The translations under genes and the position numbers were made by a program. A stretch of 64,000 nt of DNA. Origin: Monocercomonoides exilis PA203. Taxonomy: Eukaryota > Protista > Preaxostyla. Of this stretch, positions 1 through 64,000 are shown piece after piece (position 1 is the stretch's first letter; each line of letters begins with the position of its first letter). The notes under the pieces were generated by a model that was not told where the DNA came from, did no database searches, and saw nothing but the letters and a program-made list of their open reading frames with translations. The stretch is taken from positions 434,001 through 498,000 of the forward strand of contig LSRY02000030.1 of the NCBI GenBank assembly GCA_001643675.2, given 5' to 3'.

Positions 1-318
1 GGAGAGTATGAAGGGGAAGTGGCTGGGCAGAAGATTGTGAATGGGGAGAGGCCAGGGATGGGAGAGGCGGAGCAGTCGAGCTATCTGGGGCTGGTGAAGA
101 AGTGTGTGTCGCAGGATTGGAGAGAGCGGGGGAGCCTGAATGAGTTGAAGAGAGAGTTCATCCAGCGGTTTCCGGCAGGATCGTTGATAATGACGATGAC
201 AGATGCGCTGTGCTGCTATTCGGCAGATGGGAACAAGAAGGAGCCCTCTTGTGGAAGTGGGAACGGAAACGGAGAAGGAACAGAAGGAAGCAGTCGGATT
301 GTTCTTCTTGTGCAGTGA
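1..318 (+). CDS. 3' end of a giant receptor-like pseudokinase family gene (5' part outside the window); inverted copy of the gene at 10880-20098
   Basis: The translation (..VAGQKIVNGERPG..SSRIVLLVQ*) is identical to the C-terminus of the 3072-aa ORF. The DNA is the reverse complement of 10880-11197. Confidence 0.85.
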   Translation, partial: GEYEGEVAGQKIVNGERPGMGEAEQSSYLGLVKKCVSQDWRERGSLNELKREFIQRFPAGSLIMTMTDALCCYSADGNKKEPSCGSGNGNGEGTEGSSRIVLLVQ

Positions 319-481
319 TCAAGAGAAGATGGCGAGCCATGCAGTGTATTTTATAAACAGAAAAAAAAATTGGACAAGTGATATTGTTGTTGTTGCTTGA
401 GAGTGCTGTTGTGTCTTTTTGAATTTTTTTAAGCTGATTTTCAATTCTATGAGTTTTTGTTTTTTATTCAAAATTCTTGTT

Positions 482-556
482 TATATGCTTATGTGTATGT
501 TTATATGTATGTTTATATGTATGTTTATATGTATGTTTATATGTATGTTTATATGT
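482..556 (+). repeat. 12-bp tandem repeat (TATGTTTATATG)n downstream of the receptor-like gene; mirrored at ~10642-10716
   Basis: About 5-6 directly visible units. Confidence 0.9.
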
Positions 557-1565
557 GTGTTAGTGTAGTGATAGTTGGCTGTGTTTGGGATAAAAGTCTT
601 TGTGTCTTATGTTTTGCTTGTTCCCCATCATCACTTCAGTTTGTTTCCTTTTCTTTTCAATGAATATTCGGAAAGAAGAATATGGAGTGTATTTTATAAA
701 TCGGATCAGGCGGACAATGCACGCAGCTCCATTGGCAAGGCAACAACGAAGCCGAAGAATGCTCAACAATTTGCAGAATGACAAAGACAGGCAATGAAGT
801 TAACAAACGAAGAGAAAGTTGTCTTAAGCAACAGAAAATGGATCTTCTTTGAAGTGAGCTGAATATGTTCCGACTGAAAAAAAAAATAGTTTTTCAAAAA
901 CAAATAATTGACGTACAGATTTTCCAGAAATTGTATCAATCATTTTATTTTTCAAATGGAAAATTATTATCTATAAACAATTTTTTAGGCAACAGCAGAA
1001 CTGAACAAACAGATTATTAAAAATCTTATTGCGGAGCAGGACACATTGATGAACCAATTGCAACAACACTTCCACTCTGAACTGAAATGTTATTATCCCT
1101 CTGTAATTGTTGCACTCACCTCCATCCCCCTTTCTTCTTTCTCTTCTTTTCCATTTTCAACCAGTCCTGACAAAAATAAAGATTCGGAAAATTTGAAAGT
1201 CATTTCATCATTTTTCTCAGTTTTTTTGTTCAAGGATTTTCTCAAAATTATATGTTTCTCGCAATAGTTAGAAATAATTAATGAATCCCTTCTTATACAA
1301 ATAATGAAAGATGAGCATAATTCAGATTAACCAAATGTTTGTTCAGAATGGAACAAATAAGGTTTCAGTTATTCAGTTGATGATTGGAATCATTGGCATT
1401 GGAAATTCTTCGATATCTTCATTTCTTTTGCAACAAGGAATTGAAATATTATTCAACTTTCCAAATAAAATCATACGCTTGAATTTGGTTTTTTCTGTGA
1501 ATTTACTGAGTTCTTGAGAATAAACCTCAGCAAATATTCAATGTGGAAATATTTCCTATTCAATA

Positions 1566-3866
1566 GGGTGATTTCAAACCCCGAATATTTATTTCCAAAT
1601 AAATTAGTTTTATCAATGCACTATTCATATTTTATTAATTGTTTTGAGTATATAAAGAAAAGTCAAAGATAATATATATTCCTGTTATTGTGTGATGAAA
1701 AAAAATATTTTTTCAACAATTTGTGTCGAAGAAAACAAACGTTGAATTATTTTGAAGAATTGACACACATCTGTGAAATATTTGAAAATTGTTTTTTTAA
1801 ATTTTTGTCTGATAAATTTTAATATAGTGTGGTTTTTTTATACGGACATTTTTTTATCCGGACAAAAATTTTTATTATGAATCACTTCTTCCCGCTTTCT
1901 GGATATTTTATCATAATTTTGATATATAAGGAAAAGTCAACAGTCAGATATTTTGATCATTTAACTTTACTTAATCTCTGATGGGGGTAGATGGGGGTGT
2001 TCGCTCCTCCATCTCTGATTTGTGCCTCCCCCGAGAAGATTAGGTGATTGCAAGGGGACTTATGATATTCGTATTAGATCGAAAAATTATTTTGATATTT
2101 TTTTATATAAAAATCTTTTTTTCAAGATAATAAATACAACATCATGACCAAAAAAATTTTGAAATAAGTGTTGTGGAAAACAAAAAATTCCAAGGATTAT
2201 AGAAAAAAAGAAGTGAGATGAGATTCTTTCTTTATCGCTATACTGAAAGAAGATAAGAACATGTGTCAACAATTATCGCTAATGGAGAAGCTCTGGTTGT
2301 TGCTGCTGCAAACATGAAGAATTTCATTCGCTCTGCAATTGATCGAGCAATTTCAGCTGAAGAAAAAGGAAAATAGGCAAGGAAAAATGGAAAATCAGAA
2401 TTATTCAAGCGTGAAGAAAAGGAAAAGATATTTGGAAATTGAGAATAGAATGTGAAAGTGTGACAAGTTTCAATACTGAGCAAATGATGAAATAAGTTTG
2501 CAACAAATTTTTCAAAATGTTGTTTTTATGAATATTTTATTCTTTTTGATGAACGCTGTTATCAATGATAGGAAAAAAGACGACTTCGATGAAGAAGATG
2601 AAGAAGTGAACATTTCGAAAGGATATCCCGATCAATACACCAAACGGAAACTCGAACATAAAGCTTCTCATCCTCGAAATGTTGACATCCAAAGGCTCTC
2701 TGCATCAAATCAGCATACTCTTCTTCCATTTTTCTCTCTTCATCAAAACCTTCATGATCAACATCATTATTTTAACTCTATCATCTTCAATATTGATGAA
2801 TCTTTTCTTCGACTCTCTGATTTTTTCTCTTCTCTTGTTTTCCATCCTTCCGACATGCCGCCGGTTTCTTTAAAACACCGATGAATATGCCAAATGCAAC
2901 TCTTGTCGATGCAGCTGCAGCTGATGGCTTCTCCCTTAAAAGGATCATTCTGTGGCCTTGTAGGATATTACAAGATGAACTTAACCAAGGATGCAGTTTT
3001 CAGTTAAATGTTTTGGAAGAAAATGAAGGCTGGATGACTGAAGAACTATTCTCAAACACGCTGAAAAAATGTTGCTTCCAGGAATCAATCAAAGAATAGA
3101 AGCTTTGAAGAAGAGTGATGAACATTGCCTTCTCCTTCTTGATACGCATTCTTCGAGAGCGCAGCCTGACTTGTGGATGAAGTTTGCTGATTCTTCGATA
3201 GATGTCATCACCTTCGTGCCCCACACCACTCACATCGCACAGCCTTTGGATCGTGGAGTGTTTGCTGTTTTCAAAAAGACAATAAACGCTAATTATGAAG
3301 CACCTTCTTCTTCTTCTTCTGTTGTTTTGCGACGAGAAGCGCTAGCTGATGTGCTTCCACAAGCCTTACAAACTTCTTTGTTGCCTTCTACAATCAAATC
3401 ATCATTTGCGAAGAGCGGAGTTCTGTCACATCAGTGGCATGAAGTGTTAGCCAAGCTTCCAAAAGAACCTTCCGTCACTCTGAAGAAAAGAACAAAAAGA
3501 TTTGATTATTTTGGAAAATTTATTACCGATAAAGAATTTTTAATTGAATGGAAAAAAGAAAAGGATGATAGAAAAGAGTCAAAAAATGAAGAAAAAGAAA
3601 ATGAAGAAACAAAAAAGGCTTTGTTTGAAGATGAAAAACCGAAAAAAAGAAAAATCAACCCATTGAAAAATTTAAATGATGATTTTTCTGATGATGAAAA
3701 AAAAAAGAAAGAAATACTTGAAAAATTGTAAAAATGAGAGCTTGTTGATTATATTGATTATTAATATTTTTTTCTAAAAAACGAAATCAGCACACAATAC
3801 ACAAAAGAAATTTTTTTTATTTATTGTTAGTGTTTTCAAAAAAATATTCGGGTTAACAAATCACCC
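1566..3866 (+). mobile_element. Decayed pogo/Tigger-like (Tc1-mariner superfamily, DDE_1) DNA transposon, 2.3 kb
   Basis: Left TIR GGGTGATTTCAAACCCCGAATATTT vs right TIR (revcomp) GGGTGATTTGTTAACCCGAATATTT. TA flanks both ends (1564-1565, 3867-3868). Contains an internal transposase pseudogene. Confidence 0.88.
2218..3731 (+). pseudogene. Frameshifted DDE_1 (pogo/CENP-B-like) transposase
   Basis: Motifs in successive frames: IFNIDES, NATLV, GWMTEELF, LLLLDTHSSR, VPHTTHIAQPLDRGVFAVFKK. Several frameshifts and stops. Confidence 0.88.
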
Positions 3867-4410
3867 TATATTACGCGTTAAATGCAAAAATGGATAAACT
3901 GATTTCTTCATTTTTTCTATTATTGATTCTCCTTTAATGAATGCTTCATCAAAAGTTTAAAAATACACTGAGAGCTTCCTTGTGTAATGAAAACAAACCA
4001 AATCAACTTGTTTGTTTAACAAGATCCAACAAATTATTTCTCGGTGAGTTTTTTGAGGAAACTTGTGAGAAGCATTCTTGCGGAAAAAATATCAGATCGT
4101 GGCATTTTATATTCGTTGATGTGAAAGTCCAAATGGGTGATTATTTATGGGATCATTTAAATGGACTTTTCAAATGCGATAGATGGAATTTGTTAAAAAA
4201 AGGTAATTTGTTGAAACAAAAATATTTTAGAGAATAATAAATGGTATTTTATTAAAAACTCCATTTATTTAATTCTGTCCCACAATAAATAAAAAAAAGT
4301 TGATCATTCCTTTCCTATCATTCATTTTTGTTAATATTGCATTTGTATTTATTTCACATATCATCGTAGATGAAGTTTCAAGAAGATCGATATTTCATAA
4401 ACTATTAACT

Positions 4411-4805
4411 ACAGTTTGTGCAAACAATACCAGTTTGCAAAAAATACCGGATAAGATCGATTTCTCAATAACCGCAAGAAGAAAAATTCTGTTTAATTTA
4501 CTCAAAATATATCTCATGAATACAAACTCACGTGGCATACAAGACTTTCAAATTAACCTCATTTGTGCTCAGAAAAAAATTATTTGTAAAATCTCGAATC
4601 AATTGGATATTGAGTTTCTTCGAGATTTCAATCATTAATTTTTCTGTGCACAAATGAAGCTATTTTGAAAGTCTCGTTTATCAATTGAGTTTTTATTATT
4701 GAGATGTATTTTGAGGAAAATTGTCAGAATTTTTCTTCTTGCGGTTATTGATAAATCGATCTTGTCCTGTGTTTTTTGTGGACCGGTATTATTTGCACAA
4801 ACTGT
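4411..4805. repeat. ~400-bp imperfect palindrome (old foldback/MITE-like element), centre ~4608
   Basis: ACAGTTTGTGCAAA..TCAATAACCGCAAGAAGAAAAATTCTG..AGACTTTCAAA..ATCTCGAA is mirrored on the right with scattered mismatches. Confidence 0.85.
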
Positions 4806-5589
4806 GACTTTTTATTTTTGTTCGAAAAAATAATCTTTTTGTTGTTATTTGTGTCAAACAATTATTTTCATAAATATTGACCTTTTTTGTTTCATGAATT
4901 TGAACAGACATTTTGAATTTTTTAACAATTATTAACATTTCAACATTTCAATGAGTTGAAAAAACGAAAAGGTGAAAAATCGTTAATCTTGTATAATTTT
5001 TTGAAAGTTAATAATTATGAAAATATAGAAGGAATGAAACATATGAATGAAAACCATTTTCAAGTATTTGAACAAATTTATTGATCACATATGTTTTTTA
5101 ATAAAAAAATTAATATTATCTGCAATTAAAACATCAAAAGGCTTGAAATCAAAAACTCAAAAAAATATTTATCATTTTTTGAATCAAATCATGAATTGCA
5201 TTATTTTGTTGAGGTTATTTTCCTTTTTCTTTTTTGTTCATCTTATTCTAATTACACTCGTTCTCTTTCAAAGAATTTTAAAAAAAGGAGCAAATGCTTC
5301 TCTAATCTTGATGATGCATAATCTTTTTTTTTACATATTATAATGTTACATGCATGATAGAGAGAAGAGGAAGAGGAGGAAGAGGAGGAGGAAGATGAGG
5401 AAGATGAGGCAGATAAGGTAGAAGATACAGGAGAGGTAGTTATGGGTGTGTTCAAAAGAACGAGATAGAAGACGGAGATGGAAAGGGTGAAGATTGAGAA
5501 TGTGGAGAAGATATAGAGAAAGAAGGGATTTGTCGTATGGTTGCAGGAGAAAAAGGGTGAAGCGGTGGAGATGAAGTGGGATACTCACT

Positions 5590-8500
5590 TCAACCGATGC
5601 TGTTACAGACAATGTTATTATAGATGTTGTTGATGTTGTTGATATTGTTGATATTGTTGTTATTATTGGAGTTGTTGTAGCTAACAGAAGGTGGAATTTC
5701 AGTTTTCACGAAAGGAACAGTCGGATAAGCGCGAGAAAGAAGCACACCGAAGTTACTGAGTGAAGCTGGTTCAGGATGTGTATGGAAATAAACAGAAGAA
5801 GAAGAAGAAGAAGAAGAAGAGAAAGAACCAGAAGAAGAAGCAGAAGAAGTGACAGCCGAAGAAGAAGCATTCGACGATGATGCCGAGCGATTAGCATCGT
5901 TGCCAAAGGGATCATAAGAGACAGATAAGCTGTTCTGTACTGAATATTGACTAGCCGCGCCTGCAAGAGATGTCTTTCTTAACATTTCAGATTCATAAAA
6001 CAGATTCTGGCTGGACGAGACGTAGTCGAAATCATAAGACAAGCTGTAAGATGTGATACGCTCAGAGAAGTTGCTGGAGGTTGAAAGATTCGTACTGGAA
6101 TGCGAATAACCTAATCCACTACCACTTCCACTACTATCACCACCACCTCCTATTATTCTCTCGTTGCTCAAGATCTCATTTGTGGAGCGTGCATAAGTGA
6201 TTGGATGTCCATCACAGCAGTCAATGAAGCACTTCAATTCATGCGTCGATTCCTCAATGAGGGGCGCAGACAAAGTTAGAGCAACAAGCTTCTGCTGATG
6301 GATGATGCTCATAAAAGAACGCAGCTAGTAGATGAAACGAGAAGAGGTAGCTGTTGCTGTGGAGCGTGTGTCGCAGAAGTGAGAAGAAGATGAAGAGGAG
6401 GAAGAAGAAGACGAGGAGGAAGATGAATATGACTGTGGATGGATCACAATTTCAGATGTCTGGCTGCTAGTGGTGGTGATGCTGGGAGAGCGGGTGATAG
6501 CTGGAGAATGCGAAGAAGCCAGCTATAAAGGAGCTGTTGCTGCAGCCACTGCTGCTGCTGATGATGCTGATATTGAGACTGATGCTGTATCGGACAGTTG
6601 CTTCGCAGACGACGTGCTTTCTAGGTGCAGCACAGTTTCTGCATCTGTTTCGAAGGTTTTTTCACTGATGGCATCAACCTCGTGTTCTCTCCAACTCTGG
6701 GATCAACCTCAGTGATGGCATCCTGTGGCTTATTGCCATTGGGTTCGCGGATGAGTCACTTTTGATGGAACAAGTGTGGTCGAATGAAGAAGTCACAATG
6801 AATGTGAGCGGGTCCGGGTGATTTGAGAGTGGGATGCGGTTCTTTCTGATCTCGCGGATGACGTAGTCCCTCAAAAACAGCATCTTTATCTGCAGATTGA
6901 AAAGGTTTGTGAGCACATACACACAACACGTGAACATCGCATCCCCAAGCACTGTGCGCATCTGATGATTGAGCGAAGACAAGCCAGCAAAAAGGCTCTC
7001 AAGAAGCTTGTTCAGAGAATAAGACAGCTCTTCTGCACGAATGAGAATCGTCTTTTCCCTCTGAACCGCCTCTTCCGTCGCACACTTGCTCTTTGCGATG
7101 GTTGCGATGTGCCTCCGGATCTGCGCCCCTTCGTTCTCCATCTGCGCAATCAGGTCAGGACAATTCTCCCTCAAGCTCTCTTTGATCACAAGTGTATACG
7201 ACAGCTCATCCTTCCTCCTATCCACCTTGTCAAACGTCGCTGAGTGGATCACCATGAAGTATTGATTCTTCAGCCAGCGGGACAGCAGCCGAGCGGTTGA
7301 TGGCAGCTCGGGGAGTTTGTGATAGCACACTTCAGTGTCCAGCCGCATGTTCACATCTTTCGCTGTCGCCAGGGAGACAGAGAGTTAATCCACATTCCAC
7401 ATCATGTGGATCATCTCCACTATTGGAATGTACCGAGACTGCTCAATGAGGATGCGGTAGCGTATCACAAGCAGGATGCACAGGTTGCTCAGCCACTTCA
7501 CATACACGTTGCGCGGAACCGACGCACGGAAAGTGGTAGTGATGGTGGGGATGACAGGCTGAAGTGTATTTATCGACTGCTTCACTGTGCCGATGAGCAG
7601 CTGTTCCTCCATCGCTGGCTTCCCAGGTAAATCTAAATGTGACATCTCCTCAATCCTCTCCGGTTCTGCACTCAGCACATCCATCTGCCTCTGTGTTGTC
7701 TCAACCGTCCTCCTGATCAACGAATCTTTCTGCTCCAAGAGATCTATCGCATTTTGGTTCTGAAGTGAAGTCTGCGTCTGGGACATGAGCTGCTGGAGGA
7801 GGTTTGTGTGTGTCTGGAGCTGCTCAATGATCAAAATTGTCGACTCACACGATGCAATCTGCTGCTGCATCGCACTGATGCTGTACATCAGCGCACTGCC
7901 TAGAAGTCCACAAATACCACAGTCTCTGAGTGTGAATAGTTCTCTATGAAGAATGAGCCAGATATCGTGTACCGCCCTGTGTCCCCCACGTCGTGCTCTT
8001 CGAACTGTGTGTCTGTGATAAGTTAGCTGTTTGTCTGTAGATGTTTGCCAGCGCATTCACAATCGCCTGCCTGATCGATTTCGTCTTTGCACATTGAACC
8101 TGCGCAGAATCAGGCATTGAACCAGAAGAGGCAAGGTGATATGGAACATTTATCTGCCCAGCTGTACTGGAAAACGGAAAAGTTTGTGCAAATGAAGATA
8201 GAAGCGGAGAAGAGGCAGGCAAGACAGTTGTTCCATGCCCACCGTCACCACTTCCTCCTCCTCAGCTGCTTCCACTGTAACTTATGCTGCTGCTGCTGCC
8301 TTTTTCGCTATCTGTGCTATTTTCCTGTGCTGATGCTGAAGTTGCAAGTTGGTGCATCACATCCTCCTGAACAAGTGTGGGGATGATCATCGAGTAAAAT
8401 GGGCTGAGTCAGTTCGACGAAATATGTTTGAGGATCTCTTGGTTCATCTGCTGTGCGTTGATCACATTCGCCTCACATATGAACAGCGACAGCTGGCTGT

Positions 8501-9065
8501 TCATGTGTGTGTAATCTTCCTTGTTGATGTTGATGACCAGCCTTGATATCTTGTTCATCCGTTCAACCAATGTGTCTATGTCTGTCCCATAAACAGAATC
8601 CACCCTTTCTTCTGCAAGATCCACGCTATCCTACCAAAAATATACACTGTACAACTCTGAGAGTTCACTGATTGGAATTCTTTTCCTTGACCGAAATAAA
8701 TCGGCTCGATCTTCTGGAACATCAGGCCTCGCTTCTTCTGCGAGGAGCAGCTGAACATGTTCGAATGATATGCAGTGCTGATTCAGTTCTGACGTGTTGC
8801 TGAAGGAAACAACCAGAAAGCCTTCTAAATTGGGTGGATTGACAGCTGAGTGTGGGCGATAAGAGATAAGGGCAGGAGATGGAGCTATTTGTGTTTGTGG
8901 GGTGCAGTGGTTGTTGAGTGCCCTAGGCGATTTCTGTAATTGGGCGAGCTTTCGTTGTGCTGATTGGTCACACTGAAGAAGAAGAAGAAGAAGAAGAAGA
9001 AGAAACCGCATGATGTGAAAAAATTCCGTTTGAAATGGATTGTCCCTGGGAATGGTGCTCAACAT
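5590..9065 (-). pseudogene. Fragmented, highly divergent dynein-heavy-chain-like coding region (AAA4 end, stalk/MTBD, start of AAA5) with Ser-rich inserts
   Basis: Collinear ORF pieces with dynein-like motifs: FLVVSFS..FRSRKR..CTVYIF; a Gln-rich coiled coil; STARLLSRWLK; VLGDAMFTCCVYVLTNLF..NRIPLSNHPDPLTFI. Frame changes lack AT-rich introns. The family assignment rests on remembered motifs only. Confidence 0.45.
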
Positions 9066-9931
9066 AAAAAACGCTGTTCATTGTAATGGAAATAAAAAGA
9101 TATAAAAAAAAATAATTAGTTTTGCATTGATAATTATAATTCCTCAAAAGAACACATTCACACTCCCAATCGCAAAAACAGAAGATTGTCCAATCACTGA
9201 TGCTGCCATTCTCCTTTCTCCATCATCCTTTTTTTCCCACATAAATATCCTGCTTTCGATGTTGTCATTCATTTTTTTCCAGAAAAAATATCTCCGAAAT
9301 CTGTTCTTTCCAATAACTTTCCAATTGTTATCATTCCTTTTCGCTATCATCAAAATGCTTCTCCATCGGATTGATTTTTCAGAACCTGTCAACGACGCAG
9401 ATACACTGGGATGAAGAAATTGCTCATATCGAGAGCACACTCCTGATATCGATCGTGAATGATTCGCATAGAAGAAAACTTGTCCCTCAATATGCAGTGT
9501 GTGATGATTAGGATTGCTATGCAAATACAACAGAAGAGCGGGAGGCAGAGTACTGCACAAGCAGTTTTCTTTTCCACGCCTCGTGGAAGCGAGAGTGGTT
9601 TTTCTTTCTGCTCCGATCAGAATACTCGCCTCACCGGATCCCTGCACTGACTTCAGGAGACAGCTCCGAGGGGCAATGTCCCCTGCACTCTGGTCTTCGT
9701 GACCGTGGAAAAGGCGAAGTCGGTGGTGAAGTGAAGCGGACAGTGCATTATTTAATTAGACAATTTTTCATGTTATTGTTTTGCATTTTTTCTCTCCCTT
9801 TTTCCACGTCATTTGGGAGGGCGAAGTTTTTCACTCAAGCCACTCATAAATCATGATCAATACTCATTTTCTCGAAGCAAATCCTGACTCGCTGCGTTCT
9901 ATCAAGAGTTGATTGACATTTTCCTACAAAA

Positions 9932-11197
9932 TATTGTGAAAAACATATAATTTTGAGAAAATCCTTGAACAAAAAAACTGAGAAAAATGATGAAATGACT
10001 TTCAAATTTTCCGAATCTTTATTTTTGTCAGGACTGGTTGAAAATGGAAAAGAAGAGAAAGAAGAAAGGGGGATGGAGGTGAGTGCAACAATTACAGAGG
10101 GATAATAACATTTCAGTTCAGAGTGGAAGTGTTGTTGCAATTGGTTCATCAATGTGTCCTGCTCCGCAATAAGATTTTTAATAATCTGTTTGTTCAGTTC
10201 TGCTGTTGCCTAAAAAATTGTTTATAGATAATAATTTTCCATTTGAAAAATAAAATGATTGATACAATTTCTGGAAAATCTGTACGTCAATTATTTGTTT
10301 TTGAAAAACTATTTTTTTTTTCAGTCGGAACATATTCAGCTCACTTCAAAGAAGATCCATTTTCTGTTGCTTAAGACAACTTTCTCTTCGTTTGTTAACT
10401 TCATTGCCTGTCTTTGTCATTCTGCAAATTGTTGAGCATTCTTCGGCTTCGTTGTTGCCTTGCCAATGGAGCTGCGTGCATTGTCCGCCTGATCCGATTT
10501 ATAAAATACACTCCATATTCTTCTTTCCGAATATTCATTGAAAAGAAAAGGAAACAAACTGAAGTGATGATGGGGAACAAGCAAAACATAAGACACAAAG
10601 ACTTTTATCCCAAACACAGCCAACTATCACTACACTAACACACATATAAACATACATATAAACATACATATAAACATACATATAAACATACATATAAACA
10701 TACACATAAGCATATAAACAAGAATTTTGAATAAAAAACAAAAACTCATAGAATTGAAAATCAGCTTAAAAAAATTCAAAAAGACACAACAGCACTCTCA
10801 AGCAACAACAACAATATCACTTGTCCAATTTTTTTTTCTGTTTATAAAATACACTGCATGGCTCGCCATCTTCTCTTGATCACTGCACAAGAAGAACAAT
10901 CCGACTGCTTCCTTCTGTTCCTTCTCCGTTTCCGTTCCCACTTCCACAAGAGGGCTCCTTCTTGTTCCCATCTGCCGAATAGCAGCACAGCGCATCTGTC
11001 ATCGTCATTATCAACGATCCTGCCGGAAACCGCTGGATGAACTCTCTCTTCAACTCATTCAGGCTCCCCCGCTCTCTCCAATCCTGCGACACACACTTCT
11101 TCACCAGCCCCAGATAGCTCGACTGCTCCGCCTCTCCCATCCCTGGCCTCTCCCCATTCACAATCTTCTGCCCAGCCACTTCCCCTTCATACTCTCC
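9932..11197. repeat. Right arm of the long inverted repeat (partner 1-1266)
   Basis: Reverse complement of 1-1266, including the gene 3' end, the 12-bp tandem repeat and ~950 bp of downstream DNA. Confidence 0.95.
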
Positions 11198-14100
11198 AAA
11201 CGGGATCTCCAGAGTCAAGCACTCCCACAGCATCATCCCAATCGAGAATACCACCGACTCCTTCGTTGCTCCCATCTTCTTGTTTGTCAGTAGCTCTGGC
11301 GCCATCCACCTCAAACACTCTTTTCTGTTGTATTCATCATCCTCAAACGCTGATGAAGGAAGAGAGTATTCGCTATCATCATCACTGGCAGATGTCACAA
11401 CAGTTGATGAAGATATGGATGATGAGTCTGAATCATCATCAGATGAGAAGTCGGAGTGCATCACAATGCAGATCACCATGTGCTCAGAAAATAGAACAAT
11501 ATGAGGGCTCAGAGTGGAAAGAGAAGATAATCCATTTTCCATCTCATCAAAGGAGTGGAGTGCGAGATTGGCCACCCAGAACAGGATCTGAGCAGCTGTC
11601 TGCTCCCTCTCCTGCAGAGTCCCAATCGCCATCTCCTTTGTCTTGTTCAGCCCATGCAACAACATGAACAGTGAATCCCTCAAGTCCACAATCAGCTTCT
11701 CATGAGGAGACGAGCAGGCCATCGCATCCACCAGATTCGACATCGATGAGGTGGTTGGACACAGACTCTCTGATCGAACAAAAGTTGAGTCTGAATCAGT
11801 TGTTGAAGTGGATGAGATCGATGGTGATGGTATTCTCTTTCTTGTCTCTTCTTCCTCCTCATTCTCATCAACTTTCTCCAACATCCATTGAGGAATCTTG
11901 TCTGAGCCTCTTCCCAATATGTATTCAGTTGATCCGCTCTCTGACAGAAGATGCTCTGATGACTCTGAATGTTCCATATTCGTCTCATATATTCTTTTCT
12001 TTATCCTTTCTTCATTCTTCTTTTCTGCCTCCCTCTCTGCTCTCCTCCACTGCTCCTCTGGAGACATCTCCATCGTCACCATCTCGAATGCCTTCGGATC
12101 CTTCCTCACTGTATCATTCACAATCTCTTCTAATTCCTTCGTTCTTCTCTTTTGCTTTCTCCACCGAACAGCCAGAACAACAGCAATAACAAGAATAATC
12201 GATAATATCACAACAAGCACAATAACAATCAACAACCAATGAGACTTTCCTTCTTTCTCTCCTTTAACAAGTTTTTCATCTCCTTTTCCAGCACTTTCAC
12301 TCCTGTTCTTCAGGATATATGGCTCTGTTGATGAAAGGGAATCAGCTTTTCCAAACACAATCCACACACTCACTTCTGTCTCTTCTCTCACTTTCTCCAG
12401 TTCTGAACATGAAATGAATGCGTGAATCTCATTCTCTGACACAAACCCTTCTTCTTCAATCCCCTTTCTCACAATCTCCTCTTCATCCCCATTTTTCATG
12501 CTCATCTTCACCGACAAATCACATGGCAGAAGCAGCTTTCCCACAATCATCAACTCCACATCCCCATTTGGCTGTGTTGTGTTCTTCACCTCTTCCAAAA
12601 TGGGGATGAAAAATGATGATCCTCTTTCAGTTGCTATCCCTCCCAATCTGCATCTCTCATCCAATATCCACAATGATGAGTTGTCCTTCCATCCATCACC
12701 TCCTTTCACGCTCACAACATCCAACTCCCCATTCCCTTCACAAATCACATTCCTTCGAGCTGATGGATATCCCTCAATCGATGGGTTGTTGTTCTCAAAC
12801 TCTCCTTTCTCAATCTTCACATTCCCTCCACTCACCCACAACCCACCACCCTTGCTATTTCTGATTGTTGTTTCCCTCATCTCCACTTTGCTCTTCTCAA
12901 CGCCAATTAATGATCCATTCCATTTGCACAATTCCTCATTTTTTCTTTCAACTTCCTCATTGATTATCTCATCTTCTTTTTCTCCATCAAACACACATGC
13001 CTCAACCTTCACTTCCTTGGATCGTCTTATCTGCATCATGCTTCCCTTGTCCACCGAATTCACACATTTTCCAAATGAGCAATTCAGCACACTCACCTCT
13101 TGTTCAGCATCTTCCATTGAAACAACACATCTTTCTGACAGCAGTGTTACATTCTCAATCATCATGATCTTCATCTCCACCTTCGCTTTTCCTCCAACAC
13201 TCGCAACATCTTCCTCACATTTGATATTCGATATTCTTGTTTCAACAATTGTCACATCCGATTCCTCACAAAACGAAAGCACAGATCTTGTTGAATGAAT
13301 ATCTCTGAATGTTGAATCAAATATCTTCAGCTCTCCACTTTCCACACTCACAACTGAACTGTTCAACTTCATATCCTCAATTGCTGTTGGAGAAGAGAAG
13401 AATTCACATTCTTGTATTTTCGTCATTCCATTCTTCACTTTCATGAGACAATTGTGAGTTGATTCAAATCCATCTTCAAACTGGAATGAGCACCTCTCCA
13501 CTGAACATTCATTCACAAACTCCATCACACAATCCTTCTCACCTGATTTCTCAATCTTGCAGTTCAATCGAACAATCCCCTGTGTCTTTTTCAATGAATT
13601 CACAACCAGATCTCCAATCACACACTCCTTCCTCACAAACCCTTCCCCATCAATCAGAATCCCATTCATCACCCCTTCTTGTATGTGCTCAACCCCACAG
13701 TTGATGCTGGAACAAGGGTTGCTCTGTGCCCCACACCCCCTCCCATCGCTCCCTCTCCCACTCACAAACACCTGTGCCGAATAATAGAATGTGATCAGCG
13801 GAATCAGATCAACATCTCCCTCGCTCCAACCATCCCTCCCACAGATCGAGTTGTTCGAGTTCAGTGACTCCTGGTTGTAGTTCAGCGCAAACAGTGTTTC
13901 GTTGATCTGGTGAGCAATCGAGTGGCATCTGACAAATATGTCTTTCCCCACATGTGCCTCATTCATCACAAACAGGATGTTCACAATCTTGAAGTTCAGA
14001 GGTGGAATCTGACTTTCATTTCCATAATTCGCATGTGGGTCAGTCCCATCAATATACAGCCCTCCTCCACACCCTGTTTCACTCGAGCACTTGCACATCG

Positions 14101-17100
14101 AAAACGAGCTCCCATTCACTTTCAACACTGATTCCCCACTCTTCAGCACCACTCTCATCCCCCCTCCTTCAATGCTCAAACCACTCTTGCAACTCGACAT
14201 CGAACACTCATCCATCGCACACTCCACCCCATCCTCATATGATCCCACATCAACAACACTCGCTCCAATCCCTTCATTCGTGATGTTCGCAAATGAACAC
14301 CCAACAACCCTCAAAACTGGTCTGTTCCCATTTGAAAACACCTTCTTTTCTCCATTCATCTGGTTATCCTCTTCCATCATCGAAATCAGACTTCTCTCTG
14401 CCACATCAGCAAATGAGATGTTCACATTCTGAAGTGTCACCTCACCTGCACTTGGCCTGAAGGCAATCAACCCTTTCAACTCTGAAATCAAACTCAACGA
14501 ACACCTCTCAATCACAACACTCCCTCCATTCGCTCTCATCACACAATATCCAAAACTCTCTGCCACCCCTCTCCCTGGGCCAAATGAACATTCAATCACA
14601 GACAATAATGTGTTTGCTCCAGAGGATTCAATCAACACTGAATGATGGGTTGTGATGGCTGGCTTGGTGAATGACACATTCACAAATGACAGACTCACAT
14701 TCGAGGAGATCATTGAACCATCATCAGACAAATCATTCTCATCTTCATCACTGATCGTCACCCCTGTCCCTTTCTTTGTCCCTTCAATCACCACTTTTGG
14801 TGACTCTGAAATTGATGATGAAAATGAAATGGAATGGCTCAATAACCCTGATCCCACAATGGCAATATGTGTTTCCCCTTCTCCAAGTGTCGGATATCGA
14901 AGTGATATCAAGTGGTCAATCGATGAGCATGGTGCTTCTGAATACCCACACCCACTGAAGTCTCCTCCTTTCTCTCGAGAAACAAACCCATCCCCACTCC
15001 AGTTCCTCCACAAATACACAACCAGTGGAATCACATATCCCTCATCTGTGCTTGCTCTCTCCCATCCACACAGCTCATCCAATGATCCCAACTCCTCTGA
15101 ACTCATCTCCCATTTGAAGTGCTCCTCATTCACAATCTCTCTCAGATCCCATCCCGAAACAAACACATTCTTCCCTTTCCACGCATTGCATCCCTCAAAT
15201 TCCATCCCTTCCATCACAAATGTTCCCATCTCATCTGCCAGCTTCACAAACATCCCTCCTCCCATTCCTCTCTCTCCCTCCTCAACATCCTCTCTTGGCA
15301 CTTCACACCCAGATAATTTCACTCCTTTCATTTCCAAACTCCCTCCCTTCCCCACTGATATCTTCATCCCTCCCCCTTTCATCCCACTCCCCCCTGAACA
15401 CGCTGATGACAAATTGCATCCTTCAACATTCATATTCCCATTCACTCCCATCTCCACATTCAAACATCCTCCTCCTCCACTCCCACCAACAACTTCCACT
15501 CCACTCATTCGGCTGCCATTCATCTCCAATTCAACTCCATTCGAAACAACAATTGGTGACTTCCCATTCATTCTCACTCCCCCTTCCATCACAAATCCAT
15601 TCACAACCAGCCCTCTTCCCTCGATACAAATTACATTGAATCCAATCAGTTCATCATTTCCAAATGTGACTGAGCAGCTGGTCATTGTGATGGTTGATGA
15701 TGATGAGGAGGAGTGGATAAATCCACTTCTCTTCCCATTCATTTCTTCATTCAGCACAAATGACAAATATCTCATCTCAAATGATTTTGAACATTCAATA
15801 AGGTTATTCTGGCTTATCGATCCTTCATCCCTCACCAACACCCTCATCCCTTCTTCTTTTCCTGAAACACTCAAACAAAATGAAACCACTTTCATCTCAC
15901 TCTTTATCCATGATTCTGAGATAACTTCGATTTCATGAATGTTGATGTTCGCTCTCTTCTCAACACAATAGTCAATTGTCAAACACCCAAACTCCTCAAA
16001 CCCACAATGGCTCTGATCCAGCGCCCTCTCTCCTCTCCCATCAACTCTCAGCTTTGTTCCCATTGAACACAAATACACAAACAGCGGAATCACTTCCCCT
16101 TCTCTCCCATCCTCACTCCCACACAACTTCAACACATCTGTGGGAATCACACCAAAATCAAAAAATGAAAATGAACTCCCATTCACTTTCCACTCCAACA
16201 ACACTCCTCCACCACATTCAACAAACACATCCTTCCCATATGAAGCTTTGTTATCCTCTCCAAACAAACTCTGAATTCCAGATTCCATTTTCATTGAACC
16301 ATCCCTGCTCTCCATCGCAATCATCATCCCTCCCCCTCTCCCTCCACTTCTCCCATCTGAACTCTCCTCTGAACCCTTCGTCTCACACCCATCAATCACA
16401 CAACTCCCATTCACAACAACACTCCCTTCCCCTTTCACAACAACACTCATCCCTCCTCCTCTTCCACATGCACACCTGCACCCCTTCACAACACACGATT
16501 CAATCACAATTATCCCATTCTTCCCCTCATCTCTCTCTGCCCCAACCACTCCACTCACCCATCCTCCATCTCCACTTCTCTTCTCAATGTTGTTCACCTC
16601 ACATCCACAAAACACAACTGATTCCACCCCTTCACCAAACTCGACCAGTGAATGTTCTCCAAATGTCAAGGTCTCTGTGATCACCAATCCCTCCACTTTC
16701 ACTTTCCCCCCAATCACATTCACAAAACAATATCCAATGGAATTCTCAGAGGAACAAGCAACAGAACAGTCAGTGAGTGTGAGGAGTGTGGAGTTGGATG
16801 TGATCAGAGATGATGATGATGCACCAGATAGAGCAGATGGAATACAGAACTTGATGTTTCTCATTGAACTTTTGCTCAACACCTCAATCATACAAGATGA
16901 CTCAAAATTCTCTGGTGCTTTCACACCAACCTCCATCCCTTTTGTGGCACATGAAATCTCCCATTCATTGCCATCTGTCATTCCGACTGCCTCAGCAAGC
17001 ACATATCCTGAATCCAATTCGATCTTCTTGTTTGTGTCTGCATATCTCACCTGTGCTGCATGCGTGATGGTGGCACACGGATAATAGTCAAACCCACAGA

Positions 17101-20098
17101 ACCACGAGTTGTATCCACCCAGCCCATCCTTCCCCTTCCCCACATGTGCTGCATCTGGATATGAATCCAAATACACATTCAGTGGGAACAGCCTCATTGT
17201 TGTGTCACTCCGATCATATCCCACCAGCTCATTGTATTTTGATTCATCATGCTGGACATTCAGCGTTGAGGAGCTTATTCCCCAGCTCGCTGAATTGCTC
17301 CCATTCACAAACACATAATTCCCCCCCAATGAGGCAGAACACCCTGAAAAGTCAACTGACACAATCGAGAAGTCAATCGAGTTGTCAGCCAGATACAACA
17401 TCATCCCTCCTCCATATTTGCCACTTGTGCATCTCTTGATTGTTGTTGTTCTTTCAACCTGAAGCTTGCTCGTATCTGTTTCCATCTCAACCTTGATCCC
17501 TCCACCACTGCCATTCTCACATTCACAATCCTCGATTGTCACATTCTGAACAACAAATGTCTCCCCTTCTGTCACACTCTTTGCCACAACCACCCCATCT
17601 CCTTCTGTCAACTTCACATTCTTTACAGACAAGTTCGCCAGAATACTCTCTCCTGATGTTGTGGCTGTCAAAAACAAGGCAGAAGAGGAGGATGAAGAAG
17701 AAGAAGAAAGATCCGTCTCGGAGAACAATGATTGAGCAATGTTCATATCTTTGATCTCCACATCGGTCATCAACAGCTGCGACAGCGGAACCACAAACAC
17801 CGATGACGACATCACATAGTCTCCTGTTTTGCTCGTGGTAATCAAAACATCTTCCAATGAGAGCGACCCACTCCCGTCAGACACCACAACCACACTCGGA
17901 GAAGTTCCTGCTGTTAAGTTGCAATCAACCTTCAAATGGCTCATTCCCAAGTGTCCTGTGGTGACACTGAACAATGCTCTTGCTGATGAAAGGGTTCGTG
18001 TTCCAATCGAACTCTTATCTTTCCCTTTCCCAATGACTGAAATCTTCTTTTCTCCAATCTCAATCATTGTCGTCTCACTTTGATGATTCCCTTCCATCAG
18101 TGTGACTGCCAAGCTAATTTGTATATCGCACATCTCAAACGCTTTCTTCGCTGTCAGACATGGATTTGATTCATTTGACCCGCATAGCTCATATCCGTCA
18201 CTCCCATTCACTGAAACATAAATTGTCTTGTCCTTCAGCCAATCCTTCTTTTCCGTGTGTTGAAACGTCCAGGCACCAGCATTCGAGTAGTTGCATGCAT
18301 AGCACAATCTCTGTTTATCTGCGTTTGTGGTGAAACATTCATGAAACGGATTATTTAGGGATAAATATACACTGTAGTAATCATAATATACAACATCATG
18401 GCCATATGGCGTATTTGCAGAGCATTCACATTCATGGAAGAACAAAAAATAACAATAAATAATATCATTTTGTAATGCTTGTTTATATGGATAAAGATAC
18501 AATCCTCCTCCATGTGTTGATGCTGAACATGAGATAAACTGAATGCTCCTCATTTTGAATGAGGCAGGAATTATGTGGCAATACAGCCCTCCGCCGCCTG
18601 TTCTTGTTAGTGAACAGGAAGTGAAAATGCAGTCATACACACACGCACTCTCCCCTTCTCCACTTTCTATTCCAATACAATCTGTTTCTGAAACCTGAAA
18701 ATTATCTAATCTTAAACTACCTCCATCACAAGCAGCTTTGCAATTCTGGAATTCACATGCACTTATCTCAACACATGTTGAAATCAAATAAATGCAAATT
18801 CCTCCACCAGCATTGCTTTTCGAATTACAAGTGTTGAACGAATCATTAGCAATTTGAATAGAATTAATTGTGTGGCACATGATTCCACCTCCTGTATAAT
18901 ACGCTTCACATCCACTGAACGAACAGTATTTCACTGAAAGTGTTCCAGAAGAAAAGCCGAACATACAAATTGCACCACCATTCGAAGAGCCATCTGTATA
19001 TGAGTCAACTTCTCCAGTAGCTTTCGATCCATTCCATTTGCACCAAATGAATGTGTTTTGTCCATTGTCTGTTTCATTCTGTCTCAAAGAATGTTTCTTA
19101 TCGCTTTCACTTCCAATGCATTCAACGTTCCTTGTTCGACAACATCCAACAAAGGAGGTGTTTGAAGCTGTCAAAAAGGCATTGTGGTTGTTCAGAGAGG
19201 GAACAATCCCGCCATCATACACATCACACACTGATGAAAATGAGCAACTGTTCACAAAACTTGAGGTTTTAATAAATGCTGTTGTTGAGGATGAACAATC
19301 CAAAGATGCTGTTGAAATATTGAAAAACTTCATATCGAAAAGTGAAAGACTTCTGATTTTCGTCGATCCTATAAGAGGAGCAGATGATACACTCAATGAT
19401 GAAAAGAACGATGAACAGATAAAAACACAGCCACGATCAGATATTTCATGTTCAGCAACATTCGATGAAAAAAGTGGTGAAACTTCTGACGAAAATGGAT
19501 TTAAAGATCTCAATGTGATGTTTGTCATCATTCCACTGCTTCCAGCAATTTCGAAAATGGGCTTTTCACAGCCAACGACAACTTCACATGAACTCAAAGC
19601 AACATTACTTCCTTCTCTCCCACAAATAACCGATGTTCCATTCCCGCACTCCAAGCTCATTCCTCTCCATTCAACAGAGCTGTTCTTCAAATCAAAAACT
19701 CCATAAATCTGACACAGCCCAATTTCCTCAAATATCACTTGCCTCATTTGATTGTGATCATCAACATTGGATGCAAATGTATTCATGTGTCTGAATTTTT
19801 CAAGCCAAAGCACTTTTCCTTCTTCATTTTCTCCATTTTTCTCATCTTTGCTTCTTTCTTCTCTATTTTCCTTCTCAATTTCGTCTTGAAATGCAATATT
19901 CATCTCATTATTAGCATTCCCACTGCTTCTGTCTTTTGGCTCCTTTTCAGTGAATATGCTTTTCAGGGCAGGAATCATTTTCTCGCTTTTGAAACAGTCA
20001 TTCTCATTCGCACCTTCAACACTTGAATCGAATAAATAATGTTGACATTGAATGCTCCATCCAAATTCCACCAATGCCAAAATCATAATGAGCATCAT
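10880..20098 (-). CDS. 3072-aa type I membrane protein: signal peptide, tandem Cys/Gly-rich beta-helix-like modules, TM helix, cytoplasmic TKL-like pseudokinase
   Basis: Uninterrupted ORF with a hydrophobic N-terminus and repeated GGGx/FxxC and CGxxxxPCxT/SI motifs. TM WLLIVIVLVVILSIILVIAVVLAV is followed by RWRKQKRR. Kinase C-lobe motifs RWMAPEL and FSIGMMLWECLTLEIPF are present; GxGxxG, HRD and DFG are absent. Confidence 0.9.
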   Translation of the reverse strand: MMLIMILALVEFGWSIQCQHYLFDSSVEGANENDCFKSEKMIPALKSIFTEKEPKDRSSGNANNEMNIAFQDEIEKENREERSKDEKNGENEEGKVLWLEKFRHMNTFASNVDDHNQMRQVIFEEIGLCQIYGVFDLKNSSVEWRGMSLECGNGTSVICGREGSNVALSSCEVVVGCEKPIFEIAGSSGMMTNITLRSLNPFSSEVSPLFSSNVAEHEISDRGCVFICSSFFSSLSVSSAPLIGSTKIRSLSLFDMKFFNISTASLDCSSSTTAFIKTSSFVNSCSFSSVCDVYDGGIVPSLNNHNAFLTASNTSFVGCCRTRNVECIGSESDKKHSLRQNETDNGQNTFIWCKWNGSKATGEVDSYTDGSSNGGAICMFGFSSGTLSVKYCSFSGCEAYYTGGGIMCHTINSIQIANDSFNTCNSKSNAGGGICIYLISTCVEISACEFQNCKAACDGGSLRLDNFQVSETDCIGIESGEGESACVYDCIFTSCSLTRTGGGGLYCHIIPASFKMRSIQFISCSASTHGGGLYLYPYKQALQNDIIYCYFLFFHECECSANTPYGHDVVYYDYYSVYLSLNNPFHECFTTNADKQRLCYACNYSNAGAWTFQHTEKKDWLKDKTIYVSVNGSDGYELCGSNESNPCLTAKKAFEMCDIQISLAVTLMEGNHQSETTMIEIGEKKISVIGKGKDKSSIGTRTLSSARALFSVTTGHLGMSHLKVDCNLTAGTSPSVVVVSDGSGSLSLEDVLITTSKTGDYVMSSSVFVVPLSQLLMTDVEIKDMNIAQSLFSETDLSSSSSSSSSALFLTATTSGESILANLSVKNVKLTEGDGVVVAKSVTEGETFVVQNVTIEDCECENGSGGGIKVEMETDTSKLQVERTTTIKRCTSGKYGGGMMLYLADNSIDFSIVSVDFSGCSASLGGNYVFVNGSNSASWGISSSTLNVQHDESKYNELVGYDRSDTTMRLFPLNVYLDSYPDAAHVGKGKDGLGGYNSWFCGFDYYPCATITHAAQVRYADTNKKIELDSGYVLAEAVGMTDGNEWEISCATKGMEVGVKAPENFESSCMIEVLSKSSMRNIKFCIPSALSGASSSSLITSNSTLLTLTDCSVACSSENSIGYCFVNVIGGKVKVEGLVITETLTFGEHSLVEFGEGVESVVFCGCEVNNIEKRSGDGGWVSGVVGAERDEGKNGIIVIESCVVKGCRCACGRGGGMSVVVKGEGSVVVNGSCVIDGCETKGSEESSDGRSGGRGGGMMIAMESRDGSMKMESGIQSLFGEDNKASYGKDVFVECGGGVLLEWKVNGSSFSFFDFGVIPTDVLKLCGSEDGREGEVIPLFVYLCSMGTKLRVDGRGERALDQSHCGFEEFGCLTIDYCVEKRANINIHEIEVISESWIKSEMKVVSFCLSVSGKEEGMRVLVRDEGSISQNNLIECSKSFEMRYLSFVLNEEMNGKRSGFIHSSSSSSTITMTSCSVTFGNDELIGFNVICIEGRGLVVNGFVMEGGVRMNGKSPIVVSNGVELEMNGSRMSGVEVVGGSGGGGCLNVEMGVNGNMNVEGCNLSSACSGGSGMKGGGMKISVGKGGSLEMKGVKLSGCEVPREDVEEGERGMGGGMFVKLADEMGTFVMEGMEFEGCNAWKGKNVFVSGWDLREIVNEEHFKWEMSSEELGSLDELCGWERASTDEGYVIPLVVYLWRNWSGDGFVSREKGGDFSGCGYSEAPCSSIDHLISLRYPTLGEGETHIAIVGSGLLSHSISFSSSISESPKVVIEGTKKGTGVTISDEDENDLSDDGSMISSNVSLSFVNVSFTKPAITTHHSVLIESSGANTLLSVIECSFGPGRGVAESFGYCVMRANGGSVVIERCSLSLISELKGLIAFRPSAGEVTLQNVNISFADVAERSLISMMEEDNQMNGEKKVFSNGNRPVLRVVGCSFANITNEGIGASVVDVGSYEDGVECAMDECSMSSCKSGLSIEGGGMRVVLKSGESVLKVNGSSFSMCKCSSETGCGGGLYIDGTDPHANYGNESQIPPLNFKIVNILFVMNEAHVGKDIFVRCHSIAHQINETLFALNYNQESLNSNNSICGRDGWSEGDVDLIPLITFYYSAQVFVSGRGSDGRGCGAQSNPCSSINCGVEHIQEGVMNGILIDGEGFVRKECVIGDLVVNSLKKTQGIVRLNCKIEKSGEKDCVMEFVNECSVERCSFQFEDGFESTHNCLMKVKNGMTKIQECEFFSSPTAIEDMKLNSSVVSVESGELKIFDSTFRDIHSTRSVLSFCEESDVTIVETRISNIKCEEDVASVGGKAKVEMKIMMIENVTLLSERCVVSMEDAEQEVSVLNCSFGKCVNSVDKGSMMQIRRSKEVKVEACVFDGEKEDEIINEEVERKNEELCKWNGSLIGVEKSKVEMRETTIRNSKGGGLWVSGGNVKIEKGEFENNNPSIEGYPSARRNVICEGNGELDVVSVKGGDGWKDNSSLWILDERCRLGGIATERGSSFFIPILEEVKNTTQPNGDVELMIVGKLLLPCDLSVKMSMKNGDEEEIVRKGIEEEGFVSENEIHAFISCSELEKVREETEVSVWIVFGKADSLSSTEPYILKNRSESAGKGDEKLVKGEKEGKSHWLLIVIVLVVILSIILVIAVVLAVRWRKQKRRTKELEEIVNDTVRKDPKAFEMVTMEMSPEEQWRRAEREAEKKNEERIKKRIYETNMEHSESSEHLLSESGSTEYILGRGSDKIPQWMLEKVDENEEEEETRKRIPSPSISSTSTTDSDSTFVRSESLCPTTSSMSNLVDAMACSSPHEKLIVDLRDSLFMLLHGLNKTKEMAIGTLQEREQTAAQILFWVANLALHSFDEMENGLSSLSTLSPHIVLFSEHMVICIVMHSDFSSDDDSDSSSISSSTVVTSASDDDSEYSLPSSAFEDDEYNRKECLRWMAPELLTNKKMGATKESVVFSIGMMLWECLTLEIPFGEYEGEVAGQKIVNGERPGMGEAEQSSYLGLVKKCVSQDWRERGSLNELKREFIQRFPAGSLIMTMTDALCCYSADGNKKEPSCGSGNGNGEGTEGSSRIVLLVQ

Positions 20099-21108
20099 TG
20101 GTGTGAATTGCCTTTTTTTTCTTTTTGCTTATATTCTAATTTTTTATGGGTTGATTTTGATCATTCTTTTTTTTTATTTCCTTTGAATCAAATACTTCTG
20201 AAATATTTGTAAAAAAATTTTCAAACGATAATGAAGTCATTAAAAAAAATCAAAATAGAAAATGAACAGGATTCTCAATTTTTCATAATTATCATCCTGA
20301 AACACATTTTTTCTTATCAATCCTTCCAATTGTTCAAAATCTCCCTTCGAAAATCTATAAAATTGAAAATGAAGAAATGAACTTAAATTTTGCAAACTTA
20401 GAAAAAAATATGAAAAAATGAAAAAATGTTCAACTTGAGTAATCTTTGTTTGATTTCTTTAATATAATGAAAAAATTTTACTTTTTTTTAAATATTATGT
20501 TTTTTTTTTTTCACGGCAAAACTTATTCACAGTTGTTCGTTTGAATAAACCAAAAGGTTGCACATATTTGTTTTGTCATAGCTTATCAATAATCTCTAAG
20601 TTAGAAATATCTTTATCTTATATGTTGTTCAACATTCGCAAAAATATTTTTTGTGGAATAAGGTGAAATTTTAGAAAGAAAATGCGCCTTATCACCACGC
20701 AAAAAACATTTGTTATTTCAATGCAAATGATTTTATATCGTTTTTATTTATTGTTTCAAAAAGAATTCTATCAAAAATATTTATTATATTGACTTTTGTT
20801 TTCTCATTATTTCAAATTTTTAAATTCATTCGCACACTTTATTTCTTCATCTTTTAAGTGTTCATCGTTTTTCTTTTTCATCTTTCTCTATTTTTGCAAT
20901 CAACTTGTTTCTGTTTCCTTCCAAAATTTGAATAAACTTCTCATCCTAACAAAAAAACAATGAATGATTCTCATTTATTTTTCAAATTCTCAGTTGATCC
21001 AATTGTGTCATTTTGCAAAATTTTTCTTCTTTTTCATTCTTGCAATTTTTCAAAATGGAAGGGTCATGATTTCCCAGCATATCAATTTTTCAGTTATTAG
21101 GGTGCATA

Positions 21109-21286
21109 TGGGACGAAATTTTTAACTTTATGAATTTTGTGCCATTCAGAATTTTCAAACAATTCACTCATTTTTCAAAATATTCTAAACATTTTTGCAT
21201 GAGGATGTCTGATTTTTTATGATATGAAAGTGGAAAAAGTTTGGAAGAAATCGTTGTTTTTTAGTAAAAGCAAGAATTTCGTCCCA
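21109..21286. mobile_element. 178-bp MITE
   Basis: Perfect 12-bp TIR TGGGACGAAATT with partial extension; TA on both sides. Confidence 0.7.
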
Positions 21287-21464
21287 TATAAAAATTATCT
21301 TTTGTTGTTTTTGTGATGCAACCACAAACGAATATGATAGAGATTTATTCTTTTAGTTTTTTCCATTTCTCAAGCAAGATCTTTTCTGGCTTTTTTATTT
21401 TTGAATGAAATTTGAATGTGTTTTAACCTTTTATTTGATTAACTGAATTTGTATATCTGATTGT

Positions 21465-22937
21465 GAGGCATCTTCTACAGAAAAATTGAAAGGCATTATT
21501 TTCTTATCGAACTTGTGAAAATTTTTAAGTTGGTTTTTTGAATGCAGAACTTTTATTTGAATTGACAAGCTGTTCTTTTGCTTATCAATATCAGAAAATG
21601 GCTGAAATAGATGATTTATTCAAAGAGATGGACGAATATGAATTGGAATTGGTTCTTTCTAAAGAAATATTCGAAGAAATTAACAAAATGATCGAAAAAA
21701 AGAAATTGTCCAACCATGGTGTCATTTTGCTGTTGAAATATGTGGGATATTGGAAAGATCTCAGACATTTGTGGATTCCAAAGTTAATAGTATCTTCCTT
21801 AATTGAAATGCTTGAAAAGATGATTCTTAATAAAGAACATGAAAAAGAAGAAGAAAACGATAAACTTTCAGTTGATCTTTGCACATGTAACTTGTTATTT
21901 TTCGATTTTGATCATCTTTTGAAATAGAGATTTTATTCTATATGCGTTCCTCTAATTCTAAACTTTGTCCTGGTAAAAGGAAAAGTTGTGGATGAACAAA
22001 AAGAAGTAGAGCTATCTCTTATGACACTTAGTTACATTCCAGAAAACTATGTGTGAAAACAACATGCAAGAATATTTTTTTGAATGAGTTTTTATTTTAT
22101 TTTTTATTTTTTATTTAATAGTTTTCTTTTTCTTCTCTTTTCTATTTTTTTCTTTTTTTTTTTTCTTTTTTTTTATTTCTTATTTTCTCGAAGTCCTTGA
22201 ATAGAGAGTTGTATCTGGACAAAATAATTGCATTCGTCAAGTATCATCAGGATCACCGCAACCTCTCTTCGCTTGCCTATTCATCAATTTGGTTGTTTCG
22301 CACGCATAGATATTTCAATGATGATGATATAGGAAATTCTGTAATGAAAGAATTGCATTTTGTGGAGGATTCATTGAAAGAATTAGAAATGCTCGAAATG
22401 CGCATTGATTGGAAGAAAAAGACAAATGAGTTAAGGAAAATGAAAGAAATATTTTCGATAAAGGAGTGGATAAATGTTCTGGAATTGTATTATATCTACA
22501 GCAATATGAGAAATGAAGAATGTGAAGGGCTGGTCTCACAAGTTTTTCATCTGTGCAGAAATTCAAAAGATAATTGCATATACCTGATTGTTGCTTGCAT
22601 TCGTCTTGTAAAAACAATGATTAAAATAAACGAATCATTTACTGATGATTTATTCGGTTGCGGTGCTGTAACGTTAATGCTGAATGAAGTGTGCCATTCG
22701 AACTTGGGGAGAGCTGTTGCATATCAATGCTTGAGTTGTTTACATATTGTTGCAAGAAAATTGAATGAGAAAGCAAAAGATGAATCAACTGATAAATGGA
22801 CAGTTTTGAAAAGAATGATTTTTGAAATAATGGAAGAAGATGGATATGACGATATCATTTTCAGCTTTCACAAAATATTGATCTTTGAAATGAAAAATTT
22901 TGAATTATCATCAAATTGTGAAGATTATTTTTTTTAA
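21465..22937 (+). pseudogene. Probable pseudogene of a helical hypothetical-protein family
   Basis: The reading frame continues through an in-frame TAG at 21925-21927. A GT-AG intron at 22051-22193 joins it in frame to ORF 22197-22937. A possible GC-AG intron lies at 21493-21547. No clear start codon. Confidence 0.6.
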
Positions 22938-23660
22938 TCTCTAATGTTGATGGGAAAAAGCAATGCAAAGATTGTTGTTAGAAAGTTTCAAGTAATTTCT
23001 TGAGTAATTTGCTTTTGCTTCAATTGAAGAATGTAAATTCAATTAAAAAAGTTTGTTCTGTTTTAATAGATTGTTGCTTTTACCATTATTGATGTGATAT
23101 TAAAAACTTAAAAAAAACGGTTTGTAAATTCAAATTACAAAAGAAATTCATGTGACTTAATAAATAGAACCAGCCATTAGAACATCTGTGCCTCGTCTTC
23201 AATTCAACAAAAACGATAAAGACAAATCTATTTTTAAAATCATTAGACTAATTCTCTCCTTTTTTCATAACATAAAACTAAAAGCGCAAATAACTATTAC
23301 TACACAGTAGAATTTTTTTAAAGAAAATGAATAACAAAAAAATAATGTAATATTACCCAGAAACAATTGAAACAAAATAGAATTGAAAAAGAAAAGTTAA
23401 ATGCTTGTCAAAATCCATTTATTGTAAACCAAACATTTGGCCAAGCACAAACATCAAAAACAACAGTTGATCAGTCGATGCAATATTTTGTAAGATGCTT
23501 TTGCAGGTGTTGCAAGTCTAACACTTGGTTGAAACGAAAGTTAATTTATTAAAATAAAGAAATTCCAAAAAAAACAATAATAAAAACACTCTAAAAAAAC
23601 ATTCTTGGAGCTCATAATCAAAATATTCACAATCATTCTTCGAATATCTCTCATAACTTT

Positions 23661-26600
23661 CTACAGCAACTTTTTGCTTTTTGCTTGCTCCATGACAATC
23701 CTTTCATTTTCATCAACACACATCCGGAAAAAGCTCACAAACGAGTGCGCTGTCTCCACATCTAAGAACCGAAGGATCATTGCCTGCGACAAATCCAACG
23801 AAAATGCCTCTCCTGCAGAAGACGTCAGCGGAAGCGAGAAAAGCGCCACTTCACAAGGCGAGCAGCCTGTTTGGACCAAACAAGAATGTTTAAGAGAAAC
23901 ATTCTGCAGATCGCTTCTGGATTCTTCTTGTGCAGGAGCTTCTTCGCTTTCACTGGATTGGGTGTTATGTGGAGATGACTGAGAACTCTCGTTTGTTTGT
24001 GCGTTGTCAGTTCGGAAATCAGAAAGCAATTTTCGCACTTCAACAGACAAATAGTCAACAAGAGGACGAGATTTCGTAACTTGTGTTCGCAAGAATGCAT
24101 AGGGAGCCATGCTATGAGCAAGAGAATTAAGAGATGACAACAGAGAACTTGAGCGAACCGCAACAGAAGAAGAAGAAGAAGAAGAAGAAGAAGAAGAATA
24201 ACCAGAAAGTCCATTTGGAGATGCTCGCAATGGCAACTCTGCCTTAGTGTTCTTTGTCTTTTTCGCATTCTTTTTGACATCTTCAGATGAAGATGAAGCA
24301 TTCGAAGCAGAATGTAACTCTGAGTTTTTAGCAGAAATTGCCCCTGATTGCCTTGCAACAGCAGAAGGAGAAAATGAAATCAGTTTCTGTTCCAACTGGT
24401 AGAGTGTGCTTCGTGTCAGCGCAATGACAATCCTTTTCGGCTTTTCGACTTTGTTTTCGGGTGATGGGATGAGCCAGCAAACAGAATGAAACACGACACG
24501 CTCATAGAAAGGAAGGGGAGTGGAAAGCAACTTGAATAGATTAGGCAACGAAGCATGTTTAGACACTGCATCTTGTGAAGGAGAGGAGATGCACATTGAA
24601 ACAGCAGAAGCAACGCTAGACGAGTTTGGTTGGCGCGAATGCAAAACTACACCAGATGTCTGTCTTGCCCCTGTCTGAGGATAAGCAGGAGTCGGAGAGG
24701 AAGCTGAGGGTGGAAGCAGGACTGCTCCTGTTGTTGTTGATGATGATGATAAAGGAGAAACAGACATATTTGAAACAGAGTTGAACACAGACTGTGTCTG
24801 GACTGAGTCCAAGACAGAGGAAACAGAATACAACTGGATGGCTGTGGAGACTGAATTGTCAAGCAGCACGTTGAATGGGCAGCTGGGAATCATCTCAGAA
24901 CAGAGAGAGAGGAATGCCTCTGCCAACGAAGACATCTGACTAGATGAGTTTGACTCAAAAAGAAGATTAGCCCGCAATGGAGAAGACAATGAGTGCGAAG
25001 CATCAGCATTTCCATAGGAGATTTGGTGAGAATCTGAATCCCTTTGAGTCTGTGAATACATCTCAGATGATAGTGCATATTGTAACTCCTCCAACACATC
25101 TTCTCCTTGCACCTCCAACGTTATCTGCTGGAATCCTGGGTCAATTGCAACACTCACAAGCGATGAATAAGGAATGAAGAAATGCTGGTAATTGATAGCA
25201 TCGTCCATAAAGCTTGCTATTTCTGCCTTTGTGATTGAATACACAGACAAGTCAGTGAATGGCGAGGCGTCGTTTTTCTCTTCAGCAACAGCGCCTTTCG
25301 TGATAGGCTGATACGAATGTGTGTTTGCATTCATCTGCTCGCTCTTTGGCAGCTGCCTCGAGCGAATCAGATTCTGTCCATTCGAATAATTCCTATCAAC
25401 TTCTGCATTCTCCTTTCTTTCGTGCCTCTTCACAACCAAAAACACACCTCCAGTTGTTAACAACAGCCAGCACAGGAACGGACTCAGTGGATTAGCTGAT
25501 TGGAAGAAAGAGGAAATGCGGCAAGAGGAAAGAGAGGTAGCAGAAGCAGATGAGAACAGAGAGGAGAGGAAGCCCACACTAGAAGAGAGAACATGAGAAT
25601 AGCACAGGGAATTGCTGTCTGTGGGAATGTTCATGAAGCATTTGAATGAAGAGTGCAGGTAAATGTCTTTGTTGTTTGCTTCATTTGCATTCATTGTGTT
25701 TGTAGTTTGTTTCATTCTTTCGTTCTCTTTGGAAGTGATTCTCTCGATTTTCTCGCTCTTTTCCTTCTTCTTCTCTTCTTTCCCTTTCTTCTTATCCTTT
25801 TCCTTCTCCTTTTCATTCTGTTTAGCTGTTGATTGAGATAATTCCATTTCTCTTTGTTCAATTAACTTCTGCTCAGCCATCTTTTTAGCATTCGCTTCCT
25901 TCTTTCTTTTCTCTGCTAATCCTTCCACAATCTTCGCAATAGCTTCTCTTTCTCTTGTCTTATAGTCAATCTCCCACAAGAAGTCTTCGTCTAACTGAAT
26001 TTGCTGAAGAGGCAGAGAAGAAGAATAAGATGATGATGATGATGATGATGAAACAGCTGTGGAAGATGATGCTTGGTTGCCAGTAGAATCAGATTGTGAA
26101 TTAGAAGGAGGAGGCGGAGGTGGTGGAGAAGAGGAAGCAGAAGCAGATGAAGATGTTGATGAAGCTGAATCTTCAGTTACTTTAGAATATGCATTTTCAT
26201 TATTTGACGAGGAAGAGGAAGAGGAAGAGGAAGATGATGATGATGATTGTTCGGGAGCGGGAGAAGGTGAAGGTGGTGGAGGAGGTGTTGAAGGCGGTGG
26301 AGGAGTAGAAATAAACTCAGAAATTGTCTTTTCATTTGCATTTGATGAATTTGAAGAAGAAACACTTGAAGAAGAAGAAGAAGAAGAAGAAGGCTCTCTT
26401 TGTTCAACAGTCTTATCAGCCATAGGTGTCATAATAGCAGATTCTGGTAATGCTCCATCCATCTTCTGCACTCCTTCTTCATTCAATGGCAAGTCTTCAA
26501 TCAGAGAAGGATGCGTCTCTTCAGCCACAAGAAGACTATTTTCACATTTTTCTATGCATTTTCTGATAAATTTAGCGTTTTCCTTGTTAATTTCAGCGAT

Positions 26601-29600
26601 TTGCCCCAAAATGCTTCTGAACAAAGAGAAAGATGAATGAATTCTTTTGTGCTCTTTGAGGAGCATCAGCTCAGAAACGCTGCGATGTTTGAGGAAAAAG
26701 GAAGGGAGGGAAGAATAACAAGAGAGAAGAGACTGGTTGGAGGTGGAAGAGAGAAGAAGGGAGTAGAGATCAGAATGGAATATGGAATTAGATAAAAGAG
26801 AAGAGGAAGAGGAAGAAGAAGGAGAAGAAGAAGAAGAAGAAGAAGAAGAAGAAGAAGAGAAAGAAAGCGGAGAAGGAGACAAAGGAACAGATGGATTGAG
26901 ACTGAAAGAGGAAGAGGTTGATGAAGGAGGCGAGTGTCTATTGGGAGATAATGGAGATAGCTGCATGTATCCAAATGGAGAAGGAATGAGAGAAGAATGC
27001 GAAGGAGCATAAGAAGAGACAGAAGACACAGCAGAAGTGCGGGAAAGCATCGGATTGAGTGAGCGAGCGGTGGAAGAAGCAGCAGAAGCAGTGGAAGAGA
27101 GAGAGAAACCAGAAAAACTGACAATATTTGTGGTGTTTGTGAGGTTTGTGATGTTTGTGGCATTGGAAACAACGGAAGACAAAGAGGGGGTGGCATATCT
27201 GCTGAGCACATCGTGTTCAACCAGCATGAATTCTCTTGGATTATCAGAAGAGGAGGAGGAAGAAGAAGAAGAAGAAGATATCTTCATGTTATTTTCATCA
27301 TCTGCATTGCCCAACTGTTCAGAAAGAGGCAGAGAATACGAAGAAGAAGAGGAATGAGCCATTTTGTGGTATTCTCTCACCAAAAGCACCACAATCAAGT
27401 TGATTGTCCTTTCATTGAACAGAAATCGTGTCAATTCGCTTCGAAAGACTTTGCCGGCAAGTTTTTTGCTTTTGTGGGTGAAAGAAGGAGAGGAGGCGAA
27501 GAGAGGAATTATTGAGGGAAGTTTAGGAATATAATTAGCAAGAGAAGAAGAGGAAGAAGAAGAAGATAATGAAGAGGAAGAAGAAGAGGAAGAAAGAGGA
27601 GAAGATGGAGAGAAAGAAGAAGAAGAAGAAATGTTCTTTCTAGGTGAAGGGAGAGGAGAAGCAAGAGAATTCTGTGAAGAAAGCAAAGGAGAAGAGTAAA
27701 GAAGTCTTGAATGGGGCAATAAAGACATAGAGTGTTTCTTTATCTGCTTCTGCAGTTTTGGCAGAGGATTAAACGAATAAAGAGGAAGAGAATTAACAAG
27801 AGACAAGACTGAATGAAGTGTTTTCATTGAGAAATCGATTAAACCAGACAAAACAGAATCTGTTAGACGGCAGAGGGAAGAAGAGATGAAAGGATGAGTG
27901 AAGGGAGAAGAAGGAGAGAAGAGGAAGAGAGTGTTGGAGAGAGAAGAATTGTACTTCCAGATTTGACAGAAGGGAGAAGAAGATGAAGAAGAAGAATTTG
28001 AAGTTGATGATGATGATGATGAAAATGACAAAGGAACCGAATTTTCTTCGTCTTTAAATGCTTCTGTTGAATCTGGCTTTGTTTGAACAGAGTATGATGT
28101 GTCAAACACTGAATGGGGGATTAATTGTGAAAGGCAGTCCAATATAGGACGAATAGAACATGCAACAATTGTCAAAAGGAGAAGCTCTTGTTTTAGAGAG
28201 GAAGGAGGAGGAGGTACAATAACAAATGAATGTGAGGATAGGGAAGAAGAGGAGGAGGAGGGGGAAGAGGAAGGTGAAAAAGAAGAGGAGGAAGAAGAAG
28301 AAGATAAAGAAGTGGAAGAATGAGAAGAAGAAGAAGCAATAGAATTCATTTGCAAGTGCATTTGATGAGATTGCTGAGATGTCCAACTGACAGGATTATC
28401 ATTCACTCCAATGTCATCATACACAGGAACATTCATCTTATCTGTCAGAAATGAAGAAGAGGAAGAGGAAGAAGCAGAAAGAGAAGAAGAAAGAGAAGAA
28501 GGCAAAGAATGATTATTAAACTCATTAGCATTTGCATAAGAATTAGAATTCGTATTTGAATTAGCATAAATGTTAATGCCAATATTTGCATTAGAATTGC
28601 TCTTCTGCATAAATCCATCTCCCACCTGATACAATCCATTGTCATTCATTGAAGAAGAAGAAGAAGAAGATAATGATAATAATGAAGAGGAAGATAAAGA
28701 TGATTTATAAATCCAATTTTCATTCCCTTCAAACATCACATCAGCATCATCCACACCATTTTTCTCTCTCTGCTTCATCTCAGCAACTGAAAGAGGAAGA
28801 AGAGAAGAGAAGAGAGAAAGACACAAATTTACGTTCACAATATGCTCATTGCTCAGTTCTTTGAATGGAGGAGATTGAAGTTGTTGATTGGAATTAGGAT
28901 TGTTTTGAATGGAATTATCAGAAGAAGAAGTCGATGTTCTTGTATCATTTCTATCTATTTTATCTTCTTCTCTCCTTCTTTTCCCTTCCTCTTTCCTCTT
29001 TTCTTCCTCTCTCTTCTCTTCTCCACGTGAATCACAAACATCAAATCCATTCTGCACAATAACAGCAGACAATAAAGAGAAGAACAGAGGTGTTCGAAGA
29101 GAATCTCTTATTCTCAGCTGAAGAGAAGGAGAAGAATAAGAGAGAAGAGAAATGATTGTGCGAAGAGTTAGTTCTGTCTCCATTCCAATGGGAGAGAAGG
29201 GGAGAGTGGTGATGGGGAGGGATAAAGTGAAGGAAGAAGGAGAAGAAGAATGAAGACAATGAGAATGGGTAGAAGAAATATGTGATGATGGATATAAAGA
29301 TAAGCATTTATTTGTACGTTTTGTGTAGAAATAAGGAGATTTATGCATATTTGAATGGAACAATTGAGTAAAATCAGAAAATTTTGAATTTTTTCCTCTT
29401 TTTTCATCAAAAACCCCACAAATCTTTGGCAATTCATTCAAATTTCCATCAAATTTATTGTTTTCTCTCTTCAATTTTTGAGGCAATTTCATCTGATTCA
29501 CCGAAGAAAGAAAAGCAAAAGGAGAAGTTTCAACAGAAGAAGGGAGTGGAAGATCAACAGCAAGTTGTCTATTGTTCGTGGGAACTTCGAATGAAGAGGA

Positions 29601-32600
29601 AGGAAAATACAATTTGGAAGAAGGCGAAGAGAAGAATGTGTTGGAATATCTGTCGCAAAAGAGAAATTGTTGAGAAGAAGATGATGAGGAAGAGGAAGAG
29701 GAAGATGATAAAGAGGAAGAAGATGATGATGCTAACATAGAATAAGCATTCAACGTATCATTCTTCAATCTCTCAAACTCTGTTTTCTTCTTCTCCTCCG
29801 CCCTTTCAACAGCATTTGCCCACAAACACCACATTTTCTGGACGAAAAATGAGAGGAAGAAATGTCCATTGAATCCGTTCATTTTGAACACATCATCCGG
29901 AAGCAGCTGATGATTAGCCTGAAGTTCATCGTTTGTTGGGAGCATCTTGCGGACAATGCATTTGTTGAGAGAGGAGAAGGAAAGAAAATAAGAAGAAGAT
30001 GATGATGATGAAGGCATCTGAATATACACTTCATCTTCGAAATAGATCGAAGGTGAAGACAAAAGCTGTGATGGAATTGAGCACATCAAACGTATCTTCT
30101 CATCTTCATCTTGAATGTCTTGAATGTTTGCTAGCAAATCTTCTTGACTCTTCATCTGCTCTTCATACGCATTTTCTTTTAGTTCTTCTTTGTATAACTT
30201 TTTGGTTATTTCATTATCATTATAATGTTCTTCTTTTCCCTTTCCTTCACTTCCTTCTTTCTCCTCCTTCTCCTTCTCCCTCTCTTCCTCATTCATCGTA
30301 TTCCTTCCTCTTTTATTTGCTTGCACATGCTGTTCAAACCAGAAAGGATGAGTGAAGAAGGAAAGATGCTTCACAATTAGATCTAATCCATTCATTGGAA
30401 GAAGAGCAAAAGATGGATGAATTTGAGGTTGTGCACCAATCATTGAAGAAGAAGAAGGAGAAGAGAAAGAGGAAGAATATAAATCTGTTGAGAAGGTATT
30501 TGATGTTTGAGCAAACTTTTGTAAGAAAGAAGAAGTTGAAGTAAAAAGAGGAGGAAAACGAGAAGAAAGAGAAGCAAAATTGCTCATGAAAAGCGATGGT
30601 TGCTTCAAATTACTCTCAAAATACTTCACATTCCCATTAGCATTTCCATTTGCATTTGTACTAATATTCCCGCTTCCATTCCTTTCTCTCTTCCCTTCCT
30701 TCATTGCATTCACATTCGAATTCACATTCACATTCATATTCATCTCATTCACTCCATTCACTCCATTCACACCATTAACCCCTCCTCTATTCCCACTTCC
30801 TCCATAAACATCTCCCCATACAACTCCACTCCTCTTGATCTTCACAGGCACATTGAATGAAACATCCCTCAACACATTTGGCTGCCAATTCACACCCACA
30901 AACATGTCATCTCCGAATGTTGCCTCGAAAGAGAATGGATTGTCCCCTACAACAAGATAGCGCTTGCGTCTTCTGCAGTCAGATTCAAAGAGACTGCTGG
31001 TGAAGTCAGTGCTCAAGGAGGAGAAGGAGGAAGAGGAAGAAAAGGATGAGGAGGAGGAGGAGGAGGAGGAAGATAATGAATAAGGCATTATTGAGCTATT
31101 GGAATCTTCAATTCTACTTATTTCTTCATTTCCATCATCATCTTCCTCTCCTCCATTTTCTCCTCCATTTTCTCCGCTCCCTTCTCCTTCCATCTGAATC
31201 CTGCTCCACCCATCCCTCTTCGCAGTGTACAGCAAAGAGCTTATTCTCAACATGATTCTCTGTGAAACCGCACTCACTGGAGGCAGATAAGCCAGTGAAG
31301 ATAACAGAAACCTCATATCCTTGCCAATCAGCGTCTCCTCCACAAAGAAAGTGGAAAGGCCTCCGTTGAATGCCTCATTCACGAGCATCTGGATGACCAC
31401 AGGGGAAAGTGTTTGATAGGTGGCAGTGAGGCTGAAGGAAGAAGGAAGAGAAGAAGAAGAAATACTTCCTCTATTTCTTCTTCCATTAATTCTTGCTCCT
31501 TCTTCTTCTAATTGATTATTATCTTCTCCATTCCCCTTCATCATCTTCGCCATCAACGCTTTGTTATTATTGCACTGCAACTTCCTCTTCTTGTTCCATT
31601 CTGCAATGTGATTGTATCTCTCAACAGAAGAGAGCAAATTGAAGGCTGATGCCCAGATGTTTATGTTCTGCTTGATTGGAAGAGGAGAAAGAGGAAACTT
31701 TGGAACAACTGCAGAGGCACTGGATTGGGTTGAAGAAAGAGGGAGAGAAGAGAGGAAAGCGAGGAGGATTTGGTGAGGGGTGAAGGAAGAGGAAGGAAAA
31801 GAAGAAGAAGAGGAAGAAGAAGAGGAAGAAGAATTTGGAGAGAGAAAAGGAAGAGAAGGAGAAGGAAAGACGGAAGGAGAGGAAGAAGAGGGGAAGGAAG
31901 ATAAAGGAGAACAGTTTGGTGACAGTGTGATGGTGAAATTCTGAGAAGGAGTTGAAGTGAGTTGAAGTTGAGAAGAGGAAGATGAAGAGGAGGAGGAAGA
32001 GGATGAAGGAGAAGAAGATGATGAAAGAGAAGGAGAAGGAGAAGAAGGAGAAAGAGGAAGAGAGGAAGAGGAAGGAGAAGAAGGAGAAAGTGTTGGTGAA
32101 TGATTGGGAGTGGAGGAAGGAGTTGAGATGCCAGCAAATGCCGAAACAGAAAGAGAAGAAGAAGAAGCAGAGGAAGATAATGAAGAAGAGGAAGAAGAAG
32201 AAGAAAGAGAAGAAGAAGAAGAGGATGAGGAAGAAGAGGAAGAAGAAGATGGGATAAGAAGAGCAGATGAAGAAGAACAAGGTGAAAGATGAGGGGTGAC
32301 ATCATAGTTTGAGAGTTCATCAGAAGAAGTAGAGGAGGAGGAAGGAGAACATAAGGAAGAAGAAGATGATGATGATGAAAGAGAGAAAGAAGAAGAATCA
32401 GAAGAAGATGAGGAAGAAGAAGAAGAAGAAGAAGAAGAATATTGTTGGTTCACAAACAAAACATCACCTTTTCGTCGTGTGTTTATTTCGAGTGCAGAAA
32501 GAACAAGAGGAAGAGATTGATCGATTAGAGAGCGAATAATGTTGGTGCTATTGGAAGCATTGGAAGAAGAGAGAGAAGAAGAAGAAGAGGAAGAAGACAA

Positions 32601-35600
32601 TGATGAATGATAAGGCTGATGAGAAGAGATGAGGCGAGTGAAGATGTGAATGCAACCAGATATGGCTGAGTCACAACGGAGCGAAAGCGCATGGAGAAAA
32701 TGATACTGCAAATGGAGATATTTTGGAATGTGGTGGAAGAAGAAGAGGGGAGGAGAAGAATTGGAATGTTTGGAGAGAGAATTTTGAGAGGGAGAAGAAG
32801 AAGAAGAAGAAGAAGAAATATGTTCTTTCATTTCTTCTTCTTTCTCTTCTTTCTCTTCTTCTTTCATCATTTTATTTCCTCTTCTATTCTTCTTCTTTTC
32901 TATCAGCTCATTCAAAACCTCCAACACATCGTTCATTTCAAACACATTTGTTGGTAGTGTTTCATCCACTGAATTAAACCCAACATCACAATATTCCTTC
33001 CAATAATCGAATTCTTCTTCTTTTTCATTTTCTTCTTCTTCTTTCATTTTATCTTCCGTTTTTCTTTCTGCTTCTTTGTTATTATTCCCTTCTCTTTCTC
33101 TTTCTCCTTCACTTCCAATCTTCCCCTGCTTATCATTCCATTCATTCTTCAGTCTATTTGAACTCGCCACAATTGCTGATCCTCTTCTCAAATGTCTTCC
33201 TTCTTCTCCTCCTTCTCTTTCTTCTCTCTCTTTCTCTCTTTCTCTTTCTCTTTCTTCTTTCTCTCCTTCTCTCCCTTCCAATCCATCATTCAACATGTTA
33301 TTCCCACTGCTATTAACACCAGAAACAGGAGCAGAAGCAGAAATAGAAACAGAATTTGAGCTTGAATGATAACAGGAATTATTACTTGAACTAGAAACAG
33401 AATTAAATCCAGAGTTATAACCAGAAACAGAGCCATATCCGAACGAAAGTGGGTTTCTATGCAAACAATGGAATGGCTGAAGAAGCGAAAGAGAAGCAGA
33501 AAAACAGCTGAAAAGTTGATTTCTTTGCGACTGCTGAGAAACAAGATGAGAAAAAGAAGTCAGAATTTCGAACAATTTTGGCTGGAAACGATGGAGTTGG
33601 GAGTGGAAGAAGGAGGAAGAGAAGAGAGGGAGAGAGGAGGAGAGGAGGAGATGGAGAGAGAAGGAAGGGAGAGAAGAAAGAGGAGAAGAAGATGATGATA
33701 ATGAAATTCCAATGTCTTTTTCTTTCACACCTTCATTAGATTTATTAGAAGATGAAATAATTGAAGAAGAAGAAGAAATTGAAGAAGAAGAATTATGAGA
33801 AGTTTTTTCCATTTTAATGCAGCTAAACATCCTATTCAGTGCAAAAGCAGGGGGAGAAAGATACAAATGGAAGATGAACGGGGAAGATAAATCGCACAGA
33901 TGATGATGGATGTGAAGAGAAGAGAAAGAAGAGAAGAGGAAAGTATAGAGAAGCTTGAGAGTGAGGGAAGTGAGGGTGATGTGGAGATGAGAGAGAGAGG
34001 AGAGGGAAGAGAGAGAGGAGAAGGAGAGAGAAGGAGATTTGGGGGAGATGAAGGAAATGGATGAAGAAGAAGAAGAAGATGATGATGATGATGAAGGATT
34101 AGAAGAAGAAGAAGGAGAGGAAGAAGAGGAAGAAGATGATGATGATGAAGCAAGTAATGATAACAATGAAGATGAATTGAAAGAAGAATTAGGAGAAGCA
34201 AAATCCTTTGAGGAAATAAGTGAGCCTATTGGGAGAGAAAAAGAAACAGGAGAAGGAAGAGAAGGAAGAGAAGATGAGGAGGAAGAAGAAGAAGAAGAAG
34301 AAGAAGACAACACAAAAGATCCATAATTATTTCCCTTCTTCTCTGCATAGCAACCATTTCTTCCAACTCCATAGAGTAAATAGAGAAGAGCGAAGTACAA
34401 CTTCAAAGAATGTGTTTGTTCGAAGAGTTTGACGAGGAATGAACGAGAAAGCAGAGAAGATACAGAAAGAGAGAGGAGAAGGTGGAGGGCGAAGGAGGAA
34501 GAGGCGAGGAGAGGGAGGAAGAAGGGGAGAGGAAGAGAAGAAGGGTAGAGAAGAGGAGAAGAGGAGGAGGAAGAAGAAGAAGGTGAAGAAATTGAAGAAG
34601 GAGAAGGAAAAGAGGAAGAGGAGGGAGGAAAAGAAGAAGAAGGCAATTCTGTTTTTGATCGAATATGAGAAGAAGATCTGTTAGAAGAAGAGGATAAATG
34701 AGGAAGAGGAGAGAAAGGAGAAGAAGAAGGAGAAGAAGAAGAAAGAGAAGAAGAAAGAGAAGAAGAAAGAGAAGAAGAAAGAGAAGAAGAAAGAGGAGGA
34801 GGTTGAAGATGAATGTTTTGTATGCCAATCCATTTGAGATGGAGGTTGAAGACACAAATGATAGATTGGAAATAAGAAGAATAAATAGAAGAAGAAGAAG
34901 GAGAAGGAGAAGAAGGGGAGGAGGAGGAAAAGGAAGAGGAAAAGGAAGAAGACGAACGAGAAGAAGGAGAAGAGGAAGAAGAAAGAGGAGAAGAATTCAT
35001 GATTTCATTGAAGAGTTTTGTGTTTTGAATGAAAGGAGGAACGGAAAACAAGTTTAATGGCTTAATTTTAGCAAAACGAGAAGAAAATGAAGAAGAAGAG
35101 GAAGAAGAGGAAGAGGAAGAGGAAGAAGAAGAAGGAAACGAAGAAGAACGAAGAGAAGAAGAAGAATTGAATGAAGAAAGATGAGGTTTTGAGGAAGAGG
35201 AAGAAGAAGATGATGATGATGAAGGAGAGGAAGAAGGAGAAAGAGAAGAAGAGAGGGAGGTGATATCAAGAGGAGTTGGTTTGTGAAGAGATAAAGTGGA
35301 TGAAGAAGAAGAAGAGGAGGAAGAAGAAGGAGAAGAAGAAGATGATGATGATGATGATGATGAAATAGGAGAAGAGGTGGAGGAAGAAGAAGAAGAATTG
35401 ATGTCTGTTGAGTTTTGTTTGGCTGGTGATATGTATGGAGTGTTTAGAGCATTGTTCATTGAAGAAGAAGGAGAAGGAGAAGAAACTGGAGAAGAGGAAG
35501 AGGAAGAAGAAGAAGAAGAGGAAGAAGAAGAAGAAGAAAGAGAAGACAATGCAGGATCATCATAATCATTGATTGAAGAAAGAGAAGAAAGAGAAGAAAG

Positions 35601-35981
35601 AGAAGGATCAAAAGTGGAGAGAGAAGTGATGAAGACAGAAATAAGAGATTGAGTGTTGACAAGAAGAGGAAGTAGAGAAGAATGAACAAGAAGAGAAGAA
35701 GAAGGAGAAGAAGAAGAAGATGATGATGATGATAAAGGAGAAGGAGAGGAAGAAGAAGAGGAGGAGGAAGAAGAAGAAGAAGAAGACAAAACGAAAGAAG
35801 GAGAAGGAGAAGAGAGAGAAGGAGAATGAAAAGGTGAAGGTTTTTGAGTTTTCTTCAGCAATTTTGCGTTTTTTTCTTCATTTTTCTTTCTTTTTTTCTC
35901 TTCTTCTCTTTCTTTTTTGGATAATGCTGCTAATTCTTTTGAATTAGGCTTCATAGAAGAAGAGGAGGAAGAGGAAGAGGA

Positions 35982-36020
<39 letters not shown>

Positions 36021-39000
36021 ATGAACAAAAGCAGACATAGAAGAAGAAATACTGTTATTATTATTGTATTTCACTTCATTTGTGCCATTTTCAATCAATT
36101 GAGAAAGAAAGAGGAAAAGAGGGGAATAAGAAGAAGTTCTAAGGAATGAATGAGAAATAAACTGGAGTTTGCAGAGAAGAGAGAGAAGAGAGAGGAAATG
36201 AGAGAGCTGAGGGAGAAGATGAATGTTTGGGAGGGGAGGGGAAGAAGAAGAAGAGGAAGAGGAAGAAGATGAAGATGATGATGAAGGAGAAGAAGAAGAG
36301 GAAGAATATGAAGAATATGAAGAAGAAGATGATGAAGAAGACATTTGAACATTTGGAGAAGAGAGGAAGCGAGAATGAAGAGAAGAATGAGAGATGAATG
36401 AAGAGTTCTCAATAGAAGAAGATGATGATGATGATGATGTTTTAAGAGCAGATAAATAAGAAGAGGCAAGAGAAAGGCTGGTTTCGAGGGATTGGGAGAG
36501 TAAATAGACGAATGGAGAGGGGAAGAGAGAGGAGGAGGAGGAGGAAGAAGAAGAAGAAGAAGAAGAAAGAGAAGAAGAAAGAGAAGAAGAAAGAGAAGAA
36601 GAAAGAGAAGAAGAAAGAGAAGAAGAAGATGATGTTGTTGTTGTTGTTGATAAAACAGAAGATAAAGATTGAGATGTGTTAGAATCTTCACTCATATTTT
36701 GACATATCAAATTTTTATCTGTCATTTTGATTTCTTCTTTTCCTTCTTTCTCCTCTTTTTCTTTCAGTTCTTCTTCATCTATTTTGCATATCTGTTCCAT
36801 CAAATACACAAAATAATTCAAAATCCATTCATTTTCACACAAATTCTGCAACAAAATGAGCAAATTTTCAAAAAATTCCGCATTTCGCTGTAATTTCTCC
36901 GTTTTTCCGGTGCTTAACAATGAAATAAATGAATAAAAGCACGAAGAAAGAGAAGGAACCAGGTGAAGAAGAAGAGAAGAAGACAGAAAAATCGGAGGAG
37001 GGGTTAATTTTGACATGTATGTCAAAATAAATGGAAGTGGAGAAGAAGATGGTAAGCAAAGTGATGAAGAAATATCAGTTGAATTCTCATTTATTGGATT
37101 TTTCTTTGAGACTTCTTCTGAAACTGCATTGTTTTCTTGGATGGTTGTTATTTCTTCTGTTTCTTCCTTCTTTTCTTCTTTTTCTTTCCCATTATCATCT
37201 TTCACTTCATTAAAGTCTTCACTAACTTTTTCTTCTTCCTCATCATCTCCATCATTAAACATCAACTTATCCATCTCCAGCTCACCAGAATTAACAGCAT
37301 TTGAGCACAAATGCATAAACAATGGAGAAACAACCCTCAAAAACGTAAATCTGAAAGATGTTCCCCAAAAGGGGGAATTTTTGTATTTAATTGTGTTAAA
37401 AATATAAGTTGGGACCAAAAACACGAATTCTGCCGGCAAAGTGAGCAGAAATTGTTGAAGAGAAGAAGAAATATCTTTGACGAAATCTGATGAGGATGAA
37501 GAAGAAAGAGAAGAAGAATTAGAAGCATTTAAAGAAGAAGAAGAAGCTGATGATGATGATGATGATGAACATAGCGTATTTCCCTCTTCCACAGTTGCAT
37601 CATCATCATCATTTGTATGAGCCATCAATAACTCCATCATTTCACTCCCTTCTTCTGAACAAAAAGCATTCTTCATCTCGTCCAAACACGAATAAATCGT
37701 CTTCATCTGCTTCTTCGTCAAAAGAAGAGAAGAAGTGAACATCGGGAAATTATCATTTGTTAGCAACATTTGTGTTCCTGAATCATGTTTGATTTTGTTC
37801 AGATGCTTTGCTAATCTGTTCTTCTTCTTCTTCTCTTTCTCTTTTTCTTTCTCTTTCTTTTCTTCTCCTTTTCCTTTTCCTTCTCTTTCTCTTTCTCTTT
37901 CTCTTTCTTCTTCTTTGTTTTCTTCTTCTTTTTCTTCTTCTTTCTCCTTTCCTTCTTCATTCATCAAGCACATTTCACACAAATGAAGCATTTCTTCATT
38001 CATTTCCTCTTCCTCTTCAAACATCTCATCGCATTCTTTGTTCTCTTCCTCTGCTTCTTCTTCTTCTTCTTCCTCTTCCTCTTCTTCCTCATCATCATCT
38101 TCTTCATCTTCATATTCATATTCATATTCTTCTTCATTATCATATCCATTTTCTTCTTCTCTTTCTCTTCCTTCTCTTTCTCTTTCTCTTCTTCCCTCTC
38201 CTCTCCTTCTTCTTCTTCTCCTCTTTCTTCTCTCTCTCATTTCATCCCCTTCATTCATCTCATCCATCCATTTCCCTGCAAAGCTCTCTAAATATGGCTC
38301 CATCTGCATTAACATCTTCATCTTCATCTGTTTATTTGAATTCACTTTATTCTTGTTCTTCTTTTTATTTTTATTCTCTTCTCTTTCTCCTTCTCTTTCT
38401 CTTTCTCCTTCTCTTTCTCCTTCTTCTCTTTCTTCTCCATCTTCCTCTTCCATTTCCATTTTTATTTCTTTTTCTATCTGTTTTTCAATCACAAACAGAA
38501 TTTGCTTCAAAACAAGTGGCTGAGATTGCATCCCATCCAAAAACAAGCCCTTTTGAGAGGATTTGAGAGAAGAAAGAGAAATGTCATCATTTGTGGATGT
38601 GGATATGGAAGGGAGGAGAGAAGAGAAGAGAGAAGAAGAAGAAGGAAGAGAAGAAAGAGAAGAAAGAGAAGAAAGAGAAGAAAGAGGAGAAGAAGAAGAA
38701 GGAGAAGGAGAAGGAGAAGGAGAAGGAGAAGAAATGGAAGAAGAAGAAATTGAAGAAGAAGAAATTGAAGAAGAAGAAATTGAAGAAGAAGAAATGGAAG
38801 AAGAAGAGGAGTAAATAGAAGAACGAGAAGAAGGATAAACTTGCATGAATGAAGAGATGAATGTGTGGAGCATAGCAAGAGGAGAAGGAGAATGGAAGAG
38901 CGGATCAACACACAGACATTTGATGCACTCTTCACCAAATGAAACAGAATGGAGGGTATTTGAAGAATGAGATGAGGAAGAAGATGATGATGATGAAACA

Positions 39001-39456
39001 TCTTTGGATATGTCTTTTTTCTCCTCTTCTTCTCTCTTCTTCTCTTTCACTCCACATGCAGAAAATGACACAAAATCATTCTGATAAATGTCGTGCAAAT
39101 GAGGAAGAGAAGAAACATCGATGAAGGAGAGGAGAGAAAGAGAAAGAAAGCAGAAGAAAGAGGAAAGACGAAGAAGAATTAGAAGATGAGATGGGGTGTT
39201 GGTGATGGCTGAAATGAATGAAGAAGAAGATGATGATGATGAAGAAGGAGAAGAGGAAGAAGAAGAAGAAGAAGAGTAAGAAGAGGAAGAGGAAGAAAGA
39301 GAAGAAGAAGAAGAAGAATGAGAAGAAGAAGCAAAAGAAGAAGAGATGATAAGTCTGATGAAATGTTCACCGCCCAAATAGCAGAAGGCAGCAGCACGAA
39401 GAAGAGTGGAGCAGATGAGAGAGCAACTGAAATGTAGAGAAGATCTGATGGAAGAA

Positions 39457-39488
<32 letters not shown>

Positions 39489-41583
39489 GGAAGAAGAGGA
39501 AGGAAATGAAGTGGAAGAAGATGTTGAAGAAGAAGAAGGTGATGATGATGGTGAATTTAATAAACAAGATGAATCCTGCATATTTTGATCAAAATCACTT
39601 GGAAAGTTTCTGAACACAATATTTGGCTTGCTATTTTTATTTTTATTTGTTTTTCTTTTCTTTTGAGAAGAAGGTGTTTGAAGAGGGAAAAGAGGCATCA
39701 GATGAGTGATGAGGTTGCTAAGCAGGATGATCAGCTTGTCATTGGAAGATAATATTGATGATGAAGAGAGGGGTGAAAGGAGAGAAGAAGAAGAAGAAGA
39801 AGGTGATGAAGAAGATGAGGAAGCAGAAGAAGAAGCAGATGAAGATGAAGATGAAGAAATAGAAATAGAAGGAGGAGAAGAAGAAGAAGAAGAGGAAGAA
39901 GAAGAATTAACAGCATTATTAATAGTGCAATTGATGGCATCAACAATATCCATAATGTCATTGAAGTCAATAACATCTGGAGGAAGCTTAATCATTTCCC
40001 TTGAAATTATTTCTCTGTTTTGTAAAGAAGAAGAGGAGGAAGAAGAAGAAGAAGAAGAAGAAGCATTTTCTTCCATATTATTTGACAGATCTCTTTGTGA
40101 AGAAGAAGAAGATGATGATGATGATGATGATGCTGTTCCCAATCCATTCTCTTCTTCATCACTTTCTGTTTCTTCAGAAGAAAGAGATGTTTGTGTATGA
40201 GATTGAGAATGGAGTTGTGATGTTTCTTCTGCTTCTGATTGAAGTGACTCTGAAGAAGAAGAAGAAGAAGAAGATTTCGATGAAGAAGATTTTGAAGAAG
40301 AAGAAGAGGAAGAAGAAGAAGAAAGAGGAGAAGGTTTAAACTTCTCATTCCCCTCTGGTGCTGATGATGACATCACTCTTCTGTGCTTCTTAATCCTCAA
40401 CGAAGTAAATGACCCAAATCTCCCTCTTTTCCCTTCTCTTTCTTCACTTTCATCGTCCAATGAATCAATAGCATCTCCATATAACTCCAGATTCATCTCA
40501 CGTATGATTGTCGCATCTTCCTCATCATCATCCTCCTCCTCCTCATCTTCATCATATTCACAATCATCCCCGTTCCTCTTCCTCTGAGCTGCCAGCTCTG
40601 CTTTCCTCTTCTGTGCTGCCTCTTCTCCGCCTTCTCCTTCCTGTCTGAGCTCAATCTCCGCCAGACTCTTTGCCGGCGGCTTCTTCCGCATCTCCTTGTT
40701 CACTTTCTTCCCATCTATCGATCGCAGCTTCGTCTGCCTCAGCGCATACACAATGTGGTGCTCCAGCTCCTCTGCACGGTACTCGTACAGAAACGGGTTC
40801 GCCTCCACAAACAGCTTCTCCAGCCGCTGGAAAGTGCCGAGGATTGTGAGGTTTGACTGCATTTCCGTTGGAGTCCACGAAAAATAGTTGTACGAGATAT
40901 TGAGCGATATCAATGAACGCGTAAGGTGAAGAATGGGCATCAGGCTTCCACTTATTCGATTGTGAGAAATATCCAATATACGCAGTGCCACATGACTAGG
41001 CAAAACAGGAATGCTCCTTAGCTGAAAAATATAAATATAAATAAATAAAATTTTGAAATTTAGTGAAAAACATTTGTCAATTTTTGGAAGAAGATTGTTT
41101 TTAAAAAAATAGCCAACTCTATTTTTCTGAACATAAATTTCTTCGACAGCAGGAATGCCTTCGAGAGAAATTGTCCTTAACGAATTTGAATCCAGCCAAA
41201 TACGCCTCAATCTTGGAAATCCAAGTTTTGACTCCATTTGATCATTACTAGCTTCGCGGATGTTAAATGTTTTCAATTTATTGCCGCTACATATTTTTAA
41301 AGAATGAATTGATTGAAATTCGAAGAAGAAATTCACACCTTAGATCAATTTCTTTAACAAATTGAACAGGTAAGCACGTTCCAAAAGACTTCGCTGAAGT
41401 GAGCATAAATGCTGTTCTGCCTTTGCATTGGCAGGTATTGTTCATACAAATATAGACTGGATATTGTTTTGCAACCACATGACTCGCTTTCATCAAATCC
41501 TGTAATATGTCAGGAGTGATTTGATAAACAATGTGTTTGATTGGTTTTATGCAAGAATGCTTATGATTAGATCTGTCTGACAT
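23661..41583 (-). CDS. ~5,900-aa protein with N-terminal leucine-rich repeats and massive poly-Ser and Glu/Lys low-complexity tracts; introns 41287-41338 and 41022-41117
   Basis: 17.6-kb open frame. LRR motifs EIDLSGNKL, RIWLDSNSL, ILDISHNRI, SLNISYNYF, KLFVEANPF. Removing two GT-AG introns (52 and 96 bp) restores the LRR register and gives an ATG at 41583. Confidence 0.85.
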
Positions 41584-41718
41584 AGCTTACCAAATGGAAC
41601 TCTGAATTAACTTAAATTAAAAGGAATAATTGAATAAAATAAAAGTGTTTTGATCTTTTTCCCATCAACTTATGAATAAAAAAATGCCTAAATGATTTCA
41701 GATCACTACATTTTTATT
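41584..41718. promoter_or_regulatory. Putative 135-bp bidirectional promoter between the LRR gene and rps20
   Basis: Divergent start codons at 41583 (-) and 41719 (+) with an AT-rich spacer. Confidence 0.55.
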
Positions 41719-42251
41719 ATGGAGAAAAAAACTGCCAAAGGAGCTGGCAAAGCCCTTCAAAAGCCAACGCAAAGCGTAAATAAAATACGCGTCACACTTA
41801 CAGGCAGAAATCATAAACATCTTGAAAAGGGTTAGCGATAAATGGTAATTTATAAATTTTTCATGTTCTTTATTATTTACAGTCGCATCCGATCTTTTGG
41901 AACGTGCAAAAAGCAATCCAACAAAGCCAAAAGTGAAAGGTCCAGTTAGAATGCCTACAAAAGTTCTGCGAATTACAACAAGAAAAACTCCATGTGGAGA
42001 AGGTTAAATTTTAAATTAATTTCAAATTTTTTGTAAATTTCAATGCATCATTGGAATATTTATTTTGAAATGTATTTTCAGGTTCGAAAACGTGGGATAG
42101 ATTTGAGATGAGAATACATAAACGTGTTATTGAATTGTTTACAAATGTTGACACTGTTAAAGATATTATCAATGTTAATATTGAACCAGGAGTTGATATC
42201 GATGTGGCTTTAATAAAGTTTCAATCAAGGGCTCAGCCAAAGAAGGAGTAA
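41719..42251 (+). CDS. RPS20: 40S ribosomal protein S20 (uS10), 133 aa; exons 41719-41830, 41883-42002, 42082-42251
   Basis: The spliced translation contains [47 protein letters not shown]. Two GT-AG introns. Missed by the ORF track. Confidence 0.97.
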
Positions 42252-42738
42252 ATGATCAAATTGGTATTTGTTCATTTCGTTGAGCTTTTAAAATCAACAT
42301 TTTGAACATAATTACCTTCTTATTTTTTTCATGTATAAATGAAATAAATGATTTTAAAGCGAATTTATTTGATTTGATTTTTATTGAAAAAGAAATTTTC
42401 TTGAAAATATGAAAATTTTGAAGATTTAGCACAAATTATTTGTAACGAACATTTTCTTATCTTCGTTGCAATAATCCAAGCAGCGCGAATGTCTATTTTT
42501 AAGTGGAAAGAAATATCAAAAACTATTTGAAAAGAATATATAATGCATCGATCAATTAAGTTTAAAAATTTATAAATCATAATCAACAAAGTTATTTAAT
42601 AAACAGAATGCAATGCTTATCATAAAAGGTTGAAGTTAAAAAACATTGGATATTGAATCAAATTTGATCGCAGTTGAACCTTATTTTTTTCTTCATTTTA
42701 TGTTGGAAACGGCAAAGGGGGAATTGTTAAAAATTGAC

Positions 42739-43809
42739 ATGGAGATTATCAAGGAGCTTGTTCCTGAAAGTGAAAGAAAACCAGTCATAGAGGATTGTTT
42801 AAAGGTTAAATTTGGACATGTTTTCACTGATCACATGTTCGTTCAAGAATATAAAGATGGAAAATGGCAAAATGGAGTAATTAAGAAAGTTGATAATCTG
42901 AGTCTTCATCCTGGTGCTTTGGTTCTTCACTACGGACAGGAGATATTCGAAGGTGCAAAGTGCTTCAAAACCGCATCTGGAAAGTTTGCTATGTTCAGAA
43001 TTAAGGACAATATCGCAAGAATGAACAGAAGTGCTGCAAAATTGGAAATGCCTCAAATGGACCCAGAATATGCAGAGCGTGCAATTAAAGAATTGATTAA
43101 AGTTGATGAACGACACATTCCAACACAAGAAGGTTGCTCATTGTATATTCGGCCATTCATGATCGCAACTGAACCAGGACTTGGTGTTCGTCCGTCAAGC
43201 AATTTTATCTTCTGCGTTTTATTGTGTCCCGTTGGAGCTTATTATCCCGAGGGATTCAAGCCAGCGAAAATTTATTCAACAGATAAATATTCTCGTTCTG
43301 CTCCTCGTGGAACTGGAGATATTAAATGCGGAGGAAATTACGCTGCTTCTCTTGCTGGAGGTGAAGAAGCACATAAGCATGGCTGCTCTCAAATGTTGTG
43401 GTTGGATTCTCGAACTCACAAATACGTTGAAGAAGTTGGATCAATGAATGTGTTTTTTGTGAAAGAAGGAACAGTTTACACTGCTCCTTTGGCAGGAACA
43501 ATTTTGCCAGGTATCACTCGTGCATCTGTAATTACGTTATGCAAAGATAATGATATTCCTGTGAAGGAAGAAGCACTTGAAATTGATGAGTTATGCAAGG
43601 ATATTGAAGCAGGAAGAGTGACTGAGATTTTCGGATCTGGAACTGCTGCATCAATATGTCCTGTGAGCGAGTTAGTATACAAAGAAGGAAGATACGTTGT
43701 TTCAGAAGGAAAAATTGGACCTGTTACTCAAAAGATGTACGATCTTATCATTGGAATTCAAAGAGGAAACGTTGAAGATAAATATGGTTGGTTGACATAT
43801 CTTGACTAA
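42739..43809 (+). CDS. ilvE: Branched-chain amino acid aminotransferase (PLP fold type IV), 356 aa, intronless
   Basis: FGHVFTDHM, LHYGQEIFEG, LYIRPF, KCGGNYA (PLP lysine), EEVGSMN, ILPGITR, GSGTAA. ATG 42739 is chosen over the upstream alternatives because it gives a typical length. Confidence 0.96.
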   Translation: MEIIKELVPESERKPVIEDCLKVKFGHVFTDHMFVQEYKDGKWQNGVIKKVDNLSLHPGALVLHYGQEIFEGAKCFKTASGKFAMFRIKDNIARMNRSAAKLEMPQMDPEYAERAIKELIKVDERHIPTQEGCSLYIRPFMIATEPGLGVRPSSNFIFCVLLCPVGAYYPEGFKPAKIYSTDKYSRSAPRGTGDIKCGGNYAASLAGGEEAHKHGCSQMLWLDSRTHKYVEEVGSMNVFFVKEGTVYTAPLAGTILPGITRASVITLCKDNDIPVKEEALEIDELCKDIEAGRVTEIFGSGTAASICPVSELVYKEGRYVVSEGKIGPVTQKMYDLIIGIQRGNVEDKYGWLTYLD

Positions 43810-45028
43810 TTTATAATATCTTAAAAGAATACATATGTGTGTGAATATTTGATATTTTCTTGTAAGCATTCGTTGTATATTTGACCTTGTATATAAATAT
43901 TTTTTGTTTGATTTTTGATAATTTTTTCTATGTCTCTGTAAACACTTAATTCAAACTGTCTTAATAAACAGATAAGAAAACTATCTTGATTCAAATTTTT
44001 TTAAAGAAACTTGCAAAGAAAATTTTTATTATTATTATTATGTTGATCCGGTGGATGACATTTTTAAATAGAAAGGAACAGCAAATATTATTCTGCATCA
44101 AAAAAAGTTTAATTCAAGATTGAAAATTCAATAATCTTTAAAATTATCAAAAACATTTATATATTCAGAATTATTTCTTTAGTTTTTCTTTCAGTGAATG
44201 ATCAGAAAAATTTTGCAATTTCAAGAATAGATACAATACAGATTTAATTAGATTATTTGTATTAATGGAGGTTTTTTAAATAGACCTCTATTAATTTGAA
44301 TTAATGCCACTCAATTCAAATTAAAGCACAAAATTTAGAAATCCACAAGAGATTTTGAATTAGAAAAAATCATTCAAATTAATAATAATTGTGGGAAAGG
44401 AAAATAAAATGAACAAAAAACACCTATTAAAATAAAGTGGAAATAAAAGAAAAATCAAACCTTTTTTAACGGTTTTATTTACGAAATCTTGATTATTCTA
44501 CGGAAGCGTGAAAATAAGCATAAAATAAATAAATGTTTAATAAATAATTTGTCAACAAAATGTAATTATCATTTGTTTTGAGTTTTGTGTGAAGAATGAT
44601 TCGCTTCGAAGATAATTTTTATCGATTTTGCATAAACGATAAAAAGAATACAACGACATTCTATTAATTCTGATGAACAAATTTGTTTCGTGAATGTGTT
44701 TTATTAAACTGTTAATATTTTCACAATTATCATAGAATGGCGACGTTGAAGTTGCAATATCGTAGGTCAATTTTCTTTTTCATTTTTCATTTTCCTTATT
44801 TATTTTAACTTTTTCACTCTTTCTCTCTTTTGTCGTAATCTCATGATTACAAAATGATCTTTCTCTTTTTCTTTCAATAATAACTCTCTCTTTCATATCA
44901 CTTCACTCATCTTCTTTATTTTCGTTATCATTTATCTCTTCATTTTCATACCACATCCCCGTAAAATCTCTAATGCCAACTTCTTTGTAAAGAAGTACAT
45001 TTTCTTCCTTTCGCCTTTGCATCTGTTT

Positions 45029-46896
45029 TTAGGAGCATCCCACATTCTCTGTAATTTTTTCCTCTTTTATTTTCTCGATCTCCATTAAACTTTCTCTCAT
45101 ACAGCTGCTGAAGAAATTGTTGTCACTCGAAGAAAATGTGCTGGCAGTTGTAGATGAGGCGAATGAGATCCACCCGCCATTGGTGGCAGTCTGAAGGTTT
45201 TGTGGAGCTGAGTCGATGCTGGTCATGGTGCAATTGGTGAGGGAGAGGGAGAGGGCAGGGGAGGTGGCAGAGGAGAGGACACAGCTGGTGGGGGTGGCTG
45301 TGGAGGTGATATCGGTGATGTTGGAGGAGTTGAGGGTGAGGGGAGCGGTGAGGGAGGTGAGGTGGAAGATGCTTTGACTGTTGAGGGTGAGATGAGTGAT
45401 TGCTGTGTGGTTGAGGGCGAGGGAGCCAGCAGTGAGGAAGAAGAGGGGAGTTTTTATTGGAATGGAGGTTGTTCCGGTGATGGTGGTTGTGTTGAGGTTG
45501 AGGGAAGGGGAGTTACCGGAGAGGTGGAAGAGGATGGGGGTGATGGGATTTGTGGAGTTGTGAGCGATGGCGAGGGCAGAGACAATAAGGGAGCCCTGGG
45601 TCTGTTGGAAGAGGGCAGAAGCGGAAGATGGACCTGGTGAAGAAGACATTGATGATGATGATGAAGGTTGAGGAATGTCACTGGAGGCGATGGTGGTGGC
45701 ATCTGTTCCGTTTCCTGTGATTTTCAAGTCAGCTGCGCAGAATGTGAGAGTTTCTGTTGGGACAAATGTTGAGTTTAAGAGTGTGAGAGAGACGTCTTGG
45801 GTATCTGTCATGCGAACAAGAGCGAATTCAATTGTTTCTCAGTGACTGAGTTGCGTGATTCCGCAGAGATCGGTATTTGTTCCATTATTAGACACAATTT
45901 TGAATGTTGTAATGAGAGGGAGCCATCTGTTATAATCGTTATTTGTTGCTGTTTCGCAGTTCCAGACTCTTTTTGCTTTAGTTGTTGAACCATAATTTTC
46001 AAATGGAGATTGAGTGATGCTGCTTCCATTGAAAAACACTTCATTTCCTCTTCCACTATTTGCTGTGTTATCGAAGAAACAGAATGTTATGAATCTTATT
46101 TCATTCATCCAAGGAAAAGTTGAATAGAAGTGAATACCAGCTCCACCAAGAGATGATAACGAGTTGTTCAATTTGTTATTTAAAAATTGACATTCACTAA
46201 CTGAAAAATTACTTGGTTCGCTTCTTGGAGGATCAGAAAAAGTCAAAGAACCAGCAGAATCACCACCGGAATTTGAAATGCACTTGCATTTGGAAAACAA
46301 GAATTGAGCATTTGACGACATGTTTTCGAGTTTGAAATACCGACCAGTTCCACACCTACTTGTTATTGAACAGCTTTCCACCTTGTTATCTGAAAACGTC
46401 CAAACAGAATTTGATTGAGGCCAGCATACATAAGCAGCTCCTGCATGTAATGCCAAACAATTTGTAAAATTAGATGTTGTGATGTTTACATTTGACAAAG
46501 TTTGAACGAACAACGCTCCACCATGATCACCAATCGAACATTTGCTGAATGAACATGAAGTGATTGCGAGATTGGCAATTGCGAAAATAACTTTAAGTAC
46601 TCCTCCCCAATCATTTCCTTCATTTGTATTTAACTATGTGCACCATTCAAATTTGTTGCTGTTCAGTCCGAATGAAGTGAATCTTCCTGACGTTGCTCTT
46701 TTATTTTCTGATCCTTCGTGTATCATAGAAGCATTTGATAAAGAGCGCGTTTGGTGGAAGAAGGAGGTGTTGAAGACAAAGAGAGATTTGTCGGATCTGT
46801 TGATGGAAGAGATGACAAATTCGTTGATGGAACTTTGAGTTTGCTGGAAGTGAAAGCTGTTGATGGGAAATAGAGAGAATAAATAGATTTGATCAT
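45029..46896 (-). pseudogene. Frameshifted, truncated member of a Cys-rich beta-helix surface-protein family (N-terminal modules only)
   Basis: Collinear ORF fragments (NTSFFHQTR, FEWCT, DHGGALFV..FTNC, FITFCFF..GSTT..RVW, DLCGITQ). Paralogous to 52834-54190 and to the N-terminal module of the 3072-aa protein. Confidence 0.75.
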
Positions 46897-47723
46897 AGAT
46901 ATTTAATATTTGTTTGCGAGAAACCCTGAGGATGGAGAATGCAATGAATGTGAAGCATCCAAAGTAAAAATGTTTGTAGAATTCGGAACATGTTAGAAAA
47001 TCGTATAATCGGTAAAATAAGAAGATAAATATCGAAAAAGAAAATATTTTCAAAAAAATATAAAATGTTCTTTATAAAAAACGAAATCTTGAAAAAAAAA
47101 CCATATATTCCTTTAAACATTCAGTGTTTTATATATTTCTTGTTAATGATTTTTAACATTGTTTATCAACAAGGCGAAAAATGAAAAACAATATTGTTTG
47201 TAAATTGCTGTTGCTTAAATCGAAAAAAGTAGTAAATACCAAGTGAGGACTGATCAAAACGGAACAGAAGTTGTTTTTGGTGCTCCAGTTTAAAGAAACA
47301 GTTTGCAATTGCGAAGAAACAGACAAAAAATTTGATGAAGCTTTTATGATTTGTATATTGGGAAAAATGAATTTTTAATTGTTAAAACCATGCATACTCG
47401 CATTATATAACTCATGTTTTTGATAACATAAGTTGGAATAGCATTTTAAACGAATTATCGAATTATTCTATTTTTTCGAAGAAGATTATTGAAAGATCAT
47501 AATTTTTGCAAAAAGAGAATCAAAATTAACTTCAATATTTCATATTAATCTTTTTTGCAAATTATTTAATGTTATCTGTTTTCATGTTTTGAACATTCAA
47601 TTCAAAATAGGATGAAGATTCAGTCACTCACAATTCATGTTAATTGTTAAATGTTGGCAACAATGATTCTTAAATTATTATGGTTTCTTCGGTTAAACAT
47701 ATTTGTCTATCTTTTTGCTGGAA

Positions 47724-49129
47724 ATGCCTTCAACATTATCGACTTTTTCTATATCTTCATTTGAAACAACATTAACAGGATTCATTCCAAAATTAGACCT
47801 CCACTTCATTTCATCCTTCTTGTCTCGAAAACCATCAAAAACAAAAGTTTCATAAATTCGTTCATTCTTCGACGCATGCAAAATAAGAAAAGCAAAAATA
47901 CCTTCAAACGTGCGTATTGCAAAGGCACTCAACTGCACACCGAGCCTTGTCTGCCAGATTCGAACTGGATATATAAGAAAAAAGGTGATTGAGAAAAAGA
48001 ACATGTTGATGACTCGAAAGCAAGAAAAACGAGTCATGGAAATACTGAAAAATTTGAGAGATAAAAGAAAGCAAATCACACCGAAAACGCTAAGAGCCGT
48101 TGTTGCAAAAGTTTGCCATTAAACGCCTTCTCACAATTTTCATTCTTCATTCATAAAAAGGCATAGCAAGGAATTGATGATTGTTCCATCAAGCGTGAGA
48201 GACGAAAAAAGAATGAAAATTTCGGAACAAAGTATTATAACCTGGAAAAATTACTTGACTCAATATGTGAATGGAAAAATATTCTTCAATGATCTTTTGT
48301 GCTGATGAATCAGGTTATCATGCGCATGAAGATGCAAGAAAGGTGAACTTAATCGTTGGAACAAATGAAAATCTTGAAATGAATCACACACCTGTTGACA
48401 GAGGAGAAAAAAGGTTATCATTGCTTCATTGTATTTCACTTGATGGAACTTTTGTTCCTCCTTGTTTTCTGGTGCAAAAACCATTCAACATTAGATCCCT
48501 TCAATCTTTTGGCTATCAAATAGGAATTCATGGTTGCGTTGAAATTGGAAATTCGTCTTATTTTACAAAGGAGTTGTTTGAAAACTGGATTGAGAAAGTT
48601 TTCATTCCTCATGTCAACATTGAAAGAATGATTTTGCCAGATATACATGCACAAGCGGTGTTGATGCTTGATGGGTGCCGAATATACCTGTCGGACAACG
48701 TATTGACTCGACTTGCTAATGAAAATAAACAGCTTTTGGTTTTACCTCCAAATACCACACATTTGTTGCAGTCATTGGATTTGTCAATTTTCTCTCTGGA
48801 AGCTTCAAATTCAACAGGTTTGGTCGGGTTCAACGCACGACAGCGTGGAACAACTTTTGTGGGTTGCAGTGAATGCTATTCTGCAAGTTTCTTCGTCGAT
48901 TAACATTTTTTCTGCTTTTAAAGAAAGTGGACTTGTGAATGATTTTCACAGAGCTCCTTCAACAGCGCGGATCTTCGAAGAAAGCTTCCAAAAAGTGATT
49001 GAAATTGTCAAATTGGACAACAAGTCATTGCCACTGTCATGCACAAGACAAACAAGACAAACAAAAGGAGGAGAGTGGGGAATTATGAACATTGACAAGA
49101 TGCCAGTTTATTTTGGACTTCCGCAATAA
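47724..49129 (+). pseudogene. Decayed DDE_1 (pogo-like) transposase, second subfamily
   Basis: HTH-like RIAKALNCTPSLV, then IFCADESG, VLMLDG, LPPNTTHLLQSLDLSIF. Stops and frameshifts. A candidate right TIR lies at 49332-49353; no left TIR was found. Confidence 0.85.
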
Positions 49130-49806
49130 ACAACATTTGGTGAACAATTGATATGTTTTAGAGTTTTTTTCATTCAAATTTCATGGAGCATTTCAAAAAA
49201 AACATGATAAAATAAACGAAATATTCGTCAAATCTTTGTTTTTTTTAATTTCAATAATTCAAAAATAATTAACAATTAACAAGAACAGCGAATATCTGTT
49301 TTAAAAATAAGCAAGTCAATTCAAATAAACAGGGGTTATTTTAAATTACCCCCATAATTATAAATTATTTTTTCAATTTAAAAAATTTGATTCAATCTGC
49401 ATTGCATCTAATAAATAAGTTTTTTTTGAAATTTTTTATTTGGCATTTAATTAAGTTCTGTTTCATAATTTAGAAATAATTTTTGAATTGAAGAAACTCT
49501 CGGCATGTACTCATAAGAAAAAAGTTTAATTTAATTTTATTATTATTTTTTTCTTTATTTAAAAAAGAATAACGAAAACGAAAGGATAATTCATATTTGT
49601 GTTATTAACGTGTTAAAATCAGAAATAAATTTCATTCATTCAAAACAAAATGTACAAAATTGTATTTGTTGAATTTGTTTCTTCAGAAATTATTCATTCT
49701 CAATCTCTGAAATGAGAAAAGGTTGATTGAATAAAATTCTTAATTATTGAAAAAAAGCAGTGAAAAACAAAAGTTCAACATTCTCAATTAATAAATATTT
49801 GTTGGT

Positions 49807-51810
49807 GGGGTTATCATTTAACCCCAACTCATTTTTTTATTCTGACCCAAATTTTTGAAGTGAAAATTTTAGAAAAATTTTAAAAAATACAAAAGAAGAA
49901 TCAATTCTTCGAATTATCTTTCTTTTTCCCAGTTTGCTTTGTAACTCTTCATTTTCCTCTTCGTTTGGGTCATCAAAAATTACATCAGAGTAATTTTTTT
50001 TTTTTTTTTGATTTTATGTTTGAATTCAACAATCTCATCTTTTTCGTTTTCATTCTCTTGTTTCATAACTTTTTCCTTTTCCTTTTCTTCTTTTCTCCCA
50101 ATATATATTTCCCAATTGTCTAAAAGTTCTTTTTTTGCAATTAACTTTCCAAAATAATCAAAACGGTTACGATGGGAAGGAAGAGGGTATTTTGATGATT
50201 CAGGTGGTTTGCGAAGAACTGGACCGAACGTGTTATGAAGGACTCCGCTTTCTTTAAAAGCTTTTTTTAGTGACAGAAGGAGTTTAAGCTGAGTTGATTG
50301 TATGAAAAAGCACACAAACAAGAGCTTTTCAAGAAGCAGAAAAAAAGGAAGATAAAGGAACATCAAGTGATGAAGAAATGTGAAGTTTTGAGAGCTGCAA
50401 ATACTCCTCCGTCGAGTGGCTGAGACAAGTGAGTCCAGTGGGGGATGAATGTTTCGACATCTATGTTATTTTCTGAGAAAACTTTCCAAATTGAAGAATC
50501 ACCACGTGAAGGATGGAAATTAATTTATAAAAGACATATATCTGTTTGAAGTGACAAGCTCTTTCTTCTATCAACAATGGAAGGGAGAAGAATTGTTTCT
50601 GCATATTTCTTGATGTTTTACTTGTCAATCAAGCCACTTTTGTTAGGCCAGATGTGAAGAGAAGGGAAGAGAATAGGCTTCTGTTCGTCTGGTTGTTTGA
50701 CACTTGTCCAGAGAATGATGCAAGGAAATGAATAATCATCTGCTTCCACTGAAGCAACACGTGTTGCATTGTCACTTCATTGTGCTTCATTGCAATATCA
50801 AGTTCTTTGTCTCGAAGGATTGATAATTTCGATATTGGCAGCAGATAATATTAGTTAAGAAGATTTGTCAACATTGAATAAAAAGAAGGTTAAGAGTTGT
50901 TTTCTTTGTGTAATTCTGTTATCATTTGATACCAAGGCTTCATCGCACTCCTGCATGATTCAGTGAGCCGATTTATATCAAAACTTTTTGGCTTGCTCTT
51001 TCTTTATTGCAAATGTAATTTCAAATCCCTGTGTGCCATTGCATAAAAAACATTTTAAGATGGCTCTTTTTCGTTTTTTGAATCATTATAACATTTTCCA
51101 TCTTCAGAAAAAATGTTGATGCAATTTTATTAAACTGAAGCAAACCAATTCTCTTGTTTTCTTCATTGTTGAACTGCTTCCACAAATTGAATCAACACTG
51201 ATAGCATTTAACACAATTTTTTCCTTATCTTCTATAAATGTCAGTGGTCTTCATGTTTTTCCAACTTGCCTTTAAGTTCTCAATGCCCGAACTGCGCTTT
51301 TGATGCTTCTTCAGCTGAATTTCTTTGAGTTTATGGAGTCTGTGATTTTTTCGATGCAATCATACACAATGAGTGCCATTCATTCAAGTTTGTTCTTATA
51401 TTTTCTTTATAGAAAAGATAGTTTAGCATGTTTTAATTTTTTTAATCCCTTCTTTTCTTTTCTTTTTATTTCAACATGAATTTTCATTTTTTTATTTTAG
51501 TGTTTTGATCTAATTTTCATTGTTTTTATTAATTTGACGTGGATAAAAAAAATTAAAAGTGTTTTGAATGAACAATGCATCTTTTCACACCTTGAAATCA
51601 ACCAATTTCTCTTTGAAGTTTGATGGAAGGTTTAATCCCACATCATCTCCCCCCCATGATAAATAGGTTTCATTTCAAAACAAATATTAAAAATGCAATA
51701 TAGATACCTTTTCGACAAATAATCAAGTTATTTTTTCAAAAAGGAGGAAATAAAACTTATGTAAAAAATAATAGGTCAGAGATAAAAAACAGGTGTCAAA
51801 TCTTAACCCA
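49807..51810 (-). mobile_element. Decayed pogo-like element related to 1566-3866; transposase pseudogene ~49980-51429
   Basis: Minus-strand motifs LFNVDKS, NATRVASVEADD, FIPHWTHLSQPLDGGVFAALK, RFDYFGKLI. Degenerate termini GGGGTTATCATTTAACCCC and (revcomp) TGGGTTAAGATTTGACACC. Boundaries are uncertain. Confidence 0.75.
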
Positions 51811-52525
51811 ATAATCACAGAGACCAGAAATATTTTTATAAATGGGTCATATTTTTTGAAATCATATATTTTTTCCGGGAATTGATTTTTTAATAATTGT
51901 TTGTCAATGGGAAGTGTTTTTGTATTCAGATGATAAAATAATCACAACTGTTTCAAAAACAAATGTTGAAACAGAAATAAATATAAAGATGTCTTTTATT
52001 AGCCTAATAACTATTCAGTGTTAACGTGTGAAGATTCATGCAAAAATTTCGTTTCGAAAATTCTGTATGAAAAGATGTGATCTTATGAACAATCTCCCAC
52101 ATTACGTGTTGAAGATTTATTAGAAACACTATTTATGAAAGCCTTTTAATGTGAAGAATCTGCAGATGCTTTCAATGAATTCTTTAAGTTTTAAATTTTT
52201 ATAATAATTCTTGTCACAAATGCGAAACAAACAAAAAAAAAAAGCATAATTTCAGGAACATCTTTCAGTTAAATAATGATGAGTTGAGCTTTACTCTTCT
52301 GATTTGTTCATATTGCTGGATTGGGATTCAAAACAATTCAATTTCTTCACTTTTTTTCTTCGATAATGATACAGCAGGATACTGGGAAAGTGTTTCGTGA
52401 ACTTGTTCACAAATACGGAACGAAAGACAGCCAGTTATTGGATGCGAGGGAATTGCAGTAAAAATTGACGAAGCAATATAGCGAAAATTGAAAAACAGAC
52501 GAGGAAGAAAGAATCAGAAAATAAT

Positions 52526-55500
52526 GCATAAGTGTAACAAAACACCTCCTCCAATTTCATGATTTCATTCATGATAATAAATGGGAATGAATAACATAAA
52601 AAAACAACACTTTTTGGTGGAGCAGTTTTTTAAGATATCAACATAAAATATCAAGAATAAATATTTGTGATCTGTCCCATAATTAAATTTTTTATTAAAA
52701 CTTTTTTGCTTTAAACTTTAATGCCTGCAAATTGAAAGTTAATCTTTGGATTTGATAACACAATACCAAAACACTTCACAAATAAGGTGTGAAATTTGCA
52801 CTTTATCGTTGTTATTAAAAGTTATTTTTTTGTTTGAAAAATGTAATTTTGTTGGATTTTTCTTGTTCATTCAACAAATGTTCGGTAAAAGATCATTCCG
52901 GAGCGTTATATTGCAAAAGTTTAAATAAAATTGAAATCACAAAATCCAATTTCACAAATTGTTTGGTATCACATAGAGGAGCAGTATCAAAAATTACAAA
53001 TCCACAAACGAATTCTGTTCAGTTATTATCAGATAACAGAGTGGAAAATAGTTCAATAACAAATTTGTGTTGAACTGATTGGTGTTTTCCGTTTGGTGAT
53101 TTTCCATCAAACGGAAAATTTCTATTTCCCAAATGAAAGTGTATAGCTTGAACAGGAGGAAATGCGGTTTGTTCTCTCACATTCAATAGACCTTCACAAA
53201 ATAAAGCAAATCAATTTTTGGTCAATGATTTCCGATTGACAAATAACAAATTAATAGCCTCTATCACATATGGAGGTGCTGCCACTTATTTTTATTCAAC
53301 TTATTCCTGGATGAATTGTGTAAAATTCATCACATCCTGATTCTTTGATGGCGACACCGCCACTAATAGCAATGGAAACGATGCCTTTTACAATGGCAGC
53401 AGTGTCACTCAATCCCCATTCAATTAGTGGGATCAACTACCCCAACAAAAAGAGTCTGGAATGCAGGAACAGCTTTCAACGCCGTGCACAATAGCTGGCT
53501 CAATCTCATCAACCAGAACAAAATCGTTGGAAACAACGAAACTGACGACAATACATATGATCGAACGCAGGAAAGCCCGTTTGATCCAATCGAGAATATT
53601 TTAAGGTCCATTGCTCCCTTCAGTGATGTCTCCCTCTCTCTTTTTGCCTCAATATTTGTTCCCACTCAAACGCTCTCTTTCAGTGCGACTGCTGCAAAAA
53701 TCTCTGGAAATGGAACAATTGCACCATCGTTTGAATCTTCATATGACGTTCATAAACAAAATTCATGCACATCATCATTTTATATTCTCAAACTTTGACT
53801 CTTCCTCCTCTTCCTCCTCTTCCTCATCTTCCTCCTCTTCCTCCTCTTCCTCCTCTTCCTCCTCTTCCTCCTCTTCCTCCTCTTCCTCCACTCTCATTCA
53901 GATCTTCAATTCACCTTCTTCGACTTAATCGCAATCTTCTGTTTTTTCCTGTAATCTCTCTCTTCTCCTTCAATGCCCACTCCCCTGAGAATTGGCTTTG
54001 TCCTCTCCATCAAAAACCCATCTTTCAGAGCGATATTCATCATTCACACAGATTCTGCTTGCTTAATGAGGCCATGTACCTGTGAGTTATTGATTTTAAC
54101 ATCAAAAAGAAGTCCCTCCACACTTCGAACTCTTCAAGTACATCCTCAGAAGCTCTTTGTGAAGAACCAACTTTTCAAGGTGAGTCAACCATAGAAGTCT
54201 CCTTTTTTGCATCTGCAGCTTCCATCATTCGACAAGACTCATCCATACTCTCCTCGTCACTGCCAAACTTCCTCGCAACAATGAAATCGTCAGAGCATTC
54301 GTAATGCCTTGTTAACGACTTGAACCTCCTTCCTTATTCGCACTTTAACAACTTTCTCATATGTTCAGCTATTTCTTTCAGACAAACATATTCAAGTTCG
54401 CTTCATGTATATGTTCACCACATTTCATTAAACAAAAATAGTTTAATTTTATAATATCATCTGTTCTATCAGAAAAATTGATTAATAAAGAGATAAAAAA
54501 GTTGAAGCTAAAGATAGGAAATAATAAGTATTTTGTCAGAAAAGATGAAATAATGAAAAAGATAGATGAAATGAGATTGTTTATGTTGTGGTTTGTTTTT
54601 CTGTTTTCATTTATGGAAGTGTGTCAATAGGTTTTGAAAATTTCTCATTTTTTGTTGTTCGCTTGAGGTTTAAAAAAGCAAACATTTTTTCATTTCATCA
54701 AGAAAATAAAAATTGGATCATTTTTTTCTGTTTATGAACAAGAAATGGGGCAAAATATTTTGCTTCAAGCATTTTCAGAAAAAAAATATGCACTTTTCAT
54801 TGACTTTTTGAGGAAAAAAAACACAAAAAAAGGGTCCATTTTTTGACATTCGTGAAATGTTGAAAAACCTTTTGTTTTTAATACAATGATCTCTGTTTAC
54901 GGATATTTTAATCAAAATTATTTCAAAATCTGAGAAAGCGAAATAAAGTTATGAGCGAAACAATTTTTTCATGCTTTGTGCATTAAAAGCTTGAAAAGCC
55001 ATATTTTCCCCCAAATATATTCGTAATTTCAGAAGTTTTCATTTTAGACATTTAAACTTTATGCAACATCAAAAAAATCATCTTGACATAACTTTCTAAT
55101 TAAAATACAGAAATCGTTTATCACTAAAAAAGACGATCACATACGAATGAAATGAGATAAAAATCAAATTATCAATATATATATAAACTAAATCAAATGG
55201 AACGTTAATGATTATCTTCATTTCACTAATAATCTTTCTTATTAATAAAAATAAACTCCAGATAAACAAGTTTTTTACTTTAAAAAAACGAAAGATTAAT
55301 TCAATTCGTTTGCAACAACTTCTTAAGCTTAAAAAGTGTTAACATTTTCGAAAATAAATTGGATGAATATGTGGATGTTGCAATTAAGAAGGTTATTAAA
55401 AAGTTTTTAGCATTGCACTTAAAAATAACAATAAAGTGCAAATTTCACACCTTATTTGTGAAGTGTTTTGGTATTGTGTTATCAAATCCAAAGATTAACT

Positions 55501-55711
55501 TTCAATTTGCAGGCATTAAAGTTTAAAGCAAAAAAGTTTTAATAAAAAATTTAATTATGGGACAGATCACAAATATTTATTCTTGATATTTTATGTTGAT
55601 ATCTTAAAAAACTGCTCCACCAAAAAGTGTTGTTTTTTTATGTTATTCATTCCCATTTATTATCATGAATGAAATCATGAAATTGGAGGAGATATTTTTT
55701 TACACTCATAC
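52526..55711. mobile_element. Non-autonomous Mutator-like (Pack-MULE-like) element with ~280-bp TIRs carrying a host gene fragment
   Basis: 52546-52806 is the exact reverse complement of 55431-55691, with imperfect extension to G52526 and C55711. GAAAATAAT(G) is directly repeated at 52517 and 55713. No transposase was seen inside. Confidence 0.8.
52834..54190 (+). pseudogene. Captured, decayed surface-protein ectodomain fragment (cargo of the TIR element)
   Basis: FNKCSVKDHSGALYCKSLNKIEITKSNFTNC and GSTTPTKRVWN..WLNLINQNKIV align with 45839-46560. Followed by a poly-Ser tract (TCTTCCTCC)n at ~53800-53890. Many stops. Confidence 0.75.
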
Positions 55712-55979
55712 TGAAAATAATGATTTGTGATTCTAAACCTTACGAAGGAGATGGAATTGGAAAGCATTTTATGATTGATGTTCCCTACAGAAAAAATGGA
55801 AACTTTTATGATTATTTTCCAGAAATGCAAAAATGATGGCAGATTGATATTCTCAGATAAATTATTAATTATTTTTTTTTTGCAAACACTTTGATGAAAG
55901 GATAAAACTGCACACCATGAAAGATAATTCAGATGCAATGAAACAAAGGTGTGCACATGTTTGCAATTGAAGGGAAATA

Positions 55980-56433
55980 CAGTCAAAACCGGATATTATC
56001 ACATCGGTTTTTGCACAACTTTTTGTGACTATATCCGATTGTGTTGATATTCGATGTGATATAACACAGAAGAGAATAAAAATTTATTTTTGAAATAATT
56101 AATTTTGGGTCAAATTTTTCATTTTTGAAAATCCTTCATGAAAACACTTTTTTTTAAACTTGCGAAATTAACTTTTTTCATTAATACATATTATTTTGAC
56201 TTATTTGAGCACATTTTTGAAAAAGCGAAAAATCAAAATTTTTGATCATAAAATCGATTTTTCATTGAAATAATCTCCTATAATGAAATATATTAAGATT
56301 ATATATTTTAAGCCCTGTAACAATATTCGATGGAAATTGAATGAAAAATCAGCAAAAAAATGTCAATGCATGGAAAAATGTAACTGTAAACGAATGTGAT
56401 TGTATTTGATGTGATTGTATCAGGTTTGGATTG
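55980..56433. mobile_element. 454-bp Tc1/pogo-type MITE inserted in the Merlin pseudogene
   Basis: Left TIR CAGTCAAAACCGGATATTATCACATC vs right TIR (revcomp) CAATCCAAACCTGATACAATCACATC; TA at 55978-55979 and 56434-56435. Confidence 0.78.
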
Positions 56434-56763
56434 TATCCACATTTGGGATGTTCTTTTCAATAATTTGTTCTAAAGATTAGATTGATGAATGACTATCTGA
56501 CACTTTTAAAAGTGAAATCAATGCTTGATTTAACCTTCATCCAGTCCGTGAAATATTTGTGCATTGAAAAAGAAATTGCACCCGTTCAAATGAAAGAAGA
56601 AGAAGAAGAAGATGTGATTACAGATAAAAATGAGGAAATACCAGAATTAGAAGATAAAGCCAATGGTTATGACATTATTAAATCAAATGAAGATAAAAGA
56701 GCTGGATATGGGGCTAGTGCATCTGAATATGATAAAAAAAATATTTTGTAAATATTTAAGCCA

Positions 56764-56938
<175 letters not shown>

Positions 56939-57141
56939 CTTGATTATTCTTGATTGCTTTTGTTTGTTTTTGTTATTTCGATCTGTTTTTTGAGAAACAC
57001 TAATAAAAAAAACAATCATTTTTAATAAAAAAAATTGTCATATTTCTTTTAAAAAGAACGATAATAATTTTTTTTTTCATCATTACCAAATTACAATTTG
57101 TCATGTTTGGATTATTAATGTTCAACATTCTTATATATATA

Positions 57142-57397
57142 TGGGTGATTATTTTTGAAATCATATATTTTTTCATGGTATTGATTTTTCAAAGATCGTT
57201 AGTTTTTTGAAAGATAATTTATATTCAAAAGAGAAAAAACATGATCATTGTTTTTAAAAACAAATGGTTTTTCTGAATCAAAGATTAAAATGTTTTCAAA
57301 AAGTCTTTTTTTTCTTTTCATTTTTTTATTGATATTCAAGAAAAATTTTTGCACCGAAATCTTTGTCTGAAAAAATATGATTTCAATAATAATCATT
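57142..57397. mobile_element. Degenerate MITE; a related left-end copy lies at ~51843-51970
   Basis: TGGGTGATTATTTTTGAAATCATAT vs (revcomp) AAATGATTATTATTGAAATCATAT; TA-rich flanks. Confidence 0.55.
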
Positions 57398-57401
57398 TAT
57401 A

Positions 57402-57609
57402 TGGCTGATCCTTTTTGAAATTATACTTTCGTTCGAGTTTTGATCAAAAATTTTATTTCAATGGGATTTTCGAAAAGATTTTTTTTTCTTTGAAATATCT
57501 TCATAAGATGTGCGTGTTCTCTGTTGTGGTTCATTTATTCGAAATCCCATTGAAAACAAAGTTTTGATCAAAACTCGAACGAAAGAATGATTTCAAAAAG
57601 GATCAGCCA
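57402..57609. mobile_element. 208-bp MITE with ~75-bp TIRs
   Basis: TGGCTGATCCTTTTTGAAAT..CTTTCGTTCGAGTTTTGATCAAAA..TTTCAATGGGATTT is mirrored at the right end; TATA on both sides. Confidence 0.85.
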
Positions 57610-57726
57610 TATAGTCAAGTTACTGATAAATATGAACGCACCGATGTATTTGGATTATGTTGAATACGGTTGAAAAAGGCTATGCGAAATTCGATTTGTA
57701 AATATCCAATAAAGACTGCAATTATA

Positions 57727-58715
57727 GGGTTACACTTTTATTTCTGACCCTTTTTTTCCCCACCCTTTTTTTTGTGGAGCTGGCTACGGCTTTATACAAG
57801 CTTGTAGCCAACAAAAAATAACTAGAAATGTTTATTTTTATATATTTAACTTTTACAGAAAAATTTTTTTCGCACAATTTGTTTTTAACTTTAAGATCTC
57901 TGTATTTTTTAATTTTATTTTTTGATCATTAAATTGATGGTCTTTCCATGAATATAACATTCTGGAAGTTTTAAGCTACATCGTCATTGCATATCTTATC
58001 CTTTTTATTATTTTTATAACTTTTCACATCTCACAAGTTTCTTTTTCACTTGTTTTCTAATTTCATCGACTTTTCGAAAAAATGCAATTTCATAAGGAAT
58101 GATGAAATTTTTGAAAAAATTTTTAAGATTATTCTTAATATATGATAAAATGTTAATTATGTTGATATACAAAAAAGTTTTTCAAATTTGATTTTAAATA
58201 GAAAAATGAAAAACATCAATTTCAGAAGTTTTGATTTTTTCAGCCAGTAACTTGTTTTCAGCAAAATTTTGTATGAGTATCCAACAATTTATTGAGTTAA
58301 AAATAAGATACAGCTAATGAAATTAAAAAATTGTCTTTTATTCAATCAAATATTGCATTTTTTCGAAAAGTCGATGAAATGAGAAAACAAGTGAAAAAGA
58401 AACTTGTGAAATGTGAAAAGTCATAAAAACAATATAAAGGATAAGAAGTGAAATGGCAGTGTAGCTTAAAACTTCCAGAATGTTATTAGCATGGAAAGAC
58501 CATCAATTTAATGATCAAAAAATAAAATTAAAAAATACAGAGATCTTAAAGTTAAAAACAAATTGTGCGAAAAAAATTTTTCTGTAAAAGTTAAATATAT
58601 AAAAATAAACATTTCTAGTTATTTTTTGTTGGCTACAAGCTTGTATAAAGCCGTAGCCAGCTCCACAAAAAAAAGGGTGAGAAAAAAAAAAGGGTCAGAG
58701 GAAAAAGTGTAACCC
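57727..58715. mobile_element. 989-bp foldback/MITE with ~360-bp TIRs
   Basis: Arms 57727-58088 and 58352-58715 start GGGTTACAC. TA at 57725-57726 and 58716-58717. ~260-bp AT-rich spacer. Confidence 0.92.
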
Positions 58716-59358
58716 TATATTTTTCTCAGAAAAATTAATTTGCTTGTTTTTGATCAAAAAAAATAAGCCTCAATATTTCAATGGTTTCAATAATTGTTTC
58801 ACTCCTTTTTCTTTATTTCGTTGATGTGAAGTGATAATTAAAAAATATATATAAATGAATTGGTTGTTTAGTATGTTAAAATGAAAACCGAAACATTGTT
58901 TGCTGTGCTTTCTCATTGAGAAGCAGTTGCTCACAATTTGTGAAAACAATCATAATCACAACTTTTTCAAAACAGATTTAAAAAGGAATTACAAAATGGT
59001 CTGAATAACAAAAAAATAAAACTCAATAAAAACAAACAAGTTGAAATCAAAACATGGATGAAAACATAAAAACAGAAACTCGTTCTTTTCAAAAAACTAA
59101 TCTACACAATAAAAAACAGATAAACAATATTCTATCAGAAAAACAAGCATTAATGGTCTCGTATTCACTCTTTTGCAGCCAACTCACAATATTTGAGTTC
59201 TCATTTTTGAATTGAATATCGTTATTTAATTTTGCCAAAAGAAAATTTCTCTTCATGTGCCATGTTCTCTGACTGTTGAAAATATCTGAGTTGATCCTGT
59301 TCAATTAACAAAATTAAATGCTTCATTAAATGTCAATAAGTGTGTGGATTGCCCTTTT

Positions 59359-62300
59359 TTATTGGAAAAATGAAATTCTGATCTCTTTTTCCTCTGATCT
59401 TGCTTTTGCTGATTGATCTTCTTCTGCTTCTGTTTCTGTGACTGTGCTGCGTCCTTGTTGTCTTTGCCTGTCCCCATCCACATTCCCATCTCCAGCTTCT
59501 CCACATTCATATTCCCCTTCTTTCGTTCCATAAATCTCAATTGCATCTGAAATCGTCACCATTTTCGATTCCAACGGAAACAACTCAAACAACCCTTTTT
59601 TCACATCTGCCAGTGTGATTCGCGAGCTTGGGGAGTGAGATATCATCGTTTTCGTAATCCTTTCCAACCGGCTTCTTCTTATCATCTCCATGTTTGGCCT
59701 CTCCCCATTCACGATCTTCTGCCCAGCCACTTCCCCTTCATACTCCCCAAACGGGATTTGAAGAGTCAAGCACTCCCACAGCATCATCCCAATCGAGAAT
59801 ACCACTGATTCTTTTGTTGCTCCCATCTTCTTGTTCATCAGCAGCTCTGGTGCCTTCCACCTCAAACACTCTTTTCTGTTGTATTCATCATCCTCAAATG
59901 CCGATGAGGGAAGGGAGTCACTGTCATCATCATTGTCACTGGCAGATGTCACAACGGTCGATGATGAAATGGATGATGAGTCTGAATCATCATCAGATGA
60001 GAAGTCAGAGTGCATAACAATGCAAATGATCATGTGCTCAGAAAATAGAACAATATGAGGACTCAGAGTGGAAAGAGAAGATAATCCATTTTCCATTTCA
60101 TCAAAGGAGTGAAGCGCTAGATTAGCCACCCAGAACAGGATCTGTGCGGCTGTTTGCTCCCTCTCCTGAAGAGTGCCTATCGCCATCTCTTTTGTCTTAT
60201 TCAGCCCGTGAAGCAACATGAACAGAGAATCTCTCAAGTCCACAATCAGCTTCTCATGAGGAGACGAACAGGCCATTGCATCCACCAGATTAGACATCGA
60301 AGATGTGGTTGGACACATACTCTCCGATCGAACAAATGTTGAATCTGAATCAGTTGTTGAAGTTGATGAAATTGATGGTGATGGTGTTCTCTTTCTTGTT
60401 TCCTCTTCTTCTTCTTTCTCATCCACTTTCTCCAGCATCCATTGTGGGATCTTGTCTGAGTCTCTTCCTAGGATGTATTCGGTTGAGCCACTCTCAGATA
60501 GAAGATGCTCTGATGACTCAGAGTGTTGCATATTCGTATCATAAACCCTCTTTTTTATCCTCTCTTCATTCTTCTTCTCAGCCTCTTTCTCTGCTCTTCT
60601 CCACTGCTCCTCTGGTGACATCTCCATCGTCACCATCTCGAATGCCTTCGGATCCTTTCTCACTGTGTCATTCACAATCTCCTCCAATTCCTTTGTTCTT
60701 CTCTTTTGCTTTCTCCATCGAACAATGAATATCACAGACACAATCAGAACGATCAAAAACAAAACAACAAATATCAGACAAAAAACAGCCCATGATGATT
60801 TCACTTCTTTCTCTCCTTTAACAAGTTTTTCATCTCCTTTTCCAGCACTTTCACTCCTGTTTTTCAAAACAAATGAGGTTGTGAAAGAGGGATATTTGTG
60901 ATTGCCAAACACTATCCTTGCACATACTTCTGTTTCAGCTGACGCATCTGCAACAACAGACAAAGGCACTTTGCCATTCATCTCAGTCTCGTTCACATAG
61001 CCTGACTCTTCAAGCAAATAATGGTCGATAGCTTTCACATCATTAATCAGCGAAACAATATCGAAAGAGAGATTGCATGGAAGCAAAAGCGATCCTTTGA
61101 AAGTCAGCTCAACATAGCTTCCATTCTCTTCTGTTGCCACAAAATCGAGAACTGGAATGAAAAATGATGATGCTCGCTCCTCCATGATTCCTCCAACATT
61201 GCATCCATCATTCAGAATCCACAACGATGTATCTGGCAACATTCCATCTCCCCCTTTCACACTCACAACATTCAACTCCCCATTCCCTTCACAAATCACA
61301 TTCCTCCGTGCTGATGGATATCCTTCAATAGAGGGGTTGTTGAGCACAAACTCACTTTCACTTATCGTCACATCCCCTCCAAATATCGTCATTCCTCCAA
61401 AACAGCCTTTCGAAATCGTTGTGTCTTCAAAAGTTCCTGAACTGTTGCATATATCCACCAATGATCCGTTCCAGTGACAAATCTCTCTTGATGAAGCCAA
61501 TTCGTTGCAATTTGTCATTGCCTGTCCTTCAAAAACACACGAATCAACTGAGATCGATGAAACACCAGAAAATGTTGCAAGCGCCCCCTTTTCGACACTC
61601 GTTCGGCATTCTGAAAACGAACAATTTGCCATGCTGCAAGTGTGAGTGTGTGAGTTCATCATCAAAACAGATCCATTTGACCCTTCCATTGAGATGTTTT
61701 TGATTTCACACAGCGATAAAACAATATTTTCTTGAATGAATTGTCCGCTCTCCGCATATGAGTCATCGCAAAATAAAAGCACATTCCCTCTGCAAACAGT
61801 GTTTTCAATTTCCAACTCTTTTATCAGAACAGAATTTGGCTGATCTCCACTGAAACAAAAGCAACTCTTTGTGTCAACATGATTCAATCGAAGATCACTT
61901 ATGCTCACTTCTGCATTTTCGCACTGACATATTTTCTCACAAATGATGTTCTCCATGATGCAGTGCTCAACTGTGCAATTGCAGTTTGCCAATCTCATCA
62001 CTTCTGAAATTGAACACGATCCAACATCATCATCCAAGTGAAAGATACACGAAGATATCACGATCGAGCCGCTGGACGAGCAGAGAAAAGCGTTGTGGCA
62101 GAATGAGCCTCTGGATGGAAACAAGAACTCCAAATAAGAAAGCTCCACGTGCTCCTTTGTCTGAAGAAGATACTCGCGTGATGCGCTTATTCTCGTGTCA
62201 AAGGATATCTTGGATGTGCTTCTCGAGCGAGATTGAACACTGATCTCATCCAGATCCAGTTCTTTCTCAATAACACCCTCTCCATCGATCACCAACAGCA

Positions 62301-64000
62301 CAATATCCTCAAACACCAGATGATCAAATCCATATCCAATGCTCATGCACGGCTCGCGAGAGCTCCCGCACTGCCGGTCGTTTCTCCCTTTTCCATCCTT
62401 CCCATTCACAAATATGATCGACGATTGATAAACTGTGATGAACGAGATCAGATCCACTGGCTCAGAGTGGAGCAGATCAATCCCATAGATCGCCCCAATC
62501 CTGTTGAAGACCCCCTCCCGCAAATCCATTCGGAACTGGCTTTCGTTGATCTGTTCCGATATGTTCGTGCACTCAACAAAAATGTCCTTCCCTGTCTCTG
62601 CCACATTTCCTTCAAATTTCATCCCCTGGAATAGAAACAAAAGCTTGCCGCTCAGATGCGAACTCAAATACATGCCACCCCCTCGCCCGCTTTCTGTCGA
62701 GCACCCACACTGCATCACCTTCGAATTGCTTATCACAAACAAACCTTCGTTGTTCAGCTCAAAGCACATCACCCCACCTCTTCTTGACTCGCTCGATCGG
62801 CAAAGCTCGAAAACGCTGTTGTTTGCTTTCATCAACACCTCGCAGTTATCCCCACTTTCCAGCACGCTTGATCCCATCCCGCTTCTTGTTATTGACCCAA
62901 ACACACTTCCATTCACTTCAATCGTGGAGCCATCTCCATTTTTCATCTCTACCACTTTGTGAACGATCTGAACAACACACCCTTCCACAAGCATGCAGGA
63001 CTTCACTTCAATATCTTTGAGATATGCATTGCTTCCCACTTCAATCATAACAATCGATTGCTTCATTCTCATGCTTTCAATTATCAACTTTTCTGCATCA
63101 ACCACTCCGCTCTTGAGTTGAACAAAACATATTTCTATCTGCTTTTCTGCACTGACAATTGACTTGAGTGAGCAATCACTGAACGAAAGCACTCCATTTT
63201 CGCTCACAATCACTCCTCCAGCCCTGTTCCAGACATCTTCGAAAACTTCCATGTCTATCTTGTTGAAAGAAACATTCCTTTCATTCATCCCCAATATTTC
63301 TTCTCCATCATGATGGTTAACAATCTGCAGCACCGATCGCTTGTGCTCCTCAACAGCATCACACGGAGGCTCAAACACAAAGTTTGAAAAGTCGTATCTG
63401 TTTGCCATTTCTGTCCAACCCTCAATAAAAAGTCTCTTCTGCTTAGACCCTGTTTCGATCTGCCCCATTCCTTTCCACAAAGTCAGACACGGATCTTCTT
63501 CGCTTCCACACCTCATCACATCGTAACCCTTTGAAGATACAAACACCCTTGCATTTCTGAACCCCTCCAAAAAGCGGAAAAGATCCGTGTCGGTGTGCTC
63601 TTTGTCACTTCCACAAAACATCGTTGGCGAATGCTTCACATCATCAAATGAAAACATAAAAGTTGTTGGAGTGACAGTCTTGTTCAAATCAAATGAAGCA
63701 ACAAACAAATCTGAACCAATAAACGCTTCATTCTTTTGTATTGCAACTCCTTCGCAGAAGCCAATTGGTGTGTCAGCCTGCGACTGTGAGCAGTCCACAT
63801 ACAGTCCTCCACCTCTCCCCAAAGTTGTGGAGCAGCTGCAGTTCACAACATTTGTTCTGTTAACATTGAACATTTCTCTGCTCATCAGAACAGCATGCAT
63901 GGCTCCTCCTGTGATGCTCGAAGGCACTTGAATATTTGTCGCATTCAATCCATTCAAACTCACTGACGAATGAAATTCAAATGGAACTCTTGCAAACAAA
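59359..64000 (-). CDS. Paralogous giant receptor-like pseudokinase (5' end outside the window; >=1546 aa)
   Basis: Same architecture as 10880-20098: CG..PC modules, TM helix at ~60722-60793, and a near-identical cytoplasmic tail with RWKAPEL and FSIGMMLWECLTLQIPF. Confidence 0.9.
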   Translation of the reverse strand, partial: LFARVPFEFHSSVSLNGLNATNIQVPSSITGGAMHAVLMSREMFNVNRTNVVNCSCSTTLGRGGGLYVDCSQSQADTPIGFCEGVAIQKNEAFIGSDLFVASFDLNKTVTPTTFMFSFDDVKHSPTMFCGSDKEHTDTDLFRFLEGFRNARVFVSSKGYDVMRCGSEEDPCLTLWKGMGQIETGSKQKRLFIEGWTEMANRYDFSNFVFEPPCDAVEEHKRSVLQIVNHHDGEEILGMNERNVSFNKIDMEVFEDVWNRAGGVIVSENGVLSFSDCSLKSIVSAEKQIEICFVQLKSGVVDAEKLIIESMRMKQSIVMIEVGSNAYLKDIEVKSCMLVEGCVVQIVHKVVEMKNGDGSTIEVNGSVFGSITRSGMGSSVLESGDNCEVLMKANNSVFELCRSSESRRGGVMCFELNNEGLFVISNSKVMQCGCSTESGRGGGMYLSSHLSGKLLFLFQGMKFEGNVAETGKDIFVECTNISEQINESQFRMDLREGVFNRIGAIYGIDLLHSEPVDLISFITVYQSSIIFVNGKDGKGRNDRQCGSSREPCMSIGYGFDHLVFEDIVLLVIDGEGVIEKELDLDEISVQSRSRSTSKISFDTRISASREYLLQTKEHVELSYLEFLFPSRGSFCHNAFLCSSSGSIVISSCIFHLDDDVGSCSISEVMRLANCNCTVEHCIMENIICEKICQCENAEVSISDLRLNHVDTKSCFCFSGDQPNSVLIKELEIENTVCRGNVLLFCDDSYAESGQFIQENIVLSLCEIKNISMEGSNGSVLMMNSHTHTCSMANCSFSECRTSVEKGALATFSGVSSISVDSCVFEGQAMTNCNELASSREICHWNGSLVDICNSSGTFEDTTISKGCFGGMTIFGGDVTISESEFVLNNPSIEGYPSARRNVICEGNGELNVVSVKGGDGMLPDTSLWILNDGCNVGGIMEERASSFFIPVLDFVATEENGSYVELTFKGSLLLPCNLSFDIVSLINDVKAIDHYLLEESGYVNETEMNGKVPLSVVADASAETEVCARIVFGNHKYPSFTTSFVLKNRSESAGKGDEKLVKGEKEVKSSWAVFCLIFVVLFLIVLIVSVIFIVRWRKQKRRTKELEEIVNDTVRKDPKAFEMVTMEMSPEEQWRRAEKEAEKKNEERIKKRVYDTNMQHSESSEHLLSESGSTEYILGRDSDKIPQWMLEKVDEKEEEEETRKRTPSPSISSTSTTDSDSTFVRSESMCPTTSSMSNLVDAMACSSPHEKLIVDLRDSLFMLLHGLNKTKEMAIGTLQEREQTAAQILFWVANLALHSFDEMENGLSSLSTLSPHIVLFSEHMIICIVMHSDFSSDDDSDSSSISSSTVVTSASDNDDDSDSLPSSAFEDDEYNRKECLRWKAPELLMNKKMGATKESVVFSIGMMLWECLTLQIPFGEYEGEVAGQKIVNGERPNMEMIRRSRLERITKTMISHSPSSRITLADVKKGLFELFPLESKMVTISDAIEIYGTKEGEYECGEAGDGNVDGDRQRQQGRSTVTETEAEEDQSAKARSEEKEIRISFFQ

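Follow-up and report, generated by a model that had tools for sequence, protein, structure and literature searches.

Pairs made of an autonomous transposon and its deletion derivatives are exemplified by Ac/Ds. That DNA transposons can carry pieces of host genes is well established for Mutator, CACTA, Helitron and hAT elements, chiefly in plants. Plant Pack-MULEs (Jiang et al. 2004, described in PMC6431247) are characterised by TSDs of 9-11 bp and a MuDR-type transposase; transduplication through CACTA, Helitron and hAT elements is treated in the reviews PMC6431247 and PMC13317346. The Merlin superfamily (Feschotte 2004, summarised in PMC8101967) has a published TIR range of 24-462 bp and is recognised by a terminal GG and by TSDs of 8 or 9 bp (PMC8101967); seven Merlin families with 8-bp TSDs have already been reported in Monocercomonoides sp. 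PA203 (PMC8101967). Neither 'non-autonomous' nor 'MITE' nor 'additional ORF' occurs as a term in the text of PMC8101967, in which we also found no reference to cargo from host genes, and our literature search found no account of host-fragment carriage in Merlin elements or in a metamonad. The genome paper reports 35% of 'unclassified repeats', which it links to the kinase family (PMC8767320).

Here, we analysed a window of 64,000 nucleotides (contig LSRY02000030.1, positions 434,001-498,000) of the Monocercomonoides exilis PA203 genome, a Nanopore long-read assembly with many repeats, and describe a 3.2-kb TIR transposon devoid of its own transposase. It is, with high probability, a non-autonomous Merlin deletion derivative carrying an inherited passenger cargo that would have been repeatedly replaced by other family versions. 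Its family shares with published Merlin elements the 5'-GG terminus, TSDs of 8 bp, long TIRs whose length falls in the known range, the DDE_Tnp_IS1595 transposase of autonomous members and the host organism, but differs from published Merlin families (single transposase gene, mostly 23-29-bp TIRs; PMC8101967) in carrying host-gene cargo. The family terminal 10-mer was not found in the text portion of the PMC8101967 supplement, which is weak evidence given its gapped alignments. Like Pack-MULEs, the window element is a non-autonomous TIR element with a host fragment between its TIRs, present in many copies and presumably mobilised in trans; unlike them, it has an 8-bp TSD, has autonomous relatives with an IS1595-type transposase and carries a fragment already present in the autonomous element and the whole family. 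As in Ac/Ds, short elements are colinear with an autonomous one save for an internal deletion that removes the transposase, whereas the part retained here comprises a piece of host origin whose history is mosaic. As in CACTA, Helitron and hAT transduplication, non-functional host gene fragments are carried and spread, yet the host family behind the fragment counts more than 1,700 loci here, and the cargo has apparently been replaced repeatedly.

Boundaries and insertion site

An earlier note had described a segment of about 3.2 kb bounded by long inverted repeats with a 261-bp exact run, and this structure was recovered (Table 1). The inverted-repeat search delimited arms at 52528-52818 and 55419-55709 (291 nt, 98% complementary), which become TIRs of 294 nt with 285/294 identical positions when counted from the family termini; the exact run lies at 52546-52806. 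Within the final 21 nt of the right TIR, 6 positions mismatch the left arm and 5 differ from the family consensus, in every case by a transition, and a loose end of sister-copy contigs starts exactly at 52526. The absence of a transposase was likewise corroborated: a Pfam search of the nine ORFs inside the element gave no match, and a search with Merlin transposases returned noise alone (E > 0.3), with no transposase remnant.

Table 1. Coordinates of the window element, its target site and a related host-family gene (positions in the window).
Feature	Position	Strand	Remarks
Broken host-family gene without TIRs	45029..47053	-	~61% aa / ~67% nt identity to the cargo
Upstream piece of the interrupted Merlin transposase pseudogene	52212..52524	+	Ends right after a VKIDEA motif; in-frame stops
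Left TSD copy, GAAAATAA	52517..52524		Same 8-mer at 55713-55720; family TSDs are 8 bp
Left TIR	52525..52818	+	Family terminus GGCATAAGTGTAA; first base T in the window copy
Cargo, pseudogenised receptor-kinase ectodomain fragment	52822..53765	+	Matched by tblastn to host proteins and to the L033 ORF
Low-complexity array, 9-bp period CTCTTCCTC	53781..53915		Repeat family D1
Element body, without host or transposase homology	53916..54746		Common to all family members
Nested 266-bp high-copy MITE	54747..55012		TIRs start GGGGCAAAATAT; ~4-bp AAAT duplication
Element body, second part	55013..55418		Sister-copy alignment
Right TIR	55419..55712	-	Inverted-repeat search and family termini
Right TSD copy, GAAAATAA	55713..55720		Matches the left copy
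Downstream piece of the same Merlin transposase pseudogene	55721..55836	+	Alignments unbroken across the junction

The window element is inserted into a dead copy of another Merlin family. When the empty site was reconstructed by removing the element and one repeat copy, genomic Merlin transposases aligned through the junction, just past the VEIDE motif (tblastn), in agreement with the true insertion into a Merlin transposase frame proposed earlier. Paralogues of the left flank continue into PF12762 matches. The right flank contains a repeat of at least 403 copies, outside of which no DNA paralogue was found, continuity on this side being carried by the protein-level alignment. Both junctions are bridged without differences by short-read contigs (51938-52575, 52234-52580 and 55662-56003); no empty-site joint occurs among the short-read joints listed. 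The 266-bp MITE, whose word depth exceeds that of adjacent bins 30- to 100-fold, is missing at the same site in L031, L036, L037 and L039; it is private to the window copy and entered the element later. Its derivation from the TIR of the host Merlin was considered and rejected, the two being different repeats.

Target-site duplications and superfamily assignment

The window TIR is multicopy, with 41 matches and at least 14 paired copies. The termini were gathered from BLAST-defined copies, a whole-genome search for the terminal pattern with 2 mismatches having given one site only. Perfect 8-bp TSDs flank 14 further elements with GGCATAAGTG termini (GG...CC), four autonomous ones included, and the ninth base agrees only at chance rate. 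Taken by itself, the window copy does not distinguish TSDs of 8, 9 or 10 bp because its first and last bases depart from GG/CC: the family termini are GGCATAAGTG...CACTTATGCC, while this copy reads TG... and ...CT, which we take as later substitutions. Its 10-bp repeat amounts to the 8-bp GAAAATAA extended by a T and a G that match by chance: on the left they open the element, on the right they belong to the host. The flanking direct repeat in the earlier note is a genuine TSD, but of 8 bp, as in the 14 other copies.

With its 8-bp TSDs, its terminal 5'-GG and a DDE_Tnp_IS1595 transposase encoded between the same TIRs, the family, and the window element with it, belongs to the Merlin (IS1595-like) superfamily. 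The TSD size of Mutator/Pack-MULE elements, a MuDR/MULE-type transposase in the partner and a captured cargo specific to the element are all lacking. The assignment to Mutator fails on the 8-bp TSDs, the GG...CC ends and the IS1595-type transposase of the autonomous partners; assignments to hAT or P were rejected as well.

Autonomous relatives and deletion derivatives

Four autonomous relatives were found, on C38 (7,372 bp), C25 (6,929 bp), C27 (9,749 bp) and C48 (6,502 bp), with 8-bp TSDs and the first 13-18 terminal bases in common with the family. They encode an IS1595/Merlin DDE transposase (PF12762 at 63-67 bits, cut-off 27). The C48, C27 and C63 elements hold an ORF of 642-669 aa inside their TIRs; in the C25 and C38 copies this ORF is shortened and disrupted. 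The C48 element is a hybrid, with one TIR from each subfamily and a perfect TSD.

The same cargo of ~0.9 kb lies downstream of the transposase in these autonomous relatives, and cargo and body are common, at the same position, to all 14 sister copies. Because the autonomous relatives already carry the cargo, the 3-kb family is an internal-deletion derivative and not the product of a new capture; the view that the window element had itself captured the fragment has to be abandoned. Two short elements, L042 and L043, match the C25 element at 79% over positions 3591-6929 (3.3 kb, its 3' half) and also over the TIR. Against the 3' half of the C48 element, window-type copies reach only ~60% identity, and their descent is therefore ancient.

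The ancestor would have been an autonomous Merlin of ~6.5-7.4 kb composed of a TIR, a DDE transposase of 642-669 aa, a receptor-kinase ectodomain fragment of ~0.9 kb, ~2 kb of element-specific sequence and a TIR. The loss of ~3.3 kb between the inner edge of the 5' TIR and the cargo would have generated derivatives of 2.5-3.9 kb retaining both TIRs, which the family transposase may move in trans, leaving 8-bp TSDs, as the shared termini suggest. The window copy would then have landed in the dead Merlin before gaining the MITE and its terminal mutations.

Origin and decay of the cargo

The cargo derives from the N-terminal beta-helix ectodomain of Monocercomonoides-specific receptor-type kinases of 2,000-3,100 aa, a family of at least 1,724 candidate loci. 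The beta-helix fold was assigned through VIA-align; Pfam gave no match on the cargo, and Foldseek no significant match against the PDB. The surface-receptor ectodomain fragment announced earlier is present, although it measures about 0.9 kb instead of ~1.3 kb, and host homology inside the element is limited to this block. In the window copy it spans ~290 codons with 4 in-frame stops and 1 frameshift. Since homology begins ~120-150 residues into the host proteins, the host N-terminus is missing and the cargo has neither a signal peptide nor a start codon of its own. The closest copies are carried by sister elements, on C5 at 90% and on C38 at 81%; among host genes the maximum is 74%.

Hardly any copy is free of stops or frameshifts, the cargo being frameshifted in the C38, C63 and C27 elements and truncated in C48, which makes it a passenger and not a working gene. 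Partial homology to host genes, loss of function and location between TIRs characterise it as a transduplicated fragment. The L033 copy holds an open cargo frame of 444 codons, annotated as MONOS_10244, which reaches 125 codons past the usual cargo end and seems to be a host-type version acquired recently. The 45-47-kb gene, previously suggested as donor, clusters with host proteins in the tree; its limited identity to the cargo (Table 1) and its own broken state make it a member of the family, not the donor.

Mosaic history of the cargo

The autonomous C25 and C38 copies are 96-100% identical outside positions 300-900 and 3552-4348 (cargo), where identity falls to 66-78%. Their cargos have their best genome matches in host genes, at 79-84%, and are 76-78% identical to each other. 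In a cargo tree covering 31 of the more than 1,700 host loci, with host sequences taken as proteins, the L035 and L044 cargos sit within host clades (support 100/99 and 100/100), and monophyly of the element cargos was rejected (delta lnL 106, p-AU 3e-05).

This pattern points to repeated replacement of the cargo by other family versions, which its 70-84% identity to well over a thousand host genes would favour, and suggests that host genes overwrite the element-borne fragment. The likeliest route would be ectopic gene conversion or template switching in repair. For none of the replaced cargos did the search bring up a host donor exceeding 84% identity, so that recent conversion from a single donor would be conjecture, and recombination between old element lineages could alternatively account for the contrast between C25 and C38.

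Discussion

Long TIRs, a host-derived cargo and the apparent 9-10-bp repeat around the window copy all speak for a Pack-MULE, that is, a non-autonomous Mutator-like element having captured a host gene fragment itself, as the earlier note proposed. This reading is now scarcely credible: the window copy and another 14 elements have TSDs of exactly 8 bp, the cargo already resides in autonomous elements and all sister copies, and the autonomous MULE partner expected to share the TIRs has given way to relatives with the same termini that encode DDE_Tnp_IS1595 only. A repeat-rich long-read assembly might also yield an artefact, or the inverted repeat might be fortuitous; with more than 14 paired copies at separate loci, each with its own TSD, and short-read contigs identical to both junctions, the probability of either is practically nil.

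That the ectodomain-like segment keeps its position through deep divergence, in autonomous as in non-autonomous members, and that MONOS_10244 has an open frame would befit a functional second transposon gene encoding an accessory protein under selection. We hold this to be very unlikely, as the segment is broken in nearly all copies, including autonomous ones with intact transposase ORFs, lacks a signal peptide and its own start codon, and is open in L033 in a version that resembles a host-type acquisition extending beyond the usual end. Somewhat less remote, though still quite improbable, is the idea that each lineage gained its own receptor fragment de novo, without overwriting of an ancestral cargo. 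The polyphyly of element cargos among host genes agrees with it, as does a separate Merlin-like element with other TIRs (L067:6764-9163) that carries a different receptor fragment; but all copies have the cargo between the same limits, about residues 3-293 in the reference frame, and next to the same element sequence, which independent captures would not yield. Inheritance of one ancestral cargo followed by replacement thus remains our preferred reading, while the L067 element indicates that gene-fragment carriage by transposons recurs in the M. exilis genome.

A bolder proposal, which we regard as unlikely, casts Merlin elements as a two-way ectodomain shuttle for the largest gene family of M. 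exilis, in which host genes overwrite the cargo and mobile fragments also seed conversion or exon-like insertion into receptor genes at new loci; if so, mobile fragments would help to diversify the ectodomains of more than 1,700 receptor kinases. For annotation, the family is a warning that some proteins labelled 'uncharacterized', MONOS_10244 among them, are cargo of transposons, and cargo-bearing elements help to account for part of the unclassified repeats of the genome (PMC8767320). With a fragment residing in an autonomous element, inherited by its derivatives and stemming from a host family whose near-identical modules number well over a thousand, M. exilis thus offers a natural system for ectopic recombination between mobile and resident sequences.

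Assignment of the element family to Merlin

The non-autonomous element at 52525-55712, classified in an earlier note as a Mutator-type, Pack-MULE-like transposon, was used together with PF12762 (DDE_Tnp_IS1595, the Merlin/IS1595 catalytic domain) to scan the genome assembly (82,301,135 bases, 101 contigs). The Mutator classification did not survive: target-site duplications (TSDs) in the family are 8 bp long, and autonomous relatives with the same termini encode a PF12762 transposase. The terminal inverted repeat (TIR) is multicopy, with 41 scored matches, and pairs of it delimit at least 14 copies 2.5-3.9 kb long. PF12762 has at least 575 candidate sites, several adjoining weaker TIR matches, and the autonomous-type elements on contigs C38, C25, C27 and C48 (Table) share the first 13-18 terminal bases of the family and carry TIRs of about 180 bp and perfect 8-bp TSDs. 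An open reading frame (ORF) of 642-669 aa in the C48, C27 and C63 copies matches PF12762 at 63-67 bits (cut-off 27); the C25 and C38 copies have a shorter, broken frame. The length of a (KEEKEME)n coding repeat in the C-terminal region of the transposase (element positions ~2190-2800) differs among copies, giving much of the difference in ORF size. The autonomous partner sought under the earlier classification is a Merlin element and not a MULE. By published criteria, Merlin elements have 24-462-bp TIRs with a terminal 5'-GG and duplicate 8 or 9 bp of target sequence; in the sole survey of M. exilis, seven Merlin families are reported, each with an 8-bp TSD (PMC8101967).

The C48 element is a hybrid: one TIR is of autonomous type, and the right TIR and the 3' half belong to the window-type subfamily; in its 5' half, identity to the C25/C38 type is ~98%. 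These mixed TIRs, together with a perfect TSD, tie both TIR subfamilies to what would be a single mobilisation system.

With the conserved family termini, GGCATAAGTGTAA...CC, taken as ends, perfect 8-bp TSDs flank 15 elements (the window copy, nine sister copies, the four autonomous elements and a nested element belonging to a second type), unlike the 9-11 bp of Mutator elements; the ninth flanking base is identical only occasionally. The direct repeat described earlier, GAAAATAATG, was indeed found on both sides of the window copy. Since the family-wide TSD is 8 bp, the 10-bp repeat there is read as GAAAATAA plus two further matching bases, which on the left are the element's own first two, T (consensus G) then G, and on the right are host sequence. 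Counted from the family termini, the TIRs measure 294 nt (52525-52818 / 55419-55712) and match at 285 of 294 positions, six of the nine mismatches falling within the terminal 21 nt; the arms 52528-52818 and 55419-55709 (291 nt) are 98% complementary, and the reported ~280-bp repeats with 261 bp exact were recovered (exact run 52546-52806).

Three family copies (L031, L040 and L041) lack a direct TSD, each lying within a larger inverted duplication. Their flanks are mutual reverse complements over at least 30 bp (~500 bp in L031), and inverted fragments of Merlin transposase occur to either side of L040, a pattern that suggests larger palindromic structures or far longer, homogenised TIRs.

Table. 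Coordinates of elements and neighbouring features (bare coordinates refer to the window)
Feature	Coordinates	Size	Remarks
Receptor-like gene	10880-20098	3,072 aa	contains 17466-18946
Open frame, minus strand	23661-41336	5,891 codons	serine-rich repeats; adjoins receptor-like gene
High-copy MITE	54747-55012	266 bp	TIRs ~24 bp, starting GGGGCAAAATAT; apparent 4-bp AAAT duplication
Very high-copy short repeat	55975-56275		at least 403 candidate copies, 87-91% identity; highest word depth in region
Long palindromic (AAT)n/(ATT)n microsatellite	56762-56910
MITE-like unit	57398-57613	216 bp	TIRs 72 bp (93%), starting GGCTGATCC
Autonomous-type element, C38		7,372 bp	fetched beside PF12762 site
Autonomous-type element, C25		6,929 bp	fetched beside PF12762 site
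Autonomous-type element, C27		9,749 bp	fetched beside PF12762 site
Autonomous-type element, C48 (hybrid)	L060:1896-8397 = C48:349895-356396	6,502 bp	fetched beside PF12762 site; perfect 8-bp TSD CTTAGTTC
Family copy L031	C48:314734-317998		no direct TSD
Family copy L040	C91:1062827-1065337		no direct TSD
Family copy L041	C91:1519985-1522490		no direct TSD
Second non-autonomous Merlin-like element	L067:6764-9163 = C27:192763-195162	2,400 bp	inside C27 autonomous element

Relationship between short and autonomous elements

As stated earlier, the window copy contains no transposase: none of its nine internal ORFs had a Pfam match, and genomic Merlin transposases gave nothing above noise against it. 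Its entire interior, including the supposed cargo, is common to all fetched copies except for 54747-55012, the only private part. This segment is the 266-bp MITE, with a read word depth 30-100 times that of its neighbours; MITE sequence also flanks L031 on both sides, in inverted orientation.

In the autonomous elements, the host-like segment lies 3' of the transposase and shares its strand. Two short copies (L042 and L043) are 79% identical to the C25 element over positions 3591-6929 and lack positions 226-3590, window-type copies match the C48 element at ~60% across its 3' half, and host homology in the window copy starts at 52822, three bases past the TIR end. This colinearity, cargo included, makes the short family an internal-deletion derivative from which the transposase was removed while the cargo was retained. 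Gene capture by the element itself, as once proposed, is contradicted by the presence of the cargo in the autonomous relatives and in all fetched sister copies.

Insertion site

The insertion point lies directly after the first catalytic motif of a Merlin transposase gene. When 52524 is joined to 55721, eight genomic Merlin transposases align through the junction, in keeping with the earlier claim of a frame restored by removal of the element; the interrupted gene already contains in-frame stops. Left-flank paralogues, 73-80% identical, continue uninterrupted into PF12762 matches. Both junctions, for which a read check had been proposed, are crossed without differences by contigs of four public runs from one sample of the same strain, which excludes an assembly error and, the strain being the same, is not a polymorphism test; no empty-site joint was listed among these contigs.

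Identity of the cargo

Host homology is restricted to one block (52822-53765 in the window, 3500-4400 in the C25 element), so that the host-paralogous cargo is present as claimed, over this span and not ~1.3 kb. The genome contains at least 1,724 candidate loci for the best-preserved cargo (444 codons, copy L033), which is 67-79% identical both to the N-terminal ~410 residues of 2,000-3,100-aa open frames and to shorter frames of 450-1,290 aa. The cargo ORF corresponds to M. exilis MONOS_10244 (100% identity), and its database relatives are exclusively from M. exilis; 57 of them measure 1,340-2,659 aa, most with a C-terminal PF07714 kinase domain. The element fragment aligns with the host protein from residue ~120-150 onwards and is devoid of the host N-terminus. 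A structure model built from a 23-sequence alignment (pLDDT ~90 over residues 1-200) matched right-handed parallel beta-helix proteins in all top rows (Z 10-14.5). Because stops or frameshifts occur in nearly every copy (four stops and one frameshift in the window), including three autonomous copies whose transposase frame is open, the cargo is read as a probable passenger.

Cargo history

Outside two blocks, 300-900 and 3552-4348, identity between the autonomous C25 and C38 copies is 96-100%. The second block, coextensive with the cargo, is 66-78% identical; the first, 5' of the transposase, is sharply divergent (68-81%) and had no homology to sampled host proteins. The best genome matches of the C25 cargo are host receptor genes (82-84%), the C38 and C63 cargos reaching just 76-78%. 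For the C38 cargo, the near-identical siblings C63 (99%) and C27 (93%) are followed by host genes (79-81%) and the C25 cargo (76%), and the best 39 matches of the L035 cargo are all host genes (77-82%), with no sister element among them. The window cargo, which matches C5 at 90%, C38 at 81% and host genes at no more than 74%, is vertically inherited.

In a tree combining 16 element cargos with a small set of host loci, represented by 31 bona fide giant proteins, the element cargos occupy at least three places, those of L035 and L044 falling within host clades (support 100/99 and 100/100); a tree constrained to unite all 16 was rejected (delta lnL 106, p-AU 3e-05). Either repeated fresh capture or overwriting of a resident cargo could give such scatter. 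Cargo boundaries are identical in all copies except L033, whose host-like tract extends ~125 codons further with a duplicated boundary segment, and such constant boundaries around variable content speak for overwriting, possibly via ectopic conversion or template switching, and not for repeated fresh capture. The mechanism and timing of this overwriting are inferred, since the sample of host loci was small and, among host matches in the genome, no candidate donor exceeded 84% identity.

Gene-fragment carriage in Merlin elements

Reviews of gene capture deal with Mutator, CACTA and Helitron elements; in PMC8101967, on Merlin in M. exilis, the terms "non-autonomous", "MITE" and "additional ORF" are absent and no mention of cargo was found. 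The second element, nested in the C27 autonomous element, has its own TIRs (182 bp, 95.6%, starting GGCATAGGTC) and an 8-bp TSD, AATCGATC. Its 1.5-kb cargo is a different receptor fragment, with 62% aa identity to MONOS_3976 and 63% DNA identity to 17466-18946, within the 3,072-aa receptor-like gene. With its own TIRs and receptor fragment, this element indicates that carriage of gene fragments is not confined to one Merlin lineage.
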